Origin: Escherichia phage Phi1
Reading direction: 5' to 3' (one strand)
DNA: 64,000 nt
Sequence record: EF437941
Made by a program: the position numbers and the translations under genes
In this document: positions 1 through 64,000 of the stretch, piece after piece
Layout: every line of letters begins with the position of its first letter
Position numbering within the stretch: the stretch's first letter is position 1
The notes under the pieces: generated by a model
The model's database searches: none
Seen by the model: the letters and a program-made list of their open reading frames with translations, nothing else
Told to the model about the DNA's origin: nothing

Positions 1-21
1 ATCTAAATCGCTCTGTCAAGC

Positions 22-53
22 ACAAAAACAAAAAAGCCACCCCGAAGGATGGC
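22..53 (-). terminator. Rho-independent terminator downstream of hoc
   Basis: Minus-strand GCCATCC-UUCG-GGGUGGC stem-loop followed by a U-tract (plus-strand A-run at 21-35). Confidence 0.5.
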
Positions 54-65
54 TGATAGATTTCA

Positions 66-1280
66 TTAAGCAGGATGCGTTTCACGAATGCGTAGAACTC
101 GCTCTAACGTCTCTCGGTCCAGTTTATGTAACTCTTTGGAATGATACATGAAACCATTGCGAGATTCCATGCAAGTGCAATCACTATATTTTTCTTCCGC
201 TGCCGCGATTGTCTCCAGATCTTTGGCGTACTTGCTGGTTGAATAAACTTCTCGATCACGCCACTCTAACCCAGCCTCATTGAATTTAACAATCTCGTCA
301 AATACCCACCATCCAATGTAGATAAATGAAGTTTTGCGCCACGGGATCGGGTGTACGTAACGAAACATTTTAACAACTTCCATTGAACATTTTCGGCTTG
401 TACTTGCTGCAACTTCTACTGTTTCATCTTCGATCTGTTGATATAGTTTAGCAACACACCAGAATTTGGCTGTGTCATCGTAAGTAACACTCTCTTTGAA
501 CAGATGACCGTCTGGCATGATAGAAAATCCTTCCAGTGCTTCGCCGACCTCACTACCGATTAGAGTCGGTGACGGTTGCCCTTCGCGCTGCAAATACCAG
601 TTATATTTGATCGTCAAATTAGGCATACCGCTAGAATCGCCTACAATGTCCTCTGACACAACATAATTAAGTGATATCTCATTACCTAGTGCCACGGTCT
701 TTGATTCCACCACATCCTGATCTACGTTCATTGTTGCCAGCATGATTTTAGTCGATGCGCTAGCGGCTGAATCTTCCGACTCACCCCACACTTTTACAGT
801 ATACAAGCCGTTTTTATCTGCTGTAAATTCTCGGATTGTAATATCCTGTTTTGTGTCTATAACGTCTTCGCCCTTACTCCAACTATAATGTAGTTCATAG
901 TCGTCTGCTGGAGTCTTCCCACCAGAAAATTTTACTGTTGCATGTAATTCTACGTCTTTTTGTGATGATACGTAAAAATGCTGCGGTTCGGTGATATTTA
1001 CGATTAATTCAGCTTCTTCCATGAGGAAAACTTCAGATTCTACTGATTCCGTCGTATCGGTATCTTGTACCGTTACTTTATAGCTACCCGCATTTTCACT
1101 TGTTGCGTCTGCTACAGTTAGCGTAGCTGTGTTATTTTCATGCGGTTGGTCGTCTTTTGTCCATGTATATGTCAAATTGCTGGGTAATGGTTCGTCACCC
1201 GCTACAGTCGCCGTTAAGGTGAAACCATCTCCAGCAAGAAAACATCTTTTGTTAGATTGTATTGATACTGTGAAAGCCAT
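66..1280 (-). CDS. hoc: Hoc-like outer capsid decoration protein with Ig-like domains
   Basis: Tandem Ig-like beta-rich repeats plus a distinct C-terminal domain; sits next to inh/uvsW as in T4. Confidence 0.7.
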   Translation of the reverse strand: MAFTVSIQSNKRCFLAGDGFTLTATVAGDEPLPSNLTYTWTKDDQPHENNTATLTVADATSENAGSYKVTVQDTDTTESVESEVFLMEEAELIVNITEPQHFYVSSQKDVELHATVKFSGGKTPADDYELHYSWSKGEDVIDTKQDITIREFTADKNGLYTVKVWGESEDSAASASTKIMLATMNVDQDVVESKTVALGNEISLNYVVSEDIVGDSSGMPNLTIKYNWYLQREGQPSPTLIGSEVGEALEGFSIMPDGHLFKESVTYDDTAKFWCVAKLYQQIEDETVEVAASTSRKCSMEVVKMFRYVHPIPWRKTSFIYIGWWVFDEIVKFNEAGLEWRDREVYSTSKYAKDLETIAAAEEKYSDCTCMESRNGFMYHSKELHKLDRETLERVLRIRETHPA

Positions 1281-1375
1281 ATAAAGCCACTCCCATCGAA
1301 AATCCGAATTTAATTAATTGAAATAGTTGATTGTCATCAACCAGATAACCATTGCGAGATTCCAATACATGAGTA

Positions 1376-1540
1376 TTAGAATAGTGATGCAACGAGGCCG
1401 AAATAGTATCGATCTCGTCTGGGTATTTGTTCTGCTATAAAGTCTGCTGTACTAACAACAATCTTTAACAGAAGTGGATGACCAACGGAGCCATAAACCG
1501 GATCTTCTGTTTGATGTAATACATTGATTTTGTTAGACAT
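1376..1540 (-). CDS. Small hypothetical protein
   Basis: Track ORF; likely start at the internal Met (MSNKINV...) preceded by an AAGAGGA RBS. Confidence 0.4.
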   Translation of the reverse strand: MSNKINVLHQTEDPVYGSVGHPLLLKIVVSTADFIAEQIPRRDRYYFGLVASLF

Positions 1541-1620
1541 GTAGTATCCTCTTTTTAATTGCATAACGGAACTACAATTAAAATTATAACAAATATTTCA
1601 CAACTTTTATCACCCAAAAA

Positions 1621-2346
1621 TTACTTGAGTGTGTGGAATTGGCTATGTTTAGTCTCTCGCACCTTGACAGACCCATCGCGTTTGATATAATAGATCAGTG
1701 ACTTGAGGGTGTCGTGTACATACGCGTGCGGGAAACGCTCTGGATACTTCTTCCAATCTGGAGTATTAACGATCCAGTCGAAAATCCACCACGGGCAGGA
1801 GTAGTAACCACGACCGCCACCGATCAAACAAATGGTCGGACGGAAACCAGTAAGATCGCAAAATGAATCAGTGTCATGTGCTGGGGAACGATGTTCTGCT
1901 TCGTCAGAGAAAATGTTTGCTACCGGAGATTTCACTTTAACTTCCGGTGCTTCTTCAACATCTGACTTAACTTCTTCGACCACTTGTTCAACTGCTGGAG
2001 ATTCTTCTTTTGTTTCTTCAATGACGATCTCAGGTTCTTTCATTGCTTCACCCAGAGACGGATCAACTTCGTCAAATACTACTTTATCATCTGCGGTATC
2101 TGCTGCCAGAATAAGATCGTTAATACTGGTTCCTTCTGCCGGAGTTTCTTCTTCCATTTCGGAAGCCAGTTTAGTTAATTCGGTTTCTACGAACTCGATC
2201 ATGTTCTCTAGCGAGAGCGTCTTTTTGACCTTTATATCAAATTGTTTTGCGTAGTCCGCTAATTCTGTTTTAGCTGTTTTCTGTGCTTCTTTGTCGTCGG
2301 ACGCCGCAATAGCGCGGAGTTCTTCGAAATATTCTTTATCAAACAT
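1621..2346 (-). CDS. Acidic protein at the T4 inh position
   Basis: 241 aa with a Glu/Asp-rich centre and Cys/Trp-rich C-terminus; assigned by position between hoc and uvsW only. Confidence 0.4.
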   Translation of the reverse strand: MFDKEYFEELRAIAASDDKEAQKTAKTELADYAKQFDIKVKKTLSLENMIEFVETELTKLASEMEEETPAEGTSINDLILAADTADDKVVFDEVDPSLGEAMKEPEIVIEETKEESPAVEQVVEEVKSDVEEAPEVKVKSPVANIFSDEAEHRSPAHDTDSFCDLTGFRPTICLIGGGRGYYSCPWWIFDWIVNTPDWKKYPERFPHAYVHDTLKSLIYYIKRDGSVKVRETKHSQFHTLK

Positions 2347-2373
2347 GTTATTCTCCTGATTGGGGGGTGTTTG

Positions 2374-2381
2374 TATAAATA
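2374..2381 (+). promoter_or_regulatory. T4-type late promoter box TATAAATA upstream of uvsW
   Basis: Exact TATAAATA about 37 nt upstream of the uvsW ATG. Confidence 0.5.
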
Positions 2382-2417
2382 TTTGTATACTGTATTTATT
2401 GAGTGAGGCTATTCGCT

Positions 2418-3920
2418 ATGCAAGATATTAAAATTCACTTTCTGAACTACTCTCATGTTCAAATTGAATGTAGCGATTCAATTTTATTAGAAATGCGAGA
2501 TTATTTTAGTTTTGAAGTCGAGGGAGCGCGGTTTCAAAAAAGATTTAAGTATGGTGGATGGGATGGGCGTATTCGTCTTTTAGATTACAACGGAAAGCTG
2601 CCAATCGGCCTAACTAAAACCGTGGGAATCTTCGCTAAAAATATGGGCTATAGCGTATGGGTAGATCCTCGCTTATTCGAAAAAGAACAAGTTACAGAAG
2701 AAGAAATTACAAAATGGTGTAATGACTTAGAATTATATTCCGGTGCTAACAGGATCACCCCTCATTGGTATCAATCAAAGGCCGTCTTTGAAGGTATTCA
2801 TCATAAACGCCGTATGTTAGTTTTGCCTACGTCCGCTGGTAAATCTGCGATTGCTTGTATGTTGTCTCGTTGGTACTTAGAGAATTACGAAGGGAAAGTG
2901 TTGATCATCGTTCCTACCACGTCGCTAGTGCTGCAAATGCGTGATGACTTTGTTGATTATCGCCAGTTTCCTTATGAAGCAATTCATACTATCATGAGCG
3001 GTACTAGTAAACACGTAGGTGATCGCCTGATCGTTGTTAGTACGTGGCAATCTGCATGTAAACAACCTCGTGAGTGGTTCCAACAATTCGGGATGGTTAT
3101 TGTTGACGAATGTCACAAAGCCACTGCTAAAAACCTGCTAAACATCGTTACTGATATGGATCATTGCCAATTTAAGATCGGCATGACTGGTTCCCCTCGT
3201 GACGGGAAAGCTAACATGATGCAGTATGTCGGGCTTTTCGGTGATATTTCTAAGATCGTGAGTATTGACCGCCTGATGGAAGAAGGGCAGGTGACAAAAC
3301 TGAAAATTAACTGTCTTTTCCTTCGTTATACCGATGAGGAATGTAGCGCGGTTAAGGGGCGAGAATATGCGGAAGAGATCAAGTATATTACGTCTAACCC
3401 ACGACGAAATAAGTTTGCTTGTAATTTGGCGCTAAAACTCGCTAAGAAGGGAGAAAACGTATTCCTGATGTTCCGCAATACTAAGCACGGAAAACTTATG
3501 TATGATGCGTTACAGAAGGTACACGACAAGGTTTATTATATTGACGGTGGAGTTAAGACAGAAGAACGTGATGAATTTAAGAAAATGGCGGAGGGTGACA
3601 CCGGGATCATTTGTGTTGCGTCTTATGGTGTGTTCTCTACTGGTGTTTCAATTAAGAATTTGCACCATGTTATTTTCGGTCATCCAGTGAAGGAATCAAC
3701 TATCGTTCGTCAGAGTATCGGTCGTGCATTGCGTAAACATGGTTCGAAAGACATTGCAACGGTCTGGGATCTTATAGATCATCTGGCGGTGAAGACAAAG
3801 AGCAAGAATGCTAAGAAACAGTTTAGTCACCTTAATTATGCTCTTAAACATGCCCTTGAAAGAATAAAAATTTACAACACCGACCGATTCGAATATGTCA
3901 CGAAAACCATCGAGATATAA
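2418..3920 (+). CDS. uvsW: UvsW SF2 DNA helicase
   Basis: Strong similarity to T4 UvsW from MQDIKIHF onward, with Walker A (PTSAGKS) and DECH motifs; the track ORF begins at an upstream GTG. Confidence 0.9.
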   Translation: MQDIKIHFLNYSHVQIECSDSILLEMRDYFSFEVEGARFQKRFKYGGWDGRIRLLDYNGKLPIGLTKTVGIFAKNMGYSVWVDPRLFEKEQVTEEEITKWCNDLELYSGANRITPHWYQSKAVFEGIHHKRRMLVLPTSAGKSAIACMLSRWYLENYEGKVLIIVPTTSLVLQMRDDFVDYRQFPYEAIHTIMSGTSKHVGDRLIVVSTWQSACKQPREWFQQFGMVIVDECHKATAKNLLNIVTDMDHCQFKIGMTGSPRDGKANMMQYVGLFGDISKIVSIDRLMEEGQVTKLKINCLFLRYTDEECSAVKGREYAEEIKYITSNPRRNKFACNLALKLAKKGENVFLMFRNTKHGKLMYDALQKVHDKVYYIDGGVKTEERDEFKKMAEGDTGIICVASYGVFSTGVSIKNLHHVIFGHPVKESTIVRQSIGRALRKHGSKDIATVWDLIDHLAVKTKSKNAKKQFSHLNYALKHALERIKIYNTDRFEYVTKTIEI

Positions 3921-3925
3921 TAAAT

Positions 3926-3950
3926 AGGGGCTTTAATGCCCCTCTATTCT
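3926..3950 (+). terminator. Possible weak terminator after uvsW
   Basis: AGGGGCTTTAATGCCCCT hairpin followed by a pyrimidine-rich tract. Confidence 0.3.
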
Positions 3951-3963
3951 ACGGAGATTACAA

Positions 3964-4200
3964 ATGATTAGCTTTAAACGTTTTTTGGTTGAGGCCGCTA
4001 TTGACGGTTTCATGCGTAAGATTTATTCTTGTAATACTATCGAGGGATTAAATGAACTTGAGGCATATTATGAGAAGCGCAAGAAAGAAACAGAATTGAA
4101 ACCTGCTGATGATATTTCGATCCGTGATGCCATCGCTGGACGCCGTAAGCAATTGGAAGCGGACAACGAGCCAGAAGAGGAGCCGGAAGAGGATTTTTAA
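3964..4200 (+). CDS. uvsW.1: UvsW.1-like small protein
   Basis: 78 aa ORF immediately downstream of uvsW, as in T4; acidic C-terminus. Confidence 0.6.
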   Translation: MISFKRFLVEAAIDGFMRKIYSCNTIEGLNELEAYYEKRKKETELKPADDISIRDAIAGRRKQLEADNEPEEEPEEDF

Positions 4201-4204
4201 GATA

Positions 4205-4230
4205 TAAAAAAGCCCCATCAATGATGGGGC
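4205..4230 (-). terminator. Rho-independent terminator (minus strand)
   Basis: GCCCCATCAATGATGGGGC hairpin followed on the minus strand by a U-run. Confidence 0.5.
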
Positions 4231-4263
4231 AAAATAAACCAATTAAAATCGGTTATCAACAAA

Positions 4264-4440
4264 TTACATTAACAGCATTGTTTGCTCTACGAGTTGTTCT
4301 TGTTCTTCGCCGTTCGCATCTTCACTAATCGAACGTTCTGTTACTAGCTGTAAGCAGTAGCCAGTGTGAACAACGCCGTTTTCTGTCTGGACTGATAACG
4401 CATCCTCGACAGGTTGTTTACAACAAATACAGATTTTCAT
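4264..4440 (-). CDS. Small CxxC protein at the T4 uvsY.-2 position
   Basis: 58 aa ORF MKICICCKQP... below the track cutoff, read by hand; lies between uvsW.1 and uvsY. Confidence 0.45.
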   Translation of the reverse strand: MKICICCKQPVEDALSVQTENGVVHTGYCLQLVTERSISEDANGEEQEQLVEQTMLLM

Positions 4441-4461
4441 AAAAATTCCTCCTGCATGTAT

Positions 4462-4869
4462 TTAGCGACCAGATTCCAACATACGCAATTCTATAGCATT
4501 CTTGATCGCAAAGCCACGAGATTTAACGATATCAAGTGCGCGACCAGCAAAATCCATTACCATCTGGTAATATGCAATTTTTGTATCAAGCGGTAAGATC
4601 TCGTCGTCTGCTGCCATGACAACTTTCAATTCTGATTTCTCATATTCAGCACGACACCAGTCATCACTACGGTTAGTGTAAAAGTCAAGACGATTTTTCA
4701 TAGCCTTTTTCTTTTTAGCCTCAAGTGCAATCGTCTCTCTTTTCGCCTCGCTGTAAATCCTTAACCACTTTGAGTATACTACCGGATTATTCAGCGCCTC
4801 CCATTGCAACTTAGTCGCATCGATCTTCATGTCAGCTTCTAATTGTTCTTTCAAATCGTTTAGGTCCAT
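4462..4869 (-). CDS. uvsY: UvsY recombination mediator
   Basis: 135 aa with clear similarity to T4 UvsY (KSRGFAIK motif region). Confidence 0.9.
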   Translation of the reverse strand: MDLNDLKEQLEADMKIDATKLQWEALNNPVVYSKWLRIYSEAKRETIALEAKKKKAMKNRLDFYTNRSDDWCRAEYEKSELKVVMAADDEILPLDTKIAYYQMVMDFAGRALDIVKSRGFAIKNAIELRMLESGR

Positions 4870-4916
4870 AATATCCCCTTATTCACACTAAGACCTATAT
4901 CATATCACACACAAAA

Positions 4917-5315
4917 TCACTTTGCAAGTCTTATGCGTAGTTGTTCAAGATCATCTGGGTTATCTATTACTGAAAAGTAGATTGATACTATGATTGAGTT
5001 ATCGTCGTACTGCGGAGTTACTTCTACTGTCAGGTTTCGGACCCGTGGTTCATAGTTTCGGATCGCCTCATTGATGTTTTTTGATAAGGTATCCACTGTC
5101 AGTGGGTTCATGTTCTCAAACAGTGATTTATTGAGATCGCATCCAAACAGTGGATCAAATGGACGAGACCCCTTGCGAGTAGTCACGATCAGTAGAATAG
5201 AATCTTTAACCGCTTTAATACCTATGTTCTTTTTAACGTCGTTATTCCACGATCTGGATATATTGAGATCCAAATCAGTATACATCTGATTAATAGTTGC
5301 CATGTTATACCTCAA
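4917..5315 (-). CDS. 25: Baseplate wedge protein gp25
   Basis: 132 aa matching T4 gp25 (RKGSRPFDP.FGCDL, SVIDNPDD). Confidence 0.9.
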   Translation of the reverse strand: MRYNMATINQMYTDLDLNISRSWNNDVKKNIGIKAVKDSILLIVTTRKGSRPFDPLFGCDLNKSLFENMNPLTVDTLSKNINEAIRNYEPRVRNLTVEVTPQYDDNSIIVSIYFSVIDNPDDLEQLRIRLAK

Positions 5316-5941
5316 AGAATTTTAAGGAAACTGGATAGACCTGATAATGAATATACACCAGATTCCCCGCATTCGCACTTGATCGGTACTGCCAGCGTGA
5401 TTTGATTTCTTGTTAGCTCGTCGATCACTTCTTCCACTTTATCCGTGGTAAGCATATCCAGCACGCGGTCAAAGTCCTGTGCGTTCAGGTCGTCTATATT
5501 GAATTGTTGATCGCCGATCACGATATATTCGATACATGCAATTACCATCTGCATAATATCAACATCTTCTGTAAACTTAGGTTGACGAAACTTGATTTTT
5601 ACTTGTCCTAAGTCCAGAATATACGGTTCAACTTCTGGTATCTGTGTGCGTGAAACATCAAGAGAATATACTTTCTCTTTATTGCATACACCACACACCC
5701 AAGTAGCATCAATTTTCATCTTATTGAGGCTGTGACACCATAAGAGAAGAAAAAGATATTCTGCTTCGCATTTCTCTAGCTCTAATGCATTGATCCCCGT
5801 ACATTCATGTATGATCTCTATAACAACCTCTGACAGCTTGCCAGTCTCTTTTGCTGCTACCAGTTTTTGAAATTCGCCGAAGGTGAAAGCACGGGCGTGT
5901 ATCAACTTTTCGCCTAATTGGATCTTGAAAAAGTATTGCAT
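5312..5941 (-). CDS. 26: Baseplate hub protein gp26
   Basis: 209 aa at the gp26 position, overlapping the gp25 start. Confidence 0.7.
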   Translation of the reverse strand: MQYFFKIQLGEKLIHARAFTFGEFQKLVAAKETGKLSEVVIEIIHECTGINALELEKCEAEYLFLLLWCHSLNKMKIDATWVCGVCNKEKVYSLDVSRTQIPEVEPYILDLGQVKIKFRQPKFTEDVDIMQMVIACIEYIVIGDQQFNIDDLNAQDFDRVLDMLTTDKVEEVIDELTRNQITLAVPIKCECGESGVYSLSGLSSFLKIL

Positions 5942-5982
5942 AATAAAACACCCTTTATAAACACATAGAATTATTTAGTATT

Positions 5983-5990
5983 TTATAAAT
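5983..5990 (+). promoter_or_regulatory. T4-type late promoter box TATAAATA upstream of gene 51
   Basis: Exact TATAAATA about 22 nt upstream of the gp51 ATG in the 25/26-51 divergent region. Confidence 0.55.
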
Positions 5991-6011
5991 ACCCGAAAGG
6001 GGGATTATACC

Positions 6012-6782
6012 ATGAATATTATCCGAATAAAACTACCGGAAGGTGTGCAGAGATTTAAACCATTCACGGTAAAAGATTATAGAGATTTCCTTCTGGTGTC
6101 AACCGAAATTAAGATGAATCCAGAAGAAGAACAAACGATTCTTGATGAGCTATTAGAAGAAATATATCCAGACGTAGATCCGGCATTTCGTGAATATATT
6201 TTCCTGAATGTCTTTACTAGTTCAATTGGTAAAACTAAAATACCTCTTTGTTTTACTTGCCCGACTTGCAACAAAGAAAGAAAAATGTTGCTTAACTTAC
6301 AGGTTGAAGCACTAAAACCAATCGTTCTAGAGGCCGCAGGGCTTAAAATAACTTTCCGGTATGTTAAACCATCAACCGACTATGCAAAAACGTTTCTGGA
6401 TGCGATAGAGCGTGTATCTGATGGTATTAATGATTATCTATGGACTGAATTGCCGGAAGAAGTTAGAGAACAGGTTATCGATTCAATCTCATTTGCTGAA
6501 TTTGAAGAAGTTGTTAAGCAGATGCACACAATCAAGATCGAACAAAAGATATCTTGTTGTGAAAGTCATGACCTGAAATACATAGGTCTTCTTCCATTAT
6601 TCAAATTGTTGTTGAATCCAGATGAGTTATTCATCTTTTATCGAATAAACCATCTATTGGCAAAATCAAATTATTCTATCAGTGATCTTATGGATATGTT
6701 ACCGGTCGAGAGAAACATTGCACTGACACTGGTCGAGAAAGACGTAAAAGAGGCAAATAATGCAAAGAACGGGGTTTCCTAA
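6012..6782 (+). CDS. 51: Baseplate hub assembly protein gp51
   Basis: 256 aa at the gp51 position upstream of gp27. Confidence 0.7.
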   Translation: MNIIRIKLPEGVQRFKPFTVKDYRDFLLVSTEIKMNPEEEQTILDELLEEIYPDVDPAFREYIFLNVFTSSIGKTKIPLCFTCPTCNKERKMLLNLQVEALKPIVLEAAGLKITFRYVKPSTDYAKTFLDAIERVSDGINDYLWTELPEEVREQVIDSISFAEFEEVVKQMHTIKIEQKISCCESHDLKYIGLLPLFKLLLNPDELFIFYRINHLLAKSNYSISDLMDMLPVERNIALTLVEKDVKEANNAKNGVS

Positions 6783-7869
6783 TGTCTCAATAAAACTTTA
6801 TCAGGATTATGAGGCATTTCTAAATCATCGCTTTATAGAATTGGGTGCTACCTTTGTTACAATGACTCTGCGTGATTCGATTCGTGGGGTGAACGAAGGA
6901 TTGTTGCAATTCTATGATAATAAGGCGATGCATACAAAATTAAACGGGAGAGAGATCATTCAGATTTCGCTATCCACTGCTAATACAGATGAAGTGTTTA
7001 ACCGAATCTATGGTATCTCTCATAGTAATGTAACAATTGACCAAAAATCCGACAACATTTTAACATTCCAGTTAAAGAGCTATCACGAAACACTAAACCT
7101 TAAATTTTCTCGCTCATTGACAAATAACGCTGTTAATAACGTAACTAGCATGATTGATGCCATCTATAAGGAAGTTCCTTTATGGAAACCTACTATAAAG
7201 GGTGATAACGTTGTTATTCCTCGTTGTCCGTGGGTTAGTACCATAAATGACTATATGGATTTTGTGAGGGCATACGGGCAAAGCGTAGAAACAGAGTCTT
7301 TCGTGTATTGCTGGGAAGATTTTGATGGTATAACGATCGCTGGACACGATACAATATTAAAAAATGAGCCAATACCAGCTATAATCTGTGAGCCTAGACT
7401 CATGGGGCAATTTATTGATATGTCGCCTAATCTGATGGTTTTTAATTTCGAGTGGCAGACTAAGAGCAATGCTAAAGTTAAAAATTCATTTAGCAATGTG
7501 ACATACACAACTATTGATTTTGTTACTAAGCAGTATAATAAAATTATTGTTGGTAATGGTGATAATATTGCACACTTTGCTCATGGTGGCGCTTATGGCG
7601 ATTTAACTTATAAGAATGCGTTTTTGGAAGGATCTAAACTTGCCACAATAGAACAATATGATTCATATGCTACCGCCGTGTGTCACGGTAATTTTTCGTT
7701 GCGCCCCGGTATGGTTATTCGATTCTTTGATGAGAAGCAACAAGCACGCAATGATTTTATTGTTGACGAAGTGGTGCATGAAATTAGCCGAGAGCAATCA
7801 TTAACTCACCTGTATATGATCGGTAACAGCGAAGAATTACAGGAAGTCAAATTTGAAGGTAAGATATAA
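6760..7869 (+). CDS. 27: Baseplate hub protein gp27
   Basis: N-terminus and length match T4 gp27. Confidence 0.85.
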   Translation: MQRTGFPNVSIKLYQDYEAFLNHRFIELGATFVTMTLRDSIRGVNEGLLQFYDNKAMHTKLNGREIIQISLSTANTDEVFNRIYGISHSNVTIDQKSDNILTFQLKSYHETLNLKFSRSLTNNAVNNVTSMIDAIYKEVPLWKPTIKGDNVVIPRCPWVSTINDYMDFVRAYGQSVETESFVYCWEDFDGITIAGHDTILKNEPIPAIICEPRLMGQFIDMSPNLMVFNFEWQTKSNAKVKNSFSNVTYTTIDFVTKQYNKIIVGNGDNIAHFAHGGAYGDLTYKNAFLEGSKLATIEQYDSYATAVCHGNFSLRPGMVIRFFDEKQQARNDFIVDEVVHEISREQSLTHLYMIGNSEELQEVKFEGKI

Positions 7870-8387
7870 TGACAGAAACTAAACCTATGTTAAAATTTGT
7901 TGTTCCTGTAAAAAAATTAGAGATAAACGGGAAACATATCAAGATCCCAAAAATGGGGATTAAGCAACATCGATTATTAAAAGATGTTCGTAGCTGTGAT
8001 GAAACATTAAAGATTCTTCTTGATTCAATCTGTCCTGGGTTAAACGCTGCCGAGTCTGAATTGGTTATGCTTAACCTTTGTGCGTTTAATGGTAAGTGTC
8101 TGGAAGAAAAAGATGGTCTTAAGCTGTCTGATGTGTATATTTGTACAGAGACTGAATTTACTTTAAATGGTAAAGTCTTTAAATTTAAAAATCCAATGTA
8201 CACTTCTGACCCCATTATCGATGACGCTGATTTCTTGAGTCATCATTATCACGATCCTAGTGTAGACTTCCATGATTTCCCAGCTTTTATTATGGATTGG
8301 GCTACAGGATTAAGAAAAACTATTGCGCTGGATACACCGGAAGGTACTATCTATGGTGGAATTAACATATTGGATCGCCTATCATGA
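7869..8387 (+). CDS. 28: Baseplate hub distal subunit gp28
   Basis: 172 aa, position and size as T4 gp28. Confidence 0.75.
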   Translation: MTETKPMLKFVVPVKKLEINGKHIKIPKMGIKQHRLLKDVRSCDETLKILLDSICPGLNAAESELVMLNLCAFNGKCLEEKDGLKLSDVYICTETEFTLNGKVFKFKNPMYTSDPIIDDADFLSHHYHDPSVDFHDFPAFIMDWATGLRKTIALDTPEGTIYGGINILDRLS

Positions 8388-10117
8388 ATGACGCATTAAC
8401 ATCATTTCGCGGGATGCGCAAGGAAGCGGAAGAAAACCCGATTGATAAACTTAACAAATTAGATAAACTTGATTCTATTGATAATTTGCAAGCCGCTACC
8501 GAATTGGTGGCGGAGACAGTAGAACAAAAATCTAATGAAGTTGTTGGTGCGGTCGAGGATAACACCGCAGCCAATGAATTGACGGCAGAAAATACACAAT
8601 CTACCGCTGGCAATACCAAAAAAACTTATGAAGAATTGCAAAAACTCAATAATTTCTCTTCTCAGATGAATGAGAAATTACGTGGTTTTGGTGTTATGAT
8701 GGAACGTAGATTTGGTGTTGTCAGTAAAATGGCTAGCGGTATTGGTGCGATTGAAGAAGCACTGAAAAAACCGGAACAACCGCAAACAATGCCATCACCT
8801 CAGCCAGTTTTGCCTACTGTACCGGAACAGCCTAATAATGACAACTATCAAGGTCTTCCAAAGAAAAAACCGGATGTTGATGACCGAAAGAAAAAGAACG
8901 CCGCAGATAAGCGTAATGCCGATTCTATGGAAAATCTTCTTAAAGTTGTTCGTGGAGGATTTAAAGAAACCATAGGTATCTCTAATAAGGTCTTAGGGAT
9001 GTTATTTAAGATCACCTTGACCGCTATGGCAGAAGCCGCAAAATGGGGTGCTATTTTGATGGGTATTGTTTTTGTCATTGATACCCTGATGGTTCATTTC
9101 AGATATTGGAGTGATTTATTCGAAACAAAATTCAATGAATTTATGGATAAGGCCGGAGGATGGGCTGGTCCTATTAGCGATATTTTAACTACTGTTCGTC
9201 AGGTTCGAGATTATTGGTCTAAAGGAGAATATAAAGAATTAATTAAATCGCTGGTTATGGGTATTGGTGATGCATTCTATAAAACCTTTATCCAACTTGA
9301 TCGAATTATCACTACTGGTATTGCTAAAATTCTTCGTATGATCCCTGGTATGGGTGATTATGCCGATAAGTTAGAATACGGTGCTTTAAAGTCTGCTGTC
9401 GCTCAAGGCTATACGCCAAATGAAAGAGAACTCGAATTAATGGATAAGGTCGAGTCTGAACATGAAGAAGACAAATATGGAGAGCGTACTGGTTGGACCG
9501 GAAAAGCCCGTGACATTGGCGAAGCTATTGGGGATTCTATTAAGGATAAAGTTAACGAAGGTCTTGTTAGTCTGGGCTGGAGAGATCAAAAGGATGTTGA
9601 CGCAGAGAAACGACAAGAAGAATTAAAACGCGGGGAATATAAGTCTGTTTCTGCTGAACAACGATCTGCTAGTCGTAAACTTAGAATTAAAAGCGAGGGC
9701 GCGATCAATAATATTAATGAAGTTATGGAGAATTTGAGCGGTGACTATGACAAAGAAAGAATGGGAGAGTTGAAAAAGGATATTGATGTTTACCGTGAGC
9801 AAGTTCAAGATCCTACATTAGTTGAAAGTGATCGTTCTCAGTTAGAGCGTCTTATTGAAAAATTTGATGAGATGTATGCTGATAAAACTAATGGTGTGGT
9901 TCCAACTAATCCTGTTCCTGCAACTGAAACGGAAACAGCAAAACAAGCGGAACGTACTGAACAAATGCAGAAACAAGCTGCAATCCAGCAACAAACGACA
10001 AATCAGACCTCAAACGTAAATAATACACAAATTGTAACAAACAATAGAACTGTTAAACAGGGTGCACCAACAACTAGAATTGATGCCCCCGGTACAATTA
10101 ATATGGGGAACTTTTAA
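8384..10117 (+). CDS. 29: Baseplate hub / tail length determinator gp29
   Basis: 577 aa (T4 gp29 is 590 aa), coiled-coil rich, in synteny. Confidence 0.8.
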   Translation: MNDALTSFRGMRKEAEENPIDKLNKLDKLDSIDNLQAATELVAETVEQKSNEVVGAVEDNTAANELTAENTQSTAGNTKKTYEELQKLNNFSSQMNEKLRGFGVMMERRFGVVSKMASGIGAIEEALKKPEQPQTMPSPQPVLPTVPEQPNNDNYQGLPKKKPDVDDRKKKNAADKRNADSMENLLKVVRGGFKETIGISNKVLGMLFKITLTAMAEAAKWGAILMGIVFVIDTLMVHFRYWSDLFETKFNEFMDKAGGWAGPISDILTTVRQVRDYWSKGEYKELIKSLVMGIGDAFYKTFIQLDRIITTGIAKILRMIPGMGDYADKLEYGALKSAVAQGYTPNERELELMDKVESEHEEDKYGERTGWTGKARDIGEAIGDSIKDKVNEGLVSLGWRDQKDVDAEKRQEELKRGEYKSVSAEQRSASRKLRIKSEGAINNINEVMENLSGDYDKERMGELKKDIDVYREQVQDPTLVESDRSQLERLIEKFDEMYADKTNGVVPTNPVPATETETAKQAERTEQMQKQAAIQQQTTNQTSNVNNTQIVTNNRTVKQGAPTTRIDAPGTINMGNF

Positions 10118-11175
10118 TGAAAATTAGTGTTATCAATGATGCCGTTGATAGCTTTAAAGCGGGGGTTAAAACCTCCGCTGGTTTTACCTCAAAAAATAAA
10201 GGGAAAACATTAACCGCTCAATTCCCCGCTGAACGTGCTAGCGGTAATGATGCTAGCGGTTATTATATCAACGACTTATATAATAATGGTCTGTTATTCA
10301 CTGCATACGATTATACATCTCGTACTACTGGATCGTTGCGTGATTTCAGGAAAAAGAAAAATGTTGCTAGCGGTTTTGGCGGTAGCGTTAATATCGCTGG
10401 TTTTGATTTAAATTTGGGAGGGAGAAATGCTGCATTTGATCGAGAGGCAATTGCTAATATTCTTCTTCCTCGTAGTCAATCTGACGTTGACGCTGCTAGC
10501 CATAAGTTTAATGATGTTGGTGAATCTGTCATTTCTCGCGGCGGTGGTACTTTAGGCGGTGCTCTTTCTAATATGGCATCTACTGCCGTTTTTGGTGGTA
10601 TCGAAAGTATTACTGGTGGATACCTTGCCGATCACGGTGAACAGATTTATAATACTGCGCGAAGCATGTATGCGGGTGCTGACGCACGAACTAAAAACTA
10701 CGTATGGCATTTAACCCCACGTAGTATTGAAGACCTTCGCAATATTCTGATCATATACGAAACGTTTTTAGAATTGTCTTATGGATCTAGTGGTATTTCC
10801 AGCACCGCAAAAGAATTAAAAGCGGAAGTTGATGCGTGGTATAAAAATACACTATTGAGAAAATCCACCCCAGAGGAAGCGAAGAGAAATGATACTCTGT
10901 TTGAAGGGATCACCGATTTTCTATCAAACGCAATTACTGTATCTAACCCGACAATATGGATGATCTCTAACTTCGGTAAGCGTACATCGTTTGAAGGGCG
11001 TAGCGATGCATTTGGCCCCGCTCAGATCTCAAGTGTACGTCTGGACAAGTCGCCTGATGGTAAGTTTAATGGCCTTGCTATTTCTCCTAACTTGCCTAGT
11101 ACATTTGTTCTTGAAGTATCATTTAGAGAGATCTTGACACTTTCCCGTGGTACTATATTTGGGAGTGCGGTATAA
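10117..11175 (+). CDS. 48: Baseplate tail-tube junction protein gp48
   Basis: 352 aa, position and size as T4 gp48. Confidence 0.75.
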   Translation: MKISVINDAVDSFKAGVKTSAGFTSKNKGKTLTAQFPAERASGNDASGYYINDLYNNGLLFTAYDYTSRTTGSLRDFRKKKNVASGFGGSVNIAGFDLNLGGRNAAFDREAIANILLPRSQSDVDAASHKFNDVGESVISRGGGTLGGALSNMASTAVFGGIESITGGYLADHGEQIYNTARSMYAGADARTKNYVWHLTPRSIEDLRNILIIYETFLELSYGSSGISSTAKELKAEVDAWYKNTLLRKSTPEEAKRNDTLFEGITDFLSNAITVSNPTIWMISNFGKRTSFEGRSDAFGPAQISSVRLDKSPDGKFNGLAISPNLPSTFVLEVSFREILTLSRGTIFGSAV

Positions 11176-12107
11176 TGTTTGATTTAAATGATTTTAACGA
11201 ACAAGCCGCTAACCTTGACTTTCAGCGATCCAACTTATTCAGCGTGGCATTTGCCACCACTCCAAGTAATAAGACACAAGCGATCCTAGAAAGTATGGGC
11301 GGGGCGGTATATGATATTATACCAAATGCATTAAATGACTATTTCGGGATTACTCGTGGTGATTATACTGACGCATTAACAAATCTTGCTGTACAGGGTG
11401 TTAGGCGTGCTGTTGATTCATCCGGTGTCAAAAAGTATCTTTTAGGTGCAATGTCATCCCGCGTAGTTCAATCTCTTCTGGGGCAATTTGATGTTGGTAC
11501 ATATGCGCTTGACTGGTTCAATATGGCATATAAGACAAGCGGTCTTCTGGTGTATGCTGTTAAGGTTCCAGAAAACAGATTGAATTATGAAATGGACCGT
11601 AACCACAATGCGCCAAACATTCGAATTACCGGACGTGATTTTGATCCGCTTGTGTTGAGCTTTAGAATGGACTCTAGCGCATCAAACTATAGAGCAATGC
11701 AAGATTGGGTTAACTCAGTAGAAGACCCCGTCACAGGGCTTCGTGCGCTTCCTGTTGACGTTGAAGCGGATATTCAGGTCAACTTACATAACCGAATGGG
11801 AGTCCCTCACACGATCATGATGTTTAATGGTTGTGTTCCTGTTGGTGTGAGTGCACCGGAATTAACCTATGAAAACAACAACGAAATTACAACATTCGAT
11901 GTTGTTTTTGCGTATAGGACTATGCAAACTGGTGCTGTAGGAGAGCAAGCCGCGCGAGAATGGATTGAGGATAAGGCAATAAACGCAATAACAAACACTT
12001 TCGGCAATAATTTACTTGATAGTGGGTTATCTGCTGCTGGTAATGCTTTATCGCGTCTAAATGGCGTTGGTGGGCGTGTGGTGAATACTGTCACCAACTG
12101 GTTCTAA
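11175..12107 (+). CDS. 54: Baseplate tail-tube initiator gp54
   Basis: 310 aa, position and size as T4 gp54. Confidence 0.75.
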   Translation: MFDLNDFNEQAANLDFQRSNLFSVAFATTPSNKTQAILESMGGAVYDIIPNALNDYFGITRGDYTDALTNLAVQGVRRAVDSSGVKKYLLGAMSSRVVQSLLGQFDVGTYALDWFNMAYKTSGLLVYAVKVPENRLNYEMDRNHNAPNIRITGRDFDPLVLSFRMDSSASNYRAMQDWVNSVEDPVTGLRALPVDVEADIQVNLHNRMGVPHTIMMFNGCVPVGVSAPELTYENNNEITTFDVVFAYRTMQTGAVGEQAAREWIEDKAINAITNTFGNNLLDSGLSAAGNALSRLNGVGGRVVNTVTNWF

Positions 12108-12117
12108 TAAGCGAAAG

Positions 12118-12146
12118 GCGGGGATAATCCCCGCCTTTTTATTTTG
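12118..12146 (+). terminator. Rho-independent terminator after gene 54
   Basis: GGCGGGGATAATCCCCGCC hairpin followed by TTTTTATTTT; lies between convergent genes. Confidence 0.7.
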
Positions 12147-12624
12147 CTAAATCATTGCAATATTTTAGTGCCTTAGTTTGAAATTCTGCGCTGTTAAGTT
12201 CTTCATAACGGTCATAATCACCGTTTAATGCTGCCTTTCTTGCTTCTTGCTCTATCTGCATGTCAGACATGATAATACAGCGATCCCGCGCTTTCATCTT
12301 CTCAAGTTGTATAGACTCTTCTTTCTGCTTGCGCAATTCTTCTTGACGCTTCTTTTCTTCTTGTGCTTTCTCTTCCCGCGCTTCTTTGATTGCATCCTTG
12401 AACATCTGCGTTTGTGGTGCTAAACCAACTTTAACGCGATCCACGTCTCGACGTTCCATTTTAGAAATAAAGCATGATTCGATCTGATCATCACTTGCAT
12501 ATGCTGCTTTACATTCACGAAGCAAGAAAACCGGATCTGATTTAGCATTCATCATAGCTTCCATGTTGGCACAACCAGTAAGCATGAATGCAGCCGCAAG
12601 ACCAATCAGTTTAATCATTTTCAT
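12139..12624 (-). CDS. Putative lipoprotein
   Basis: Signal peptide with lipobox (AAAFMLTGC), then a charged coiled-coil-like region. Confidence 0.5.
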   Translation of the reverse strand: MKMIKLIGLAAAFMLTGCANMEAMMNAKSDPVFLLRECKAAYASDDQIESCFISKMERRDVDRVKVGLAPQTQMFKDAIKEAREEKAQEEKKRQEELRKQKEESIQLEKMKARDRCIIMSDMQIEQEARKAALNGDYDRYEELNSAEFQTKALKYCNDLAK

Positions 12625-13445
12625 TTAGTCACCTCACCGAAAATTGTAAATTGTCTACGATTCTCATCGCCGAAAGATTCTACTACGTCGTTTACCTTGA
12701 CGCAAGTCCCGCGCGGTAAAATTACTTCACATTCGCAAGGGTTCCATGCAATTGACCCAACAACAAAACCTTTATGATCTTTTACGTCAATTACCCATGA
12801 TACATTACAAGAATGTTGCATCTTTCCGGTCATGGATTCATATCGATTCTCACAATAAAGGCTAGTGCTATTTGAAAGCCAGCCTCCAAAGATGATCGGT
12901 GTCATGCTGGTCGATACAAAGTTTTTAAAGGTAAACTCCTTATCTTCAATAATACGCTCTATTGTCTGAATGTCAAGATGTTGACCGCGATAAAGAGTAC
13001 CGTTTAACTTTTCGGTTTTATCCATGACACAATCCATCAAATCAACAATCTCTGATATCTCATCGGTCATGTCTTCTTCCCCTAAGAGAGCACCATTTAC
13101 CCATTCGTATTGTTCAGACACATAATCACAGATTGCATTATATTCTGCTGGGGTTATGTTGTTATGTTTGTAATGTTTGAATACATTATCTCCAAAGTCT
13201 TCGGAGTGTACTTCATACATCACATTAATGATTTTCTTGACAAATCCATAATCTTGTGTCTCACGCTCAAGGAAGCGGATAACCTTCACATAATCATCAA
13301 AGTTAATCTGATCGCTGATCATCTCAGTGATCATGTAACCATTAATCCCCTCAATGTCATATGTTTCGATGTAATTATCCATACGTTCCATCATTGATTC
13401 GCGTGATTCTTCTGAAAGACGAAAATCCTGTAATTTCTTGAACAT
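12621..13445 (-). CDS. Alt-like ADP-ribosyltransferase paralog (catalytic domain only)
   Basis: Shares YRG ... FxFKNFVSTS ... IFGGW ... ECE(V/I)LPRG motifs with the C-terminus of the adjacent alt gene. Confidence 0.6.
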   Translation of the reverse strand: MFKKLQDFRLSEESRESMMERMDNYIETYDIEGINGYMITEMISDQINFDDYVKVIRFLERETQDYGFVKKIINVMYEVHSEDFGDNVFKHYKHNNITPAEYNAICDYVSEQYEWVNGALLGEEDMTDEISEIVDLMDCVMDKTEKLNGTLYRGQHLDIQTIERIIEDKEFTFKNFVSTSMTPIIFGGWLSNSTSLYCENRYESMTGKMQHSCNVSWVIDVKDHKGFVVGSIAWNPCECEVILPRGTCVKVNDVVESFGDENRRQFTIFGEVTK

Positions 13446-13463
13446 TTTAAACCTCCCATATAA

Positions 13464-13496
13464 CAGAAAACGGGGCTAGTATAAAACTAGTCCCCG
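13464..13496 (-). terminator. Rho-independent terminator downstream of alt
   Basis: CGGGGCTAGT...ACTAGTCCCCG hairpin followed on the minus strand by UUUUCUG. Confidence 0.5.
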
Positions 13497-13523
13497 TTTG
13501 AGTCAACCATTATTTCTTAAAAA

Positions 13524-15575
13524 TTACATTTTAAATTTATCTGGCATTGCGTCTACAGATACCAGATCAGCGATAAGCTGACGTAGAGTTGCCTTATCTG
13601 CTTTCTTACGTTCGGTTTTAGCTTCGCTAATGAAGCTGGAGAAAGACAGGTCAGAAGCAGGTTTAACAACACCTTCACGGATGAATGCATCACCGTCCGC
13701 GATCATCTCACCAGATTCTTGTAATGCTGCCAGTTCACTTTTGTTCATAATATGTGCCTCAATGTAATAAGTTTCTTGTGAATCCGTAGATGCCGTAGCA
13801 CGAGTTACCGTATCAAAGGATAACACAACACCGCGAGGAAGTAAAATCTCGCATTCTTTGTAAGCAAATGCTTTGTTACCTACTGGCAATACAGGGATGT
13901 TTTCCGCGCCAGCAATGGAGAAAGCAACATTAGCGCCACCTTCACCGCGAGATCCAGCCATAGAATCTACCCCAGCAACGGCACTAGCCACGTTTGCATT
14001 CCAGCCGCCAAAAATGTTAGGTGCAAGGGAAGTGCTCACGTAGTTTTTAAAGTAAAACGCTTTTTGCTTACGTGCAGTTTCCCACATTTGAGACCGGAAG
14101 TCCATACCACGATACAGAATAGTACCCGGATCAAGTTTAACGCCATAGTTAGAGAAGGCATTATCCAGTGCATCGCACATCTTGACCAATTCTTCTGGAT
14201 CTGCGATTCCCTCAAACTCTTCCAGCTTGCGATCAGTTAGGAAGTTGTTCATATTGATGTATGCTGCATCGGCATATTCGCTCAACACAAAACCTTCCGC
14301 GCCCGGCAGATCAAGATCAATATCTGCCATCATTTCACCCATGTTGCTAGCAATTGCTTCAAACATACCGGACGCAACATTACGAAGGGCATCGGTTTTA
14401 ATCTGGGTGATATGACTACGCAGCATTTCAGCTTTTACATCTGCTGGCATAGACTGGTCTACTCGATCCATTGCCAGGGCGGTGATCTTGTTTTCGAATA
14501 CTTCCTCGCTCATGATTTCTTTTAAGCGTTTGATTGATGCTGCGATAACTTCCGCAGACAACGGATCATATTGATCCTGAACTTTTACCAGTTCGCTTAC
14601 TGCGTATTTTGCATCGGCTTCGCTTTCAAAAATAGTACGCATGAAACCATAGCGAGTGATAATATCACTTGTCCAGTCATTCAGAGAACGGGCGGTTGAA
14701 CGTTCTAAGGCTTGACGGTCAATCAGAGTATTAAACTGTTTCTTAGGTTCTGCTTCGGTGATATCTTCTTCCGGTTTAAGATTAATTTTTTCTGGATGAT
14801 TCACATAGTCGCTGTTATAGGTCGCTTGAGTTTTCAGCATTTCTTCTTTAGTCAAACGAGATTTAGCCGCTACGCGTTGTTCCGCTTCCGCGTTTCGTTC
14901 TTCTTCTGACACAAGACTAGCCGCATATGCCTCATCTTTAGTCAGAGATTCACCAGTAGCCTTAGATACCCAGCGATCACCTAAATCACTTTCTACTTTA
15001 GTGAACAAGGATTCATCAAGTTTAATCCCTTTAATCTTATCAATCGCCATCCCGCGACGCTTGACAACAACTAAAGCGATCTTTTTGCTGGTCATTACTT
15101 CCTGCTGGAATACTTCAAACTTCGGTGTACGACGCACCAAACGCTCTATAACGCGCTTAACCAGTTCGGTCTTACCTTTCATGCGGGATACGTTAAAACG
15201 GAACATAACAGCGTCTAATTGCGCTTTACGGGCTGTTTCCATAACCACATCAAACGCACTTGCCATAACTGCAATCGGGTTATCGCCTAGACCATTTTTA
15301 AGCTGTACAATACGACCGCTTTTGTTCATTTCGCACAGTACAACATGTGCGGTCTTGTCACCCATACGAATGATTTTAGGTGTTTTGTTGGTGAAGTTAC
15401 AAAGACGGACAATCACATCTTTATCGCGTGTCTGTACTGCAAAAAGCTGTTTAGGATTCTGCTTCGGCTTTAAGCACTGTACCGGAGCAATACTGCCAAA
15501 GTTTTCTTCCTCTTCCGTCAACAGCCATTTCTCGAAAGATTCAATCATTAGATCGTCGATTTCTAAGTTAAACAT
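13524..15575 (-). CDS. alt: Alt ADP-ribosyltransferase (packaged)
   Basis: 683 aa (T4 Alt is 682 aa) with a C-terminal R-S-E type ART domain; conserved position after gene 54. Confidence 0.8.
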   Translation of the reverse strand: MFNLEIDDLMIESFEKWLLTEEEENFGSIAPVQCLKPKQNPKQLFAVQTRDKDVIVRLCNFTNKTPKIIRMGDKTAHVVLCEMNKSGRIVQLKNGLGDNPIAVMASAFDVVMETARKAQLDAVMFRFNVSRMKGKTELVKRVIERLVRRTPKFEVFQQEVMTSKKIALVVVKRRGMAIDKIKGIKLDESLFTKVESDLGDRWVSKATGESLTKDEAYAASLVSEEERNAEAEQRVAAKSRLTKEEMLKTQATYNSDYVNHPEKINLKPEEDITEAEPKKQFNTLIDRQALERSTARSLNDWTSDIITRYGFMRTIFESEADAKYAVSELVKVQDQYDPLSAEVIAASIKRLKEIMSEEVFENKITALAMDRVDQSMPADVKAEMLRSHITQIKTDALRNVASGMFEAIASNMGEMMADIDLDLPGAEGFVLSEYADAAYINMNNFLTDRKLEEFEGIADPEELVKMCDALDNAFSNYGVKLDPGTILYRGMDFRSQMWETARKQKAFYFKNYVSTSLAPNIFGGWNANVASAVAGVDSMAGSRGEGGANVAFSIAGAENIPVLPVGNKAFAYKECEILLPRGVVLSFDTVTRATASTDSQETYYIEAHIMNKSELAALQESGEMIADGDAFIREGVVKPASDLSFSSFISEAKTERKKADKATLRQLIADLVSVDAMPDKFKM

Positions 15576-15608
15576 TTTATATCCTCTAGTTGATAACCTA
15601 TAAACCTA

Positions 15609-15616
15609 TATTTATG
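15609..15616 (-). promoter_or_regulatory. Possible late promoter variant (CATAAATA) upstream of alt
   Basis: One mismatch from TATAAATA, about 30 nt upstream of the alt ATG. Confidence 0.3.
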
Positions 15617-15621
15617 AAAAA

Positions 15622-15643
15622 GGGGCTTAACGCCCCCCTTTTA
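15622..15643 (-). terminator. Hairpin / putative terminator between the small-gene array and alt
   Basis: GGGGC-TTAAC-GCCCC stem-loop flanked by T/A runs on both strands. Confidence 0.4.
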
Positions 15644-15856
15644 TTATAATGCACCATCGAGCAATTGCTCTAAGGTGTATCCTGAATAGTCTTTTTCAAT
15701 CAGGGTATATTTTCCTACTCGTTTAATACAACCGCGCATTTCAACGTATTCTGCGTAGTTGATGGTACGAGTTGTTCCATCTTCCAGTAATGCAGTACCG
15801 ATTTCGTTAATGCGGTCATAAGTTACGTCGGTAATGATGATTTCGATGTTAGCCAT
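15644..15856 (-). CDS. Small hypothetical early protein
   Basis: 70 aa ORF with GGAG RBS, preceded by an early promoter cassette. Confidence 0.5.
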   Translation of the reverse strand: MANIEIIITDVTYDRINEIGTALLEDGTTRTINYAEYVEMRGCIKRVGKYTLIEKDYSGYTLEQLLDGAL

Positions 15857-15892
15857 TTGATACTCCTTAGTAGTTCGTTTCGGTATGGGTGT

Positions 15893-15922
15893 ATTATGAT
15901 ATACACCCTCTGTTATGTCAAC
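15893..15922 (-). promoter_or_regulatory. Early promoter cassette (TTGACA-N17-CATAAT)
   Basis: Minus-strand GTTGACA, 17-nt spacer, CATAAT, then the conserved leader ACCCATACCGAAACGAA and GGAG RBS. Confidence 0.6.
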
Positions 15923-15928
15923 AACTTT

Positions 15929-16108
15929 TTAGAACATTTTTGAAATTAATTTTGCTTTGATTTCGCAGAGAACACCTAAAGATTTCTCGTCACCCGCTTT
16001 TGCTGCTTCTGATTGCATTTTTGAAATGGCTTCAATGTCAGTGCAATTATAAGCCGCTTGAACTTTAGCGATTGCGATGATTGCCGATTCGATGGTTAAG
16101 TGTTTCAT
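15929..16108 (-). CDS. Small hypothetical early protein (59 aa)
   Basis: ORF below the track cutoff (MKHLTIESAI...), read by hand, with RBS and its own promoter cassette. Confidence 0.45.
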   Translation of the reverse strand: MKHLTIESAIIAIAKVQAAYNCTDIEAISKMQSEAAKAGDEKSLGVLCEIKAKLISKMF

Positions 16109-16140
16109 GTTTGATTCTCCTTTCGTTTCGGTATGTGTGT

Positions 16141-16171
16141 ATTATGGGGGATCACCGATCCCCCTGTCAAC
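16141..16171 (-). promoter_or_regulatory. Early promoter cassette with GATC palindrome in spacer
   Basis: TTGACA, spacer GGGGGATCGGTGATCCCCC (perfect inverted repeat), CATAAT, conserved leader. Confidence 0.6.
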
Positions 16172-16177
16172 AACTTT

Positions 16178-16732
16178 TTAGTTATTTTTTAATTGCTCAT
16201 CTTGCAATAGGGAAATCACATGCTGGCGATGTTCTTCCGATTGAGGGACACCGAAAAAGTTTGTTTTGTAGAAATACTCTAATCGGTCTTCTCGTGTGCT
16301 CTCTTCCATCATGATCGCGGGTAGTCCGAGATTTCGGAAACGTCGCTTTTCTGCTGGCGTAAAATCACTGTAATACAGCATAGAATCATCGTTACCAGCA
16401 ATGCTAAACTCATCATTCATGAAGGAGAATATTGCGTTTAAACGCTGTTTACCGTCCACGATTTCGATCTCATAGCGAGAGCCATCATCAATCTTAGCCA
16501 TTGCGATAGCACCAACCGGAAAATCATTAATCAGGTTTTCGATAAACATACGTTTGTTTTCGGTGTCCCATACCAAAGGACGCTGATAATCTGGGTTCAT
16601 GTTGATATAGCCATCTTCTAACCACGCCTCATAAACAGAGATGACAAAGTTTTTAGTATTGGTATAGTAACGGCGTTTAGGCGTTAAACGGTTCATGTTA
16701 TAGTCTCCTGAATGGATCATCACGTAAATCAA
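16178..16732 (-). CDS. ParB/Srx-fold DUF262-like protein
   Basis: Motifs PDYQRPLVW and IVDGKQRLNAI resemble the DUF262 (GmrSD N-terminal) signature; last gene of a coupled operon. Confidence 0.5.
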   Translation of the reverse strand: MIYVMIHSGDYNMNRLTPKRRYYTNTKNFVISVYEAWLEDGYINMNPDYQRPLVWDTENKRMFIENLINDFPVGAIAMAKIDDGSRYEIEIVDGKQRLNAIFSFMNDEFSIAGNDDSMLYYSDFTPAEKRRFRNLGLPAIMMEESTREDRLEYFYKTNFFGVPQSEEHRQHVISLLQDEQLKNN

Positions 16733-17030
16733 TATCTTTTAAGAACTCATCCCATGAATGGCGGATATTGTTCTTAATTCTCCAGATAAGCGCAGGGATT
16801 GAACGCTCTCCCATCTGGAAGTAAGGATCATATGATCCGTATGCCCAATATGCTACTACAATTCCACAATCAGCGCAATAATATTCTATTTCACTTGCTG
16901 GCGACCAAAGTCCATCAATATGATCGGTGATCCTGCTTTCGATGTTATGGCTATGGCAATCAGGGCAACGGATGCAATGACCTTGTTTATCGTAATTTGA
17001 CGTTAGCGAATACTTAAACAATCTCATCAT
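16698..17030 (-). CDS. Zinc-ribbon protein
   Basis: CxxC...CxxC pairs (CIRCPDC, CADCG); overlaps both neighbours, suggesting translational coupling. Confidence 0.45.
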   Translation of the reverse strand: MMRLFKYSLTSNYDKQGHCIRCPDCHSHNIESRITDHIDGLWSPASEIEYYCADCGIVVAYWAYGSYDPYFQMGERSIPALIWRIKNNIRHSWDEFLKDIDLRDDPFRRL

Positions 17031-17743
17031 AGATCCTTATTGGCTTCAAATACTGCCTTTGCGAATCCTCGCGGGGTAAGTGACCTGATAGTCTTTGTTC
17101 TGGTTCCTTTCCCGCCTAGCTTAGAATGCTGTTTACTGTACCCTTTATTAATATGCAACGGTTTCTTTTCTGGCATTATAAAGCCTTGTCCGGTCCATAA
17201 GCAAGTCTTTTTCGGGTACATATCACGGGCGGCAATATACTCAGGAAACGTAGGATGTTTATCATCTTCCGGCAAATAACCGCCATATTCCCACGGATGG
17301 AACATGTAATCAGGCTTACGCCACATACTAGAGATAACGCTTACAGGATTCTCTATCATGTAGGGAACTCCTAGCCATTCACCCAAATAAGCGGTTATTT
17401 TAGCTGCCCGTACATCATGAACTTGAATCAATGGTCCTTGTTCTCGTTTCTTTCGTTCAAAGTGTGCAGCGCCACTAACAGCTAAATTGGTGCACGGTGG
17501 GAATGCAAATATAATATCCGGTTTCCCCCATTCAAGGTCCATTGCTCTTTCCAGCCAGTTCAAATCAATCCAGGTGTTTACATAAGTAATGTTTGGATGT
17601 TCAAATCTGGTATTATACTTTTTGTATGTACCGTGGTCGGCGTCATCCGCATTAAAGCAGACTACCTTATGACCTGCTTTAGCCCATTCTAGCCCCATTA
17701 TCCCCGATCCGTCAAAGTTGCAGAATATTAATTTTTGTTTCAT
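17027..17743 (-). CDS. Minimal cytosine-C5 methyltransferase-like protein
   Basis: 238 aa with motif I-like FDGSG, motif IV-like FPPC and motif VI-like ENP in canonical order; no obvious target-recognition domain. Confidence 0.4.
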   Translation of the reverse strand: MKQKLIFCNFDGSGIMGLEWAKAGHKVVCFNADDADHGTYKKYNTRFEHPNITYVNTWIDLNWLERAMDLEWGKPDIIFAFPPCTNLAVSGAAHFERKKREQGPLIQVHDVRAAKITAYLGEWLGVPYMIENPVSVISSMWRKPDYMFHPWEYGGYLPEDDKHPTFPEYIAARDMYPKKTCLWTGQGFIMPEKKPLHINKGYSKQHSKLGGKGTRTKTIRSLTPRGFAKAVFEANKDL

Positions 17744-17985
17744 ATACGACCCTTTAACCCAGCACAGATTTTAGTCGGTTCTTTACCGTGCCACATTAAG
17801 TAAAGTCCGTTAATGCGACCTTGTTTTGTGTGTGATTCTTTTCTGATCTTCTTATAGTGTCGTGCTTCCTCAACTGATTGTTTAGAATACCAATCATAAA
17901 GGAAGAGGCACAAAGGCCAACCATTAGCGGCCTTAATGCAGTTATTAAGAAATTCCTTATTGCGTTTAATTAATTTTCTTTTCAC
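17740..17985 (-). CDS. Small basic hypothetical protein
   Basis: 81 aa, Lys/Arg-rich, overlaps neighbours by 4 nt. Confidence 0.45.
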   Translation of the reverse strand: MKRKLIKRNKEFLNNCIKAANGWPLCLFLYDWYSKQSVEEARHYKKIRKESHTKQGRINGLYLMWHGKEPTKICAGLKGRI

Positions 17986-18233
17986 GCTGCCCCCATTGGT
18001 TTGATAGTAACAGAATCTAAAAGACCTTTGTTAGCCAGTTCGCGGCAAGTTTTCAGATCCGTAACTTCCCAGCCAGCCGCAATCAGGTTATCGATGAGGC
18101 TGTTAGCTACTTCCTCGCTCATGAAAGAGCACTGTTTGCCGATGGTGTAGCGCACACGATGTAATTTCAGTTTACGGAAGCCTTTAACGTTCAGGTCTTT
18201 AGCGATTTTCTTTGCGGTTTCGATGTTAGCCAT
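17982..18233 (-). CDS. Small hypothetical protein (first gene of the operon)
   Basis: 83 aa, GGAG RBS, directly downstream of a promoter cassette. Confidence 0.5.
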   Translation of the reverse strand: MANIETAKKIAKDLNVKGFRKLKLHRVRYTIGKQCSFMSEEVANSLIDNLIAAGWEVTDLKTCRELANKGLLDSVTIKPMGAA

Positions 18234-18273
18234 TGTTTGATTCTCCTAAGTGGTATCTCGTTTCGATGGTTGT

Positions 18274-18304
18274 ATTGTAGGGGGAGTTATCCTCCCCTGT
18301 CAAC
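18274..18304 (-). promoter_or_regulatory. Early promoter cassette (TTGACA-N18-TACAAT)
   Basis: Spacer holds the palindrome GGGGAGGATAACTCCCCC; conserved leader and RBS follow. Confidence 0.55.
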
Positions 18305-18317
18305 ACTTTTTATAAAA

Positions 18318-18485
18318 TTATTTGTTAATTTCTGGTGCGTTGCTAGGATAGTAACCTTCTTTAACTCCGAGGTATTTCGCAACCATCCCTACAATCTTCT
18401 GTGCTACTACAATGTCAAATTTCAGATAATCTTCGCCGTGGGTTTCAATGATATATGCTTCACATGCTGCTTTAGTCTCGAACAT
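18318..18485 (-). CDS. Small hypothetical protein (55 aa), paralog of 21593..21760
   Basis: MFETKAACEAYIIETHGEDYLKFDIVVAQK..., roughly 89 percent identical to the second copy. Confidence 0.5.
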   Translation of the reverse strand: MFETKAACEAYIIETHGEDYLKFDIVVAQKIVGMVAKYLGVKEGYYPSNAPEINK

Positions 18486-18518
18486 TTTGATTCTCCTATT
18501 TCGTTTCGGTATGTGTGT

Positions 18519-18548
18519 AGTATAGGGGATCTCCCGACCCCCGTCAAC
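18519..18548 (-). promoter_or_regulatory. Early promoter cassette (TTGACG-N17-TATACT)
   Basis: Conserved architecture with a GATC-containing GC-rich spacer. Confidence 0.5.
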
Positions 18549-18561
18549 AACTTTTTTAAAA

Positions 18562-18843
18562 TTATTCGTGATTAGTTTCGATGTTGTGCATTTTGCACCA
18601 GTTCAACCAATCACCCATATCTTGATAGTTGATGCTTTTATCTGCTGCCATCGTTTTTGTCTTGATACCCATATGTGCGTTATGAGTAAGCATTTTTACA
18701 GTGAACTCAATTTTATCGCCTTTAGCTTTAACATCAACCAGTTTGGTCCACTGGCTACCAGCGCCGCGAATGTTCATACCAACGATGTTTCCGATGTATG
18801 CTTCTTTGTTTTTCAGGATTTCGGTTGCTTTGATGAATTTCAT
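18562..18843 (-). CDS. Small hypothetical early protein
   Basis: 93 aa with RBS and own promoter cassette. Confidence 0.5.
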   Translation of the reverse strand: MKFIKATEILKNKEAYIGNIVGMNIRGAGSQWTKLVDVKAKGDKIEFTVKMLTHNAHMGIKTKTMAADKSINYQDMGDWLNWCKMHNIETNHE

Positions 18844-18876
18844 TTTTGATTCTCCAGTTCGTTTCGGTATGGGTGT

Positions 18877-18906
18877 ATTATGCTATGTTCTTACTTTGGT
18901 GTCAAC
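18877..18906 (-). promoter_or_regulatory. Early promoter cassette (TTGACA-N17-CATAAT)
   Basis: Conserved -35, -10 and leader. Confidence 0.6.
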
Positions 18907-18913
18907 AACTTTT

Positions 18914-19183
18914 TTAGATATTTTCAGAAATAAATTTTAAAACTTGACGTAAATGTTTCTCATCTTTGATAGTCGCCGGAAGTTCTTCTTTTACTTCCTG
19001 TGCAAGATAGATATTTCCGTTCCAAGTGAAAGATCCGTCTTTGTTTACGCGATAGCTGAACATCCACTCGCAATCATTTTCGATTTCATATACACACAGA
19101 AGGGTGTAATCGTTAAAGCTATTGATTTCAAGGTCGAAGCCGTGACGTTTTGCAAAGTTGGTAGTGGTTTTAGTCAGTGCCAT
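18914..19183 (-). CDS. Small hypothetical early protein
   Basis: 89 aa with RBS and own promoter cassette. Confidence 0.5.
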   Translation of the reverse strand: MALTKTTTNFAKRHGFDLEINSFNDYTLLCVYEIENDCEWMFSYRVNKDGSFTWNGNIYLAQEVKEELPATIKDEKHLRQVLKFISENI

Positions 19184-19223
19184 TGTTTGATTCTCCTAAG
19201 TGGTATCTCGTTTCGATGGGTGT

Positions 19224-19253
19224 ATTATGCTATAGGTCGGATCTGGTGTCAAT
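19224..19253 (-). promoter_or_regulatory. Early promoter cassette (TTGACA-N17-CATAAT)
   Basis: Conserved -35, -10 and leader. Confidence 0.6.
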
Positions 19254-19275
19254 TCTTTTTTTAAAATTTTATGCA

Positions 19276-19302
19276 ATAAAAAAGCCGACGCTAAGGTCGG
19301 CT
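19276..19302 (-). terminator. Rho-independent terminator
   Basis: GCCGACCTTAGCGTCGGC hairpin followed on the minus strand by UUUUUUAUU. Confidence 0.65.
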
Positions 19303-19309
19303 AATAAAA

Positions 19310-19618
19310 TCATTTAGACAAATAATCATTCAGTGCAATCCGGTCGGCGTATGCTGGTGTTACGTCAATCGCAATCACTTTAACGCGTGCTTTCTTGCGA
19401 CCTGGGTTTTCACGTAACCAGTGCTCATGACCGTGAACATTTTTATACTGCGATGCTTCTTCGAAGGTACGGATCGGACCTGGGTAATCAGCGTAAAGGA
19501 TCTCTAGATCTTCGGTGATGTAAAAATATACATCATAATTACTGTTCTCTAGTTTAAGCAGAGACTTTCGGAACATTGGGAGATTTTCGCGGGTAAATTC
19601 AAAGATATTATCTTTCAT
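19310..19618 (-). CDS. H-x-H-W family small protein (member 1)
   Basis: HGHEHWL ... VIAIDVTPAYAD motif block shared with five paralogs. Confidence 0.5.
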   Translation of the reverse strand: MKDNIFEFTRENLPMFRKSLLKLENSNYDVYFYITEDLEILYADYPGPIRTFEEASQYKNVHGHEHWLRENPGRKKARVKVIAIDVTPAYADRIALNDYLSK

Positions 19619-19668
19619 AGTATTATCCTCAATAGTTGGATGAGAAGGGGCGTTAACGCCCCCATATA

Positions 19669-19956
19669 TTAAAACAGTCCTTCATGTACACCGTAGTAGA
19701 GTTCGTCGCTGATAATTTCATTAATGCGACGGTGTGCATATTCCTGATTTGCGAAGTTGTCAGCAAGTTCTACTTTAGTTTCGCCGTCATGAGTCCATTT
19801 AGTGATAACTTTACCATCTGCAAATTTGAAGTTGAACTCTTTAGCTACTGCATCGCGTACCAGACGTGCAAACTTATTGTTGCGGATTGCATTGTCGGTT
19901 TCGTGTGAAGCGTGAGCAAATTTGTTAACTTTCAGAGTGATAGTGATGTATGCCAT
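19669..19956 (-). CDS. Small hypothetical protein, paralog of 22995..23306
   Basis: Shares an AKEFN(F/T)K block with the 22995..23306 product. Confidence 0.5.
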   Translation of the reverse strand: MAYITITLKVNKFAHASHETDNAIRNNKFARLVRDAVAKEFNFKFADGKVITKWTHDGETKVELADNFANQEYAHRRINEIISDELYYGVHEGLF

Positions 19957-20002
19957 AATTTGATTCTCCTAGTTAGAAAGTGTATCTCGTTTTGATGGGG
20001 AT

Positions 20003-20032
20003 ATTATGCTATATCCCCGATCCGGTGTCAAC
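20003..20032 (-). promoter_or_regulatory. Early promoter cassette (TTGACA-N17-CATAAT)
   Basis: Conserved architecture; spacer palindrome GGATCGGGGATAT... Confidence 0.55.
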
Positions 20033-20037
20033 ACTTT

Positions 20038-20316
20038 TTATAAAATAATTTTTTGATATTTTTCTATGATGTTCGTGTAAGTCACATCAACCGCTAGCAC
20101 CGTTGCTTCGAATCCACCGTTTAGCCAATGGCTATGATCATGGTCGTGAAAGAAACCTAGACCAGTACGAAGACCTTCTTTATATTCTGCGCGTACATTC
20201 AGTTTGTCGTCGATAAACAGATAAAACCATGAATTTTTACTAGGATTGATGATACAACCTTTCAGATTAGGGAGAATATCACGACTAAGAATAAACTTAT
20301 CACCTACTTTGAACAT
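20038..20316 (-). CDS. H-x-H-W family small protein (member 2)
   Basis: HDHDHSHWL ... VLAVDVT motif; start placed at the internal Met with GAGGA RBS. Confidence 0.5.
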   Translation of the reverse strand: MFKVGDKFILSRDILPNLKGCIINPSKNSWFYLFIDDKLNVRAEYKEGLRTGLGFFHDHDHSHWLNGGFEATVLAVDVTYTNIIEKYQKIIL

Positions 20317-20320
20317 AATA

Positions 20321-20641
20321 TTAGTCCTCACTTATAAGGTCAAACCAATTGTTTTTCGCATAATGCTTAATGCGTGCTTGATCTGCTTCCGCTGGTGATA
20401 GATTCCATGCAACCACTACAACTTCTGACGCATCGTCATCCGTTTCTGATACCCAATGATTGTGATTCATACAGTTATTTGCTATCGAGTGAGCAAATGA
20501 TTTCATCACTGGAGACGTATAATCATAGTAACGGATTTTCAGATTTTCATCAACATACAAATAGATCGTATAAGGTTTATATTCAGTAACCAGTAACAGA
20601 CAGTTACGCAATTCTGGGAAAATCTTTTTAGTTAATTTCAT
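20321..20641 (-). CDS. H-x-H-W family small protein (member 3)
   Basis: NHNHW ... VVVVAW..SPAEAD motif. Confidence 0.45.
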   Translation of the reverse strand: MKLTKKIFPELRNCLLLVTEYKPYTIYLYVDENLKIRYYDYTSPVMKSFAHSIANNCMNHNHWVSETDDDASEVVVVAWNLSPAEADQARIKHYAKNNWFDLISED

Positions 20642-20843
20642 ATTCTAGTTCTCCGTAATACACGGTAATCCATTTTTCTTCATACTTTGTATCTTTCCAA
20701 CACACAATACCGTTTACTGTGCAATCTTTGGAATTGACGAATGATTCATATTGTTCCGCATCTTCCATCATTTCATGAGCGGTCTTTTCATCGAATATAT
20801 CGCAGATCGCTTTATATGCTCGATAATCTTTAAATTTGCTCAT
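20628..20843 (-). CDS. Small hypothetical protein, paralog of 20846..21055
   Basis: MSKFKDYRAY... shares its N-terminus and a cysteine pattern with the adjacent gene. Confidence 0.45.
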   Translation of the reverse strand: MSKFKDYRAYKAICDIFDEKTAHEMMEDAEQYESFVNSKDCTVNGIVCWKDTKYEEKWITVYYGELEYEIN

Positions 20844-20845
20844 AA

Positions 20846-21055
20846 TTAACACCACTCAAGAGTTTTTGAAAACACATCTATCCATTGTTGAGTATATGCG
20901 GTTTCTTTCCATGATACAATACCAGTCGAATAATGGTTTTTGTTTCCAGAAAAGGACGGGCATTTTGATGCATCTTCCATCATCTTTTCGGCGAACTCTG
21001 GTTCGTATACTCGCAAGATCTGTTGATATGCTTTATAATCTTTAAACTTACTCAT
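20846..21055 (-). CDS. Small hypothetical protein, paralog of 20628..20843
   Basis: MSKFKDYKAY...; tandem duplicate. Confidence 0.45.
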   Translation of the reverse strand: MSKFKDYKAYQQILRVYEPEFAEKMMEDASKCPSFSGNKNHYSTGIVSWKETAYTQQWIDVFSKTLEWC

Positions 21056-21336
21056 AACAACACCACCGATACATCGTAATCATTCGCGGCCTTATCGGCT
21101 TCTTCAACCGACATAATACCTTCTGCGACAATTGGCATAGGGTGATCGTGATTCCACCAATGGTCATGTATATCAATTTCAGTTTTGCCGGAAAATGAAT
21201 CATGTTTGACGTTTTTCACTTTATACCCGATGTGACCGTCGTGGTCAATAAAGATATAGTTTCCGAAAATCGGTGTCTGTAAAATCATACCGAAAAATTT
21301 TTCTTTGTTGTTCGGGTCGAGTGTAATCATTTTCAT
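21052..21336 (-). CDS. H-x-H-W family small protein (member 4)
   Basis: IHDHWWNHDHP ... motif. Confidence 0.45.
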   Translation of the reverse strand: MKMITLDPNNKEKFFGMILQTPIFGNYIFIDHDGHIGYKVKNVKHDSFSGKTEIDIHDHWWNHDHPMPIVAEGIMSVEEADKAANDYDVSVVLL

Positions 21337-21348
21337 AATATATTCCTC

Positions 21349-21528
21349 TTAGAAAGGGATGGTCATTTCTTGAGCTTGTACATTCTCATTAGGATTAAAC
21401 TTAATCCAACCGATATTGTCTACCAGCATATGCACATTTTTATCATATCCTACGTGAGTAGTCAACACTAAATGTGATTTACCTTCAACGATGATTTCCA
21501 TGTACTTCTGAACTTCGATAGCTTTCAT
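21349..21528 (-). CDS. Small hypothetical protein (59 aa)
   Basis: ORF below the track cutoff (MKAIEVQKYM...), read by hand, with RBS downstream of a promoter cassette. Confidence 0.4.
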   Translation of the reverse strand: MKAIEVQKYMEIIVEGKSHLVLTTHVGYDKNVHMLVDNIGWIKFNPNENVQAQEMTIPF

Positions 21529-21560
21529 TTTGATTCTCCGTTTGTTGTCTTGATGGGAGT

Positions 21561-21590
21561 ATCTTACTACTCCCTTTAATCATTGTCAAC
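21561..21590 (-). promoter_or_regulatory. Early promoter cassette (TTGACA-N17-TAAGAT)
   Basis: Variant -10 with the palindrome GGGAGTAGTAAGATACTCCC around it. Confidence 0.45.
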
Positions 21591-21592
21591 TA

Positions 21593-21760
21593 TTATTTGT
21601 TAATTTCCGGTGCGTTGCTTGGATAGTAACCTTCTTTAACACCCAGATATTTTGCAACCATTCCGGTGATCTTCTGTGCTACTACGATATCGAATTTCAG
21701 GTAGTCTTCACCGTGGGTTGCTACAAAGTATGCTTCGCATTCTGCTTTAGTCTGGAACAT
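21593..21760 (-). CDS. Small hypothetical protein (55 aa), paralog of 18318..18485
   Basis: MFQTKAECEAYFVATHGEDYLKFDIVVAQK...; the track ORF has an unlikely N-terminal extension across the promoter. Confidence 0.5.
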   Translation of the reverse strand: MFQTKAECEAYFVATHGEDYLKFDIVVAQKITGMVAKYLGVKEGYYPSNAPEINK

Positions 21761-21793
21761 TTTGATTCTCCTATATCTCGTTGGTATGTGTGT

Positions 21794-21823
21794 AGTATAG
21801 GGGATCGGTGATCCCCTGTCAAC
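21794..21823 (-). promoter_or_regulatory. Early promoter cassette (TTGACA-N17-TATACT) with GATC palindrome
   Basis: Spacer AGGGGATCACCGATCCCCT. Confidence 0.55.
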
Positions 21824-21830
21824 AACTTTT

Positions 21831-22139
21831 TTATTCTTCATCTTCATTTTTATCTTTATATGCGTACTTCATAAATTTGTCTGCTACTTTGTCCGCGTTT
21901 TCAGGTTCTACGTCTGACGCTAGGACAACAGCTAGTTCGGTTTTGTCGTTTCCATCATACCAATGATTATGAGTGTCGTTTTCTTCGATATAAAACGAAT
22001 CATTTGGAGTTGTGCGACAATATACGTCTAAATTCCCATCGATATAAAAGATCCAATCCGAATACAAAATGATTGCGTTAGCCAGATTTTTATTGTCTCT
22101 TACAAAAGGTTCCGCGACAAATAGCTTAGTTTGTTCCAT
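21831..22139 (-). CDS. H-x-H-W family small protein (member 5)
   Basis: THNHWY ... LAVVLASDVEPENADK motif; start at the internal Met with GAGGAAA RBS. Confidence 0.5.
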   Translation of the reverse strand: MEQTKLFVAEPFVRDNKNLANAIILYSDWIFYIDGNLDVYCRTTPNDSFYIEENDTHNHWYDGNDKTELAVVLASDVEPENADKVADKFMKYAYKDKNEDEE

Positions 22140-22155
22140 AATATTTTCCTCAAAA

Positions 22156-22347
22156 TTATACAGCTTCGTAAACTTCCCAATGTTCAGCGCCAACACGCTT
22201 AACGAAAAGGTTTTCTTTGATGTTATTCATAAACGTCTGGATGGATTTAATGCGGTTGGAAGGTTTCCAGTCTTCGTTGGCATTGCGATGATACATAATA
22301 ACATTACCAGTTCGCTTATATTCAGCAACCATTTTAAGACCACACAT
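22156..22347 (-). CDS. Small hypothetical protein
   Basis: 63 aa with GAGGATAA RBS. Confidence 0.45.
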   Translation of the reverse strand: MCGLKMVAEYKRTGNVIMYHRNANEDWKPSNRIKSIQTFMNNIKENLFVKRVGAEHWEVYEAV

Positions 22348-22404
22348 AATATTATCCTCAATTTGTGGGAGAGTATTACCCCTCCCAATGATTGTTATGT
22401 TATA

Positions 22405-22725
22405 TCACACAAAATGGCGTGTCAATGCTTCTTTTGCGGTTCCGCTAAGACTTTCGATCTCGCCTGGCATAACATCAACCGCCAGAACTTCTACAACATC
22501 CTCGGACCCTAACCAGTGAGTATGGCCTTTGTAGAACTTGATAACCAGACTACCTTCCTCATCCCATTTAACACTATCGCTAGCCCACCACACATCACCG
22601 TCGATAAAGTTGATGTAAAGCACACTACGCCACATTGAATTAATTACTTTCAATACTGCGCCTTTCATCTCTTCCACGGTATGGTCTTCCATTTTGAAGA
22701 CCTCACCTACCTGAACTTTTGCCAT
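22405..22725 (-). CDS. H-x-H-W family small protein (member 6)
   Basis: KGHTHWLGSEDVVEVLAVDVMPGE motif. Confidence 0.5.
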   Translation of the reverse strand: MAKVQVGEVFKMEDHTVEEMKGAVLKVINSMWRSVLYINFIDGDVWWASDSVKWDEEGSLVIKFYKGHTHWLGSEDVVEVLAVDVMPGEIESLSGTAKEALTRHFV

Positions 22726-22742
22726 TTAGTCACCTCTCTTTA

Positions 22743-22922
22743 TTACATAACAATCACGCCAGCCGTTGAAAGTTGATGTTTCAACTGAGCATTTTCTGCT
22801 ACCGTCAAATCAATGATTTCTTGTGACGCTGCAATCATATATCCATTGGTGATATTGTTTTGCATCAGTTCAATGGTTTCTTCGTTGTAGCGGATTTTAG
22901 CGATGATTTCGTTGAAGTTCAT
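22743..22922 (-). CDS. Small hypothetical protein (59 aa)
   Basis: ORF below the track cutoff (MNFNEIIAKI...), read by hand, with RBS downstream of a promoter cassette. Confidence 0.4.
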   Translation of the reverse strand: MNFNEIIAKIRYNEETIELMQNNITNGYMIAASQEIIDLTVAENAQLKHQLSTAGVIVM

Positions 22923-22956
22923 GATTGATTCTCCTAGTTCGTTTCGGTATGTGTGT

Positions 22957-22987
22957 ATTATAGGGGATCTCCCGATCCCCTGTCAAC
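22957..22987 (-). promoter_or_regulatory. Early promoter cassette (TTGACA-N18-TATAAT) with GATC palindrome
   Basis: Spacer GGGGATCGGGAGATCCCC. Confidence 0.6.
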
Positions 22988-22994
22988 AACTTTT

Positions 22995-23306
22995 TTAAAG
23001 TTTTTCCATGATAACGGTCATAATTACATCTTCTGCGCGAGCGGTCAGATTATCAGCGTCAGCATGTGGGCGGTTGGTTGTTACAGAGATAACACCGTTG
23101 CGCACTGGTTTGATATTGATATCAAGATGATCCGCGAAACGTTCGCCAGTTACAGAATGAATTTTGGTGTTAAATTCTTTTGCCAGTGCCTTGCGAACTT
23201 CACGAATCAGGGTAGCGTTTTTCAGTTGGTTCTCCGCGCTCATGGTCTTCTGGGTGTTCATGGTTCCGTCGAAGTCAATCATTGGCAGCGTTACGATGTA
23301 TTTCAT
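22995..23306 (-). CDS. Small hypothetical protein, paralog of 19669..19956
   Basis: 103 aa with the shared AKEFNTK block. Confidence 0.5.
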   Translation of the reverse strand: MKYIVTLPMIDFDGTMNTQKTMSAENQLKNATLIREVRKALAKEFNTKIHSVTGERFADHLDINIKPVRNGVISVTTNRPHADADNLTARAEDVIMTVIMEKL

Positions 23307-23351
23307 TTTTGATTCTCCGTTTAAGAAAGTGTGTTTCGTTTTGATGTGTGT

Positions 23352-23382
23352 ATTATAAGGGGATCACCGATCCCCTGTCAAC
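23352..23382 (-). promoter_or_regulatory. Early promoter cassette (TTGACA-N18-TATAAT) with GATC palindrome
   Basis: Spacer GGGGATCGGTGATCCCCT. Confidence 0.6.
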
Positions 23383-23393
23383 AACTTTTTGAA

Positions 23394-23870
23394 TTATTTT
23401 TCTTGATGCTCGCGCTCGTACTTTTCGAAATAAAATTCTACTGGCTGATCGTGGATTGAAAGCAAGCCAAAGCGTTTAGCCGCTCGCAATCCCATATTGC
23501 GCTGAATGTACTTCTGGAAGTTCTCGCGTATACACTTACGCCAGGATTCTAAGCCCATACAGCTTTTATAAAGATTGCATTGCACACACGCCGGATTCAT
23601 GTTATCAAGTATATCATGCTCCGGTTTATGCATTCCTACAACCTTATACTTCCACGATCCATCATCATTACGAGCAATTCGTCCATTTTCATCATAGACT
23701 ACCTTTGAGCGTCGTAATACTGGTTTGATGTGGTCTGCGTGCCAGCGATCCCCTAGTTCCTCGCCACAATAGGCACAACGTCCACCATATTTCATTTTCA
23801 GGATCTGGCGTTGCTCTTTCTTTGACAATTTTTTAGGTTTAGGGGCTTTCGCCCCTTCATTATCACACAT
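23394..23870 (-). CDS. HNH endonuclease
   Basis: CAYCG ... HADHIKP ... N ... CVQCN: HNH core with a Cys4 zinc site; start overlaps the ligase stop. Confidence 0.7.
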   Translation of the reverse strand: MCDNEGAKAPKPKKLSKKEQRQILKMKYGGRCAYCGEELGDRWHADHIKPVLRRSKVVYDENGRIARNDDGSWKYKVVGMHKPEHDILDNMNPACVQCNLYKSCMGLESWRKCIRENFQKYIQRNMGLRAAKRFGLLSIHDQPVEFYFEKYEREHQEK

Positions 23871-25365
23871 CGAATACCTCTTTTACTGTATTTGCAGTGG
23901 TCTTGTCGTAGCGAATACGTTTGATGATCGGGAGAAATAAAGAGAACTCCGGTTCATCTTCTTTACGTGATTTGCTTCGAATGTACCCGTTGCATGTCAT
24001 CTCAATGACTTTTCCGACCAGGTTATGCCGTTCAGCCCATAACATTTCTCGGTCAAGATCATTTCGACGATCGAACGGAATTACACGTTCAATACCATCA
24101 TCACATTTTTCGGTTGTGGTGTCAGTCAATCCCGATCCGGTGTTAGTCATCATTCGTCCGCACGCACTACGGACAGTAAAACCGCCCACCTTATTAGGAT
24201 CTTTACTATGCGGATATACATCAACAATTTCCGCGTCGAAGTCAATCACTTCTTTAAATTTAACCTGATCTTTACTGCGACGATCTTCAAATACACCATG
24301 TAAATTTTTAAGGATAATACCTTCTAATCCCATGTTTACATAGCGATGATATACTTCGCGAGCTTCATCGAGATTGTTAACTACGGTATTTTCGATTATC
24401 TGAACACGAGGATCGTTAAGTTCTTCAACAATCTGTTTTAGTTCCTCAAATCGATCTTTATACTGCTTCGTTGCTTTCTCGTTACCGTAGTACACATCAC
24501 GGTCGATAACATCCCAGACAGTGTAAACAATACATTGGGCTTCTTCTTTTGGAATAGTTCCTTTCAGTGATTTGTTGAGGATACCATTTCCGGTCTGACG
24601 ATCTGCAACAACGGATTCTTTCACTGCTTCCGTTACTGGCGTTAATGGCATTTCCTCTTCTTCAAATATCCATGACAGAGTACCATCATAAACGCTCTCA
24701 ACGAAGTTCTGCGCTGGTGTTTGCGAAAGGGTAGGCATATATACCAATTCGCCATCTAGAACAATTCCACGGCCTCGTAAACGCTCTAAAACCGCAAACA
24801 AATCATCAAGCCCTTGATAGGTATTACCTGAGCGGGTATAGATTGCTAATGTTTCCCCGTCAATATCAGCCATCCCACGAGCGCCATCGCTTTTAAGTTG
24901 TGCATACGCCGGATACTTGATATTAGCAATAGTCTTGTCAGAACATGACGATGCAAGGTGGCACGGCTGCTGGGGGATCAGTTTCTTCCATACCTTGTTT
25001 GCAGTGGTAGCGGAACAACCGCATTCCAGGTCACGATTCAGGACCATCATTGCAACTTTAGCATCATCCTCTGACAAGCAAGTCAGAGTATCGGTAACTA
25101 GCTGTAATGCTGCATTACCAGTTACTTGACGCGTGGCAAGTTTATTTTTAAAGACCTGTAATGCACCGGATAAAGACAATACAGACGAATAACGCGATGG
25201 TTTATCGTATTTCTTTACGCCAAACGTAACCTGTTTGCAATATGCCAGATAAAAGCATTCTTTCAGCGTTTCATTGCTCGCGGATTCTTTCAGAATCTTT
25301 TCTTTCAGCGATGTTTTGTCTGTTGCTGCAAGCTGATTAATGATATTAAGAATTGACATTTTCAC
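23863..25365 (-). CDS. 30: ATP-dependent DNA ligase gp30
   Basis: 500 aa matching T4 DNA ligase, including the adenylation motif AQLKSDGAR. Confidence 0.9.
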   Translation of the reverse strand: MKMSILNIINQLAATDKTSLKEKILKESASNETLKECFYLAYCKQVTFGVKKYDKPSRYSSVLSLSGALQVFKNKLATRQVTGNAALQLVTDTLTCLSEDDAKVAMMVLNRDLECGCSATTANKVWKKLIPQQPCHLASSCSDKTIANIKYPAYAQLKSDGARGMADIDGETLAIYTRSGNTYQGLDDLFAVLERLRGRGIVLDGELVYMPTLSQTPAQNFVESVYDGTLSWIFEEEEMPLTPVTEAVKESVVADRQTGNGILNKSLKGTIPKEEAQCIVYTVWDVIDRDVYYGNEKATKQYKDRFEELKQIVEELNDPRVQIIENTVVNNLDEAREVYHRYVNMGLEGIILKNLHGVFEDRRSKDQVKFKEVIDFDAEIVDVYPHSKDPNKVGGFTVRSACGRMMTNTGSGLTDTTTEKCDDGIERVIPFDRRNDLDREMLWAERHNLVGKVIEMTCNGYIRSKSRKEDEPEFSLFLPIIKRIRYDKTTANTVKEVFDV

Positions 25366-25825
25366 CTCGTTTTGTTAAACGTTCACGAATATCATTGAGG
25401 ATACTACAAAATTCCGATTCAGTCAATATAGTCTTTAACGGATCAGTTCCACCTATACTATGACGCAATTTCTTATTTCCGGTAGCGAGTAATGCTTTAC
25501 AAAATTCTGGGTTATTCCGTGCCATCGTAACAAATGCCAGATGTACCAGTCTGTAATAATGCTCACTCATTCGATGAATCGGGCGACCCTGAAAATATAA
25601 CATGTGATTCTCTATCTTTTCGGTCCTTCCGGTTCTTTTTGCTTTGCCACCGTGCATCAAAAAGATTTCTCTTTGTCTCTGAGGGTTCTTAAATCTTAGC
25701 CCCTGTAAAAATCCTTCTGTGCTGTTAATATCGCAACCAAATAGACGGAATGGTCTTTTATTGAAATTACTCAATTCACCCGATGGATAAGGTCCACCCG
25801 CATAGATATCAATTTCAGAAGTCAT
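25346..25825 (-). CDS. NADAR (YbiA-like) domain protein, tentative
   Basis: 159 aa with SNF ... LLATG-like blocks reminiscent of NADAR domains; sits where T4 has the 30.x genes. Confidence 0.35.
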   Translation of the reverse strand: MTSEIDIYAGGPYPSGELSNFNKRPFRLFGCDINSTEGFLQGLRFKNPQRQREIFLMHGGKAKRTGRTEKIENHMLYFQGRPIHRMSEHYYRLVHLAFVTMARNNPEFCKALLATGNKKLRHSIGGTDPLKTILTESEFCSILNDIRERLTKRGENVNS

Positions 25826-26062
25826 TGAAACTAATCTCGCTAATCAGAGAGAACGGATCATAATCGTCACTAGGAATATCGATAGTAATCGAGTGAGGGT
25901 TTACCCATACACCAAACTGGTCTTCTTCGGTGAATACTTCGGTATGGATTTCGTGGATGTTTACATTCATAGTTTTCATAATAAAATTCCTTAATAATCA
26001 ATAACTTACAAAATCATATAGCCAAAATATAGGCGGGATTATTACCCGCCGTTTAAAAATCA

Positions 26063-26386
26063 TTAACCGTAAACTACCACAATATTCTGTTTGTGCGTTA
26101 CAGTCCATTTCAGGTCGATCTCTTCTTCCTTCTTAACGCCGTTAATAACGTCTGGATGAGGAACTTTATTCATCTTTCCATGTGGCAGTAAAACAGTTTT
26201 ACCCAGCAATTCTTTATCTACCGTCTCGCCAATATCAATAATCTTACCTACCAGCGGAATCTCACCCATAGTGCGCTTTTGCTCAATAATGATCCCCATA
26301 GAGCTTTTTACTTCGGTCCCTGCGCTTTCTGCTTTAGCTTCGATAATTACATAATCACCAAGTGCTTTAGGAGTTTTAACGGTCAT
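26063..26386 (-). CDS. 31: gp31 co-chaperonin (GroES analogue)
   Basis: 107 aa GroES-like profile, upstream of cd as in T4. Confidence 0.6.
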   Translation of the reverse strand: MTVKTPKALGDYVIIEAKAESAGTEVKSSMGIIIEQKRTMGEIPLVGKIIDIGETVDKELLGKTVLLPHGKMNKVPHPDVINGVKKEEEIDLKWTVTHKQNIVVVYG

Positions 26387-26427
26387 AATTTTATTACCTC
26401 TTCAAATCAATACAGTTTAATGATGAA

Positions 26428-26748
26428 TTATTTATAAATTTCGACGATCTGCGCTGGAGTCAGCCCGTCTACATTAATCAGACTATCAAGCCCAAAACTA
26501 CGGAAACCTTCAACTGCAATTTCATATACTGGCAAAGATGTTTCTGATTCTTTACGCGGTTTTTCGACATTAGGAACTAACCACTTTTCGTATGTTTCGA
26601 AAGGCATCAGTGCCGGATCTCGCGTGGCGATCATCTCGCGGACAGTACCATCTTTCTTAGTAAACTGCAAAGAGTGAGTACCGACCGAAAACATTTTCTT
26701 TAGTGCTTCACGAAGTGCGATATTATCAATTTGTTCAGTCATTATCAA
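26428..26748 (-). CDS. Hypothetical protein
   Basis: 106 aa ORF between gene 31 and cd. Confidence 0.45.
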   Translation of the reverse strand: MIMTEQIDNIALREALKKMFSVGTHSLQFTKKDGTVREMIATRDPALMPFETYEKWLVPNVEKPRKESETSLPVYEIAVEGFRSFGLDSLINVDGLTPAQIVEIYK

Positions 26749-27241
26749 TACCCTTCAAATCAGTCAATAATTCTTTTGGAATACGAGTGATCGTAATATC
26801 TGCATTGTTCAGAATATCAGCCCAATCACGCCCACCATTTCGATCATATGTGTCGCAATAATATAGATGTTTAATTCCACTGTTTGCAATTGCTTTAGCG
26901 CAATCTGGACATGGTGAAGCAGTACACCACATACTAGCGCCTTCAATCGATACACCGCTACGGGCAGCAAACAAAATAGCATTTAATTCAGCGTGGATCT
27001 CGTTTTTCTGTGACCATGCACTATGCTCTGGTCGTTTTTCTGGGATCATTTTGCCTTCATCATCCAGCCAACCGCTTTTATGTGCATGACAGCTACAATT
27101 TACTTGCCCTGCTGGAGTGCCGTTAAATCCAGTAGAAATAATTCGCCCGTCTTTTTCGATTAGTGCTCCTACCTTCCACGAAACACATTTAGAGTTCTTT
27201 GCGATTAGATAGGCGATCTGCATGTAAGTTTGTGACAACAT
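26735..27241 (-). CDS. cd: dCMP deaminase
   Basis: Zinc-binding HAE ... PCxxC deaminase motifs (HAELNAI, PCPDCAKAI). Confidence 0.85.
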   Translation of the reverse strand: MLSQTYMQIAYLIAKNSKCVSWKVGALIEKDGRIISTGFNGTPAGQVNCSCHAHKSGWLDDEGKMIPEKRPEHSAWSQKNEIHAELNAILFAARSGVSIEGASMWCTASPCPDCAKAIANSGIKHLYYCDTYDRNGGRDWADILNNADITITRIPKELLTDLKGIDND

Positions 27242-27262
27242 AATATAATCCTCACATATTAA

Positions 27263-27466
27263 TTAACCGTATACGCGAAAGTATTCTACTGATCCGTCGC
27301 TATACTGTTTTACATTGAATGTATTCACACCATGATTATTTCTCATGATGACATATACACTGCGACGTTCATCGCTAAACGGCATAACTGGCGCTGGTTC
27401 AATATCAACACTAAAACCACGTTTAGCAAGTGCTTCGCCTAATTGCTTGAGTTTATCGGTAAACAT
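27263..27466 (-). CDS. Small hypothetical protein
   Basis: 67 aa ORF between cd and pseT. Confidence 0.45.
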   Translation of the reverse strand: MFTDKLKQLGEALAKRGFSVDIEPAPVMPFSDERRSVYVIMRNNHGVNTFNVKQYSDGSVEYFRVYG

Positions 27467-28344
27467 TAAAAGTCTCCGTAGTTAACCTGAAAACATTCTA
27501 CACCAATTGAGCGGTACATGTCAACCACTTGATCACGGTCATCTACTGCCAAAACAACATGATAACGCGGTGCAATTTCAGAGAAGAAAATCTCTTTCTT
27601 CACTTCATGATCAGGACGACGATCATTAGTTTCACGTTGAAAGTGATCACTAGGTTCAATACCCTGTTCACGCAACCATTGCAGAGTATCTTCTTCGCAA
27701 ACATCCTCACGTCCTGAGCATGTAATGATACGATAACCATTATCACGATACAGTTTAAGCATTTCGATCACTTGCGGACGCGGTTTATCTTCTTTGACCT
27801 TTGTCCAGTCAAACGGATGACGACCGCCCTTATCCGCTAATGTCCCATCAATATCAAAGATCACTGCCTTTGGCAGCATGGTATTCGGTTTGTATACTTC
27901 TTGACCCATATATTCCTGCATCAGATAAAATTGGTTGCGCAAATGAGAAAGTGGAATTGCTTTCTCTCCGCGATAGAAATTACGTTTCTTTAGTGTCTCA
28001 AATGATTCATTGAACACTTGTTCAGTATACACCGCGTTAAATTCTTTTGCAAGTTCTTTGTAGAATACACGATGTTTTTCTTTCAGGTTAGTATCAGAGA
28101 TAATGATACTTAATCCGCGTGATAGAGTCTCACGAGCAATCATTCTCTGAATAGTCTCTACCAGCTTTTCTTTTTCCTTAGTATACTTGTATTTCAAATG
28201 TGAGTCAACACCAAACAACATAAGACGAAGGTCATCACGATTCACATTACGATAATTACTAAACCGTTTACATGTCTCCATAGCCCATGTAGTTTTACCG
28301 GACCCAGAACAACCAACGGTTAAAATCACTTCACATTTCGGCAT
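27466..28344 (-). CDS. pseT: Polynucleotide kinase / 3-phosphatase
   Basis: N-terminal P-loop kinase (GCSGSGKTTWA) and C-terminal HAD phosphatase motif (VIFDIDGTL); start placed at the internal Met. Confidence 0.85.
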   Translation of the reverse strand: MPKCEVILTVGCSGSGKTTWAMETCKRFSNYRNVNRDDLRLMLFGVDSHLKYKYTKEKEKLVETIQRMIARETLSRGLSIIISDTNLKEKHRVFYKELAKEFNAVYTEQVFNESFETLKKRNFYRGEKAIPLSHLRNQFYLMQEYMGQEVYKPNTMLPKAVIFDIDGTLADKGGRHPFDWTKVKEDKPRPQVIEMLKLYRDNGYRIITCSGREDVCEEDTLQWLREQGIEPSDHFQRETNDRRPDHEVKKEIFFSEIAPRYHVVLAVDDRDQVVDMYRSIGVECFQVNYGDF

Positions 28345-28796
28345 TATTTCTCCTTCGGTTTGCACCGTTCCTCATTAAGTTCTTTTCGATAATAACACAT
28401 GATCAACTTACTTTCAAGTGTATATCTCTTAATATCCGCAAGCCAGACTCTGAATTTTTGGGAGTCCTCCCACGACATAGAAACTCTAGGTTTACCGTCT
28501 ATTGTATCCACTTTCAGGTCAATGTCAACTTTTTCTATTGGTGCTGGTAGTGGAGGATGTAATTTCGGTTCCTGTGAATAATGGTCCATTGTACACGAAG
28601 AAAGCGCAAATACAATAGGCACAGCGAAGACATGGATTATGGCGGTCTGAAAATTCTTATGTGCTTTCTTAAACATCCAGTGTATCACGAAAATTGAAAA
28701 CACCATCAGGATAATAATGCTTGCACCTATCCACAGATAATCAACCAGATTAAAATTGCTTATCTGCTCTTGTGTAGGCAATATTTCTATGCTCAT
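28344..28796 (-). CDS. Putative membrane protein
   Basis: Two predicted transmembrane helices; occupies the T4 alc region but is not called Alc. Confidence 0.45.
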   Translation of the reverse strand: MSIEILPTQEQISNFNLVDYLWIGASIIILMVFSIFVIHWMFKKAHKNFQTAIIHVFAVPIVFALSSCTMDHYSQEPKLHPPLPAPIEKVDIDLKVDTIDGKPRVSMSWEDSQKFRVWLADIKRYTLESKLIMCYYRKELNEERCKPKEK

Positions 28797-29167
28797 TTAG
28801 TAGCCTCCTTTAATTCTTCGGTAAACTCCTTAAATGAATCATTAAGCTGTTTCTCTACCAACTTGGGTTTTTGTGCTACTACGTAGCCTCGTGTAGCGTC
28901 TTTCATTGCTTTGTTTTGTTCTTCTGTAAACTTAGTTCTTATTCCGTACATCTCCTTTTGTAGTGAGTCTACGACCTTCATCTTTTCATCGGTCTTTTTC
29001 TTATACTCTGTAAATTCCTGATTCAGTCGATCTACCTCCTTTTTATTTTCCCACCACATATTGCCACCTACCCCCAGCAACGCAGATATGATAACAATGT
29101 ATATCAGCTTTGACATATTACCCCCAACGACAAAAGGCGGGGAACTAGCCCCGCTTATTATTACCAA
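28793..29167 (-). CDS. Putative membrane-anchored coiled-coil protein
   Basis: N-terminal hydrophobic helix followed by a charged coiled-coil region. Confidence 0.45.
   Translation of the reverse strand: MVIISGASSPPFVVGGNMSKLIYIVIISALLGVGGNMWWENKKEVDRLNQEFTEYKKKTDEKMKVVDSLQKEMYGIRTKFTEEQNKAMKDATRGYVVAQKPKLVEKQLNDSFKEFTEELKEATK
29130..29154 (-). terminator. Possible weak terminator after rnlA
   Basis: GCGGGGCTAGTTCCCCGC hairpin followed by CUUUUGU on the minus strand. Confidence 0.35.
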
Positions 29168-30330
29168 TCAATCTTATCAGCCGGAATCAGTTTCTTATAA
29201 TTCCGTAGATAGTAAGTTTTCATTGAATCCAGAATACGGTCATAATCAAGACCATCAAATGCAATCATCAGACACATGAAAATATATGCTTGTGCATCAC
29301 CATGTTTACGCGATTCGATAGTCGCATTGGACGCATATGTCTTTCTGTCTTCTCCCGCGTGTGCGTTATAAAATTCTGTTGCTGTCGTAAAGGCATTGCG
29401 AAGAATAGACCTGAATGCTTCCTCGAATAGCTCGATTCGTTCCAGTGCTTCCGGTTCTCCTTCATATGCAGCACGCAAATCATCGGTTTCGCTTTCTACG
29501 ACATAGTAGATCAGGTTATTAGGAAACATCGATGTGTTTTTAATGTTATGCACACCAATATACCATTCACTCTTCACCTTGAACATTTGACCGTCTTTAG
29601 TGCGTGCAACAATTCCTTCGATACCTTCTGCGGTCCGAACTTCATCAAGAATATTGCTAAAACGCGCTGAATCAACCTGTAACGCATTTACCAGATGAGG
29701 ACGTAGGATTGAATCGGCGAATAGCATTTGATGCGGCACATACTCTCCTGTGACGTTATGGCGTACATTCAGAAGTGTTAGCGACGGTTCAGAATATTCT
29801 ACAACAATTCGGTTGCTGGGTGCTGTATATTCAAAGTTGAAAGTATAATCAGACCCAATATCAGCAATCTTAGCGCGTAGATCCGCATACTTCTCTGAAT
29901 ACAGAAGACCGTTTGCTCTCTCTGCCTGGCTTGAGTACAAGGCCGCTTTAGACTTCAACTGAACATAGCCGTTATCAATGTATGTGCTTACTAGACTACC
30001 GTCCATTTTGTCCATGACCATTTCCACATCTTCCGGCTTAAAGCGAGCGCGATCATTCTCACCCAAATTAAAAAACTTCTCCATAGGACGAGATGCAATG
30101 CGGACAGGTCGGTCTTTATCATCGATTTCAAACATGATCCCGCGACACTCTAACGCATCTGGTTTATTCCACATTTCCGGTTTGCTCAAGTACAGATAAC
30201 TAAAAATGCGCATACGGGTTTGCATCGCCGTAATTTCATCTTTGTAATAGAACGTATCAGATCCGTCACATAGTGCCATCAGATTTTTGAACAATGCTAA
30301 AACTTTTTTGTTGTTTTCTTTTGTTGACAT
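29161..30330 (-). CDS. rnlA: RNA ligase 1
   Basis: Similarity to T4 Rnl1, including the KxDG nucleotidyltransferase motif (MDKMDGSL). Confidence 0.8.
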   Translation of the reverse strand: MSTKENNKKVLALFKNLMALCDGSDTFYYKDEITAMQTRMRIFSYLYLSKPEMWNKPDALECRGIMFEIDDKDRPVRIASRPMEKFFNLGENDRARFKPEDVEMVMDKMDGSLVSTYIDNGYVQLKSKAALYSSQAERANGLLYSEKYADLRAKIADIGSDYTFNFEYTAPSNRIVVEYSEPSLTLLNVRHNVTGEYVPHQMLFADSILRPHLVNALQVDSARFSNILDEVRTAEGIEGIVARTKDGQMFKVKSEWYIGVHNIKNTSMFPNNLIYYVVESETDDLRAAYEGEPEALERIELFEEAFRSILRNAFTTATEFYNAHAGEDRKTYASNATIESRKHGDAQAYIFMCLMIAFDGLDYDRILDSMKTYYLRNYKKLIPADKIDW

Positions 30331-30727
30331 AATTTGTGTTCCATTCTGGTTTAAATTTGGTGATCAAAACAGGTTCTTCGATATCGGCAGTGCTTATAAT
30401 ATCCTTACCCGTTGGATTCTCAATATATAACTCAAAGCACTGGCGGTAATAGAATGTTACTGTCTTACCTTCCTCTAGCGCCTTATGAATATTCTTACTC
30501 TTGCGAGTATCCGCTGTTGGTGTTTGTCTGTTAATGCTAGTCCGGTAATAATTGATCCGCTTTCTGAGATTGACAGTCTGTCCAATATATACCAGTTCAT
30601 CATCAACCACAATAGCATAAAGAACATTTAAACGGTTCTTCTGAGGCGGTAGAATCACATCACCATCTTTACACTCTAAACATGAATATTTAACGAATCC
30701 ATAGTTTTCTATTAGCTCATTAATCAT
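30266..30727 (-). CDS. denA: Endonuclease II (GIY-YIG)
   Basis: VLYAIVVDDELVYIGQTVNLRKRINYYRT closely matches T4 DenA. Confidence 0.85.
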   Translation of the reverse strand: MINELIENYGFVKYSCLECKDGDVILPPQKNRLNVLYAIVVDDELVYIGQTVNLRKRINYYRTSINRQTPTADTRKSKNIHKALEEGKTVTFYYRQCFELYIENPTGKDIISTADIEEPVLITKFKPEWNTNYVNKRKQQKSFSIVQKSDGTM

Positions 30728-30777
30728 TATCCTTTCCTCACGTCACAACAAAGGCGGGATTTCTCCCGCCCACCTTA

Positions 30778-31176
30778 TTAACTTTCCAGAATATCGCGAG
30801 CTTCGTTACGCTCCTTGATGATTTTCAGGACAAATTCCAGTTTTTCTTTGTTCAGTGTTCCATTTTCCATCGCTTCTTTGACGGTAAACACCCCGCCACC
30901 TTGCCCGTATACAGTGACAGTGATTTCACCTAACATCGTGGTATGAAAACCGCCAATTTTCGGTGATTCGAAAGAAACAATTACCTCGCGGACAGTATTA
31001 CCGTCGTTGATTTCTGAGAGGGTAATGTCGTTTTTGTAGGCGGTTGCTTTAACCATACGGATCAGCATAGTCTGATCTGGGGAGATGGTCATTTTGTCCA
31101 TTGCATGTTGCAATGCAGCGTAACCGAAAACTTTAACGAAGTCCAGAACGTCTTTGCGAGTTTGAAATTTAATCAT
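30778..31176 (-). CDS. Hypothetical protein
   Basis: 132 aa with RBS and own early promoter cassette. Confidence 0.5.
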   Translation of the reverse strand: MIKFQTRKDVLDFVKVFGYAALQHAMDKMTISPDQTMLIRMVKATAYKNDITLSEINDGNTVREVIVSFESPKIGGFHTTMLGEITVTVYGQGGGVFTVKEAMENGTLNKEKLEFVLKIIKERNEARDILES

Positions 31177-31209
31177 CTTGATACTCCTTAGTTGTTTTGG
31201 TATGGGAGT

Positions 31210-31239
31210 ATCTTACTACTCCCGTGATATGCTGTCAAC
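31210..31239 (-). promoter_or_regulatory. Early promoter cassette (TTGACA-N17-TAAGAT)
   Basis: Conserved cassette architecture. Confidence 0.45.
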
Positions 31240-31246
31240 TGCTTTT

Positions 31247-31396
31247 TTATGCAACCGCAAACATCAACATTTGAACATTCTTGGCTGTCTGGCTTTCAAA
31301 GTTCTGACATTCTTTGATAATGTCCTCTACTTTCTCGCCGGAGATCTCCGCGTAAGTTTCGATTGCCATTTTCAGTACCGCGTCAAAGTTGTTCAT
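31247..31396 (-). CDS. Small hypothetical protein (49 aa)
   Basis: ORF below the track cutoff (MNNFDAVLKM...), read by hand, with RBS. Confidence 0.35.
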   Translation of the reverse strand: MNNFDAVLKMAIETYAEISGEKVEDIIKECQNFESQTAKNVQMLMFAVA

Positions 31397-31434
31397 TTGA
31401 TTCTCCTTAAAGTGTATTTCGTTTCGATGGGGGT

Positions 31435-31464
31435 ATATTAATACCCCCGTTATTCAGTGTCAAC
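31435..31464 (-). promoter_or_regulatory. Early promoter cassette (TTGACA-N17-TAATAT)
   Basis: Conserved cassette with the palindrome GGGGGTATTAATATACCCCC. Confidence 0.45.
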
Positions 31465-31682
31465 TACTTTTTAATGACAAGTTCGAATTTTGCTACCTTG
31501 CGTCCGCGTTTATTGAAAGCAACCCACGGACGGTTTTCAATGTAGAACAATTCTTCGCCAATAATGAATACTGGCTGATTGTAAAGTCGACCCATCAGGT
31601 CACGTTGACGAATAGTAGTAGATTCGTATACTTCGCCCACTACAAAGTGTTTGTTGATAGAGTCGGTGCAAATAAATTTCAT
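31464..31682 (-). CDS. Small hypothetical protein
   Basis: 72 aa with RBS and own promoter cassette. Confidence 0.45.
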   Translation of the reverse strand: MKFICTDSINKHFVVGEVYESTTIRQRDLMGRLYNQPVFIIGEELFYIENRPWVAFNKRGRKVAKFELVIKK

Positions 31683-31715
31683 TTTGATTCTCCTTTGTTT
31701 CGTTTCGATGGGAGT

Positions 31716-31745
31716 ATCTTACTACCCCCTTTATTCAGTGTCAAC
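31716..31745 (-). promoter_or_regulatory. Early promoter cassette (TTGACA-N17-TAAGAT)
   Basis: Conserved cassette architecture. Confidence 0.45.
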
Positions 31746-31750
31746 TACTT

Positions 31751-31969
31751 TTACTTGTTATATTCATTCCACCATTGGGTGAGCTTATCAATTATTTTTG
31801 TGTTTCTATCCAACTTCTCCCACCGTTTTCGAGGGTTTATCAACCGGAATAGGTAAGGTGTACTTGTTAAACTAACTCGGTCAAAGTAATATTTGATCAG
31901 TTGACATTCAATGATGAGTTTCATCTTTTTACGATGAAAATATGCAATGACTTGTTCTTCTGTTTCCAT
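31751..31969 (-). CDS. Small hypothetical protein
   Basis: 72 aa with RBS and own promoter cassette. Confidence 0.45.
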   Translation of the reverse strand: METEEQVIAYFHRKKMKLIIECQLIKYYFDRVSLTSTPYLFRLINPRKRWEKLDRNTKIIDKLTQWWNEYNK

Positions 31970-31991
31970 ATGTTCCTCCGTTTCGGATGTG

Positions 31992-32021
31992 TATTATGCT
32001 ATGGCAAGATCCGATTGTCAA
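31992..32021 (-). promoter_or_regulatory. Early promoter cassette (TTGACA-N17-CATAAT)
   Basis: Conserved cassette architecture. Confidence 0.55.
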
Positions 32022-32069
32022 CACCCAACAACAAAAAAAGTCGCCACTATGGGCGACTTTGAACAAACA

Positions 32070-32546
32070 TTAATCATGACCGTGATTTGCAATATCCGCT
32101 CGCGTCTTATCTTTGTGATTTCCTACGTCAAAGACACGATAACCATTTTCACGCAAAACTTTAATCACTTCTGGGTTATCCTCAAAGACTCCGACAACTT
32201 CATCTTTATCAAAGGATTTAATTACCTCTAATTTGATGTGATAGTCTTTACGAGAATCGGTACGGCCTCTCATAAAGATTTTATCAAAACACACTCCGTT
32301 AGAAATTAACCAATCAATTGTTTCCATGTAAGCATGTGAACTTCGTCCGGTGAGGATGTAAATCAAATGCCCGTTGTCGGAAAGAGCATTAATAACACGA
32401 ATTACATCGTAAATGGGGGAATCTCCCCCACATGCCTTGTTATATTCGATCCATGACTCGACTTTATCAAGATTTTCGGTTGGCATCTTTGCTAGTCGAT
32501 GTGTTGGATCTGTGATCGTAAAATCTAAATCGACAAAATATATCAT
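32070..32546 (-). CDS. HAD-superfamily phosphatase-like protein
   Basis: N-terminal DxDxT motif (VDLDFTIT) and ILTGR block typical of HAD hydrolases. Confidence 0.5.
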   Translation of the reverse strand: MIYFVDLDFTITDPTHRLAKMPTENLDKVESWIEYNKACGGDSPIYDVIRVINALSDNGHLIYILTGRSSHAYMETIDWLISNGVCFDKIFMRGRTDSRKDYHIKLEVIKSFDKDEVVGVFEDNPEVIKVLRENGYRVFDVGNHKDKTRADIANHGHD

Positions 32547-33703
32547 AGATATTTCCCGAATCGGTTGTAGTCATCGTCTGTTAAATCGGTATTAACCTGA
32601 GATACCAGATACATGATCTCGACTTCTTGCGCTGCATTCTGTACTTCGTCAGAGTTCAACCATTTACGCATCCACGGTAACGGATGACGACGAACACTAA
32701 ACGGGCTTTTCAGTCCGGCAGCACGCATACGGGAATCTGCCAGGTATTCTACATAGGTTTTCAGAATTTCCGGTGACAGGTTAGGAATTGCCCCCATTGC
32801 GAATAGGTGGTCTACCCATTCTTTTTCTTGCTCGACAACATCCAGAAAGATTTTCGTTGCTTCGCCTTCAAGTTCTTCCGCAATCTGTTTCCACTCATCA
32901 CCATCAGCCCCCGTTTGCCATTGACGAATAATGTATTGTGTGCCTTTTAAGTGAAGTTGTTCATCACGAGCAATAAATTTCATGATCTTCGCGTTACCTT
33001 CCAGTAAGCCACGTTCGGCAAAGCTGAAAGTACATGCAAAGGACACATAAAAACGGATTGCTTCCAGTGCATTAACGCAGTGTGCACACAGATAAATCGA
33101 AGCCATCAGATCTCGTTTTGTATCTTCAAAAAATCTTCTTGCATCATCTAATGCTGTATGATCGTCTCGTTCTTCCCAATAGCGGAGATCTTCTTTTGCA
33201 TTCTCATACTTACGAATCCAATAAAGAACATCATCATAATATTGCCCGATAGATTCCGCTCGCTTCATGATAGCGGGGTTATCGATGATCTGGTCGAACT
33301 CACTAGCCGGATCAATGAAACAGTTACGCATAATGTGTGTATAGCTTCGGCTATGAATCGTTTCGCTGAATGTCCATGTTTGCAACCATGTATCGAGAGT
33401 TGGATCAGATACAATTGGACCAAATGCTGCGGACGGTGCGCGACCTTGAATAGAATCAAGTAATGTCTGATACTTCAAATTTTCGGTAAAGAAACGCTTT
33501 TCAACGTCACCCATATTAAGATATTGAATGCGGTCGGTTGCAAGTGAAATTTCTTCGGGGCGCCAAAAAAATGACAATTGCTTTTCGATCAGTTCTTCAA
33601 ATACTTGATGACGCTGAATATCATAGCGAGCGATACCCAACCCACTACCCAGAAACATTGGTTCGTTCATAATATCAACATGTTCGCGGTTAAATACGCT
33701 CAT
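32543..33703 (-). CDS. nrdB: Ribonucleotide reductase small subunit
   Basis: 386 aa with a di-iron ferritin-like R2 profile; single uninterrupted ORF. Confidence 0.9.
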   Translation of the reverse strand: MSVFNREHVDIMNEPMFLGSGLGIARYDIQRHQVFEELIEKQLSFFWRPEEISLATDRIQYLNMGDVEKRFFTENLKYQTLLDSIQGRAPSAAFGPIVSDPTLDTWLQTWTFSETIHSRSYTHIMRNCFIDPASEFDQIIDNPAIMKRAESIGQYYDDVLYWIRKYENAKEDLRYWEERDDHTALDDARRFFEDTKRDLMASIYLCAHCVNALEAIRFYVSFACTFSFAERGLLEGNAKIMKFIARDEQLHLKGTQYIIRQWQTGADGDEWKQIAEELEGEATKIFLDVVEQEKEWVDHLFAMGAIPNLSPEILKTYVEYLADSRMRAAGLKSPFSVRRHPLPWMRKWLNSDEVQNAAQEVEIMYLVSQVNTDLTDDDYNRFGKYL

Positions 33704-33718
33704 TAATTCACCTCACTA

Positions 33719-33886
33719 TCACTTTTTAACACAAAAGAACTTAGTATTTCTGTTAACTTCGCTATCCCGTTGCAATTCCTGCATGGCTTCAAAACAATTT
33801 TGATGTGATGAAAACTCTACGCTGGTAACAGTTCCTTTATTATATGATCCTACGCTAACGGAAAGCAATAACCATAATGTAGCCAT
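33719..33886 (-). CDS. Small hydrophobic-N-terminus protein (55 aa)
   Basis: MATLWLLLSVSVGSYNKG...; ORF read by hand, overlaps the next gene in a TAATG junction. Confidence 0.35.
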   Translation of the reverse strand: MATLWLLLSVSVGSYNKGTVTSVEFSSHQNCFEAMQELQRDSEVNRNTKFFCVKK

Positions 33887-34059
33887 TAGTTCACCTTTTG
33901 TTTTTCAACGCAATATAGATTCATAAAGCGTTTATTGTCTTCGCGGATAATCTCGCGAGCTTTAACGCAATCCTGCTTTGTTGCAAACTCAATGCTTGAC
34001 ATATTTCCGTAATTATACATTGAATTGCTTATTGCAATCAATAACCATACAGTAGCCAT
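33886..34059 (-). CDS. Small hydrophobic-N-terminus protein (57 aa), paralog of 33719..33886
   Basis: MATVWLLIAISNSMYNYG...; ORF read by hand, tandem paralog. Confidence 0.35.
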   Translation of the reverse strand: MATVWLLIAISNSMYNYGNMSSIEFATKQDCVKAREIIREDNKRFMNLYCVEKQKVN

Positions 34060-34226
34060 TATTCGACAACCTCAAAACATTTATCACCAGGAAGAATAGC
34101 CCATTCTATGCCGTATTCATCCTCAACGTAGTAGCAAGCCCCATCATGTCGAGCATCATATACATCACCGACAACAAAGCTATCAGCTAGTTCAAAATCT
34201 ACAGCAACACATTTTAATTTGGTCAT
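34059..34226 (-). CDS. Small hypothetical protein
   Basis: Start placed at the internal Met (MTKLKCVAVD...) with GAGGA RBS, downstream of a promoter cassette. Confidence 0.4.
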   Translation of the reverse strand: MTKLKCVAVDFELADSFVVGDVYDARHDGACYYVEDEYGIEWAILPGDKCFEVVE

Positions 34227-34257
34227 AATAAAATCCTCACTTGTTTTTGATGGTTGT

Positions 34258-34287
34258 ATTATAGCGGGGATTTCTCCCCGCGTCAAC
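34258..34287 (-). promoter_or_regulatory. Early promoter cassette (TTGACG-N17-TATAAT)
   Basis: Spacer palindrome GCGGGGAGAAATCCCCGC; immediately after the nrdA stop. Confidence 0.5.
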
Positions 34288-34294
34288 ACTTATT

Positions 34295-36538
34295 TTACAG
34301 CTTGCAAGATGAGCACTCGCTAGAGTCTTCCGTACCATCTGCACCGTCGCGAACGTTCGCATAATACAGGGTTTTCAGACCGTAATATTGAGCAAACAAC
34401 ATATCATCTAACACATCAGCAATATCGACTTTACCAGTCTTATAAGTGCTTGGATCGTAGGATGTATTGGAACTAATCGCCTGATCCACAAACTTCTGCA
34501 TGATCGCTGCCAGTGTCAGATAAGGCTTGTTACCTTTCTTGATCAGTGTCCAAAGCAGGTCAATAACATCAGCATTATTCTCTACGTTCGGAATAACCTG
34601 ATTAAATTGCCCTTCTTTCGATCCTTTAACCGATACAATCCCGCGAGGCGGTTCAATACCGTTTGTGCTGTTAGATACCTGAGAAGACGACTCACAAGGC
34701 ATCAGAGCCGAAAGCGTACTATTACGAATGCCATATTTTTTCAGGTCTTCGCGCAGTTCTTCCCAATCCATCTCATACACCGGATCAACCAGTTCATCTA
34801 CTGTCTTTTTGTACCAGTCGATAGGAAGTTCACCGCGACCATAGCGTGTTTCGTGCATCAGTTCGCAAGCACCCTTCTCTTTAGCCAGTCGCACACTAGC
34901 TTTAATCAGAGCATATTGCAAGCGTTCAAACGTTTTATGCGTAAACTCGTTAGCGTCTTCATATGTGAAGAAATTATCTGCTAGATATGATGCAAAGTTA
35001 GTTACACCAACACCCAGAGAGCGACGTTTTTTGGCTGTCAGAGCTTGTTCTACAGGATAATCCTGATAATCTAACAGGTTGTCAAGTGCACGCACCATAA
35101 CCATAGCAATGCGTTCTACTTCTTCCATATTTTCGATATCAAAGTTTCCTAAAACATATGCTGCCAAAGTGCATAGGCTGATCTCTGAATCATCACGACC
35201 CATCGGTTTTGTAGGCAGAGCAATTTCACAACACAGGTTAGATTGTTTAATTGGTGCTACATTACGAATAAACGCCCCGTGATTGTTCATGTTGTCTGTG
35301 AACGTTGGGTAGATTCGACCAGTGTTAAAACGTTCAATTGCCACCGCTAAAAACAGGTCTTCGGCTTTAACACGAGTTTTACGAACACTCGGATCTTTTT
35401 CCAGTTTTTCGTAAAGCTGACGGAAACCTTCCTCATCTCGGAAGTATAGATCCCACAACAAGCCACCTGCAACATCTGGACTAAACAGAGTAATGTAATC
35501 CCGTTTAAGGAATCGCTCTACCATCAGGTTATTAATCTGTACGCCGTAGTCAAGATGGCGAATGCGGTTATCTTCCACCCCCTTATTGTTCTTTAACACA
35601 ATCAGACTTTCAAACTCTAAATGCCACATTGGGTAATAGAGAGTCGCCGCCCCGCCACGAATACCGCCTTGTGAGCATGACTTAACGGCAGTCTGAAAAT
35701 GTTTCCAGAATGGGATAACGCCAGTATGACGAACTTCACCATGCCCGATCTTAGATCCTTCCGCGCGAATCATGCCAGCGTTGATACCGATACCAGCACG
35801 CTTGCTAATATACTTGATGATTGCATTTGCTGTTTCGTTGATGCCCTGCAATGAGTCATCACTTTCAATCACCACACACGAACTAAATTGGCGTGTTGGG
35901 GTACGCACACCTGCCATAATCGGAGTAGGCAGAGAGATTTGCTTATTCGCAACAGCATTATAAAAATCAATCACATGTTCAAGTCGATTTTCTGTCTCTT
36001 CTTGATGCAAGCACATACCGATCAGCATATACGCAAATTGCGGTGTTTCGATGATTTTCTTAGTGCTGCGATCCTGAACAAGATATTTCTCTTTTAACTG
36101 CATCGCACCAGCATAGGTCATTTTAAAATCAAGTTTATGGTCGATGAATTTCTCCAGATATTCCACTTCTTCACGGGAATACTTTTGCAGAATTTCGCGA
36201 TCATATTTTCCGGTTGCAATATTGCGCTCAATATGGCAGTAAAAATCAATCGGTTGGAATTGTCCGTATACTGATTTGCGAAGCGCGAACATTGCAAGGT
36301 TACTTGCTACATATTGATAATCTGGTGTTTCTACAGTAATGTTATCTGCTGCGACCTTAATCAATACTTTCTGGATATCATTGGTAGACATACCTTCTGT
36401 CAGAAGTGGTTCAACCATATCAAACAATTCATATGGATCAACGTTATGACCTTCGGCTGCCGCTTCCAGAATTTTCATTACTTTTTCTTTTTCAAACGGA
36501 ACAGTCAGACCGGAAGACTTAACAACATTTTTAATCAT
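34295..36538 (-). CDS. nrdA: Ribonucleotide reductase large subunit
   Basis: 747 aa class Ia RNR alpha with ATP-cone N-terminus, active-site Cys/Asn/Glu region and a C-terminal CxxC tail. Confidence 0.9.
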   Translation of the reverse strand: MIKNVVKSSGLTVPFEKEKVMKILEAAAEGHNVDPYELFDMVEPLLTEGMSTNDIQKVLIKVAADNITVETPDYQYVASNLAMFALRKSVYGQFQPIDFYCHIERNIATGKYDREILQKYSREEVEYLEKFIDHKLDFKMTYAGAMQLKEKYLVQDRSTKKIIETPQFAYMLIGMCLHQEETENRLEHVIDFYNAVANKQISLPTPIMAGVRTPTRQFSSCVVIESDDSLQGINETANAIIKYISKRAGIGINAGMIRAEGSKIGHGEVRHTGVIPFWKHFQTAVKSCSQGGIRGGAATLYYPMWHLEFESLIVLKNNKGVEDNRIRHLDYGVQINNLMVERFLKRDYITLFSPDVAGGLLWDLYFRDEEGFRQLYEKLEKDPSVRKTRVKAEDLFLAVAIERFNTGRIYPTFTDNMNNHGAFIRNVAPIKQSNLCCEIALPTKPMGRDDSEISLCTLAAYVLGNFDIENMEEVERIAMVMVRALDNLLDYQDYPVEQALTAKKRRSLGVGVTNFASYLADNFFTYEDANEFTHKTFERLQYALIKASVRLAKEKGACELMHETRYGRGELPIDWYKKTVDELVDPVYEMDWEELREDLKKYGIRNSTLSALMPCESSSQVSNSTNGIEPPRGIVSVKGSKEGQFNQVIPNVENNADVIDLLWTLIKKGNKPYLTLAAIMQKFVDQAISSNTSYDPSTYKTGKVDIADVLDDMLFAQYYGLKTLYYANVRDGADGTEDSSECSSCKL

Positions 36539-36585
36539 ATTACCTCACTTCATATTTTAGCAGGAACAAGTTTATCCTCCATATT

Positions 36586-36601
36586 GGGGGCTTTCGCCCC
36601 C
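36586..36601 (-). promoter_or_regulatory. Intercistronic GNRA-type stem-loop (GGGGGC-GAAA-GCCCCC on the mRNA)
   Basis: Perfect 6-bp GC stem with GAAA loop between td and nrdA; the same RNA hairpin recurs at 48441..48456. Confidence 0.4.
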
Positions 36602-36607
36602 TTTTGT

Positions 36608-37828
36608 TTATACTGCCATTTGAGCGGTGATCGCTGGATGGCTTTGATAGTTGTGAATTTTAAAGTCTTTCGGAGTCTTTGTCAATACCTCATCTAAAGA
36701 TTTAAATTCCGGCAACTCAATTGTTGGTTTATCAAACGGAACACGGCTTAACTGTTCCATAACTTGATCAAAATGGTTTTTGTAAATGTGAGTATCTCCA
36801 CCAGAGAAAATCAGTTCTCCTACCTCAAGATCACACATTTTCGCTATGATGTGAGTTAACAGCGCATAGCTGGCGACGTTAAAGGGCAAGCCCAAAAAGC
36901 TGTCTACGCTTCGCTGAAACCACATACAAGACAGTTTACCCTCATTGACATAGAATTGCACGAACGGATGACATACACCTAATACAGCATTATGTGTTCC
37001 TTGTACGTTCCACGAGTCAATAATGATCCGGCGATCCGTTGGATTGTTTTTAATTTGTTCAATCACGTTTTGTAACTGGTCTTCCCAAATCTTCGGGCGA
37101 TAGACATATTCTTCATCGTCTTTAGTGCTCGATGTGTCTACGTCCATACTAACAAAGATCGTGGTATCCGGTGCTAAAATGTCACCGCCCAGATAATCAC
37201 TATCAAGCAGATAATCGAAATAACCACTATCTACCCATTCCTGGAATCCCCACAAGCAATATGCATCATTAACAAAATTAGATTGAGTCTTCCAGTGGTC
37301 TGCTACCAGAATACAATCAAACTCTTCATAAATCATACCACGCCAGATAGCACATAAACGGTCTTCTGTGTCATTGGTTGGCGTAAAGTCTTCTACCCAC
37401 GGGTGTTTAAATGTATGTGTATATTTGCTCTTAACGCGCTTAATTTTGATTTCACCGTGTGGATGAATCGGTTTGCGTCGCCATGACATACCATACATAT
37501 TTCCGACATTATAACCATTGAATCGCAAAGGATTCTTTTCTTTCATATCAAGACAGTTGCCGCGCCAAATGTCGAAGGCTTCTTCGTCAAACTTACCGCG
37601 TGTAATTTCCTGTAAGCGACGGCGGTCGAGTGATCCCTCCATAAACCATAGCAACTCGCCAATTACAGAGGATGTAGCCATCTTTTTAGTGGTCAGTAAG
37701 GGGAAACCCTTGCTTAAATCAATTCGCATCTCTGCGCCGAATTTAGAGAGCGTACCTACCCCCGTTCGATCTTCACGAGGCCAGCCATTATCAAGAACAT
37801 CACGCAATAGTTTCAAATATTCTTTCAT
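36608..37828 (-). CDS. td: Thymidylate synthase with a large in-frame insertion
   Basis: ThyA motifs throughout (DRTGVGT, catalytic VCHPFVQFY, SVDSFLGLPFN, C-terminal ...MAV); 406 aa against ~286 aa in T4 owing to a ~128-aa insert after GMSWRR. Confidence 0.8.
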   Translation of the reverse strand: MKEYLKLLRDVLDNGWPREDRTGVGTLSKFGAEMRIDLSKGFPLLTTKKMATSSVIGELLWFMEGSLDRRRLQEITRGKFDEEAFDIWRGNCLDMKEKNPLRFNGYNVGNMYGMSWRRKPIHPHGEIKIKRVKSKYTHTFKHPWVEDFTPTNDTEDRLCAIWRGMIYEEFDCILVADHWKTQSNFVNDAYCLWGFQEWVDSGYFDYLLDSDYLGGDILAPDTTIFVSMDVDTSSTKDDEEYVYRPKIWEDQLQNVIEQIKNNPTDRRIIIDSWNVQGTHNAVLGVCHPFVQFYVNEGKLSCMWFQRSVDSFLGLPFNVASYALLTHIIAKMCDLEVGELIFSGGDTHIYKNHFDQVMEQLSRVPFDKPTIELPEFKSLDEVLTKTPKDFKIHNYQSHPAITAQMAV

Positions 37829-38096
37829 CCCACATCACCTTTTTCTTATTGATTGCTTTCTTACGCAGTTTTGCTACTGTCTCGTCAATATTGATAAAGA
37901 CAACGCCCGGATCGAATACAGTAGCAGGTCTTGAAATGTCGCTATTTTCCTGTACTGGAAGCCATGATGCGCTCGCTTCATCATAGAGATATTGTAAACC
38001 GTAATAATCTACGGCTACTGCGTAGTTTTCACTGGTAGCCGTCCATAATTGAATAATACCGACTTTCATTATTGTTCCCGTCCGCAATGTAAGCAC
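37800..38096 (-). CDS. Small hypothetical protein
   Basis: Track ORF; the real start may be the internal Met (MKVGIIQLW...). Confidence 0.4.
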   Translation of the reverse strand: MLTLRTGTIMKVGIIQLWTATSENYAVAVDYYGLQYLYDEASASWLPVQENSDISRPATVFDPGVVFINIDETVAKLRKKAINKKKVMWDERIFETIA

Positions 38097-38162
38097 CGAC
38101 TACCAGCAAACATCAAAGATTCACCACAATGTTTGCACTCATAATCTGTAAGAATTTTCATG

Positions 38163-38744
38163 TTACGCCTTCTTACGTTCTAAAATTTGTTCGCTGATCA
38201 GGTAATTATCAAGGAAGTAATTATGTTCTTCTTTGGTTACAAAGTCAAAATATAATTCCTGAATCATTTCCTTAGAGATACCAACATCATATTCAAATGG
38301 ATCGTTGATTCCTGAACGTTGAACATACGTTAACACAATACGGTCCGCAAAGTCAACCGCTTTTTCAATCAGGGAAGGTCCACCAATAACGCTTACCAAA
38401 CCTTGCAATTTCTCTATGACTTCTAATAATTCCTTCAATCCACCATCATTAGTAATCGCGGTATACACATCAGGTTGTTCGCCGTTTTTTGCTTTCGGTG
38501 CTGGCTTACTGGTATCGGTACTAACAACCACATTCACACGACCTTCCAGTGCTTTAGGGAGACTTTCAAAGGTATTACGTCCCATTACTACCGCCGCAAG
38601 TTCAACATCTCCCATAGTGCGCATTTTAAAGTTTTCCATGTCCTTTTTGATTGGACGACCCCACGGTAAACCGCCTTTAAAACCAAAAGCCCAATTTTCA
38701 TCTGACATTTTAGTGTCACCAATCGCAAATACACATTGAATCAT
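38163..38744 (-). CDS. frd: Dihydrofolate reductase
   Basis: DHFR signature GGLPWGRP and overall similarity to T4 Frd. Confidence 0.85.
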   Translation of the reverse strand: MIQCVFAIGDTKMSDENWAFGFKGGLPWGRPIKKDMENFKMRTMGDVELAAVVMGRNTFESLPKALEGRVNVVVSTDTSKPAPKAKNGEQPDVYTAITNDGGLKELLEVIEKLQGLVSVIGGPSLIEKAVDFADRIVLTYVQRSGINDPFEYDVGISKEMIQELYFDFVTKEEHNYFLDNYLISEQILERKKA

Positions 38745-38759
38745 AATATAAATCTCCCA

Positions 38760-39089
38760 TCAAATCAGTTTGAAATAGTTTTCGTTTACATTTTCTTCTG
38801 TGATTGCTGTCTTAAATTCTTGACCGTTATCCGGTGTGATGAAATAACGATCAGAATAATCACGAAAACGTTTTAAGTGAGATACCCCAACATTAACACC
38901 ATTTTCCCAAAAACGAAAGGTAATCATTTTTGGTTCATATCGATAGTCGCTGGTTAACACAGTACCGTCACCGCGACGGGCTTCATAAACCGTAATACAT
39001 TCACGATTAGCGGCTTTAAGGCATTCTTCAATAGTGCCGCACGAGATAATACTTACCTTTTCATCTACGATTTGTTCTACAGTCCACAT
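38760..39089 (-). CDS. Hypothetical protein
   Basis: 109 aa with own promoter cassette and GAGGA RBS. Confidence 0.5.
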   Translation of the reverse strand: MWTVEQIVDEKVSIISCGTIEECLKAANRECITVYEARRGDGTVLTSDYRYEPKMITFRFWENGVNVGVSHLKRFRDYSDRYFITPDNGQEFKTAITEENVNENYFKLI

Positions 39090-39120
39090 AATATAGTCCT
39101 CACTTTGTTTCGATGTTTGT

Positions 39121-39149
39121 ATTATACACTGTTGCGTTACGCTGTCAAC
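39121..39149 (-). promoter_or_regulatory. Early promoter cassette (TTGACA-N16-TATAAT)
   Basis: Conserved -35, -10 and leader. Confidence 0.55.
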
Positions 39150-40519
39150 TCTTTTTCAAAAGATTTTACGATATACATGATAGTGCTCAATTCAGACGGC
39201 GCTACTGTTTCTGTGTAGCCATCCGGCATATCTTCTTTTGATATATAGGAAGTTTTATCTTTCATTGCTTCCTTGATCTTGTTCTCTAAGTCTAAGATCT
39301 TTTGACCGTCTTGTAAAGTCAATTCATAAAAGATCTCGTGATCGAACTTAGAAACACGAGATTGGTTTCTCATTCGTTCTTGTGTTGTTAAATTGGTTAT
39401 TCCAAACTTAACTGCCGTTAACGATTTATGTTTGTTTAGTTTCTGTACATAAAATGTTCCAGGTTTTATAGGTTGATAGCCCATTTTAGAACATTTTCTG
39501 CATCTTGTTCCAGATTGTACAAATTTACTATATGTTGGTGTATACTCATGACCCATTTCACATGTAATTTTTAATCTTGTTTCGACCCCAGAATAGCTAC
39601 CTCCACAAAATCCGTGAAATTTATTATTACCCAACACGGAAATTATATTTTTTATTGCATCGTCTTCGTTCCTGCGACCACTACATACTCCACATCTATA
39701 TCCACCATGAAAAAAATCACTAAACGCAATATTGTACTCGTGTCCATTATTACACGTCATATTAAGTCTCGTCCTTATATTTTCGTATTTTCCACCAACA
39801 AATCCATTGAAAATATGGTCTCCTTTGACCGAATTAATTCTATCTAACGCGGTAGTTTCTGTTAAACGCTTGGTCCCGCAGCATTCTGGGCATCTAGTTC
39901 CTTGAATAAAATGACCATACGTTGGTTGATATATGTGTCCATTATTACACTCTATTATTAACTTTGTTTTATGTGCACCAATGTAAGCACCACCAACAAA
40001 TCCATGAAATTTTTCATCGACCAGTGCGTTGATGATATTTTGTATAGCTTCATCATTCGATTTTTTGTGTTTATTATTGCAAATTGGACATGTATTGACA
40101 CCACCAATTATGCTGGAATAACATCTATGGTATTCGTGACCGTGTTCTTTACATTTTAATATAATTTTAGATGTCGATACATTTTTAAACTCTTCTGTCG
40201 TGAAACCCATAAACTCGCTATCTGTTAATGAAGATTTGATATCATCAATAACTTGTTCGGTTGATTTCTTTGCATTGGGTGCGCATAAACCACACTTGGT
40301 TTTTCTTCCAACTAGTGTTTTAATAGTTTTTGTGTGTGTTGTGTGTCCTTTATCGCACATTATACATACCCTTGTATCACATCCTTTCCAATCATCAACA
40401 AACCCGAGAAATTTGTAATTTATAGAGTGACAATATTCGCGTACTGTATTCTCGTGAATTGTCGGTTGTTTTTGTCTCTTACCAACGCAAATGTCCTTAG
40501 CAAAGTATGTTTTCATCAT
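39137..40519 (-). CDS. Five-fold zinc-finger repeat protein with T5orf172 (GIY-YIG-like) C-terminal domain
   Basis: Five repeats of roughly F.GF.GG.Y...(T/R)L...C..GH.Y...(F)..G..C..C; C-terminus GTFYVQK...AVKFGIT resembles T5orf172; start at the internal Met with GGAGGA RBS. Confidence 0.5.
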   Translation of the reverse strand: MMKTYFAKDICVGKRQKQPTIHENTVREYCHSINYKFLGFVDDWKGCDTRVCIMCDKGHTTHTKTIKTLVGRKTKCGLCAPNAKKSTEQVIDDIKSSLTDSEFMGFTTEEFKNVSTSKIILKCKEHGHEYHRCYSSIIGGVNTCPICNNKHKKSNDEAIQNIINALVDEKFHGFVGGAYIGAHKTKLIIECNNGHIYQPTYGHFIQGTRCPECCGTKRLTETTALDRINSVKGDHIFNGFVGGKYENIRTRLNMTCNNGHEYNIAFSDFFHGGYRCGVCSGRRNEDDAIKNIISVLGNNKFHGFCGGSYSGVETRLKITCEMGHEYTPTYSKFVQSGTRCRKCSKMGYQPIKPGTFYVQKLNKHKSLTAVKFGITNLTTQERMRNQSRVSKFDHEIFYELTLQDGQKILDLENKIKEAMKDKTSYISKEDMPDGYTETVAPSELSTIMYIVKSFEKELTA

Positions 40520-40546
40520 TTTTATCCTCCGTTGTTCGATGTGTGC

Positions 40547-40575
40547 ATGATACATGACCACATAAGCATGTCAAC
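40547..40575 (-). promoter_or_regulatory. Early promoter-like element (TTGACA with weak -10)
   Basis: -35 well conserved; -10 degenerate (TATCAT). Confidence 0.35.
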
Positions 40576-40599
40576 ACCTTTTTCATAAATTTTTAGGCA

Positions 40600-40625
40600 A
40601 TAAAAAAGCCTCCCCGAAGGGAGGC
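40600..40625 (-). terminator. Rho-independent terminator after gene 32
   Basis: GCCTCCC-TTCG-GGGAGGC hairpin followed on the minus strand by UUUUUUAUU. Confidence 0.7.
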
Positions 40626-40636
40626 TGTAAAATTCA

Positions 40637-41605
40637 TTACATCGCTAACAGAGAGTCCAGGTCATCCAGATCAGAAGCGGAGGAAGTACCGCCACCCAGA
40701 TCCAGCGATGCCATCAGGTCATCAGCGGAAGAATCTAACGCCGTGCTAGCTGCGTTAATACCAACTACAGTGCTAGCTGCGGTAATACCAGCGTCGAATG
40801 CATTCATCTGTGCGTCAAAATCATCAAGCTGGCTGTTAATCGCTGCCGCAGCACTGGAAGCCGCAGCACCAGCTACCATAGACACACCCATAGTTTTCTT
40901 AAATTTGGTTTCCAGTTCATCGAACGGTTTAAACTGGCTAGGCGCTACAATCTCACTCAGATCAACCATGTTTTCCATCAGGTATTTCTGATATGCTTCG
41001 TCTTCAATCTTCGGAAGCTGTGATTGCTGCATGACACGAGAATCATCATAGTTGTGGTGTATATCAACCTTCTTAGCTTTCAGGACGAAGTTAGCGCCAG
41101 AGAACACACAAGTTACATCTACCGGAACTTGGCCCATATCGGTATTCACGTTCACCATTGCAACGATCTTATCATAAATTTTCTGACCGAAGCGGAATTT
41201 GAATACCTTACCTTCATTTTCTGGTGCTTGAGGATCTTTCAGTACCAGAATATTTGCGTAGTAGGACGCTTTACGCTTAATCAGTTGCCATTCGGTTTTA
41301 TCGGTATTGTATAGGTCTTTTTCGTTAATATATTTGCACACAGGGCAAGAATCAAAATCACCGTGGGTGCTTGAGCAGTTTTCCCAATACCATTTGCCAT
41401 TAACTTTGAAGGAATGGTTTACCAGTTTCACAATCGGCAGACCGTCTTCTGTCTTAGACGGCAGGAAGCGAATCAGGGCTTCACCGTTACCTGCTGCATC
41501 AGTCTTAATCTTCCACTCTTTCGGATCTTCTTTGGAGAAACCGTTGCCACCTTTCAGTGCGGCCAGTTGAGCTTGCAGTTTGGAGCTATCTTGACGTTTA
41601 AACAT
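40637..41605 (-). CDS. 32: Single-stranded DNA-binding protein gp32
   Basis: Strong match to T4 gp32 (IRFLPSK, zinc site [10 protein letters not shown], acidic Ser/Asp-rich C-terminal tail). Confidence 0.95.
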
Positions 41606-41641
41606 ATTCACTATTCCTTCTTTTGATTAATTTACTAGACT

Positions 41642-41670
41642 ATTATACAGATTTAAATTTACTTGTCAAC
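41642..41670 (-). promoter_or_regulatory. Sigma70-like promoter upstream of gene 32 (TTGACA-N16-TATAAT)
   Basis: Consensus hexamers about 35 nt upstream of the gp32 ATG. Confidence 0.5.
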
Positions 41671-42346
41671 TATTTGTTTCGGCTTTTAATTGAGATATTT
41701 CTTTACACTCTTTAACTACTTTAACAAATAATGCTCTTGCTTTTGCGGCGTCAATAACAAGTAGTTTCTTGTACGCCTTCATTTTAACACTATAAGTTTG
41801 CCAAATCAAGTCTTTGGCTACCTTGTCGTGTTCGTCGATTATATTTAGAAAGCTATCTAACAACATAAACGACTCAAACGATATAATCCGATTTTGCAGT
41901 AGTTTAAATATACCGCTAGTTTCGGTTGCGGGATTGTATGTAATTAGCTCTTTAAGAGTAACCCCGCGTTTCTCGGAGAAGTATACCAGACTTTTAATGT
42001 CATCGTCAAATCTTGTTGCTGCATCGGTTATCTTTCCTATGTATTCCATATAAAAGCCGTATGCGTCAACATCAGTGATTTCACCTACCCATGCATCGGT
42101 ATTAGCTACCAGATTGCTTAGGAATAGGAAGTATAATTCTCTTAGATTGTACTTTTCCGCTAATTTTGCGAAATAATACTTATCTCTGCGTTTATTGAAT
42201 GCGGCATCAGACAACCGCATCCTCCAATTGTATTTTACGCAATCATAACGCCCGTTCATGTGAGCTTTCATCATGCAATATAACATATACACAGATTTAG
42301 CATTAATTCGCATATCTGGATCTGGAGGAAGACGGTTTCTGATCAT
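41666..42346 (-). CDS. 59: Helicase loader gp59
   Basis: Extensive similarity to T4 gp59 (KSVYMLY, NWRMRLSDAAFNKRRDKYYF, SNLVANTDAW). Confidence 0.9.
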   Translation of the reverse strand: MIRNRLPPDPDMRINAKSVYMLYCMMKAHMNGRYDCVKYNWRMRLSDAAFNKRRDKYYFAKLAEKYNLRELYFLFLSNLVANTDAWVGEITDVDAYGFYMEYIGKITDAATRFDDDIKSLVYFSEKRGVTLKELITYNPATETSGIFKLLQNRIISFESFMLLDSFLNIIDEHDKVAKDLIWQTYSVKMKAYKKLLVIDAAKARALFVKVVKECKEISQLKAETNS

Positions 42347-42355
42347 ACATACCCC

Positions 42356-42625
42356 TTAAATATCGAGAGTGTTGGTCGGTTCGTCGATCACTCCCTTCCT
42401 GAGCGTTCTATTTACTATACATTCTTGTGTGATCTTGTCAATAATGGACACCGGAATATACTTCTGATAGTGACCATATTCTATAGAGTTTTCCTCTACA
42501 AACTGAGTTGTCGCTTCAAGATAAGTCAATCCCTCTTCAACAACCAATTTTTCGATTGCAAGACCGTTTGCTGTTTTGTTCGCGGCTTTTACCGCATGTT
42601 CATTAAGCATTGAACACCCGATCAT
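42356..42625 (-). CDS. 33: Late transcription accessory protein gp33
   Basis: YLEATTQFVEENSI block matches T4 gp33; conserved position. Confidence 0.75.
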   Translation of the reverse strand: MIGCSMLNEHAVKAANKTANGLAIEKLVVEEGLTYLEATTQFVEENSIEYGHYQKYIPVSIIDKITQECIVNRTLRKGVIDEPTNTLDI

Positions 42626-42878
42626 AGAGTTCTACCGCTTCGTCGCGTTCTGCTTCGAAGGTTTCGCGCTGTTGCTGGTGATACAGTTTAAACAGAATGC
42701 CCCACATTTTACCATCTACGCCTAATTCTTCTTTAGCACGCTGTTTGATCTCTTTGATCTTATCGCCATATGCTTCTTGAATGGTTTTCTGATCGCTGGC
42801 TTCTTTAATCAGTTGTGCCAGGGTATTTCCGTGCACTGCTTCGTCAAATACTACTTTTTCTTTTTTCTGTTCAGTCAT
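42603..42878 (-). CDS. dsbA: dsDNA-binding protein DsbA
   Basis: 91 aa with VFDEAVHG ... AKEELGVDGKM ... VELYDRVF, similar to T4 DsbA. Confidence 0.75.
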   Translation of the reverse strand: MTEQKKEKVVFDEAVHGNTLAQLIKEASDQKTIQEAYGDKIKEIKQRAKEELGVDGKMWGILFKLYHQQQRETFEAERDEAVELYDRVFNA

Positions 42879-42882
42879 AATA

Positions 42883-43482
42883 TTAACCCTCTTTAGTCAT
42901 TAATTGAAAACCACGTTCAGCTTTTGAGATTTCGCTAGGACTTAAATCGTCACCCACATATTCTAGCATCATTTCTCGGATAATGTCAAGTGCTTTTTCA
43001 TCACCTGATTTTAACTCGAACTCAAGTTCATAATGAGCAGTGTCGCCCAATCCTTCGCCTACTTTGCCATAATAGAAAGTGTCTTTGCACATTTCCACTA
43101 TACCACAACCCATATCTAGAGTCAATGACTTTCGATATGTCATTACTTGCATTATTGTAGTGATATAGTCGGAGTTTACCCCTAGACTATCAATAAAATG
43201 GACGAACTCATCCCAGTTTGAAAATGTCATTTCATCGCGGTTGAATAGTCCAGATTCATTATCACCCATTTTGATCATGATCTCTGATTTTCTACAGTCA
43301 AGTCGTGCATAAATTCCTTTTTGACGTAGAGCATGATCTTCGGTATCATAATAAAATTCGTGTTTTAATATGTTATCTCGATCGACGATATTATAACCGT
43401 CATACATTGCCACCCACAAATCACAGATGGTTTCGACGCCAATTTGTGAGTGTGCATAGTATTTTAACTCAAGTTCTTTCAT
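42883..43482 (-). CDS. CYTH-like (triphosphate tunnel metalloenzyme / class IV adenylate cyclase-like) protein
   Basis: N-terminal E-x-E-x-K (MKELELKYY) and C-terminal acidic HYELEFELK motifs at ~200 aa fit the CYTH pattern; by-eye assignment. Confidence 0.4.
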   Translation of the reverse strand: MKELELKYYAHSQIGVETICDLWVAMYDGYNIVDRDNILKHEFYYDTEDHALRQKGIYARLDCRKSEIMIKMGDNESGLFNRDEMTFSNWDEFVHFIDSLGVNSDYITTIMQVMTYRKSLTLDMGCGIVEMCKDTFYYGKVGEGLGDTAHYELEFELKSGDEKALDIIREMMLEYVGDDLSPSEISKAERGFQLMTKEG

Positions 43483-43492
43483 GTGTCAACCC

Positions 43493-44437
43493 TTAGAACT
43501 CACCAATTTTCTGCAACATTTTAACTAACGCATTTGTTACAAAATAGTTATAAATTTTACCGCGTGGTGCTGGTTTAGATTTTTCCCATGACTCAAGAAT
43601 CTGATTCTGAATATCATCTGGGATGTAATCGAAGTCAATAAGTTCGCGGTTTTCGTCAAAACGTCGTGCTTCTTCTTCTGTCATCAAAGACTTTGGATCT
43701 TCGGCATCGAAAATTTGCTCTAACCATTTGGTTGCAACTGGTTTAGCTCGTTCCCCTTCCAGTCTAGAGATAATGAAATCACTACGACACTTGACAGAAG
43801 CCACACCGTCTTTTGCGTCACCCTTAACACATTTTACCATAAGGTCTTTGTAAGGGCTACCATATTTGCATTTCTTCCATGCTTTCTGTACTGGCGCCCA
43901 CTGTTTCACGTTTTTGTATTTGTGCAACTGCGTGTAGTCACCATCACCTGAGTTGATCAGCACCTGGCGACCTTCTACAGAAAACTTTTTAGTTAATACA
44001 GCGATTATATCATCTGCTTCAACTTTGTCAACCTTAATAACGTGATAAGGCATGTTCTCTTTAAACTCTTCGGTGATCTTATTGATCGCAGCAAAGATCA
44101 TCTCCCAATCACGCGGATCTGCGTCTCGTTTTTCCTTACGGTTGCGTTTATAGTAAGGGGCGATATCACGTCGCCAGTAACCTTTGCTTGAATCAAAAGC
44201 AAGCACCGTAATAGGGTATTGCTCTTTGAATTTTGTCATATTATAACGCATGGTGTCAAGAATAAGATGACGGATCATGCCTTCATTAATAGATCTCCGG
44301 TTAAAGGTATGCGAGATAGTCGCAATCATAAGCTGCGACATATCAATCAAATGCACACCTTCCGGCAGTTTATCTTCTGGATCATCGAAGAAATCATTAA
44401 GTGTAGCGGTAGTTTTTGTAAACGGGTTATACGTCAT
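43493..44437 (-). CDS. rnh: RNase H / flap endonuclease
   Basis: Similarity to T4 RNase H (GDAKDGVASVKCRSDF, PRGKIYNYF). Confidence 0.9.
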   Translation of the reverse strand: MTYNPFTKTTATLNDFFDDPEDKLPEGVHLIDMSQLMIATISHTFNRRSINEGMIRHLILDTMRYNMTKFKEQYPITVLAFDSSKGYWRRDIAPYYKRNRKEKRDADPRDWEMIFAAINKITEEFKENMPYHVIKVDKVEADDIIAVLTKKFSVEGRQVLINSGDGDYTQLHKYKNVKQWAPVQKAWKKCKYGSPYKDLMVKCVKGDAKDGVASVKCRSDFIISRLEGERAKPVATKWLEQIFDAEDPKSLMTEEEARRFDENRELIDFDYIPDDIQNQILESWEKSKPAPRGKIYNYFVTNALVKMLQKIGEF

Positions 44438-44622
44438 ATAGTTCTCTCCACTCTCACAACAACATATTCTCCAAACGAGTTAGATACTTCACGATCATAC
44501 CCGTATTTCTCCATAACTCGCAGAATTGCATTGTTTAATTCGGCGCGGAAATAATTGTAATCCTTATCAGGGATTCTGTCAACTACCCATTTTGCACCGT
44601 CTGACAAATCAACTTTAACCAT
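44434..44622 (-). CDS. Small hypothetical protein
   Basis: 62 aa ORF overlapping the rnh start by 4 nt. Confidence 0.4.
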   Translation of the reverse strand: MVKVDLSDGAKWVVDRIPDKDYNYFRAELNNAILRVMEKYGYDREVSNSFGEYVVVRVERTI

Positions 44623-44658
44623 AATATATCATCCTCTTTGTTTCTATCAAGCCTTATT

Positions 44659-44666
44659 TATAAATA
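44659..44666 (+). promoter_or_regulatory. T4-type late promoter box TATAAATA upstream of gene 34
   Basis: Exact TATAAATA about 30 nt upstream of the gp34 ATG. Confidence 0.65.
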
Positions 44667-44694
44667 TGATCATACTATAAAAGGAGACCCAATA

Positions 44695-47600
44695 ATGGCA
44701 GATTTTTCTCAACATTTCAAGGCCACATTTGGCTTTGACGCTGGTAATGAAAAGGTCGTCAATGTAGCATTGGCTGATAAGAATGTCAACACCGATGCGG
44801 TCAACGTTGAATTTTTCAATTACCATAATGGTATTACTCAGTATGACACAACTCGCGGTTATGATCAATACGGAACTACAATCTATCAAAACCGTCCGTA
44901 TTATGCAAAAGAAGATATCACAAAGCCAGCAGGTGATTTTGACCCGACTAAATGGCAAGCACTGCGCACGGACCCACGTTGGGATTATATTGCAGCAACT
45001 TCCGGTGATACTCCTTTACAGTCTGGTGATTATATCGCAGCAGATGGTCAATTTGCAAACTTGACTTTCTCTATGCCAACTAAACCAGCAGAGGGAGACA
45101 CTATAACAGTAAAAGATATCGGTGGCAAGTGTGGTGTTAACGAATTATCGTTCTTGAGTTCAGGACATGAGTTTTACCATAACGGTAATGTGTATAACCG
45201 AAAATGGTATTGTACTACCCCGTATGCAATGAACTATTTCATCTTTGTTCGTAATCGTTGGCATGTTTATCAGACAGGAACAGAGCCACGCGGTGTGTAC
45301 GCACAGCCAGCGATTGATGCTATTCAAATGCAGAATGGTGATCAGGTATTTCGTCGTAGTTCATTGGGTAATATTACCTTAGTGCTTCCTAAGTTTGCCA
45401 ACAATGGCGACATGATCCAGACTACAGACCTTGACGGATTAACCGCAACCAACCACGTTACGGTTAAAGTTCATGAGCACGCAGAAGAACAATCAATTGG
45501 CACGTCCGGTCTAAAAGAGATTATCGGTAAGCGTAGCGGTCATGGTGTATTCATCTTTGACAAGACGGAAAACTTATGGCGTTTGTGGGATGGTGATCAG
45601 TCTGTTCGTCTTAAACCGATCATCGATGACACTCGCTTGCAACCTAATAGCTATGTTGCTGTATTTGGTGATCGTGATGTTACTCTGACGCTGCCGACCA
45701 ATGTCGAGCCGGGTGATCGTATTCAAGTTTCTATGCAGTATATGCACGGAAACCAGAATTGCCGTATTATCACCGCCACAGAGGATACAAAAATCCTTAT
45801 GTCGAAAAACATGGTTCAGTTGCCGAAGCGTAGCGAGTACCCATTCAATGGGACCGATACATGGAAGGAAGTGTCTGAATTGTCGTTCAATGCGGCTAGT
45901 GATTATGTACCTTATCTGGAGTTCTCTTATTCAGAAGGTGATGATGGTAAGAAACATTGGCTGGTAGCACACTCTCATCCGATCGTCGAACGAGTAGACC
46001 CTACTCGTAAAGAGCGTGTGGGTGTAATTGCACTGGCTACCCAAACTGAAACGAATAAAAACCATGAAGAGAATCCTAGCGACGAAGTTGCAGTAACACC
46101 AAAAATGCTGGCTAATAAAACCGCCAACGAAACTCGACGCGGTATTGCTCGCATTGCGACTCAAGCGGAAACGCATCAAGATACTGGTTCTAACTTCCTG
46201 GATGATGTTATCGTTACGCCTAAAAAGTTAAATGACTGTGTTGCTACCGAAGCCCGTCGTGGTGTGATGGAAATTGCAACCCAGCACGAAACCAATGAAG
46301 GTTTAGACGATACCCGCGCTATTACTCCTAAGAAATTAGAAGAACGTCGCGCTTCCGAAGATCTCGCTGGTATTGCTGAAATTGTTCAGGTTGGCGGTAG
46401 TGCTGCCGCTCGACGCGGCGAAGCTGGTACAGGGATCTATAACATCAATGACCATGCTAAAATTGTTACGCCAAAAAACATCAACGAAGTCAAGGCGACC
46501 GAAACTTCCCGTGGTGTTGGCTATCTGGCAACTGACGCGGAAGTGCAAGGGGCTACAGAATCAACCCCGCAAGATGCTTTACTAATCACGACTCGCACGC
46601 TAACGAAACGTACTGCTACCGAATCGCGCACTGGTATCGCTGAAATTGCAACTCAGGAAGAAACAAACTTAGGTCAAAGTGATAACCATATCATCACGCC
46701 TAAAAAGCTGCATACTCGCCGTGCAACGGAAACTTTACACGGTTTAGCAGAAATTGCAACTCAGCCGGAATTTGACGCAGGTCTTGACGATGCTCGCATT
46801 TCTACCCCATTGAAGATTAAAACCTTCTTTGAGAATGCACAGCGTTTGAAAGTAGATCCGACTCAGGGGCTTAACCTTACTGGTGATTTGTGGCAAGGTA
46901 TCATGATCCGCGGTCTGGACGCAACCGAAGACACAAAAGGTGTCGCTAAAGTTGCTACTACTCAGCTTACGGATGCTGGTCAAGATGATACTACAATCAT
47001 CACGCCTAAAAAGCTGCAAGGCAAAAAGGCCACAGAAGGTAAAGAAGGTATTATCCGAGTTGGTACTCAAGCCGAAACCGTGGCTGGTACACTGGCTAAT
47101 GTAGCAATTTCTCCGAAGAACTTCAAATATGTTGTTCAGACAGAGGATACATGGAAAGCAACCGAAGCGCGTCGTGGATTCTTGAAAGTTGCTACTCAGG
47201 AAAACTGTTTTGTTGGTGATAATCTGCAAGGTTCTACTCAAGAACTAGGAAACTACCAGCATGACGGAATTGCTGTTACCCCGAAAGGATTAAACTACGC
47301 ACTTGCTAATTTCTTACCTAAGATGGCAACCGCTCAGAATAGTTTGAAATTAGGTAACGTAGAGGCCGCTAAATGGGCGCGTAGAGACATTGACCAGACC
47401 ATAGAGAGCAATTACACGTTTAATAAAAACGTTAACGTGAAGGGCGATTTAGAGTGCTTAAAATCAGGTTCCTTTGAAACTCTGTATGTGACTAAGAACT
47501 CTACTGATGATCCGAGTAATGGTCATCTGGTGTTGGGTGAGCGTGGAGTTGACGGTCACACCGGAATTACTCTGCATGGCACAACCGCATCGGAAGGCAT

Positions 47601-48435
47601 GAAAAACTCCTGGTCTATTATCGTTGGTGGTACTGGAACGGCGCAAGCAGTTAATAGTGGCGCTATCGCTTTCGGTCAAATCAATGATGGTGGAGTCGTC
47701 GAGCATTACGCCTTTGCTATGGAACACACTGGCGACGCGACAGCATATAGAAACTTTATGGCAGGTCGTAACCTGTATGCAAAACAAGGCGGTTTATACA
47801 TTGTTGACCTGTCTAATCCGGCAATGACTCGTTCCTCAGATGGTATGCTGAATATCGGTCACGGTGGAAGTGTTAACATCAAGGCAGGTTATCAGAATCT
47901 GACTACAGAGATCGCCGGACAGAAATATCAGATCGTACACACAGGAAACGCTGACGAAGTTCTTAACCGTCAGTTTGTTAAGAATGCTGGCGATACAATG
48001 GTCGGTAAGCTGACTATGGATAATGCGCCTATTGTTTCTGTTAAGCATGAAGCTAGCGCGGCAACCGCCCCGGCAATCGGTAACATCGGTTTCTGGAATA
48101 TGCGAGTTACTACCCAGAACATCAAAGAAACTTATCCAGAGAAGAAAAACGGTACTCTGATGCAATGGGGTACTGACGCGGACGGGCTTACCCAGCTTTG
48201 GTCCCCTGATGGTACTCATAAACATTATATCCGTTCCGGTACTGGTGGTCAATGGACCGCATGGGGTGAAATTTACACCAAACAGAACAAACCTACCGCC
48301 CAGGAAATCGGGGCAGTAGTTGCAGAAGGTGGTTTAATGAACTCTATGACGGTGCGTGACTGGATCAAGGTTGGTAATGTTAAAATCATCGCCAATAATC
48401 TGACTCGTACCGTAGACTTTATCTGGGAAGACTAA
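44695..48435 (+). CDS. 34: Long tail fibre proximal subunit gp34
   Basis: Extensive similarity to T4 gp34 (ALADKNV, GVIALATQ, ETRRGIARIAT repeats); start at MADFSQ with AAGGAG RBS. Confidence 0.9.
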   Translation: MADFSQHFKATFGFDAGNEKVVNVALADKNVNTDAVNVEFFNYHNGITQYDTTRGYDQYGTTIYQNRPYYAKEDITKPAGDFDPTKWQALRTDPRWDYIAATSGDTPLQSGDYIAADGQFANLTFSMPTKPAEGDTITVKDIGGKCGVNELSFLSSGHEFYHNGNVYNRKWYCTTPYAMNYFIFVRNRWHVYQTGTEPRGVYAQPAIDAIQMQNGDQVFRRSSLGNITLVLPKFANNGDMIQTTDLDGLTATNHVTVKVHEHAEEQSIGTSGLKEIIGKRSGHGVFIFDKTENLWRLWDGDQSVRLKPIIDDTRLQPNSYVAVFGDRDVTLTLPTNVEPGDRIQVSMQYMHGNQNCRIITATEDTKILMSKNMVQLPKRSEYPFNGTDTWKEVSELSFNAASDYVPYLEFSYSEGDDGKKHWLVAHSHPIVERVDPTRKERVGVIALATQTETNKNHEENPSDEVAVTPKMLANKTANETRRGIARIATQAETHQDTGSNFLDDVIVTPKKLNDCVATEARRGVMEIATQHETNEGLDDTRAITPKKLEERRASEDLAGIAEIVQVGGSAAARRGEAGTGIYNINDHAKIVTPKNINEVKATETSRGVGYLATDAEVQGATESTPQDALLITTRTLTKRTATESRTGIAEIATQEETNLGQSDNHIITPKKLHTRRATETLHGLAEIATQPEFDAGLDDARISTPLKIKTFFENAQRLKVDPTQGLNLTGDLWQGIMIRGLDATEDTKGVAKVATTQLTDAGQDDTTIITPKKLQGKKATEGKEGIIRVGTQAETVAGTLANVAISPKNFKYVVQTEDTWKATEARRGFLKVATQENCFVGDNLQGSTQELGNYQHDGIAVTPKGLNYALANFLPKMATAQNSLKLGNVEAAKWARRDIDQTIESNYTFNKNVNVKGDLECLKSGSFETLYVTKNSTDDPSNGHLVLGERGVDGHTGITLHGTTASEGMKNSWSIIVGGTGTAQAVNSGAIAFGQINDGGVVEHYAFAMEHTGDATAYRNFMAGRNLYAKQGGLYIVDLSNPAMTRSSDGMLNIGHGGSVNIKAGYQNLTTEIAGQKYQIVHTGNADEVLNRQFVKNAGDTMVGKLTMDNAPIVSVKHEASAATAPAIGNIGFWNMRVTTQNIKETYPEKKNGTLMQWGTDADGLTQLWSPDGTHKHYIRSGTGGQWTAWGEIYTKQNKPTAQEIGAVVAEGGLMNSMTVRDWIKVGNVKIIANNLTRTVDFIWED

Positions 48436-48440
48436 TTAAA

Positions 48441-48456
48441 GGGGGCGAAAGCCCCC
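48441..48456 (+). promoter_or_regulatory. Intercistronic GNRA-type stem-loop (GGGGGC-GAAA-GCCCCC)
   Basis: Same hairpin as in the td-nrdA junction, between genes 34 and 35; no U-tract. Confidence 0.4.
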
Positions 48457-48469
48457 ATATGGGGTTATT

Positions 48470-49609
48470 ATGACACAAGAGATAGAATTACGCAACACTG
48501 GAATTAGGTTTGCGCATTTCGACGAAGACTCTGCGACATTTACCAGCATTTCAGAAAATAACTCTGTGATGTATAAGCTGGAAGTGCGCGGATCTAATGC
48601 GGATTCTACCAAACCAGCAAGAATTAGATTTAATGGAGTGGAGATTGTTGGCACTGGCTATGAAAATGGCCTAAATTTTAAAGTTCTTACTCCAACTGGA
48701 CAATTACACGAAGAAAAGGTATTCTATGGTCGCGGTGCTGTTTTGGCAATGCGTGATTATCTTTCTTTGCTGAAAGGTGACTATATCATTGCGATGGCAA
48801 CGCATGGAGAATTGTTTGCAGATCCGATAAGTGATGATGTATTTTCTAAGCTGGGATCTGTATCATTCCCGAATCACATTTTGTTACAGCAAATGCCTCG
48901 TGTATCATATGCAGCAATTTATTCTACTAAAATGGGTAAAATTGTGTGCGAAGGTATGCAAGCGACCCACGGGGAAGGACAAGATTCATCTATACAAATT
49001 GAGAAAGTCTATGATACTATAGATGATCTTGCTATAACAGGAACACCACAACGATTTTTAGATTATCCGGTTGAGTATGTGAGCGAAGATGCCGAACATT
49101 TCGAGCTAATACAATGGCCTCACGATGAGATCAGCGCCCCACTTGAGGATTTTAACATAAAGGCAGGTGACAAACTATCAATATCCTTTGAATTGTTCCG
49201 TGATAGTGCCGCAGCCGCAGCCAACGTAACAGCGCGTTTCTATCACAACTACTTCACCGATGGACAATATCAAACTGGTGTTCGATACAATGCCAGCAAA
49301 AAAGACCAATGGGAAAAGTTTGAAGCCGTCTATACCGTACCGGAAGGAGTTGATAGTGTAGTAACTGGTTGTATCAGATATCCAACCAACTCCAATGAAG
49401 GTATTGTTAAAATTAGAAACATACTAATAACGCCGATCAGTGGAGTCGTCAAAACTACTGGTCCTACTTCATTTGGTGTTAATGGTGTTAGAACAACTCA
49501 TATTCAGGATAACGGTGATTTTACTAACCCTGTAATGAGTCTTCTTAAACTACCCAGAGATAATAAACACATCACATCCAACAACTTTAAAGAGTTTGAT
49601 GTTGATTAA
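48470..49609 (+). CDS. 35: Long tail fibre hinge protein gp35
   Basis: 379 aa (T4 gp35 is 372 aa); conserved position. Confidence 0.8.
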   Translation: MTQEIELRNTGIRFAHFDEDSATFTSISENNSVMYKLEVRGSNADSTKPARIRFNGVEIVGTGYENGLNFKVLTPTGQLHEEKVFYGRGAVLAMRDYLSLLKGDYIIAMATHGELFADPISDDVFSKLGSVSFPNHILLQQMPRVSYAAIYSTKMGKIVCEGMQATHGEGQDSSIQIEKVYDTIDDLAITGTPQRFLDYPVEYVSEDAEHFELIQWPHDEISAPLEDFNIKAGDKLSISFELFRDSAAAAANVTARFYHNYFTDGQYQTGVRYNASKKDQWEKFEAVYTVPEGVDSVVTGCIRYPTNSNEGIVKIRNILITPISGVVKTTGPTSFGVNGVRTTHIQDNGDFTNPVMSLLKLPRDNKHITSNNFKEFDVD

Positions 49610-49630
49610 CATTTTTTACAAGCCGATCCA

Positions 49631-49660
49631 TGTGGTCGGCTTTATTTTTATACAGTTGGT
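49631..49660 (+). terminator. Rho-independent terminator after gene 35
   Basis: AGCCGATCCATGTGGTCGGCT hairpin followed by TTTATTTTTA. Confidence 0.7.
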
Positions 49661-49770
49661 TAAAATGTAACCAAAACGAAGAAAGATCTTTAGAATAATA
49701 GAAAATTTGTTTCGGTTAAAAATTAGTCAGTGCCTACGGCACGTCGCGAAGCGATATTTTGTTAACATTC

Positions 49771-49778
49771 TATAAATA
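49771..49778 (+). promoter_or_regulatory. T4-type late promoter box TATAAATA upstream of gene 36
   Basis: Exact TATAAATA about 34 nt upstream of the gp36 ATG. Confidence 0.65.
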
Positions 49779-49811
49779 CTCGGAACTATAACTAATTTTT
49801 GAGGTTACTTT

Positions 49812-51302
49812 ATGGCAGATTTGAAATATGGATCTACTGTAGGTGGATCTCCCATTTGGACGCAAGGAAACTTGACGATCCAGCCAGCGGGGGATCAGCT
49901 TTTCTACAAAGGTCATAAAATCTATACCGCTTTTGATAGACCTTCGGCTACCGATTTTGATGCTGTTAGTGCATCCGAAGGTGGCACATTTCAAAAGCAA
50001 GTTCATTTCGAGGAAGGTTTAAGCGTAGGTAGCGCATCGGCTGGAGAAACTAAAAAGAATGGTATCTTTAAAGGTCAGAGTGACGCTGCTAATTTTGACG
50101 GTGTAAGCTGGGGTTTGCATTCATGGAAGTCAATCGGCTTTGTTAATGCCCGTGATGGCGTTATAATGGCGTATATTGACACCACAACGGGCGAATTTAA
50201 GTCTAAAGGGACTATCGAAGGGACAACCATTAAAGACACAGGTCAACGCGTCTATAGCCCTGTTAATAAACCAACGAATAATGATTTAGATTTGGTGTCT
50301 CGTCGCGGTGATACCCTCACAGGAACATATAATTTAAACACCGTCACTGTTAAACTATCGGTTGATTCGAAATTAATTGCAAGGGAACGTGATTTAATTA
50401 ATTTTGATGCGACTAAGATCTATTATGGTAACGTTCTTGATACGTTGGTATTCCGAAGTAAAGATGAGCCTACCATTTTTGTTAATGGCAAAGAAGGTCG
50501 TTTTTATCACACCAACAATAAACCAACTAAAGCCGATGTTGGACTAGGCAATGTCACCAATGATGCACAGGTTAAACGTGCTGGTGATATTATGGAAGGT
50601 AACTTGCAAGCGCCTAGAATGTTGGCGACAAACGATCCTGCTGGTCCGAATGAATTGGTTCGTTTGAGCTACTTTGAGAGAAAATCAATGGTAGCAAATC
50701 CAACCATCATTGGAAACGTTGATTGGAACACTCTTATTAATCGCGGTATCTATCGTGTGGAAAATGCTGGGTCGGGTACTAATAAACCGTCTGATAGCTA
50801 TTATAACGGCGTTTTGATGGTATATCGCCCAGAAGATGCGGTCGGTACTCGTCGAATTGTTCAGGTGTATTATCCTGAATCTATTGACCATCCGATGTGC
50901 TGGCGTTCTTGTTCTAATGAATCATGGACTGCATGGAACTATGTAGATCACCGTAAATTAGCCGATATTCGCTATGTTAACGTAACTGGCGATACCATGA
51001 CAGGACCGTTAACTGTTCCGGCGGCAAACGGTGTTAGAACAGCTAAAACTAACTATAATGGGGATAATTGCTATGCAGCCTTAAGTGGTGCTGATGGCAC
51101 TGCTATGATTCACCGTATCAGTGATATTAAAGGGACCGAAAAGCTGGGGATCACCCACGACTCAAAGGTCGTGTTTTTCCGTTCTAGAAACAATACTCAA
51201 ACCGTGGACCGCTATCAGCTTTATCATGAAGGTAATAAACCTACTCCGGCTGATGTTGGCGCAGTTCCACTTAATGCGGTGATTGATTTTGGTACTTTCT
51301 AA
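49812..51302 (+). CDS. 36: Long tail fibre distal connector gp36 (expanded)
   Basis: N-terminus MADLKYGSTVGGSPIWTQGN matches T4 gp36, but 496 aa against ~221 aa in T4. Confidence 0.8.
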   Translation: MADLKYGSTVGGSPIWTQGNLTIQPAGDQLFYKGHKIYTAFDRPSATDFDAVSASEGGTFQKQVHFEEGLSVGSASAGETKKNGIFKGQSDAANFDGVSWGLHSWKSIGFVNARDGVIMAYIDTTTGEFKSKGTIEGTTIKDTGQRVYSPVNKPTNNDLDLVSRRGDTLTGTYNLNTVTVKLSVDSKLIARERDLINFDATKIYYGNVLDTLVFRSKDEPTIFVNGKEGRFYHTNNKPTKADVGLGNVTNDAQVKRAGDIMEGNLQAPRMLATNDPAGPNELVRLSYFERKSMVANPTIIGNVDWNTLINRGIYRVENAGSGTNKPSDSYYNGVLMVYRPEDAVGTRRIVQVYYPESIDHPMCWRSCSNESWTAWNYVDHRKLADIRYVNVTGDTMTGPLTVPAANGVRTAKTNYNGDNCYAALSGADGTAMIHRISDIKGTEKLGITHDSKVVFFRSRNNTQTVDRYQLYHEGNKPTPADVGAVPLNAVIDFGTF

Positions 51303-51306
51303 TTTT

Positions 51307-51331
51307 AGCGGGGATTATCTCCCCGCTTTTC
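51307..51331 (+). terminator. Rho-independent terminator after gene 36
   Basis: AGCGGGGATTATCTCCCCGCT hairpin followed by TTTTCT. Confidence 0.55.
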
Positions 51332-51372
51332 TAAATAATATTATTCTAATAACCGTTTAAGGATTTTATAAA

Positions 51373-54315
51373 ATGGCAGATTTAAGCAGAATCCAATTTA
51401 AACGCACTAGCACTAAAGGTCGTAAACCTGATGCTAGTACGATGAATCCGGGGGAATTGGCAATCAACCTTGCGGATCAATATCTTCTTACTAAAAATGA
51501 TTCCGGTGCTATTATCAATTTAAGTTGTCCTCCGGTTTATGACCGCGATGTTACAATGGCGGGTAAGGTTAAAGGTAATAATTATATCTTAAGTAAAACC
51601 GCCAACTATCTGGAAGATCAGACAGCGCGAGATCTTAATTACTTTGGTGCTTTCCGAACTAATGGACAAGATGGTCTTTTAGATCTAACTCTTAATGTTC
51701 CTCATTCTGCTGGCGTTAATCATGGTCGAGGATTTACTTTCCGTTATGCGACTGGCGGATCTCGTGTTGAAACCTATGGGTATAATGCACAGGGACAAAA
51801 AGCATTTAGCTATAAAATGTATCATGAAGGTGATAAACCTACCCCATCGGAATTGAACGTTTATAGCAAACAAGAAGTTGACCGTATGTTTGTTAAAACC
51901 GTTAAACTTGCTACAGTTCCTGTTGATATCGTTGACGGTTATTTTAAATTAGCAACTGCAATGATTCCGCAAAACGGTCGTAGTGTATTTTTCCGTATTC
52001 ATGGTGGTAACGGATATAACGTTACTGCATACGATCAAGTTGATATTGTAGAAATTGTTATTCGCAGTGGAAATAATCGTCCTAAAGGTGTTAACGTTAT
52101 TGCATACCGCCGAAATACAAACAAAGCATTTGATGTTTTGGCTGTTAATACTTCGGGTGATAACTATGATATCTACGTGAAATATCAGCGTTACACTGAT
52201 AACGTTATTGTTGAATTTGGTAAAAGTGTTGATGTTGATCTGGTGGTTCATGACGTTCCAGACTTTGTTGTTGATCGTCCTGTTGGCGATAATGTTATTG
52301 GCGGTCGCGCGGTAACTCTTTTCAACACCGAAAACAAACGAGGTGTGTTGAGTTTTGACGATAACACACAAAATAGTTATGATATTGTTCACTTGAGTAA
52401 TGATAGGGGTACTGGACGGAAATATATTCGTAAATTCCGTAGCAACTATAACGAAATGATCTGGCATGAGACGGTTCAAGGTTCTACTTATCGACTCGCC
52501 ACGGGTAGTACAGATGCCCAGGAGATTCTATCCGTTGAATCTAGTAGCTCTATTGCTGGGACTCATAAAGGTAATATTCTTTCTGGTCGAATGATGTTGG
52601 GTGGTGGTAGTAATGTTATTACCTTGCGGCGTCCTGCTGGTCAATCCAACCATATTACGTTTCAAGATAATCGGACTGGATCTATTACCCGTCAAGGGTG
52701 GATCGGTTATGGTAATGCTGATACTAACGTTTTTGAATGGTATAGTGATGTGGGTGGTAGTTCTATTCGTCACCACATCGACGGACAGATCGAATTTCAG
52801 ACAGGTAACACAAAACGAGTTTATACTAACGCTCAATTCATCTCAATGAATAGCGACGCCTACCGAATGCTCTACGGTAATTACGGTGCATTCTGGCGTA
52901 ATGACGGCGTTAAAGTTTATCTTCTTTCTACTGCCGAAAATGATAAATTGGGCGGGTGGAATGCCTATCGTCCATTCATTTATGATTTAACTTCCGGTAA
53001 CGTTCAATTAGGCGGTGATGGTAACGAAGATGCATTAACGTTAGAACGTGCTTCTCGTGCCGCTCGATTTAGTAATGACGTTTACATTAAGAAAGGGCAT
53101 TTGACTTTCGACGCTGGGCGATTAAATTCCCGCGATTATTTCCGGTTTAACCATTGGGGTGATAGCAATAACGCGCGTGATAACATCTTACAGCTTGACG
53201 ATAGCATGGGTGCACACTTCACCACTGAACGTACTTTAGCAACTGGTGCAATTAAAACTAAATTCTTCGGTAATTTGGAATCTGCTGGTCAAATTAAATG
53301 GGGTAAAGGGACCGCCACATCTACGTTTACTCTACGTGTATGGGGTAGCGATAGCCGTAAACAAATATTTGAATGCGGCGATGAAAGCGGGTGGCATTGG
53401 TATACCCAACGCGCGGGCGGTCCGGATACTTCTGCAATTGAGTTTGCCATCAACGGTACTCTTAGGCCGCAAGCAATTACCACTGGCGGTAATATTATTT
53501 TGGGCGGTTCTGATATTGATTTTCGTCGCACTGGTAATAAGCATATCTGGTTTAGAGATCCGAACGGTTTAGAGTTAGGCTTGATGTACTGCGATGATGC
53601 TGGTGTTATTCGCTTCCGTGGTCAGAAACAAGCTCAGGCGTGGAAATTTGCAGATAAAATGATCCAGTTGGAATCTGGCACTGTATCCGGTGGCGGTAAT
53701 GGCCTGATTCGTGGTGAAGTTGCTGGCGGTAGTTGGGCTAGCTGGCGTGACCGTCCTGCTGGTCTTATGGTTGGGTGTCCTCAATCCGTTGACTCGGCAC
53801 ATAACGTATGGAAAGCGACGCATTGGGGTAAATATCACATTGCAGCAATGGGTGTACATGTTCCTAGTGGTACTATTACCAATGCTTTAGCTCGCCTAAA
53901 CGTTCATGACGCCAACTTTGACTTTAGCGCCTCCGGTGATATGACGATAGGTCGTAACGGTTCGTTTAACGATGTTTACATTCGTTCTGATGCTCGCCTT
54001 AAAATCAATAAGGAAGAGTATAAAGAGAATGCCACAGATAAAGTTAATCGCTTGACGGTATACACCTATGACAAGGTTAAATCTTTAACCGACCGTACTG
54101 TCATTGCTCATGAAGTTGGTATTATTGCTCAGGATCTTGAAAAAGAATTGCCGGAAGCCGTAACAACTTCTAAGATCGGCGACCCAGATAATCCAGAAGA
54201 GATCTTAACAATTTCTAACTCTGCTGTCAACGCTCTTTTAATTAAGGCGTTTCAGGAAATGAGCGAAGAATTGAAAGCCGTTAAAGCTGAACTAGCGGAA
54301 CTTAAAAAGAATTAA
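51373..54315 (+). CDS. 37: Long tail fibre distal subunit gp37 with C-terminal intramolecular-chaperone-like domain
   Basis: N-terminus IQFKRTS...PGELAINL matches T4 gp37; C-terminal ~110 aa (SDARLKINKEEYKE...AVKAELAELKKN) resembles self-cleaving intramolecular chaperone domains of other tail fibres. Confidence 0.85.
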   Translation: MADLSRIQFKRTSTKGRKPDASTMNPGELAINLADQYLLTKNDSGAIINLSCPPVYDRDVTMAGKVKGNNYILSKTANYLEDQTARDLNYFGAFRTNGQDGLLDLTLNVPHSAGVNHGRGFTFRYATGGSRVETYGYNAQGQKAFSYKMYHEGDKPTPSELNVYSKQEVDRMFVKTVKLATVPVDIVDGYFKLATAMIPQNGRSVFFRIHGGNGYNVTAYDQVDIVEIVIRSGNNRPKGVNVIAYRRNTNKAFDVLAVNTSGDNYDIYVKYQRYTDNVIVEFGKSVDVDLVVHDVPDFVVDRPVGDNVIGGRAVTLFNTENKRGVLSFDDNTQNSYDIVHLSNDRGTGRKYIRKFRSNYNEMIWHETVQGSTYRLATGSTDAQEILSVESSSSIAGTHKGNILSGRMMLGGGSNVITLRRPAGQSNHITFQDNRTGSITRQGWIGYGNADTNVFEWYSDVGGSSIRHHIDGQIEFQTGNTKRVYTNAQFISMNSDAYRMLYGNYGAFWRNDGVKVYLLSTAENDKLGGWNAYRPFIYDLTSGNVQLGGDGNEDALTLERASRAARFSNDVYIKKGHLTFDAGRLNSRDYFRFNHWGDSNNARDNILQLDDSMGAHFTTERTLATGAIKTKFFGNLESAGQIKWGKGTATSTFTLRVWGSDSRKQIFECGDESGWHWYTQRAGGPDTSAIEFAINGTLRPQAITTGGNIILGGSDIDFRRTGNKHIWFRDPNGLELGLMYCDDAGVIRFRGQKQAQAWKFADKMIQLESGTVSGGGNGLIRGEVAGGSWASWRDRPAGLMVGCPQSVDSAHNVWKATHWGKYHIAAMGVHVPSGTITNALARLNVHDANFDFSASGDMTIGRNGSFNDVYIRSDARLKINKEEYKENATDKVNRLTVYTYDKVKSLTDRTVIAHEVGIIAQDLEKELPEAVTTSKIGDPDNPEEILTISNSAVNALLIKAFQEMSEELKAVKAELAELKKN

Positions 54316-54356
54316 GGAAAACTCCCAGGGAAGGGAACTACTAAGGAGAAACGGCT

Positions 54357-54596
54357 ATGGTCTATAATATCGTCATTGGTGCTTTGTCTAATTTCGGAAT
54401 GAAATTATTGTCAAAGTTAATTAGTGAAAAGATGCTCACTAAAATTTTCTTCTATTGCGCTCGTCGTCTTGCGGCTTATACCAATACGCCAATTGATGAT
54501 CGTTTTGTGGAAGAACTTTATAAGGAGTTTAATAAAAATCAGTCAGAAGATAGTAACGAGCAAGATAAACCTAGTGATAGTCAACTACCTAAATAA
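54357..54596 (+). CDS. Small membrane-associated protein at the gp38 position
   Basis: 79 aa with hydrophobic N-terminal helix and acidic C-terminus; no resemblance to gp38. Confidence 0.4.
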   Translation: MVYNIVIGALSNFGMKLLSKLISEKMLTKIFFYCARRLAAYTNTPIDDRFVEELYKEFNKNQSEDSNEQDKPSDSQLPK

Positions 54597-54629
54597 GAGT
54601 ACACTGTCATAGTTATCTTAGGGCGTTAT

Positions 54630-55286
54630 ATGCAAGTTTCTGAAAAAGGGAAAGACTTTGCTATCTCAAATGTCCTGCGCGCTATTTTCACAACTAAAAG
54701 CACGGAGTTGCTCGTACTTCGTGTTTTTGCTGCCGTCGTGTTGTCCATATTGGCATTTGTCGTTTATAGTAAAAACGAGTTATTTGCGCTTTATAAAGAG
54801 ACTCGTTATGAGACTTATGCTCACATTCTCCAGGTAGAGAAAGACCGCAATTTTGATAATGCAGCACAGGAGCAGTTACAGATAGTTCATGTGTCGGCTG
54901 ATGCCGATTTTTCTGCTGTTTTTAGTTTTCGTCCGAAAAACCTAAACTATTTTGTTGATTTGGTGGCATATGAAGGAAAGCTACCGCACACAATCGATGA
55001 AAAAAATTTAGGCGGATTCCCTATCAATAAAACGAGTGAAGAATATCGTAGGCATCTTTTAGGTAAATCCTATTTTACCGATAAAGATTTCCAGTATATT
55101 CCATCAAGAGAAAAGAAATTAGAGAATATCGATATAGGTTTCATGTATTCTTGTCCTATATTCAATCTCGATAATGTCTATTCTGGTAGTATCGCCATTT
55201 CATGGAAGAATAAACCGGATATTGACATTGAGAATTTAGATACTCTTTGCAATCAATCTGCCAGAATCCTCGGAAGGATTAGATAA
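54630..55286 (+). CDS. t: Holin
   Basis: 218 aa closely matching T4 holin T (QLQIVH.S.DADFSAV.SFRPKNLNYFVD..AYEGKLP, MYSCP.FNLDN). Confidence 0.9.
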   Translation: MQVSEKGKDFAISNVLRAIFTTKSTELLVLRVFAAVVLSILAFVVYSKNELFALYKETRYETYAHILQVEKDRNFDNAAQEQLQIVHVSADADFSAVFSFRPKNLNYFVDLVAYEGKLPHTIDEKNLGGFPINKTSEEYRRHLLGKSYFTDKDFQYIPSREKKLENIDIGFMYSCPIFNLDNVYSGSIAISWKNKPDIDIENLDTLCNQSARILGRIR

Positions 55287-55291
55287 CTTAA

Positions 55292-55325
55292 AGGGGAAGC
55301 CTTTCGGCCTCCCCTTCTTTTTATT
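55292..55325 (+). terminator. Rho-independent terminator after t
   Basis: AGGGGAAGCC-TTTC-GGCCTCCCCT hairpin followed by TCTTTTTATT. Confidence 0.65.
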
Positions 55326-55569
55326 GACGCATAGAAGCCCCTGAATCACATTTTGACGCTGTATGATGAAAACAGGTAGCGTACCAGTCATCGGCTTGTT
55401 TGTCTTCGTCAGAAAACGCGTAATTTCGTTGTATGCCGTTTTCTACTTTGACCAGTGCAATGGCTGTTTCTGGAAGATCGATCAATCGTACAAAATCACC
55501 ATCTTCCCACTCTACACGAGCAATATCATAACCCATCTCAAAATAAACAATCGCTTGTTCTAATTTCAT
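55321..55569 (-). CDS. Small hypothetical protein
   Basis: 82 aa ORF; no recognisable similarity to AsiA. Confidence 0.4.
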   Translation of the reverse strand: MKLEQAIVYFEMGYDIARVEWEDGDFVRLIDLPETAIALVKVENGIQRNYAFSDEDKQADDWYATCFHHTASKCDSGASMRQ

Positions 55570-55889
55570 TCTGGAAACTTCCCGTAAACATTCTCTGCTA
55601 ATTTACGTGCATCTTTTACAATATCTTTCATGTAATGACTATAATTTTTAGCTAGATCAATGATGCAATCAACAAAGAAGTAATAGCGTCGCAGTGCTAC
55701 CAGCTCAACATCTTCAAGATGACCATTTTCTCCAATCGCTGAAATATGTTTAAATTCCTTTCGGATCGCGTCCATCGCGACATTAACTTCTTTTATAATA
55801 TCTTTCGTATTATATGCACCTCGACTAATCAAAATTTTGGTTAGGTCTTCTGCTTTTTCGTGAAAGTTGTCAATTTCAAACTCGATCAT
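55566..55889 (-). CDS. Hypothetical protein, paralog of 56004..56336
   Basis: Shared C-terminal block ...(K/R)(L/I).(A/T)EN(V/I)(Y/F)GKF. Confidence 0.45.
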   Translation of the reverse strand: MIEFEIDNFHEKAEDLTKILISRGAYNTKDIIKEVNVAMDAIRKEFKHISAIGENGHLEDVELVALRRYYFFVDCIIDLAKNYSHYMKDIVKDARKLAENVYGKFPE

Positions 55890-56003
55890 AATAACCTCTC
55901 ATAATTTCACGCTGTTGTGTCAACATTTTTTCGTGGTTTGCTAATTCTATACATTGTAATAGCATAACCAGTGCAATTTTCAATGATTCATCATCTTTCA
56001 TAA

Positions 56004-56336
56004 TCAAAATTTACCGAAAATATTCTCTGTCATAATTCTTGCTTCGTCGATTATTTTCGTCATGTTCATGGTGTAGTTATGATCATTTAGTGCTTTAATG
56101 ACAACGAGCAAGGAATCTAAAAACACTCGATACCGGGTATATTCTACGCTATTTGTGAATACCGATGTTTTCTCTACTTTATCGATCAGATAGCCTAAAA
56201 CCGATAGCGCCTCGTTTACTTCCCTTGTTACTTTATCGGCGCTAAACAACACCGGATAAAGACGCGGTGTGATTAACCGCGCTGCCTCTTTCAATTCTGT
56301 CGCTTTCCATGATTCATATTTGTCATAATTAAACAT
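56004..56336 (-). CDS. Hypothetical protein, paralog of 55566..55889
   Basis: 110 aa with the same C-terminal block. Confidence 0.45.
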   Translation of the reverse strand: MFNYDKYESWKATELKEAARLITPRLYPVLFSADKVTREVNEALSVLGYLIDKVEKTSVFTNSVEYTRYRVFLDSLLVVIKALNDHNYTMNMTKIIDEARIMTENIFGKF

Positions 56337-56348
56337 TATACAATACCC

Positions 56349-56693
56349 TTACAGATGAAAACCTGTTACGATCACCGCATCGATCATACCGCTAGGAATA
56401 AACGGTTCGCCCTCTTTTATTTCAACTTTGAATTGATGCCATTTCGCTAATACTTCTTCCGGTACACCCAGCGATTCGGCGTCTGCTTTAGTTTCATCCA
56501 TAATCCAACTAGGCTGCATGAGAGCATAGTTTACATAGTCCATTTCTGTGGTCATGTCATCAATGTTAATATATTTGCAATTGACGCGTTTCAGAATTTC
56601 AAATTCTTTATTGTCAACCTGTACCATGTATAATTCAGTAGTTTCTGGAATCAGTTCCCACACAATCAGTACATTTTTCATAGTTCGCCTCAC
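56349..56693 (-). CDS. Hypothetical protein
   Basis: 114 aa ORF overlapping the upstream gene by 4 nt. Confidence 0.45.
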   Translation of the reverse strand: MRRTMKNVLIVWELIPETTELYMVQVDNKEFEILKRVNCKYINIDDMTTEMDYVNYALMQPSWIMDETKADAESLGVPEEVLAKWHQFKVEIKEGEPFIPSGMIDAVIVTGFHL

Positions 56694-57058
56694 TTAACAA
56701 AGATTTTCTTTAATGCTTTCAGGATCGTTGCTTCCGGCGCTTCTTCCGGTGGAGGAAGCAATTCTACCACTTCCTCTTCCAACTCGATATAGTCTACCAG
56801 ATATTCTACATAGAATGCAAGTGCTTCCATGAAATTAGATGCTACATCCGATTCGCCACACGCGCCCACATGCATTGTATAAACATCACTGCGATCAAGT
56901 TTGTGGATGCTTCCCAGATAGTTTCGGTTATACCAGACTTCCCACACTTTCAACTTTCCTGTTTTGGTTGCTGTTTTATAATCCGTTTCATAATGATGCA
57001 ATTGACGTTGCAAATCATTGATAATAACACATTTTTCGTAATTGTTTTGAATTTCCAT
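56690..57058 (-). CDS. Hypothetical protein
   Basis: 122 aa ORF. Confidence 0.45.
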   Translation of the reverse strand: MEIQNNYEKCVIINDLQRQLHHYETDYKTATKTGKLKVWEVWYNRNYLGSIHKLDRSDVYTMHVGACGESDVASNFMEALAFYVEYLVDYIELEEEVVELLPPPEEAPEATILKALKKIFVK

Positions 57059-57068
57059 GATGTAATCC

Positions 57069-57260
57069 TCACTTATCGTTAAGAAGTTCTAAAACTTTCT
57101 GCCGTACTTTGTCAATATTAGTTGATTCAAAAACTGTACGGTATCCCCAACTTTGACCGTATGATCGCGAGCAATCCCCATATCCCCATTGTTCAACCTG
57201 ATAGTATTCAAGGAATGGGTGCTGCCGAACTATGATACCATCGCGATTAAAAATTACCAT
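57069..57260 (-). CDS. Small hypothetical protein
   Basis: 63 aa with GAGGA RBS immediately after the triple repeat. Confidence 0.45.
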   Translation of the reverse strand: MVIFNRDGIIVRQHPFLEYYQVEQWGYGDCSRSYGQSWGYRTVFESTNIDKVRQKVLELLNDK

Positions 57261-57274
57261 AATATAATCCTCAC

Positions 57275-57355
57275 GTCAACAACTTATTTTCGGTTGTACT
57301 TGTCAACAACTTATTTTCGGTTGTACTTGTCAACAACTTATTTTCGGTTGTACTT
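57275..57355. repeat. Perfect 3 x 27-bp direct tandem repeat
   Basis: GTCAACAACTTATTTTCGGTTGTACTT three times; on the minus strand each unit is AAGTACAACCGAAAATAAGTTGTTGAC. Confidence 0.9.
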
Positions 57356-57619
57356 CTGCCACTTTCGGTAATACTGCTTGTAATATTGTTTAATGTTTGG
57401 TGGTTCGTCACTATACATGTTATCAACCATCATGTCAATAAGACCTTCCGGTGTTTGATAGTTACCCGCTCGAATGAGTTCCTTAATCAAAAGATCTTGT
57501 GTCGCTTTATACTTGACAATAACAACTGTCTTTTCTGCCTTTCCAATTCCGATCCGGTCGTTAGCTCTCATAGCATCCCACCAATCTTTTTTAAACTTCA
57601 TGTTGTTAAATTTCATCAT
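57338..57619 (-). CDS. Basic hypothetical protein whose 3-prime end lies in the tandem repeat
   Basis: 93 aa; the C-terminal KYNRK and stop codon are encoded by the first repeat unit encountered on the minus strand. Confidence 0.45.
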   Translation of the reverse strand: MMKFNNMKFKKDWWDAMRANDRIGIGKAEKTVVIVKYKATQDLLIKELIRAGNYQTPEGLIDMMVDNMYSDEPPNIKQYYKQYYRKWQKYNRK

Positions 57620-58420
57620 TTAACCCTTCTTATATTCGCAAACATATTGAGTACCATAATCATAGCTAATGCGACCTTTCTCGATTACTTCAAAGCGGAT
57701 TTCATCGTTTTCCCCTACCCACATTTTGTACTCGTTGAAGTATCCTGCTACATCCGGTTTGCTCATACCAACAACCATATTTTTATATTGTTTGCTGTGT
57801 GTCAGATTTGATTTAAACACTTCGCGCTCATCAACATATACGAAAGAAGACAATTCACCTTCGGTCATGGTCATTTTCAGCTTGCCGCCCTTGTTGCCAT
57901 AAGTAGAGTTGCCATACAATGGATCTTTGCGGCTGTCTGTTTCAATACCATCAATGATTTTCCATGTAAATTTTGCAATGCACTGATAAGTGATAGATCC
58001 AGAGATTTTCTCTTCTTTCTTCTGTTCTTCCACCACTTTTGCTTCGTGTTTCGGTTGTTCTTCTTCAACCTTCACAGAAGTCTCTGAATCGCTTTCTGAC
58101 GCGGTTTCTTCTTTAGGTAATACATTCATCAAGTTTTGGATTTGAGCGTTGTATACAGCCTCCAGTGGCTGAATCTGCCCGATATTGATCATTGTATCAC
58201 GAACAGTTTTATTCCAGTTGCGTTGCTCTTGTTTAAGAGACGGATCAATCTTAACAGCCTTAACATATACCTCATGAAGTTTAGAATCAAGTGCTGAGAT
58301 TGACTCATTAGCACAAATAAACTTCTCTGATTTGGTAGTAGCTTTAGCGCAATCAAAGGACGCAGCATTAGCACCGAAAGTAGTAGCAGAAAGAACGATA
58401 GCAGCGATAATGTTTTTCAT
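57620..58420 (-). CDS. Secreted DUF1311/LprI-like protein
   Basis: Signal peptide (MKNIIAAIVLSATTFGANA), then FDCAKA...E.FIC...LD..L...Y...EQR.W pattern, an acidic linker and a C-terminal domain. Confidence 0.45.
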   Translation of the reverse strand: MKNIIAAIVLSATTFGANAASFDCAKATTKSEKFICANESISALDSKLHEVYVKAVKIDPSLKQEQRNWNKTVRDTMINIGQIQPLEAVYNAQIQNLMNVLPKEETASESDSETSVKVEEEQPKHEAKVVEEQKKEEKISGSITYQCIAKFTWKIIDGIETDSRKDPLYGNSTYGNKGGKLKMTMTEGELSSFVYVDEREVFKSNLTHSKQYKNMVVGMSKPDVAGYFNEYKMWVGENDEIRFEVIEKGRISYDYGTQYVCEYKKG

Positions 58421-58456
58421 AATATATATTCCTCAGTGTTTTGTCTTGATGAGAGT

Positions 58457-58486
58457 ATCTTACTACTCCCTTAATCCGGTGTCAAC
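58457..58486 (-). promoter_or_regulatory. Early promoter cassette (TTGACA-N17-TAAGAT)
   Basis: Conserved cassette upstream of the secreted-protein gene. Confidence 0.45.
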
Positions 58487-58492
58487 CACTTT

Positions 58493-58648
58493 TTAAATTT
58501 CTTCTACAGTAAAGTCTTCAATGTTGTTGTGCTCGGCGAACGTTGCTAGACCAGCATCCCATGCATCATCCTCAGAGAAGAATACACCGTAACGTTCATA
58601 TCCTTTAGCGCCTTCAAATTTAACCATTAATTTGTGAGTATGTTTCAT
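58493..58648 (-). CDS. Small hypothetical protein (51 aa)
   Basis: Start at the internal Met (MKHTHKLMV...) with GGAG RBS; the track ORF runs through the promoter. Confidence 0.4.
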   Translation of the reverse strand: MKHTHKLMVKFEGAKGYERYGVFFSEDDAWDAGLATFAEHNNIEDFTVEEI

Positions 58649-58679
58649 TTTGATTCTCCTTCGTTGTCTTGATGAGTTT

Positions 58680-58709
58680 AGTATAGGGGATCGCCGATCC
58701 CCTGTCAAC
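58680..58709 (-). promoter_or_regulatory. Early promoter cassette (TTGACA-N17-TATACT) with GATC palindrome
   Basis: Spacer AGGGGATCGGCGATCCCCT. Confidence 0.55.
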
Positions 58710-58719
58710 TATTTTTAAA

Positions 58720-58980
58720 CTATTTTCGCCATTCACCGGAAACGATGAAGTTTGTAAAGTGATTGTGGTCCGTGATAATGTCATTAAGTACCATATGCGG
58801 ATATGCTTTAGTGTAATCACGTTTACGATCAGTCATCCAGCCAACGAAAGTCGGTGCAAAGTACGGCACACCGTCAGACGATGCCATATTAAACCCTTTA
58901 TCAGCCATAAATGCAGCCGCCCTAAGATTTTTAATTGAAGTAGTGCGACTAATTTCAAAAACTTTATCGGTAAAATTCAT
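58720..58980 (-). CDS. Hypothetical protein
   Basis: Start placed at the internal Met (MNFTDKV...). Confidence 0.4.
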   Translation of the reverse strand: MNFTDKVFEISRTTSIKNLRAAAFMADKGFNMASSDGVPYFAPTFVGWMTDRKRDYTKAYPHMVLNDIITDHNHFTNFIVSGEWRK

Positions 58981-58981
58981 T

Positions 58982-59194
58982 TTAATAAGCCCCCACTCGT
59001 GCATTAATGCGCATTTTCTGCATAGCCATGATCTGGTTTACTGCTTCTTCTTTGCGTTTTTGCGTGATAACGTGACCAGATTCCGCAAACTCTCCCGCAA
59101 CTTCTTCTACGATCTCGCGAACTTGAGAACGTCCAAAGATGCGGTTTCCTTCGTAGCTCATAAATTCAGTCACTACTTGCTCAATAGATTTCAT
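58982..59194 (-). CDS. Small hypothetical protein
   Basis: 70 aa with GGAG RBS downstream of a promoter cassette. Confidence 0.45.
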   Translation of the reverse strand: MKSIEQVVTEFMSYEGNRIFGRSQVREIVEEVAGEFAESGHVITQKRKEEAVNQIMAMQKMRINARVGAY

Positions 59195-59227
59195 GTGATT
59201 CTCCTTCTTTCGTTTCGGTGTGGGAGT

Positions 59228-59257
59228 ATGTTAATACTCCCATTTCTTTACGTCAAC
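59228..59257 (-). promoter_or_regulatory. Early promoter cassette (TTGACG-N17-TAACAT)
   Basis: Conserved cassette with the palindrome GGGAGTATTAACATACTCCC. Confidence 0.4.
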
Positions 59258-59259
59258 AA

Positions 59260-59490
59260 CTATTTTAAATTATTTTCGACCTTCATCCATTCCGCGTATT
59301 CTTGCGCGGCTACTTTCGGATTTAGTCCGTCTTCGTACATTGCTTCAAGTAATTCTTCGTCGGTGGGCTTATACCCTAGATAAGCCTCCACCTGATTTTT
59401 CCAAATTTTATACCAGTTCATATTATCACCAATCAAGAGCGCGTGTCTCTGCGTCTTCCCATGCTTGATCCATAACAGCCTTGAAAACAT
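59260..59490 (-). CDS. Small hypothetical protein (start uncertain)
   Basis: Track ORF; overlaps the upstream gene, so the real start is probably the internal Met (MNWYKIW...). Confidence 0.35.
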   Translation of the reverse strand: MFSRLLWIKHGKTQRHALLIGDNMNWYKIWKNQVEAYLGYKPTDEELLEAMYEDGLNPKVAAQEYAEWMKVENNLK

Positions 59491-59697
59491 ATTCTAGAGT
59501 ATCATCTTTAGAGAATCCGAAGACCTTAGACGGGATATCTTCAATTGCTACTCCCACAACTTCTGCATTACGCGCTTGGCAGTAATGCAACTCTAAGTTA
59601 TCGAGATAGCGACCGCCTAATTTCTCCATATCATCCCAGCATTTCCAGTAACCTACTTTATCTGCAATTGCTAACACTTTGCTGTTTTTGTTGCTCA
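59426..59697 (-). CDS. Hypothetical protein (90 aa)
   Basis: Start at the internal Met (MSNKNSKV...) with GGAGAATCAAAG RBS. Confidence 0.45.
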
Positions 59698-59729
59698 TCT
59701 TTGATTCTCCTTTTGTCTGGTATGTGTGT

Positions 59730-59759
59730 ATTATGTAGTGTTGGATTCTGTAAGTCAAC
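59730..59759 (-). promoter_or_regulatory. Early promoter cassette (TTGACT-N17-CATAAT)
   Basis: Conserved cassette architecture. Confidence 0.5.
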
Positions 59760-59770
59760 AACTTTTTAAA

Positions 59771-59797
59771 ATAAAAAGCCGACCACAAGGATCGGCT
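59771..59797 (-). terminator. Rho-independent terminator
   Basis: GCCGATCCTTGTGGTCGGC hairpin followed on the minus strand by UUUUUAUUUU. Confidence 0.6.
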
Positions 59798-59807
59798 TAA
59801 TAATCAG

Positions 59808-60200
59808 TTACTTACTAAATTTCTTTTTGGCTTCGTCTACTGCATGAGATGCCAGTACCGCTGCCGCATGTGCACTTTTATCTGTGTTGCAGAGAACACC
59901 CAGATAAACATCACGCCAAAGTTTAATCATCTCGTAGATCATATCAATATCATTTTCTTGTTTGTTGGTGATGCTATTCGTCGTTATCTGGTAAGGTAAC
60001 GGCTTAATCTGTACTGGTTCCGCCATCGGGCTAAACGGTTTCTGATCAGTCATCGGATTAATTGGTGGCGATGTTTTCCATACGTCATTATTCCACGGTT
60101 TAACGGTTGTACCGTATATTTTATAAGGATTTTTGTCTGGATCAACCATCCATGTATGATGGATACCTAAACCATTTGAAGTGATGCGTCGTTCAGTCAT
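59808..60200 (-). CDS. Hypothetical protein
   Basis: 130 aa ORF. Confidence 0.45.
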   Translation of the reverse strand: MTERRITSNGLGIHHTWMVDPDKNPYKIYGTTVKPWNNDVWKTSPPINPMTDQKPFSPMAEPVQIKPLPYQITTNSITNKQENDIDMIYEMIKLWRDVYLGVLCNTDKSAHAAAVLASHAVDEAKKKFSK

Positions 60201-60203
60201 AAT

Positions 60204-60407
60204 TTATTTCCTCTCTGAAAATTCTTTCATCAAGCTGTCGATCTTTGCTCTGTGTTCTGGCGTGTTTGTCATCTCTGCTAATTTGCTCAGAGATTCACTG
60301 GTGATCCGGTTGGATTCTTCCAGTGTTTCAACGACAATTGGCACAATCTTTTTATTGTTGTACAGAAATGCAATATAACCGCCTTCTGGATATTCTTTCA
60401 TAATCAA
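60204..60407 (-). CDS. Small hypothetical protein
   Basis: 67 aa ORF overlapping the gene 52 start by 4 nt. Confidence 0.45.
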   Translation of the reverse strand: MIMKEYPEGGYIAFLYNNKKIVPIVVETLEESNRITSESLSKLAEMTNTPEHRAKIDSLMKEFSERK

Positions 60408-61765
60408 CCCTTCTTAAGTTCTTTAAGATCTTTCTTATATTCCTTCATTGCGGTCGTCTTTGTCCAATACTCATATTCACTATGATGTTTCTCGGCATCT
60501 TTGACCAGTCGATCATACTCTTCTTGGGTAACGCTGTACAATGGCATAGAAACTAGCTTATCGGCGTATGGACGTAGTTTTTCATGTCCATTGATGGATT
60601 GCATTACCTCGGCCTTTTTCTTTCCCTGTAGCTCGATTTCGCCCTTAATTACGCGATCGATAAATTCGGCTTTAGCCATTGCATAATTGTATGCTTCCAG
60701 CGTTTCCGCTTGCATCAATTCAATGCGTTTATCGACATACCCTAATCGGATTTCGACGAATCGACGGATCAGATCGCTCGCTTTCTCGAATACTTCTACT
60801 AAACCACGTTCGTTAACTACCACGATATTCTGGGCTACTAACTGTGTTAGTTTAAAATCCTTCATGATTTTCTCATGTCGAGCGGATTCATCTTCGCTTT
60901 TGAAATAATCGCGTTTCAGTGTTACTTCAAATCTGAATCCGTCCTTAGAGCAACGGTCATTATACGATACAATCAGATCTTTTTCTTCCAGTGCATCCAG
61001 TACCGCTACATATTCTTCACGGTCGAACTTATAAGGAACTTCTGATATTGTTAGTGTAGTCTTGCCGTTTAGTTCATATGTACCCTCAAGGATCACCCCA
61101 TCGCGATCATCTCGCGGGATAACTTTACCCGTGAATTTCGGGAATTGAACACTAGGTTCTTTATCCAGTTTTCCGGCAAGTGCTAGCTCTGTGCATTCAA
61201 TGAGGCTTTCCAGTGAATGTGGTAAAATGTCAGTTTTATACCCTGTAGCAATACCACTAATACCATTAGCCAATACCATTGGCACAACTGGCAAGTAGAA
61301 CGCTGGCGGGATGTGTTCCAGATCTTCGTGCTTAGGTGCGCAATTCATATCTTTATAGATTTTAAAGAAGTTTTCATGCACACGAGCAAAAATATAACGT
61401 GCTGCACCTGCTTTCTGGACTAAACGCGATCCGAAGTTACCTTGACCGTCAAGCAGTGGAGTATTATTGCTCCATGTATTCGCCATGAGTGATCCGGCTT
61501 CTACGGCATTAGTTTCGCCGTGGTGATACCCCAACTCAGCGACACCAGATCCAATATCTGCCATCTTACGGAATTTCTTACGGTCGCCTTTACTCTTTTG
61601 CAAAGCACATTCCATAACAAAGCGTTGCACTGGTTTAAGCCCATCCACTAATTGAGGAATCCCGCGTTCCTCGGCAGAATAGATCGCATATTCCTTAGCT
61701 TCATTATGTACAATGCTTTCAAGGCTGCGGTAAGTAACTGATTTATTCATCTTCACCTCATACAC
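60404..61765 (-). CDS. 52: DNA topoisomerase II medium subunit gp52
   Basis: 453 aa (T4 gp52 is 442 aa) with a GyrA-like N-terminus (ERGIPQLVDGLKPVQR) and active-site region. Confidence 0.85.
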   Translation of the reverse strand: MYEVKMNKSVTYRSLESIVHNEAKEYAIYSAEERGIPQLVDGLKPVQRFVMECALQKSKGDRKKFRKMADIGSGVAELGYHHGETNAVEAGSLMANTWSNNTPLLDGQGNFGSRLVQKAGAARYIFARVHENFFKIYKDMNCAPKHEDLEHIPPAFYLPVVPMVLANGISGIATGYKTDILPHSLESLIECTELALAGKLDKEPSVQFPKFTGKVIPRDDRDGVILEGTYELNGKTTLTISEVPYKFDREEYVAVLDALEEKDLIVSYNDRCSKDGFRFEVTLKRDYFKSEDESARHEKIMKDFKLTQLVAQNIVVVNERGLVEVFEKASDLIRRFVEIRLGYVDKRIELMQAETLEAYNYAMAKAEFIDRVIKGEIELQGKKKAEVMQSINGHEKLRPYADKLVSMPLYSVTQEEYDRLVKDAEKHHSEYEYWTKTTAMKEYKKDLKELKKG

Positions 61766-62120
61766 GCTTACAAATCACACTCTTTACTTTATCAGATTTA
61801 TCAGCCCAATCCAATAGCCATTTTAACGGAAGGATTGAAACAATAAACGGGGCAGCAATCAAAGCAAACATGATACACCGGATAATCAGGAAAGTGCAAG
61901 TAACAAAGCTAGCGATAGCGATCCCGACAAAACAAAATACCATAGAAAACAGAGTAATGATATAGAAAGGCCAGAATACCCACTCCCGCATCTTAACGCC
62001 TTTATATTCTCTGAATTGCTTAAAATCTACAAACAACTCTCGGATAGACGCGTACAGGACCGAAAAATCATCTTTCATTGCTCGGAATGAGCAATCTTCT
62101 ATTTTAGAATGACCTAGCAT
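61758..62120 (-). CDS. Integral membrane protein
   Basis: 120 aa with predicted multi-pass hydrophobic helices. Confidence 0.45.
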   Translation of the reverse strand: MLGHSKIEDCSFRAMKDDFSVLYASIRELFVDFKQFREYKGVKMREWVFWPFYIITLFSMVFCFVGIAIASFVTCTFLIIRCIMFALIAAPFIVSILPLKWLLDWADKSDKVKSVICKRV

Positions 62121-62122
62121 TA

Positions 62123-62416
62123 TTAACCGCCTTTCATCATTGATACTGGAATTGTTTTCTGATTTGTGTATAATTGGCCTACTTCAATTTTTTCTTGAAT
62201 CACCACGACGTTACAATATCCACTGTCTTTAAGTTTTCTGATAATAACTCGCTTTTGTTCGTCGGTGATAGGATTGACTGTTCTCACCAATTCACCGCAA
62301 ATAATAGCACCATCTTTACAATTACCAGTAACTTTCATGCTACGACCGTGAACAACAACCACATCACCGTAAATCACATTTTCGTCGTCGTATTTGGTAA
62401 TAACCGTGACCGTCAT
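62123..62416 (-). CDS. Hypothetical protein
   Basis: 97 aa ORF. Confidence 0.4.
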   Translation of the reverse strand: MTVTVITKYDDENVIYGDVVVVHGRSMKVTGNCKDGAIICGELVRTVNPITDEQKRVIIRKLKDSGYCNVVVIQEKIEVGQLYTNQKTIPVSMMKGG

Positions 62417-62431
62417 AATGTATTCCCTCTA

Positions 62432-62449
62432 AGAAAGGCCGCGCAAAGC
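62432..62449 (-). terminator. Possible weak terminator
   Basis: AGGCCGC-TTTG-CGCGGCCT hairpin followed by UUUCUU on the minus strand. Confidence 0.3.
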
Positions 62450-62461
62450 GGCCTATGTTGA

Positions 62462-62788
62462 TTATTGTTCTACAGTATAACCGTTGTTTTCAAGCCATGC
62501 AATAACAATCTTCTCACCAATTTCATCGAGCATTTCATCAGATCCGTATTCTTTGATGAAAATCGATGGATCATTATTGCTTACTACGTGCTGGATCACA
62601 ACATGTTCAGGAATTGCGTCTAGCAGTTCGCTATGGTCATACTCATTAACGATATCTTCAACACTAACATTATTAACCAAATCAACATCATCCATAGTCA
62701 CAGTAACGCGACCGGACGGACGAAGTGAATATTGGCTACTTTCAACTTCAACATGTGCACTTTCGCAAGTAACTTTCATATCAACCAT
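62462..62788 (-). CDS. Acidic hypothetical protein
   Basis: 108 aa, Asp/Glu-rich. Confidence 0.4.
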   Translation of the reverse strand: MVDMKVTCESAHVEVESSQYSLRPSGRVTVTMDDVDLVNNVSVEDIVNEYDHSELLDAIPEHVVIQHVVSNNDPSIFIKEYGSDEMLDEIGEKIVIAWLENNGYTVEQ

Positions 62789-62802
62789 AATTAATTCCTC
62801 TG

Positions 62803-63804
62803 TTAGTAATGGCTAAAACCTTCGGTCACATCTTCAACCACATAGTAACGATGACAGCGCATTTTGGCATTCGCATAATCTTTCGGGATACTTACAACGT
62901 GACGCGGATCAACTTTGCATTTAATGATTCGGCCTCGCCCACCGCCATAGTGTGGAATATAGTGTTTCGCTGCAACATGGAGGCCATTAGAGCAAGTGCG
63001 ATCATCATCTGGGTCCACGTCTTTACGCTTCATTTTAACCGTGCGCCCTGGGCTATTATCAAACGTATGAGTAAAGAAATCTTTATAATCTACATCAACA
63101 CGTTTCCATGCATAGAAACAACCATCTTCCCCGATCTCAATGTCGTTGTGTTCTAAGAAGTCAAACAGACGATCTACCGCCTTACGGCTAGGGTTTTTCT
63201 TGCACTTCTCAAAGAAGTTCAGATAGTGCGTATATGGCTTATTCTCTTTAATAGACTCAACAACTCGACGAGTCAGATTATTATCAAGAACAATATTATG
63301 ATAATACACAATACCATTTTCGATACGGAAAGCGCCGTGATAATATACTTCAACCGCTTTCTTAATGTCAATCAGCGTAATTGCTTTAATAAAATCATTC
63401 TGCTTAACTGCTTCCAGTGCTTCCTTAAAGTTAACATGTGATGGATCAGCAGTATAAACAATGTCACCGCATGTAATAGTAATAAACTTAGTTGAGGCTA
63501 TGGCTACGATTTTTGAGGTAGTAGTCACGGGCTTTTTTGCGCGTTCACCGCCTTTTCCTTTACTGGTTTTACGGCGTGCTTTACGTTTTTCTAGTGCCTT
63601 GCGACCTTCCGCTACTGCGTCTTTCTGAATCAGTAATACACGGGAGGCAGTACGACGAGATACCCCAAATGCTGCCGCAAGTGCTTCGCGGGTAGTAAAC
63701 TTACCTTCGCCCCACTGTTTAGCCAGTTTGATTTGTTTCGCAGAATCCAGGCATTGAACGTTACGGTCAGAGACGGTGATTTTTGCTTTAGTCATAGTAT
63801 TCAT
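62803..63804 (-). CDS. HTH-containing protein with uncharacterised C-terminal domain
   Basis: N-terminal helix-turn-helix (TTREALAAAFGVSRRTASRVLL), basic linker, ~230-aa C-terminal domain of unknown family. Confidence 0.45.
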   Translation of the reverse strand: MNTMTKAKITVSDRNVQCLDSAKQIKLAKQWGEGKFTTREALAAAFGVSRRTASRVLLIQKDAVAEGRKALEKRKARRKTSKGKGGERAKKPVTTTSKIVAIASTKFITITCGDIVYTADPSHVNFKEALEAVKQNDFIKAITLIDIKKAVEVYYHGAFRIENGIVYYHNIVLDNNLTRRVVESIKENKPYTHYLNFFEKCKKNPSRKAVDRLFDFLEHNDIEIGEDGCFYAWKRVDVDYKDFFTHTFDNSPGRTVKMKRKDVDPDDDRTCSNGLHVAAKHYIPHYGGGRGRIIKCKVDPRHVVSIPKDYANAKMRCHRYYVVEDVTEGFSHY

Positions 63805-63857
63805 TCCTCTATTAGTTGGGCGACTATCGCCGCCCTATTCACATCATTATACCAGAA

Positions 63858-63989
63858 TTATTTTGCTTCTACAACCTTGCGGATTGTGCGGTCTGATACA
63901 TTATAGATTCGTGCCAGTTCGCCTTTAGTCAAGCCGCGAGCGTATTGTTTACGGATGGTTTCTTTCTGGATAGCGGTCAGTTTAGTCAT
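63858..63989 (-). CDS. Small standalone HTH protein (43 aa)
   Basis: ORF read by hand (MTKLTAIQKETIRKQYARGLTKGELARIYNVSDRTIRKVVEAK) with GAGGTGAT RBS; resembles the N-terminus of the adjacent 333-aa protein. Confidence 0.4.
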   Translation of the reverse strand: MTKLTAIQKETIRKQYARGLTKGELARIYNVSDRTIRKVVEAK

Positions 63990-64000
63990 AATATCACCTC

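Follow-up and report, generated by a model that had tools for sequence, protein, structure and literature searches.

Two Alt-type ADP-ribosyltransferase genes and a cassette-like lipoprotein gene in predicted late and early transcription units of the Krischvirus Phi1

We analyzed a 64,000-nucleotide stretch of DNA from Escherichia phage Phi1 (sequence record EF437941; hereafter, the window) and found a locus best explained as the alt region in a T4-type coliphage of the RB49-like group (Krischvirus), divided into two transcription units of differing timing. We consider this explanation, in which a full-length alt gene with a late-type promoter is followed by a predicted early operon for a catalytically competent, cytoplasmic short ADP-ribosyltransferase (ART) and an outer-membrane lipoprotein, to be probable as a whole, if well short of certain. 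The window belongs to the genus Krischvirus and shares 99.5% identity with GEC-3S and Cognac. The locus is carried by 57 records, and the annotations of GEC-3S and others are concordant with the identities of the open reading frames (ORFs). All three ORFs, those of alt, the short ART (sART) and the lipoprotein, were confirmed on the minus strand, and the order alt, sART, lipoprotein and convergent gp54 is retained among metagenomic relatives.

According to this model, alt would be transcribed from a late promoter and, by homology with T4 gpAlt, its 683-aa product would enter the prohead core, be trimmed by the prohead protease and be injected with the DNA; the injected enzyme would, on the same grounds, mono-ADP-ribosylate arginines on the host RNA polymerase and other proteins. 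A sigma-70 early promoter with the alt terminator hairpin nested within it would drive the two-gene sART-lipoprotein operon. Synthesized de novo after infection and left unpackaged, with a timing like that of T4 ModA and ModB, sART would most likely broaden or complete the modification of host proteins with a substrate range unlike that of Alt. The lipoprotein would leave the cytoplasm, receive its lipid at Cys18 and end up in the inner leaflet of the outer membrane.

Two Alt-type ADP-ribosyltransferases in tandem

The alt gene (13524–15575; minus strand, like every feature below except the bidirectional terminator) encodes a 683-aa protein whose residues 16–683 match positions 2–674 of the 674 in phrog_802, "Alt-like RNA polymerase ADP-ribosyltransferase" (E = 6e-180). 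It also matches PF03496 (E = 2e-9) and, end to end in BLAST, T4 Alt (27% identity in 695 columns, E = 9e-61). The catalytic motifs are LYRG at residues 487–490, STS at 514–516 and ECE at 574–576; the C-terminal tail, AMPDKFKM, is a version of the MPxKF tail common to full-length Alts; and pN/pS for the gene is 0–0.04. As in T4, the gene adjoins genes 54, 48 and 29 and has a matching terminator and late-promoter layout. With the N-terminal region, the ART domain, the MPxKF tail, a locus on the gene-54 side and a late-promoter-like motif all present, the protein is, judged by its sequence, a full-length orthologue of T4 gpAlt and is predicted to be packaged.

The neighboring gene (12621–13445), equivalent to RB49ORF183c, encodes the 274-aa sART, which was identified by its ORF, Pfam and PHROG matches, AlphaFold2 (AF2) model and Foldseek comparison as an Alt/VIP2-type ART. 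Residues 82–266 match positions 2–187 of the 196 in PF03496 (ADPrib_exo_Tox) with 59.3 bits (E = 4e-16), against a curated cut-off of 23.4 bits, and the protein matches phrog_15144 with an E value of 3e-198. The preliminary description of this DNA had proposed two Alt-type ARTs in tandem, and family matches far above chance bear this out for the 683- and 274-aa proteins. It had also claimed that the shorter one retains the catalytic motifs. On alignment, the ART domains of sART and the alt product are 37% identical across 109 residues (E = 1e-16), and the R, STS and ExE motifs line up with those of T4 Alt, so the catalytic residues are not missing from the short protein. The Arg motif L151-Y-R153-G (12984–12995) stands opposite LYRS in T4 Alt and LYRG in the Krischvirus Alt; it is followed by S178-T-S180 (12906–12914) and by E238-C-E240 (12726–12734), the last continuing into VILPRG and invariant with T4 ModA and ModB included. 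R153, STS178–180 and E238/E240 are invariant among homologues at 23–83% identity. Because of the ExE motif, sART is probably an arginine-specific mono-ADP-ribosyltransferase.

The AF2 model of sART (pLDDT 83, pTM 0.80) shows an N-terminal helical region of ∼90–95 aa followed by the ART domain, and Foldseek matched it with a probability of 1.0 to Vis, C3, Certhrax, CDTa and iota toxin. With the profile match, R, STS and ExE in that order and the ART fold, sART belongs to the R-S-E clade (Alt/VIP2). The toxins C3 exoenzyme, Vis, Certhrax, iota toxin Ia and CDTa are its best structural matches (Foldseek E ∼1e-9 to 1e-10) and come from the same Pfam family, but they are only 14–20% identical to it and are secreted proteins with eukaryotic targets, whereas sART lacks both a signal peptide and a translocation domain.

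The resemblance to T4 gpAlt is confined to the catalytic half, where sART has 31% identity across 181 residues and the same R, STS and ExE-VILPRG motifs. On the phrog_802 profile, sART covers positions 330–602 only and thus lacks the ∼330-aa N-terminal region of Alt, as the preliminary description had stated; the ∼85-aa C-terminal tail with the MPxKF ending is missing as well, and the promoter is of the early rather than the late type. Since both the N-terminal region and the tail are missing, we classify sART as an Alt-type catalytic paralogue and not as an Alt.

We rejected the idea that sART is a recent duplicate of the adjacent alt, because its BLAST score is higher to T4 Alt (88 bits) than to the neighboring alt product (67 bits) and because it forms a clade of its own in a neighbor-joining tree of catalytic domains, with the second alt copy of T2 marginally nearest to it (37–38% identity). 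In these sequence comparisons, sART is an old paralogue lineage, a separate Alt/VIP2 sublineage in which the N-terminal region of Alt and its C-terminal tail have been lost. Tandem paralogues downstream of alt and upstream of the convergent gene 54 are also found in T2 (gp211, 685 aa), T4 (alt.-1 and alt.-2) and 44RR (ORF187c and ORF188c). The T2 copy is full length and those of T4 are N-terminal fragments without the catalytic domain, whereas the Krischvirus sART is the catalytic half with its own early promoter.

Membership in the Mod family was also rejected: BLASTP of sART against T4 ModA, T4 ModB and RB49 ModB gave E values of at least 0.6. As a small protein with a catalytic R...ExE site, an early promoter by prediction and no virion-targeting region, sART resembles the small, early, nonpackaged ModA and ModB of T4, but it shows no significant sequence similarity to them and belongs to the Alt/VIP2 family. 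The RB49 genome has one mod gene and lacks modA; with sART counted in, the total per phage still stands at three ARTs.

Promoters and terminators of the locus

Upstream of alt, a terminator-like hairpin with a T-run (GGGGGGCGTTAAGCCCCTTTTT; 15617–15638), annotated as a terminator in GEC-3S, closes the preceding early transcription unit. It is followed by the sequence CATAAATA (15609–15616), which contains ATAAATA, matches the T4 late consensus TATAAATA at seven of eight positions and would serve as the late promoter of alt. The same layout of hairpin and then promoter is found upstream of alt in T4, T2 and the locus L010, where the equivalent site, after the hairpin and ahead of the alt start codon, reads TATAAATA in T4 and T2 and AATAAATA in L010. 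Against the late-promoter reading, the motif upstream of alt falls one position short of TATAAATA, exact copies of which showed no enrichment within the window.

Between alt and sART lies a sigma-70-type promoter, TTGACT-17 nt-TATACT (13478–13506), which has 10 of 12 consensus matches, is annotated as a promoter in GEC-3S and is the candidate from which the sART-lipoprotein operon would be transcribed early. Across the window, TTGAC-N16-18-TANAMT is found 17 times where 1.56 occurrences would be expected, an 11-fold enrichment. The promoter upstream of sART is conserved in the loci L010, L011, L013 and L014. The hairpin serving as the alt terminator (13469–13498; −20.9 kcal/mol, z = −2.3 by RNA folding) lies inside the spacer and −10 region of this promoter and is kept in four divergent loci with two compensatory pairs. 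Such composites, early sigma-70 promoters with a GC-rich stem-loop nested between −35 and −10, have been described from RB49-type phages as PeSL (PMC2839356, PMC4122927); TTGACT-17-TATACT with its hairpin is of this type, and several other promoters in the window are similar. The nested layout persists in relatives whose sART is just 44–48% identical. Late expression of sART through read-through of the alt terminator is possible.

Downstream, the lipoprotein operon and the convergent gp54 gene share a bidirectional intrinsic terminator (12113–12139) with a 12-bp stem containing seven GC pairs; it is annotated on both strands in GEC-3S and has counterpart hairpins in L010 and L013. The sART and lipoprotein genes are thus served by one promoter and one terminator, with sART preceded by its own Shine–Dalgarno sequence.

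A lipoprotein gene exchanged as a cassette

The gene downstream of sART (12139–12624), equivalent to RB49ORF182c, encodes a predicted outer-membrane lipoprotein of 161 aa, with a match to phrog_16112 (E = 9e-110). The gene begins within the end of sART, the two sharing 4 nt (ATGA), so the preliminary description was right to place a lipoprotein gene immediately downstream. In the N terminus, MKMIKLIGLAAAFMLTGC, a positively charged n-region and a hydrophobic core precede the lipobox L-T-G-C; the signal peptide MKMIKLIGLAAAFM followed by LTGC agrees with the pattern [LVI][ASTVI][GAS]C and ends at Cys18 (codon 12571–12573), with Ala as the +2 residue. A lipobox (LTGC, LNGC or LFGC) and four cysteines are present in every allele and relative, and the +2 residue is Ala or Ser, never Asp, across the forms. 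By the Lol rule of Escherichia coli, a +2 residue other than Asp predicts sorting to the outer membrane; we predict lipidation at Cys18 and, by this rule, an outer-membrane location. In the AF2 model (pLDDT 87.7), the mature part is all helical and contains the four conserved cysteines. Databases name the protein "putative lipoprotein" in W115 and "Lipoprotein" for KFS-EC (UniProt).

The alleles of this gene are only ∼30% identical between phages with 99–100% identical sART, and the DNA identity drops from 98–100% to 40–50% exactly across the coding part of the mature lipoprotein. By these comparisons, the gene is a cassette whose mature part is swapped among otherwise near-identical phages, which suggests a host- or competitor-facing role in the envelope, for example in superinfection exclusion. 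Superinfection exclusion is the role of Llp of T5 and Cor of phi80, N15 and T1, which, like the predicted product described here, are early, phage-encoded outer-membrane lipoproteins. The match to Cor (phrog_1119) is weak, however (E = 0.0074), and confined to residues 1–45, the signal peptide and lipobox, and PHROG, structural and profile comparisons found no mature-domain homology of the 161-aa protein to Cor or Llp. For the mature, helical 143 aa, structural and profile relatives were not found outside Krischvirus-like phages.

Two specific functions found no favor. A lipoprotein blocking the phage's own receptor was unsupported: both allele classes pair with both gp38 adhesin types, and this absence of covariation does not favor a simple own-receptor-blocking model. 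A role as a spanin was rejected from sequence, as an i-spanin partner and a C-terminal transmembrane segment are absent and the promoter is of the early type. A bolder proposal is that the protein defines a class of early envelope determinants, undescribed so far and restricted to Krischvirus, which are swapped as cassettes and act for example in superinfection exclusion or evasion of envelope defenses, with deeply diverged alleles kept up by balancing or frequency-dependent selection and the coexpressed sART as a stand-in for ModA; we consider this unlikely.

The two genes of the operon could also form one functional module beyond being cotranscribed, such as an early host-takeover or exclusion pair acting on the same process. 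They share their promoter and terminator, and the pair, with stop and start usually overlapping or abutting, is retained where sART is 44–48% identical. Against this, the predicted compartments differ, the cytoplasm for sART and the periplasmic face of the outer membrane for the lipoprotein, and the free exchange of ∼30% identical lipoprotein alleles against an invariant sART argues against a specific protein–protein partnership. A joint module is, in our judgment, quite unlikely.

Timing, packaging and selection of the short enzyme

The promoter layout and the missing parts of Alt point to sART being expressed early and not packaged; the preliminary description had already called the short protein probably not packaged or different in target, and the view is indirectly supported by the late-like promoter of alt, the nested sigma-70 promoter of sART and the conservation of this layout in distant relatives. 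The literature searched contained no Krischvirus transcript, virion-proteome or ART enzymatic data. The missing N-terminal region is no proof of nonpackaging, because even in T4 it is not settled how Alt reaches the core (PMC9958956).

The opposite view would make sART a second head-internal virion protein, coinjected with Alt, the two paralogues providing two substrate specificities at infection. The gene adjoins alt and derives from it, and its N terminus, MFKKLQDFRLSE, which ends with an L-x-E protease-like site, loosely resembles the capsid-targeting sequence of T4 IPIII, MKTYQEFIAE. We rejected this N terminus as evidence for packaging, however, since the motif is found in no other ORF of the RB49 genome or the window and is not conserved among sART homologues. 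Head packaging does occur for many phage Alt/VIP2 ARTs (PMC9503650), but sART has neither the N-terminal region nor the C-terminal tail that every full-length Alt retains, its promoter is of the early sigma-70 type and the alt terminator stands between the gene and late transcription. We hold a packaged sART to be very unlikely.

That sART is instead an enzymatically idle remnant of a decaying tandem duplication of alt, as its truncation at both ends and the relics alt.-1 and alt.-2 at the same locus of T4 might suggest, is already disfavored and barely credible, given an ORF intact in 57 of 57 records at 97–100% amino-acid identity, purifying selection with a pN/pS of 0–0.07 despite synonymous divergence of up to 13%, catalytic residues that do not vary even in homologues at 23% identity, a confident ART fold model and the gene's own promoter and Shine–Dalgarno sequence.

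Implications

The gene trio and the alt paralogy were already known from GenBank (RB49ORF183c) and from Nolan 2006, in which RB49ORF183c is listed as an alt paralogue in a series of tandem alt copies. As 57 public Krischvirus genomes already carry annotations of the trio and the paralogy has been in print since 2006, the discovery value of the locus is low. It has a modest value as a natural experiment in which one ART scaffold would exist as a packaged late form and a free early form, and a comparison of the targets of Alt and sART would reveal which parts confer packaging and which substrate choice. In phages used for therapy, the lipoprotein cassette offers a clean candidate for a determinant directed at hosts or competitors, its alleles being ∼30% identical where the background is 98–100% identical.

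Organization of the locus

Three minus-strand ORFs lie exactly where the preliminary description had placed them: alt (13524–15575; 683 aa), a 274-aa ORF encoding a short Alt-type ADP-ribosyltransferase (ART), here sART (12621–13445), and a 161-aa ORF (12139–12624), the start codon of which is joined to the sART stop in an overlapping ATGA. The last of these, directly downstream of sART, had been predicted to encode a lipoprotein, and its N-terminus, MKMIKLIGLAAAFMLTGC, is a textbook signal peptide and lipobox. Around the locus, the plus strand carries the T4-type baseplate genes 29, 48, and 54 and the minus strand a series of small early genes. Bases 12000–15700 are 98.5–99.5% identical to 57 Krischvirus phage records (RB49, JSE, GEC-3S, Cognac, ECD7, and others), and the order alt, sART, lipoprotein, and convergent gp54 is kept in distant relatives.

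Two neighboring ORFs were also noted. A GTG-initiated 200-aa ORF antisense within alt (15001–15603, plus strand) was without any support and was taken as spurious. A 184-aa protein (16178–16732, minus strand) consists of the DUF262/GmrSD N-terminal domain only (Pfam, E 5e-20; PADLOC NsnA, E 7e-21), and is encoded two genes upstream of a DNA-methyltransferase-like ORF of 238 aa (17027–17743, minus strand). Half of a defense-type nuclease, situated among phage early genes, might serve as a decoy or in anti-defense.

The short ART is a constrained and probably active enzyme

Alt gave a full-length match to the PHROG "Alt-like RNA polymerase ADP-ribosyltransferase" (E 6e-180), and sART scored 59.3 bits against Pfam ADPrib_exo_Tox (threshold 23.4). 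The claim that sART lacks the long N-terminal region of Alt was borne out, as the Alt PHROG was matched only at profile positions 330–602 of 674; the proposed alignment of the two catalytic domains gave 37% identity (E 1e-16). The preliminary description had named a loss of catalytic residues from the 274-aa protein as the point against its reading; on careful alignment, these residues are present. Aligning sART with the Krischvirus Alt and with T4 Alt, ModA, and ModB, we found L-Y-R153-G, S178-T-S180, and E238-C-E240-VILPRG of sART to correspond to LYRG, STS, and ECEILLPRG in the Krischvirus Alt and to LYRS, STS, and EMEVILPRG in T4 Alt. In an alignment of sART with eight sequences at 23–83% identity (seven homologues and the catalytic half of the window's Alt), the R153, STS, and ExE residues were among 23 invariant columns. 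The AlphaFold model of sART (pLDDT 83, pTM 0.80) matched Vis, C3, Certhrax, CDTa, and iota toxin in Foldseek, each with probability 1.0. Among Krischvirus genomes, the gene shows pS up to 0.13 and pN/pS of 0–0.07, a near-absence of replacements, and the protein is 97–100% identical across 57 records.

Because the motifs are invariant, the modeled fold matches toxins, and both pN/pS and protein identity indicate purifying selection, sART is a maintained enzyme rather than a relic and is almost certainly active. Among R-S-E ARTs, ExE rather than QxE goes with arginine specificity, and the ExE motif predicts this specificity for sART. Our literature search found no enzymatic, transcript, or proteomic data, and all function is therefore inferred.

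Origin of the short ART

The idea that sART is a fresh duplicate of the neighboring alt was rejected, as its score is 88 bits with T4 Alt but only 67 bits with the Krischvirus Alt. In the AlphaFold model, a helical region of ∼95 aa precedes the ART domain. The protein lacks both the first ∼330 residues of Alt and the ∼85-aa C-terminal tail ending MP-x-KF that is common to the Krischvirus Alt, T4 Alt, and both T2 copies. In a neighbor-joining tree of catalytic domains, sART proteins formed their own clade outside the Krischvirus-type and T-even-type full-length Alts, with a slight affinity to the second T2 copy (37–38% identity). These comparisons are evidence that the short ART represents an old, strongly constrained lineage that is also without the C-terminal tail.

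Tandem alt paralogues at this locus are known and recurrent (Nolan et al.). T2 (locus L016, 150–4304) has two full-length tandem genes of 697 and 685 aa, whereas in T4 (locus L004, 4066–4451) the second copy survives only as the relics alt.-1 and alt.-2, N-terminal fragments with 56–62% identity to Alt residues 1–117. Two further Alt-like proteins, P0048 (415 aa; catalytic domain 99% identical to the second T2 copy) and P0049 (316 aa), are of intermediate length and retain the C-terminal tail.

RB49 has one mod gene, annotated modB (locus L006, record positions 8917–9420; 167 aa, ALYRG ... ERE), whose product scores 45 bits against T4 ModB and 32 bits against T4 ModA; RB49 has no modA. Krischviruses thus have three ARTs (Alt, sART, and one Mod), as does T4, but their third is an Alt-type domain and that of T4 a second Mod. 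It is an attractive idea that sART may stand in for ModA and finish the ADP-ribosylation of the alpha subunit of RNA polymerase.

Transcription signals separate the two ART genes

Upstream of alt, a GC hairpin with a T-run is followed by CATAAATA ∼30 nt from the start codon. T4 and T2 alt have the same arrangement, with TATAAATA after the hairpin, and one metagenomic relative has a hairpin with AATAAATA. The combination fits late transcription, which is expected for a head-packaged protein.

The alt–sART gap contains TTGACT, 17 nt, and TATACT, and the GEC-3S record annotates a promoter there. Across the window, there are 17 matches to TTGAC-N16-18-TANAMT versus 1.56 expected (11-fold over-represented), nearly always on the early-gene strand; minus-strand examples lie at 18519–18547, 21794–21822, 34258–34286, and 58680–58708, and several have a GC-rich hairpin within the spacer. 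In the alt–sART gap, the spacer and –10 element are occupied by a 12-bp hairpin and T-rich stretch (TTTTCTGTT; –20.9 kcal/mol). This is the PeSL promoter-terminator composite, a sigma-70 early promoter with a stem-loop nested between –35 and –10, known from RB49 and phi1 (PMC2839356, PMC4122927); the hairpin-bearing promoters elsewhere in the window are of this known type as well. The –35, hairpin, and –10 are all kept in metagenomic relatives in which sART is only 44–48% identical, and the stem there has two compensatory changes. A strong bidirectional terminator (12113–12139, both strands) follows the lipoprotein gene.

Late alt transcripts would halt at the hairpin between the two genes. 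Early transcripts would begin within its 3′ arm, be unable to form it for that reason, and continue across sART and the lipoprotein gene to the terminator.

Polymorphism of the lipoprotein

The window's lipoprotein allele (>95% identity) is found in 49 records and divergent alleles (29–30% identity) in six, with another such allele in JK32; the adjoining sART is 99–100% identical in carriers of all of them. Against Whisky, JK32, and 011D4, DNA identity falls from 98–100% to 40–50% directly after the signal-peptide codons; for 011D4, a level of 98% is regained at the terminator. The cassette-like replacement (12139–12560, minus strand) covers the mature part of the gene. The lipobox, four cysteines, and a G-D/N-Y...L-x-S motif are retained in every version. 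A distant relative has a lipoprotein more similar to the window allele (41%) than the other Krischvirus alleles are, which argues that the alleles are old and exchanged by recombination.

The 3′ half of gene 54 (∼11200–12100, plus strand) is 97–100% identical between the window and 011D4 and 73–87% identical to Whisky and JK32; in the latter two, the tract of recombination that replaced the lipoprotein thus reaches into a structural gene of the baseplate. When compared among Krischviruses, the lipoprotein allele does not track the gp38 adhesin. The best available hypothesis, a tentative one, is that the lipoprotein faces the envelope and is subject to diversifying or frequency-dependent selection; superinfection exclusion is our leading guess.

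Implications

The preliminary finding is real and its interpretation sound, yet it re-discovers a feature that had already been annotated in RB49-type phages and published: in GenBank, RB49 ORF183c, which is sART, is labeled "similar to C-terminal part of T4 Alt protein," RefSeq names sART ADP-ribosyltransferase, and the phage W115 record calls the gene downstream a "putative lipoprotein." Our analysis adds a conserved late/early division of the two ART genes by promoter and terminator, evidence for the age and constraint of a short ART lineage lacking the Alt tail, and the cassette-like polymorphism of the lipoprotein.

Follow-up and report, generated by a model that had tools for sequence, protein, structure and literature searches.

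Organization of the repeated cassettes

The window analysed here, a 64-kb stretch of DNA, comes from a Krischvirus (an RB49-like T4-type coliphage) and is 98.9% identical to the GEC-3S record. Its 15.9-23.4 kb interval is collinear with RB49 ORF185c-212c, the orthologous region. With up to three mismatches allowed, AAAAAGTTGTTGACA is matched 30 times, compared with 5.0 ± 2.5 times in shuffled sequences, and 27 of the 30 matches are on the minus strand; ACACATACCGAAACGA is matched 10 times, compared with 0.5 expected. By combining a scored scan with manual inspection, 24 full cassettes were catalogued in the 64-kb window, every one on the minus strand, with no plus-strand copy (Table 1). Eleven lie within 15.9-23.4 kb and 13 outside it. 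The original prediction had placed about 22 copies at these locations, and the catalogue agrees with those positions and with that number. Additionally, a degraded "half-PeSL" repeat lacks the -10 and abuts a GAGGA-type RBS directly.

Table 1. Cassettes of the window, named by the first base of the -35, and associated structures (class A, hairpin in the spacer; class B, hairpin around the -10)
Feature	Position	Strand	Description
13506	13443..13521	-	Before ADP-ribosyltransferase gene 12621-13445; TTGACT, 17 nt, TATACT; GEC-3S promoter annotation
13506 hairpin	13472-13495	-	Bulged class B, then GTTTTCTG
15921	15854..15936	-	Class B; predicted to drive 70-aa ORF 15644-15856
15921 hairpin	15887-15908	-	GGGTGTAT/ATACACCC around -10 CATAAT
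16170	16106..16185	-	Class A; predicted to drive 59-aa ORF 15929-16108
16170 spacer hairpin	16146-16164	-	GGGGGATC-ggt-GATCCCCC
18303	18231..18318	-	Class A; GGGGAG-gataa-CTCCCC at 18281-18297
18547	18483..18562	-	Class A; hairpin 18525-18542, one G.T wobble; orthologue RB49 PeSL192/191
18905	18841..18920	-	No hairpin; promoter match 11/12; standard leader
19252	19181..19302	-	No spacer hairpin; canonical intrinsic terminator directly upstream of A-tract
19252 terminator	19278-19302	-	AGCCGAC...GTCGGCT + TTTTTATT
20031	19954..20046	-	Class B; GGGGATAT/ATATCCCC at 19997-20018
21589	21526..21604	-	Class B; GGGAGTA-gtaaga-TACTCCC at ~21555-21577; -10 TAAGAT
21822	21758..21837	-	Class A; hairpin 21799-21817; orthologue RB49 PeSL206/205 (promoter activity measured, PMC2839356)
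22986	22920..23001	-	Class A; promoter 12/12; hairpin 22962-22981; orthologue RB49 PeSL210/209
23381	23304..23396	-	Class A; promoter 12/12; hairpin 23358-23376; orthologue RB49 PeSL211/210
31238	31174..31253	-	Class B; hairpin ~31204-31225; RBS block GGAGTATCAAG
31463	31394..31478	-	Class B; GGGGGTAT-taat-ATACCCCC at 31429-31448
31744	31680..31759	-	Class B; G.T wobble; hairpin 31710-31729
32021	31967..32060	-	No promoter-embedded hairpin; canonical upstream terminator 32033-32060 instead
34286	34224..34301	-	Class A; GCGGGGA-gaaa-TCCCCGC at 34264-34281; nrdA/small ORFs junction; GAGGA-type RBS
39148	39087..39163	-	No hairpin; 16-nt spacer; overlaps endonuclease ORF 3' end
40574	40517..40626	-	UUCG-loop terminator upstream (40602-40626); downstream of gene 32
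41669	41603..41684	-	Most divergent: TTGACA, 16 nt, TATAAT; no hairpin, different leader; upstream of gene 32
58485	58418..58500	-	Class B; G.T wobble; hairpin 58451-58470; GAGGA-type RBS
58708	58646..58723	-	Class A; hairpin 58685-58703
59256	59192..59271	-	Class B; TGGGAGTAT-taac-ATACTCCCA at 59221-59242
59758	59696..59798	-	Canonical terminator upstream, 59773-59798
Degraded half-PeSL	57274..57354	-	Upstream half AGTACAACCGAAAATAAGTTGTTGACA; three perfect 27-nt tandem copies

Promoter elements and identity of the repeats

In each cassette, the upstream gene ends with a stop codon within or adjoining an A-tract. TTGACA, the spacer and the -10 hexamer come next, then ACAC(A/C)C and a short leader rich in A and C, and finally GGAG(A/T)ATCA and ATG. 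The spacer is 16 nt long in three copies, 17 nt in 16 and 18 nt in five. TTGAC is invariant (24/24), and the -35 hexamer shows no divergence between orthologues (0/198), compared with 11.3% for the spacer. The -10 had been described as (T/C)ATAAT, a form that does occur, but the hexamer is more variable, as TATACT, TAAGAT, TACAAT, TAATAT and TAACAT are also found. In a generic sigma70 scan of 13-24 kb, the sole sites matching 11-12 of 12 positions were exactly those of the cassettes, and the promoter annotations of the GEC-3S record coincide with cassette positions. Both results agree with the earlier proposal of an early sigma70 promoter cassette, already made in print for the orthologous elements of RB49 and phi1 (PMC2839356). 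Such a near-consensus promoter would be used by the unmodified host RNA polymerase immediately after infection, the A-rich, UP-element-like tract before it doubling as the site of the upstream stop codon, and the predicted transcription start is the conserved A that follows the -10 by about 7 nt.

Arbiol et al. 2010 described a PeSL as a stop codon, an AT-rich tract, -35, -10, a stem-loop at one of five positions, SD and ATG (PMC2839356). We consider it very probable (about 0.93) that the repeats are PeSLs ("promoter-early stem-loops"), the compact regulatory cassettes of 80-95 bp that lie between genes in RB49-type (Krischvirus) T4-like phages. The observation of the repeats is correct and ordinary, as they have already been published under that name (Arbiol et al. 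2010; Comeau et al. 2014). Cassettes 23381, 21822, 18547 and 22986 are near-identical to their RB49 orthologues, and the 24 copies in the window are consistent with the 51-52 PeSLs reported per genome (PMC2839356). When RB49 PeSL206/205 was fused to lacZ, it produced about 13,000 Miller units, and point mutations in the -35/-10 arose in most clones (PMC2839356).

The many copies, their association with indels and the homing-type endonuclease genes close by (23394-23870, HNH; 39137-40519) might also suggest a selfish mobile element, either MITE-like or homing-endonuclease-associated, instead of regulatory cassettes. This is hardly credible, however, for elements that have a single orientation, keep an exact register from stop codon to next start codon, coincide with the best sigma70 matches and carry neither terminal inverted repeats nor target-site duplications; the cassette type is, moreover, limited to one phage genus.

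The stem-loop

A G-rich/C-rich hairpin is located in the spacer of eight of the 24 cassettes (class A) and around the -10 of nine (class B). Where no hairpin is embedded, a canonical terminator lies just upstream in four copies, and three have no hairpin at all. In 16/24 cassettes, folding of the promoter 40-mer ranks at the 5th percentile of the window background or lower. Stem sequences vary, but complementarity is kept: when the arms were re-paired by permutation, the observed pairing was reached in 8 of 5000 trials for class A and 1 of 5000 for class B. For instance, the stem of cassette 20031 differs from the GGGTGTAT/ATACACCC of its LF73P4 and JSE orthologues by two pairs altered on both sides, and sliding the register abolishes pairing in this comparison. 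The three wobble pairs are all G.U in the sense RNA.

As the hairpin precedes the transcription start of its own cassette, only read-through RNA from upstream would contain it, and it may attenuate or terminate this RNA or cap its 3' end. As a result, the small accessory genes would be transcribed as separate units, singly or in short groups. Termination by a class-A stem-loop has been shown in the literature for one RB49 orthologue, PeSL211/210, whose in vivo activity was similar to that of rrnB T1 (PMC2839356), and the class-B hairpins are putative terminators. Against such a function, the 8 nt after the stem contain 2-4 T in class A, 0-1 in eight of the nine class-B copies and 5 in the bulged copy at 13506, compared with 6-7 in true terminators; the canonical U-tract is absent after the cassette hairpins, which a generic terminator scan does not detect. 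The suspicion of an additional layer beyond the promoter hexamers is partly upheld: the main such layer is this stem-loop (an attenuator or terminator for upstream transcription), which had been overlooked.

It has also been suggested by the PeSL authors, in connection with GGGC/GCCC-associated T4 deletions (PMC2839356), that the hairpin could act mainly as DNA, that is, as a target for recombination or DNA-binding proteins or as an exchange-stimulating cruciform, and not as an RNA terminator. The recurrent GGGG...CCCC motif, the absence of a U-tract from class-B hairpins and the GC hairpins in promoter spacers of the unrelated phage group Certrevirus would fit this idea, which we nevertheless regard as unlikely. 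All three imperfect stems have G.T on the sense strand; RNA tolerates the resulting G.U, whereas the other arm of a cruciform would get C.A mismatches. The very variable stems with conserved pairing argue against a sequence-specific protein site, and the substitution of a classical terminator at the equivalent upstream position in four copies points to a role at the transcript level. Finally, breakpoints are not concentrated within hairpins.

Leader and ribosome-binding block

GGAG precedes 20/24 cassette-proximal genes and 14/70 other genes, and the longer GGAG[AT]ATCA is found in 17/24 and 0/70, respectively (p = 1.6e-13). The exact 16-nt leader originally described is present in only about six copies; related leaders, of the ATC(G/A)AAACGA or ATCAAGACAA type, are found in the rest. 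Between orthologues, leader and SD diverge by 1.9% (19/1014), compared with 8.1% at third codon positions (533/6571), 5.7% in other intergenic DNA (p = 1e-5) and 2.8% at first and second codon positions. The proposal of a conserved RNA leader is upheld as regards constraint but not structure, as the minimum free energy is 0 to -2.6 kcal/mol, with z >= 0 relative to shuffles, and the leader has no Rfam match. The low leader and high spacer divergence could partly be a consequence of gene conversion among paralogous cassettes instead of selection.

Alternatively, only the strong promoters might matter, the hairpin, leader and RBS block being functionless hitch-hikers kept alike by recent duplication and gene conversion. 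Paralogous genes do occur together with cassettes (e.g., 18318-18485 and 21593-21760), and the 38-nt leaders of cassettes 18303 and 19252 are identical behind differing spacers, which indicates copy-and-paste and conversion. The promoter is also kept in the three hairpin-less copies, so the hairpin is dispensable for promoter function. Nevertheless, such hitch-hiking is very unlikely given the compensatory double substitutions in the orthologous stem of cassette 20031, the pairing maintained across many differing stems, the measured terminator activity of the RB49 orthologue of cassette 23381 (PMC2839356) and a leader that diverges less than first and second codon positions.

The unstructured A/C-rich leader of 25-40 nt, ending in GGAG(A/U)AUCAAA-AUG, would favour efficient translation initiation. 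Compatible with the PeSL explanation, and in addition to it, leader and block may form a post-transcriptional layer, namely a putative RegB/S1-type endoribonuclease site. Cleavage there would switch off translation of the gene next to the promoter a few minutes after infection. Leader and block may also serve as an initial transcribed region optimised for escape or for translation. The RegB/S1 site of T4, GGAGRAYARAA (optimum GGAGAAUAAAA), must be single-stranded (PMC1702504), and within the unstructured leaders the cassette block GGAGAAUCAAA agrees with this consensus at 10/11 positions. A diverged RegB with cleavage in GGAG/U is encoded by RB49 (PMC3014915), and both the enrichment of the block before cassette-proximal genes and the low divergence relative to other intergenic DNA are consistent with such a layer. 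By contrast, the block has C at position 8, whereas the A-rich tail of T4 sites nearly excludes C and A8 is among their most conserved positions; regB is absent from the 64-kb window; the common block could reflect cassette inheritance or homogenisation by conversion; and GGAG is in itself a good SD. We hold this additional layer to be possible, and put it forward tentatively.

Recombination and gene exchange

The idea that the repeats provide homology for gene shuffling had already been published for RB49/phi1 (PMC2839356), and published work on RB49 orthologues has demonstrated mini-circle formation. About 50-90 bp are common to many copies in the same orientation, so the T4-type recombination machinery could exchange, delete or insert the genes lying between cassettes. 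For instance, RB49 ORF192, and another gene in JSE, is inserted at the upstream edge of cassette 18547 (18555-18566), RB49 ORF195/196 has a duplicated cassette at its flanks (19205-19301), and both RB49 and JSE carry ORF211 as an insertion at 23401-23410. The cassettes are themselves mosaics, as each leader family joins at least two hairpin classes. Relative to related phages, 7/17 indel breakpoints fall at cassettes, which cover about 14% of the DNA (p = 0.005), but this enrichment over random sequence is not observed over gene junctions, of which cassettes make up 11/26 (p = 0.63). Consequently, in this sample PeSLs are one of several exchange points and not the dominant one.

Comparison with known systems

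The closest system is that of the RB49/phi1 PeSLs (PMC2839356), which share the genus, the hyperplastic region (alt to gene 30), the order of the parts and the G(n)-loop-C(n) stems in matching alternative positions. Single copies pair up as near-identical orthologues without any essential difference, although some stems differ through compensatory changes, and this region has fewer cassettes because RB49 ORF192, ORF195/196 and ORF211 are missing here. Besides the cassette anatomy and its significance and the orthology to tested RB49 elements, the present analysis contributes, as new observations, the stem compensation, the leader constraint without structure, the RegB/S1 consensus match and the breakpoint comparison.

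The PeSLs/PmSLs of T4/PST and KVP40/nt-1 (Comeau et al. 2014, PMC4122927) share the concept of early promoter, stem-loop and SD, also lie in hyperplastic regions and are associated with indels, and their "degraded 1/2 PeSLs" and recombinational slippage repeats resemble the 57274-57354 repeat. By contrast, their consensus is TTTACW...TAYWAT with A3-4G3-loop-C3T3-4, and the stem-loop is usually upstream of the promoter and not inside it. The early promoter of Certrevirus (Vequintavirinae), AAAA(N4)TGTTGAC(N17)TATAAT (Buttimer et al. 2020, PMC7344957), has almost the same extended -35 and A-tract and is likewise clustered before small early ORFs. A spacer GC hairpin and an A/C-rich leader were present in 7/7 copies inspected in Certrevirus PBES 02, a member of an unrelated phage family with another stem sequence (CCGGG...CCCGG); the hairpin is not part of the published description (PMC7344957).

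With the T4 RegB/S1 sites (Durand et al. 2006, PMC1702504), the cassettes share GGAG in the SD of early genes, single-strandedness and an A-rich 7-nt tail, but position 8 is C here and A in T4, and the cassette site is a predicted one. Finally, morons and integron cassettes, known for gene units with a promoter and terminator of their own and for modular exchange through linkers, are likewise self-contained, transcriptionally insulated accessory-gene units that can be gained and lost, whereas the present cassettes have neither an integrase nor an attC-type site; PeSL exchange probably relies on general homologous recombination, with the regulatory cassettes themselves as substrates.

Identity and distribution of the cassettes

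The repeated cassettes belong to an already described and named family, the promoter early stem-loops (PeSLs) of RB49-type phages, and the window holds orthologues of experimentally tested copies. PeSLs were described by Arbiol et al. in 2010 (PMC2839356) and by Comeau et al. in 2014 (PMC4122927), and the published element has the same parts as the window cassettes, in the same order and with the same alternative positions of the stem-loop (PMC2839356). The genomes of RB49 and phi1 were reported to carry 51-52 PeSLs each, mostly in hyperplastic regions ahead of ORFans; the functional tests came from the region orthologous to the 15.9-23.4 kb interval, and only the RB49 PeSLs 206/205, 193/192 and 211/210 have measured activity (PMC2839356). 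This interval is bounded by alt and the DNA ligase gene (gene 30) and is collinear with RB49 ORF185c-ORF212c. Over 9 kb, it shares 98.9% identity with Enterobacteria phage GEC-3S, and about 60 other Krischvirus (RB49-like, Straboviridae) genomes match it at 92-98%. Four cassettes, each designated by the coordinate of its first -35 base, are near-identical orthologues of RB49 PeSLs: 21822 of 206/205, 23381 of 211/210 (near-identical outside the hairpin loop), 18547 of 192/191 and 22986 of 210/209.

Scored scanning and inspection identified 24 complete cassettes in the window, all on the minus strand (see the table). The original prediction of about 22 repeated early promoter cassettes was thus borne out, as motif counts lie far above those of shuffles and the depositors of GEC-3S annotated promoters at the same positions. 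The upstream 15-mer, for instance, occurs 30 times with up to three mismatches (5.0 +/- 2.5 in shuffles), 27 of them on the minus strand, and for the 16-nt leader 10 copies were counted where 0.5 were expected. A generic sigma70 scanner gave scores of 11-12/12 in 13-24 kb at exactly these cassette sites and nowhere else; of the 11 interval copies, 9 reached such scores. On the plus strand, the one pattern match, at 9078, is weak and is not a cassette. The clusters at 15.9-23.4, 31.2-32.0 and 58.4-59.8 kb precede ORFs of 49-103 aa annotated as hypothetical, and the structural gene blocks of the window contain no cassettes. The cassette type is restricted to Krischvirus, with 5-10 copies per genome detectable by BLAST.

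Positions of the features discussed (cassette names are the coordinate of the first -35 base)
Feature	Position	Strand	Remarks
Cassettes, 15.9-23.4 kb interval	15893-23382	minus	n=11; scored scan and inspection
Cassettes elsewhere	13.5, 31.2-32.0, 34.3, 39.1, 40.6, 41.7, 58.5-59.8 kb	minus	
RB49 ORF192 (477 nt)	18555-18566		variable slot at upstream edge of cassette 18547
Different JSE gene (312 nt)	18555-18566		same slot; empty in window and GEC-3S
RB49 ORF195/196			insertion flanked by duplicated cassette 19252
ORF211 of RB49 and JSE			inserted just upstream of cassette 23381
Internal gene starts with (T/G)GAGGAnnATATTATG	e.g. 19618, 20316, 21336, 22139, 22347, 27241, 57260		
Breakpoints at internal-block junctions	16699, 17981, 21057, 22158, 22728		versus relatives
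55-aa ORFs	18318-18485, 21593-21760	minus	
27-nt tandem repeat	57274-57354	minus	three perfect units
H-x-H-W family ORFs	19310-19618, 20038-20316, 20321-20641, 21052-21336, 21831-22139, 22405-22725	minus	
GmrSD_N / DUF262 ORF	16178-16696	minus	172 aa
Cytosine-methyltransferase-like gene	17027-17743	minus	
Endonuclease-like ORF region	39137-40626		460-aa ORF, between frd and gene 32

Cassette anatomy and promoter activity

Each cassette has an A-tract, in which positions -9 to -5 are A in 18-23 of the 24 copies. The upstream gene terminates within this tract or a few nucleotides from it, with TAA as the stop codon wherever it was read. A G at -1 (23/24) precedes an invariant TTGAC (24/24), usually followed by A (19/24). 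The spacer measures 17 nt in 16 copies, 16 nt in three and 18 nt in five, and leads to a -10 hexamer in which A2 and T6 are invariant. The conserved block ACAC(A/C)C-AT comes next, and the 3′ part consists of GGAG(A/T)ATCA and then ATG; a Shine-Dalgarno (SD) sequence and ATG (or GTG) close all 24 cassettes, 23-46 nt past the -10. The window cassettes therefore show the near-consensus sigma70 promoter of PeSLs (TTGACA-N17-TATAAT), their AT-rich tract with a stop codon, their SD and start codon, and their preferential location in hyperplastic regions ahead of small ORFans, as well as the stable G-rich/C-rich stem-loop in or near the promoter. A T4 middle (MotA-dependent) promoter was rejected because all copies carry TTGAC at -35 and none has a TGCTT box.

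The reading of these elements as early sigma70 promoters agrees with published results on the RB49 orthologues. A lacZ fusion to the complete PeSL206/205 of RB49 yielded about 13,000 Miller units; most clones carried point mutations in the -35 or -10 (PMC2839356), presumably because the promoter was too strong. Additionally, the PeSL211/210 stem-loop lowered read-through to an extent similar to that of rrnB T1 (PMC2839356). Such cassettes represent ready, strong and insulated early expression units for the engineering of Krischvirus therapy phages.

The promoter-embedded hairpin

It had been predicted that conservation beyond the hexamers reflected an additional layer. An extra element does exist, but the main one, a GC-rich hairpin, had been overlooked. 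In eight copies (class A), a perfect G-rich/C-rich hairpin fills the -35/-10 spacer (e.g., TTGACA-GGGGATC-ggt-GATCCCC-TATAAT), while in nine (class B) the -10 lies in the loop and the discriminator forms the 3′ arm (e.g., GGGAGTA-gtaaga-TACTCCC). Four copies have instead a canonical hairpin and U-tract terminator just upstream of the A-tract, and 3 of the 24 have no hairpin at all. Compared with random 40-mers of the window, 16 of the 24 promoter 40-mers are at or below the 5th folding percentile.

Pairing was evaluated by permutation of the arms and by alignment of orthologues (a MAFFT alignment of class B mixed two registers and was dropped). At least 14 distinct stems keep their complementarity in the window and four relatives, and random re-pairing of 5′ and 3′ arms breaks it: of 5000 permutations, 8 in class A and 1 in class B attain the observed value. 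The stem of cassette 20031, for instance, reads GGGGATAT/ATATCCCC in the window, RB49 and GEC-3S and GGGTGTAT/ATACACCC in LF73P4 and JSE, with two pairs altered on both sides. The -35, the loop with the -10 and nearly the whole leader are constant among these orthologues, save one G/A difference in the window copy, and sliding the register lowers pairing from 92% to 28-56%. Judging from these comparisons, the hairpin appears to be under selection for pairing, not for sequence. All three imperfect stems have their G.T on the sense strand, which is more compatible with a role in read-through RNA from upstream than with a DNA cruciform.

Promoter-embedded hairpins do not qualify as canonical intrinsic terminators, since the 8 nt that follow them contain 0-4 T (5 in the bulged copy 13506), and only the four upstream terminators have 6-7. 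In class A, the -10 hexamer itself gives a partial A/U-rich tail to the hairpin; class B has no such tail. An attenuator-like action of promoter-embedded hairpins has been described in the literature; termination by class B is putative. A role of Dam methylation in the GGATC...GATCC stems was also considered and dropped. The window does not avoid GATC but has it in excess, at 361 sites against the roughly 230 that base composition predicts. The 14 sites within the 24 promoter cores are due to these stems, and common descent of the copies accounts for them.

The leader and the ribosome-binding block

The conserved RNA leader that had been proposed as the additional layer held in part: it is strongly conserved between orthologues but unstructured. 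Six representative leaders had minimum free energies of 0 to -2.6 kcal/mol (z of 0.1-1.5 versus shuffles), that is, they folded no better than shuffles, and no Rfam match was found within the window. Consequently, a structured cis-regulatory RNA, such as a riboswitch or an attenuator, was discarded. Among the orthologous cassettes of the window, RB49, LF73P4 and JSE, the -35 hexamer showed 0/198 differences (0%) and the leader with the SD 19/1014 (1.9%), followed by codon positions 1+2 (372/13196, 2.8%), other intergenic sequence (50/871, 5.7%), third codon positions (533/6571, 8.1%) and the spacer (65/573, 11.3%). The leader is less divergent than third codon positions (p=4e-16), and gene conversion among paralogous cassettes could be behind part of this pattern.

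The ribosome-binding block GGAG[AT]ATCA was found in 17 of the 24 cassette-proximal genes versus 0 of 70 other genes (p=1.6e-13). Internal genes, which have no cassette, share another conserved initiation block, (T/G)GAGGAnnATATTATG, also written GAGGAnnAUAUUAUG. The target of T4 RegB/S1 is a single-stranded 11-nt sequence, GGAGRAYARAA (optimum GGAGAAUAAAA), with an A-rich 7-nt tail devoid of C (PMC1702504). The cassette block matches 10 of the 11 positions in an unstructured context; the exception is position 8, which carries a C, a base that T4 sites almost never show there (PMC1702504). A diverged RegB is encoded by RB49, according to the literature (PMC3014915). It is plausible but unproven that the block represents an extra layer of the RegB/S1 type, as a putative cleavage site, and the leader, which ends in GGAGAAUCAAA, may be a dedicated putative module that co-evolved with the diverged Krischvirus RegB. 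If so, timed shut-off would be limited to the promoter-proximal accessory gene, and internal genes with GAGGAnnAUAUUAUG would be spared. The leader/RBS dichotomy offers a simple, testable handle on a possible cassette-targeted, RegB-type mRNA shut-off.

Gene exchange at cassettes and other junctions

The suggestion that the repeats provide homology for gene shuffling agrees with the clear insertions at cassettes 18547, 19252 and 23381 (see the table) and with the encapsidated mini-circles of RB49, which arose by recombination between adjacent PeSLs (PMC2839356). Leader families also occur with differing hairpin classes, pointing to exchanges inside cassettes. Among 17 distinct breakpoints in this region (from RB49, JSE, LF73P4 and GEC-3S plus listed end-points; Cognac, Whisky and Brandy were left out), 7 fall in cassettes and 10 at or near ordinary gene junctions. 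This is an enrichment against random sequence (p=0.005) but not against the cassettes' share of gene junctions (11/26; p=0.63). PeSLs as preferential recombination hot spots were therefore rejected, and the data support a modular exchange that takes place at gene boundaries and uses several classes of linker, PeSLs being one of them. As several breakpoints lie at internal-block junctions, (T/G)GAGGAnnATATTATG may double as a short recombination linker. Mobile elements were ruled out by orientation, register and the absence of terminal repeats. Cassettes flag places where gain or loss of accessory genes is likely.

The two 55-aa ORFs match at 49 of 55 residues (about 89%) when their translations are compared by eye; as both lie behind class-A cassettes (18547 and 21822), gene and cassette were duplicated together. 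The 27-nt tandem repeat, AGTACAACCGAAAATAAGTTGTTGACA, equals the A-tract and -35 half of a cassette without a -10, and runs straight into a GAGGA-type RBS and ATG. By analogy, it looks like the slippage-born "degraded half-PeSL" described for PST and nt-1 (PMC4122927).

Other features of the window

A divergent paralogous family comprises six ORFs of 92-106 aa that share 22-32% identity and an invariant H-x-H-W motif; no member has a Pfam match above threshold. The ORF whose product carries a GmrSD_N / DUF262 nuclease-type domain (E=4e-20) is located within the hyperplastic region, two genes from the cytosine-methyltransferase-like gene, and both may constitute an anti-defence or defence-like pair. 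The endonuclease-like ORF is about 180 nt longer than annotated in GEC-3S; its 3′ end and cassette 39148 overlap, and at its 5′ end lie a UUCG-loop terminator and cassette 40574.

Comparison with known systems

The original prediction was largely right but incomplete. The cassette has been known for Krischvirus since 2010, and its confirmation mainly shows that PeSLs can be recovered from raw sequence. What is added here is small: the positional hairpin classes with their compensatory evidence, the conserved unstructured leader, the promoter-proximal RegB-like RBS and the junction-level null for breakpoints. These additions refine the known PeSL picture without changing it.

The same architecture was found seven times in 3 kb of Cronobacter phage PBES 02 (NC_028672.1, 142969-146043; Certrevirus, Vequintavirinae), which is unrelated to Krischvirus. 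These copies precede small ORFs and comprise an A-tract, TTGACG, a spacer-filling GC hairpin (CCGGGnnnnnnCCCGG), TATAAT, an A/C-rich leader, an SD and ATG. One of them is 75% identical to cassette 18547 over about 76 nt, and related copies are present in 21 Certrevirus-type records; the published description of Certrevirus promoters does not mention any hairpin (PMC7344957). Placing a GC hairpin between the -35 and -10 of a consensus sigma70 promoter may be a convergent design, shared with Certrevirus, in which the -10 hexamer would also serve the upstream unit as the A/U-rich tail of its terminator. This convergent promoter design and a RegB/S1 site module in the leader ending in GGAGAAUCAAA are modest, tentative extensions that we consider rather unlikely. 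The Certrevirus case suggests that embedded hairpins may be a more general way to pack many independent early transcription units into very short intergenic spaces.

Follow-up and report, generated by a model that had tools for sequence, protein, structure and literature searches.

What is the role of the GC-rich palindromes that sit inside early promoters of Escherichia phage Phi1, and is it their structure or their paired GATC sites that is kept? The initial annotation of this DNA (record EF437941; the window analyzed here is the whole stretch of 64,000 nucleotides) described at least six near-perfect spacers of the form GGGGATC-NNN-GATCCCC. Four exact matches to GGGGATCNNNGATCCCC occur in the window (16147-16163, 21800-21816, 23359-23375, and 58686-58702), against a chance expectation of 0.07, and none of 100 dinucleotide shuffles reached four. 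The copy at 22963-22980 has identical arms around a 4-nt center (GGGGATC-TCCC-GATCCCC on the plus strand), and the one at 18525-18541 is imperfect (GGGGATC-TCCC-GACCCCC). All six do lie in promoter spacers, whose coordinates had been given correctly to within 1 nt. It is also true that the arms are kept while the center varies. The center is a tetramer rather than a triplet at two sites, and the claim that both GATC sites are kept fails at one site in six, because 18525-18541 retains only a single GATC.

The six promoters are all on the minus strand (TTGACA or TTGACG, a 17–18 nt spacer, then TATAAT, TATACT, or CATAAT) and score 10–12 of 12 in a promoter scan. A palindrome of the GGGGATC-N3/4-GATCCCC type fills each spacer, and its pairing reaches one A-T pair further, joining the last base of the -35 box to the first base of the -10 box. 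Around each palindrome lies a dispersed repeat cassette of about 80 nt. The predicted RNA hairpins have stems of 7–8 bp and energies of -12.6 to -15.2 kcal/mol, with moderate folding z-scores (-1.1 to -3.2 in a 61-nt context). These palindromes are the stem-loops of PeSLs ("promoter-early stem-loops"), cassettes already described in RB49-like phages. The six cassettes, some of their sister cassettes, and one terminator are as follows.

16141..16170, minus strand: PeSL early promoter; -35 TTGACA (16165-16170), 18-nt spacer GGGGGATCGGTGATCCCC, -10 CATAAT; palindrome 16146-16164, RNA hairpin -15.2 kcal/mol; a promoter in the GEC-3S annotation
18519..18547, minus strand: PeSL early promoter; TTGACG, spacer GGGGTCGGGAGATCCCC, TATACT; an A>G change in the 5' arm leaves one GATC and gives a G.U pair in the sense RNA
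21794..21822, minus strand: PeSL early promoter, orthologue of RB49 PeSL206/205; TTGACA, GGGGATCACCGATCCCC, TATACT
22957..22986, minus strand: PeSL early promoter, orthologue of RB49 PeSL210/209; TTGACA, GGGGATCGGGAGATCCCC, TATAAT; 4-nt loop
23352..23381, minus strand: PeSL early promoter, orthologue of RB49 PeSL211/210; TTGACA, GGGGATCGGTGATCCCC(T), TATAAT
58680..58708, minus strand: PeSL early promoter; TTGACA, GGGGATCGGCGATCCCC, TATACT
18274..18303, minus strand: sister PeSL with the GATC-free spacer hairpin GGGGAG-GATAA-CTCCCC
34258..34286, minus strand: sister PeSL with the GATC-free spacer hairpin CGGGGA-GAAA-TCCCCG
15893..15921, minus strand: sister PeSL; its hairpin, GGGTGTAT-ATCATA-ATACACCC, does not fill the spacer but overlaps the -10 box
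20003..20031, minus strand: sister PeSL, again with overlap of the hairpin (GGGGATAT...ATATCCCC) and the -10 box; one GATC at spacer positions 4-7
19283..19302, minus strand: classical intrinsic terminator, AGCCGAC...GTCGGCT plus T-run; the PeSL immediately downstream, at 19224-19252, has no hairpin, an instance of a terminator in place of a core hairpin

The window belongs to a Krischvirus (an RB49-like, T4-type coliphage) and is 98.9% identical to GEC-3S. In the GEC-3S record, five of the six sites are annotated as promoters that have -35 and -10 signals; the sixth lies outside the GEC-3S stretch compared. The region with the palindromes is collinear with RB49 ORF185-212. A hairpin in a promoter spacer, which had been called unusual, is normal for this phage group: PeSLs with G-run/C-run stem-loops were described in RB49 and phi1 more than a decade ago (Arbiol, Comeau, Kutateladze, Adamia, Krisch 2010; Genome Biol Evol 2:140; PMC2839356), and those with the stem-loop between -35 and -10 are a published subclass. 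The stem-loop consensus for RB49 and phi1 is G(N)-loop-C(N) (Comeau et al. 2014, Genome Biol Evol 6:1611; PMC4122927), and the early promoter consensus of RB49 agrees with the mapping of transcript 5' ends (Nolan et al. 2006).

The sequence features of this class can be recognized at our sites. An AT-rich stretch of the (T)AAAAAAGTTG type directly precedes the -35 box at 6/6 sites, the sigma-70 consensus boxes are 17-18 nt apart on the coding strand of the flanking genes, a stable G-run/C-run stem-loop fills the spacer, and GGAGAATCAA followed by ATG comes 30-50 nt past the -10 box. The cassettes are intergenic among small orphan genes in a hyperplastic region and homologous to the PeSLs of RB49 and phi1, with which they share genus, genome region, and layout (A-rich stretch, sigma-70 boxes, stem-loop, ribosome-binding site, and ATG). 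Nothing essential differs; the window merely has its own mix of loop and -10 alleles. In RB49, where the TAA stop codon of the preceding gene opens each cassette, PeSL206/205 reads TTGACA-GGGGATCGGTGATCCCC-TATAAT and PeSL211/210 reads TTGACA-GGGGATCACGTATCCCC-TATACT, and the two have the same downstream genes as the window sites at 21800 and 23358. Orthology was read from the RB49 copies, from which the phi1 copies may differ slightly.

Two of these elements have been assayed. The wild-type PeSL206/205 clone gave about 13,000 Miller units, and the PeSL211/210 stem-loop cut lacZ expression about as strongly as rrnB T1, in assays that used synthesized elements and, for the terminator test, one stem-loop on a plasmid (PMC2839356). 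From the RB49-named elements we infer that the sites in the window have promoter and terminator activity as well. We therefore favor, as the likely overall reading, a PeSL promoter combined with an RNA hairpin that insulates small early genes, in cassettes that recombine.

PeSLs are regulatory cassettes of about 80 nt that, in hyperplastic regions of RB49-like phages, stand between small early genes. Read along the minus strand, each has first an A-rich, UP-like stretch (AAAAAGTTG) with the stop codon of the preceding gene, next a consensus sigma-70 -35 box and a 17–18 nt spacer, and then the -10 box, which is followed by a conserved leader (ACACACATACCGAAACGA), a ribosome-binding site (GGAGAATCAA), and ATG. 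In DNA, the palindrome would be a mere spacer of a very strong promoter for host RNA polymerase. In RNA that arrives from the upstream cassette, the same bases would form a G/C-rich hairpin of 7–8 bp, which would attenuate or terminate read-through and so insulate each small gene cassette. The repeated cassettes may also offer short patches of homology to the phage recombination system, and recombination at them would shuffle, delete, and duplicate genes and keep the copies alike. The GGGGATC...GATCCCC arms are the commonest allele in the genus and would have been spread by this recombination.

A comparison with 11 relatives and metagenome contigs shows that the pairing is more constant than the letters. 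Loops vary freely (GGT, ACC, GGC, GCC, ATC, ACA, GGGA, and GCGA) and the arms stay paired; at 21794..21822, 6 relatives have a GGT loop and 5 an ACC loop, and at the 18519..18547 junction most relatives have GGGGATC-GGGA-GATCCCC. Whole arms are swapped for GGGGAG/CTCCCC or GGGGAT/ATCCCC with pairing retained. GATC-free hairpins (GGGGAG-GTTAAA-CTCCCC and GGGGAG-TATAA-CTCCCC) stand at the same gene junctions in relatives, and one GATC is lost in GGGGAT-CACGT-ATCCCC, which occurs in 6/11 relatives and in the RB49 counterpart of 23352..23381 (PeSL211/210), and in GGGGGTC. At the 22957..22986 junction relatives carry either GATC hairpins with an ACC or GCC loop or the GATC-free GGGGAG...CTCCCC. The reverse is seen at 18274..18303, where phage MIZ2 has a GATC-type hairpin. 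The constant part of the arms is G4/C4, and the changing part is ATC/GAT.

Since loops vary, GATC-free hairpins are swapped in, and single GATCs are lost with pairing kept, the feature that is maintained is the hairpin and not the GATC pair. The initial annotation had proposed selection on the structure or on the GATC pair. Pairing that is kept across alleles fits the first half of this proposal, and the GATC-free and one-GATC alleles speak against the second. That about a dozen genomes keep the hairpin, and that its sequence, GATCs included, is replaceable, is one modest addition of our study.

One could also argue that the palindrome has no function of its own, and is a neutral passenger of the promoter cassette that was spread and homogenized by duplication and gene conversion. 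That the cassettes are homologous repeats is clear, and so is recombination among them on a fine scale. At the junction at 22986 there are three hairpin alleles, each of which occurs with both -10 variants. Recombination between cassettes has led to gene gain, loss, or replacement: Sf20, KFS-EC, and ECD7 lack one gene and have a chimeric PeSL at the junction, and ORF192 is found in RB49 and MIZ2 and is absent from the window. Recombination inside the loop has been reported before (PMC2839356). The initial argument that kept arms indicate more than shared ancestry alone is consequently weak, given these recombining repeats; homogenization by recombination could keep the arms identical without selection on the hairpin. 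Some PeSLs also work with neither hairpin nor upstream terminator (18905 and 39148). What a mere passenger does not predict is that differing arm sequences all stay paired, with double compensatory changes in the hairpins that overlap the -10 box (GGGGATAT/ATATCCCC in 20003..20031 vs GGGTGTAT/ATACACCC in relatives). Three or four single arm changes give G.U in the sense RNA and only one gives A.C, and spacer hairpins of unrelated phages exceed the pairing imposed by the search pattern by 1.7 pairs on average. We consider a palindrome without any function highly improbable.

The distribution of ordinary terminators tells against it too. In the window, a classical terminator lies within 75 nt upstream of 0/11 PeSLs with a core hairpin and of 4/6 PeSLs without one (Fisher exact p = 0.006). 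This complementarity is our second modest addition, and it supports the insulator role proposed in 2010. Like Rho-independent terminators, the PeSL hairpins are G/C-rich RNA hairpins at gene ends, and the two are apparently interchangeable before sister cassettes. Unlike them, the PeSL hairpins are embedded in a promoter. The six hairpins are not classical intrinsic terminators, because they are followed by the tail UAUAAUAC (UAUAAUACAC) instead of a U-run and a consensus terminator scan flags 0/6 of them. We nevertheless infer that they act as RNA terminators. The structural reading raised at the outset, of a hairpin in read-through transcripts, is supported: it agrees with both the published PeSL function and the comparative data.

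A palindrome of 17 bp could instead be bound by a dimeric phage protein, either as an operator through which early promoters are shut off or as a site that directs recombination to the cassettes. Perfectly symmetrical arms around a freely varying center are what one would expect of a dimer site, the core GGGGA...TCCCC is common to nearly all alleles, and the loops GGT and ACC, like GGC and GCC, are reverse complements of each other, a sign of inversion of the palindrome at the DNA level. Yet cassettes differ in where the stem-loop sits relative to the promoter boxes (upstream, within the spacer, or overlapping -10), and half-sites are anywhere from 4 to 8 nt apart. Cassettes that lack a hairpin have terminators in its place, and no candidate protein was identified. 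Variable position and spacing, together with replacement by terminators, therefore fit an RNA role better than a fixed operator, and we regard a protein-binding site as unlikely.

This leaves the GATC sites themselves, whose frequency in PeSL spacers the terminator model does not explain. Counting spacers without hairpins, there are 14 GATCs in 16 spacers vs about 1.5 expected from the window frequency, roughly a 9-fold enrichment, in copies that are not independent. GATC is also found at spacer positions 4-7 of hairpin-less cassettes, and at site 20031 it is present in 12/12 genomes with the preceding 3 nt variable. The host, E. coli, has Dam. No dam gene lies inside the window; RB49 has a gene for a GATC Dam of the T4 type, in which a DPPY motif is present, and the gene is in 57 Krischvirus records. 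Because the genus encodes a GATC Dam methylase, both substrate and enzyme exist. Spacer GATCs methylated by phage or host Dam could then form a switch, fully methylated on incoming DNA and hemimethylated or unmethylated just after replication, whose state, possibly read by SeqA, tunes or shuts off early promoters.

We think that such a switch is quite unlikely. At the same junctions some natural alleles have no GATC at all (GGGGAG...CTCCCC) and others have only one of the two (GTATCCCC, GGGGGTC). In spacers without a hairpin the site has been lost independently (AATC, TATC, and GATA), and GATC is thus not conserved at orthologous promoters. Genome-wide the site is unremarkable (361 observed vs 339 expected), and its enrichment in spacers is confounded because the cassettes descend from a common ancestor. 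PeSL-like cassettes of other T4-like myoviruses likewise place a promoter and stem-loop beside small variable genes, with modular shuffling proposed, and have different stems without a GATC pair (A3-4G3-loop-C3T3-4 in the nt-1 pair, AGNA-loop-TCNT in the PST pair; PMC4122927). Spacer hairpins of unrelated phages also lack GATC, and the GATC content of the arms goes unmentioned in both PeSL papers (PMC2839356; PMC4122927).

The Dam-regulated promoters IS10 transposase pIN, P1 cre, pap, and agn43 share with PeSLs a GATC in the promoter region and an available methylase. Their GATC lies in a hexamer or regulator site and their dependence on methylation is established, whereas PeSL GATCs lie in the spacer. 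These sites are dispensable in natural alleles, with which some effect of the sites is still compatible. That the spacer pair and the single GATC at positions 4-7 are a methylation sensor, through which the phage-encoded Dam and perhaps host SeqA mark early promoters, seems very improbable. If true, promoter strength would differ between fully methylated incoming genomes and freshly replicated ones, which would aid the timing of early-gene shut-off in a T4-type phage that is not known to have MotA-dependent middle transcription.

The palindromes, then, belong to phage cassettes for regulation and recombination whose class has already been published. They would amount to new biology only if an effect of Dam methylation on these promoters were demonstrated. 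For annotation they are useful now, as pointers to early promoters, to the limits of transcription units, and, within the hyperplastic region, to likely break-points of recombination.

The sequence between 15000 and 24000 is 98.9% identical to Enterobacteria phage GEC-3S and also matches another 57 RB49-like phages of the genus Krischvirus (family Straboviridae). It is collinear with RB49 ORF185-212, a minus-strand run of small orphan genes between alt and DNA ligase. The inverted repeats that the initial annotation placed between -35 and -10 boxes are indeed there, as four exact copies and two variants, all of them within promoters.

16147, in a minus-strand promoter: exact copy of GGGGATCNNNGATCCCC
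21800, in a minus-strand promoter: exact copy of GGGGATCNNNGATCCCC
23359, in a minus-strand promoter: exact copy of GGGGATCNNNGATCCCC
58686, in a minus-strand promoter: exact copy of GGGGATCNNNGATCCCC
22963-22980, in a minus-strand promoter: variant palindrome, same arms and a 4-nt centre
18525-18541, in a minus-strand promoter: variant palindrome, an imperfect arm and a single GATC

Only 0.07 exact copies are expected in the 64-kb window, and none of 100 shuffles contained four. Paired GATC sites had been claimed for all six palindromes; five carry both, and at 18525-18541 one GATC is lost. The central triplet does vary, but at two sites the centre is a tetramer. The orientation also has to be corrected, as the six promoters are read on the minus strand, where TTGACA or TTGACG is followed by a spacer of 17-18 nt and then TATAAT, TATACT or CATAAT. 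In a promoter scan these six sites are the region's top matches (10-12 of 12 positions). All are preceded by an A-rich stretch, AAAAAGTTG, and followed by a conserved leader that leads to GGAGAATCAA and an ATG; the palindromes are part of a dispersed repeat of about 80 nt. In the GEC-3S record, five of the six equivalent sites are annotated as promoters that have -35 and -10 signals; the sixth lies outside the fetched stretch. Searching the entire window against Rfam at gathering thresholds matched no family.

Such cassettes are already known. Promoter-early stem-loops (PeSLs) were defined in RB49 and phi1 as a repeated intergenic motif consisting of an E. coli sigma-70 consensus, AT-rich sequence upstream of its -35 box and a stable stem-loop, in many cases polyG followed by polyC, whose position sorts PeSLs into five subclasses (Arbiol et al. 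2010, PMC2839356). The stem-loop of RB49 and phi1 has the form G(N)-loop-C(N), and other T4-like phages have different stems (Comeau et al. 2014). The early promoter consensus of RB49 agrees with mapped transcript 5' ends (Nolan et al. 2006). We took RB49 PeSL sequences directly from its intergenic regions.

PeSL206/205, TTGACA-GGGGATCGGTGATCCCC-TATAAT: same downstream gene as window site 21800
PeSL211/210, TTGACA-GGGGATCACGTATCCCC-TATACT: same downstream gene as window site 23358
PeSL210/209, TTGACA-GGGGATCACCGATCCCC-TATACT: same downstream gene as window site 22963

Because the downstream genes are the same, two window sites are orthologues of RB49 elements that bear the names of assayed PeSLs. 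A clone of wild-type PeSL206/205 reached about 13,000 Miller units, and the PeSL211/210 stem-loop lowered lacZ expression to a similar extent as rrnB T1 (PMC2839356). The palindrome cassettes are a rediscovery of PeSLs.

Recombination between PeSLs leads to gene deletion, insertion and replacement and to mini-circles, and one crossover has been mapped inside the loop (PMC2839356). In Sf20, KFS-EC and ECD7 (L041, L044 and L045) the gene between cassettes 15921 and 16170 is missing, and a chimeric cassette occupies the junction. ORF192 (ORF192c of RB49, L037) is an extra gene in RB49 and MIZ2 that is absent from the window (compare 18485-18562). These gene differences are bounded exactly by cassettes, in line with the PeSL-mediated shuffling reported in 2010. 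At junction 22986 both -10 variants, TATAAT and TATACT, occur with each hairpin allele, which implies break-points or conversions within a few bp of the hairpin. A 300-nt direct repeat (18264-18563 and 21539-21838, 78% identity), comprising a cassette and a 55-aa orphan gene, is a duplicated cassette-gene module. The cassette copies are being homogenised. Hence, identical arms are no evidence against shared ancestry, and the earlier argument that the arms are kept by something other than "shared ancestry alone" is undercut.

What could the hairpins do? Their predicted RNA structures have energies of -12.6 to -15.2 kcal/mol, with folding z-scores of -1.1 to -3.2 in a 61-nt context. The window contains 17 canonical cassettes, 11 with a hairpin in the promoter core and six without. 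No classical terminator lies within 75 nt upstream of any of the 11 core-hairpin cassettes in the window, and a textbook hairpin with a T-run directly precedes four of the six others.

19283-19302, minus strand: classical terminator before cassette 19252
~32030-32060, minus strand: classical terminator before cassette 32021
~40585-40615, minus strand: classical terminator before cassette 40574
~59765-59795, minus strand: classical terminator before cassette 59758

This complementary distribution (Fisher exact p = 0.006, n = 17 cassettes) is what we would expect if the core hairpin does the terminator's job. The six palindrome hairpins are not themselves classical intrinsic terminators, as they lack a U-run and a terminator scan flagged none of them. 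Elsewhere, a promoter-like TTGACT-17-TATACT (13478-13506, minus strand) lies upstream of a 274-aa ADP-ribosyltransferase-like gene. Its spacer and -10 box, together with the bases downstream, fold into a long hairpin that runs on into a T-run (AAACGGGGACTAGTTTTATACTAGCCCCGTTTTCT, -18.9 kcal/mol), such that promoter and classical terminator overlap one another.

One could also argue that the spacer GATCs tune PeSL promoters through Dam methylation. A T4-type Dam, annotated as GATC-specific and carrying a DPPY motif, is encoded in RB49 (39922-40734 of L047), and a dam gene is present in 57 Krischvirus records at a location outside the window. GATC is also common in PeSL spacers (14 in 16 spacers, those of cassettes without a hairpin included), and this frequency is the one feature outside the published PeSL model. 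Cassettes whose spacer has no hairpin still hold one GATC, at positions 4-7 or 5-8 of the spacer (19224-19252, 20003-20031 and 31993-32021, minus strand). At junction 20031 it is kept in 12 of 12 genomes while the preceding 3 nt vary; the 5 nt that follow it at junction 19252 are hypervariable. However, the cassette copies are related by descent, which bears on the GATC frequency, and other phages have occasionally lost the site, independently, to AATC, TATC or GATA. Both points make methylation-dependent tuning unlikely. A Markov model gives no signal of genome-wide GATC avoidance or excess (361 observed, 339 expected), and we found no literature on GATC in promoter spacers with Dam relevant to the RB49-like group.

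The window's own methyltransferase-like ORF (17027-17743, minus strand) was rejected as a Dam and as relevant to GATC; judged by its FPPC and IENP motifs, it looks like a C5-cytosine-type enzyme. Relatives annotate it as "DNA methyltransferase/Dcm", phrog_757 is its sole match, and neither Pfam nor NCBIfam gave one. A stretch of about 175 nt within it is about 81% like Salmonella siphovirus-size genomes. This 238-aa ORF is the first gene of a three-gene block (16178-17743, minus strand) behind the 16170 promoter, followed by an ORF of 110 aa that weakly matches a zinc ribbon and then by one of 184 aa that contains a GmrSD_N/DUF262 domain.

The initial annotation left open whether selection acts on the structure or on the GATC pair. 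We compared orthologous junctions in 11 relatives, RB49 bases 1-50,000 and Krischvirus metagenome contigs; scans of metagenome and viral contigs for the cassette-flank pattern returned mostly unrelated promoters and only about 15 usable Krischvirus cassettes. The loops are GGT, ACC, GGC, GCC, ATC, ACA, GGGA and GCGA. GGT and ACC, and GGC and GCC, are mutual reverse complements (21800-21816, junctions in relatives L037-L046, metagenome loci L056, L099 and L139), and at one junction with identical flanks the loop is GGT or ACC depending on the phage. This alternation points to inversion of the palindrome in place, or to conversion from other copies.

Entire hairpins are exchanged as well. The gene at 22922 is preceded, depending on the phage, by GGGGATC-GGGA-GATCCCC, GGGGATC-ACC-GATCCCC or GGGGATC-GCC-GATCCCC, or by the GATC-free GGGGAG-GTTAAA-CTCCCC or GGGGAG-TATAA-CTCCCC. 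Junction 18303 has GGGGAG-GATAA-CTCCCC in 11 genomes and a GATC-type hairpin in MIZ2. One of the two GATCs is gone with pairing intact at junction 23381 (GGGGAT-CACGT-ATCCCC in six of 11 relatives) and at two junctions with a GGGGGTC arm, whose sense RNA has a G.U pair there. Where the hairpin overlaps the -10 box, both arms have changed in a compensatory way (GGGGATAT/ATATCCCC versus GGGTGTAT/ATACACCC, a double change). The G4/C4 segment of the arms is constant and the ATC/GAT segment variable; homologous copies differ in loop length and have only one or two variable stem positions. In a strand-asymmetry count for RNA versus DNA structure, the sense strand showed 3-4 G.U events and 1 A.C event, a sample too small to tell the two apart. 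TTGACA-GGGG...CCCC-TATA spacers of unrelated viral contigs lack the GATC pair and have on average 1.7 base pairs beyond those forced by the search pattern.

Four IMG/VR contigs of large or jumbo phages (L012, L013, L016 and L023, 174-366 kb) carry cassettes such as AATAAGTG-TTGACA-GGGGATGAACAATCCCC-TATAAT-AACTCCATCGACAAC, which resemble Krischvirus PeSLs in layout and leader but have a GATC-free stem, GGGGAT/ATCCCC. Dozens of marine contigs (e.g., L049, L065, L078, L090, L111 and L128) contain another highly repeated consensus-promoter cassette, AAGTTGTTGACAAGGTGCTTGTACGGGCGTATAATACACGCATAAA..., which appeared in the scans for no other reason than flanks that fit the pattern used.

Arbiol et al. 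(PMC2839356) raised, as a speculation, that the palindrome is a protein-binding site. Symmetric arms and loop inversions agree with this speculation, whereas the fit is poor with stem-loops that vary in where they sit relative to the promoter boxes and with the substitution of hairpins by terminators. Compensatory changes in the stems and the complementary distribution of hairpins and terminators contradict the reading of the palindrome as a purely neutral passenger. Free loops, swapped hairpins and GATC losses with pairing intact indicate that the structure is what is kept. Pairing persists across alleles, and the GATC pair, replaced or lost in natural alleles, is the commonest allele of the genus but dispensable.
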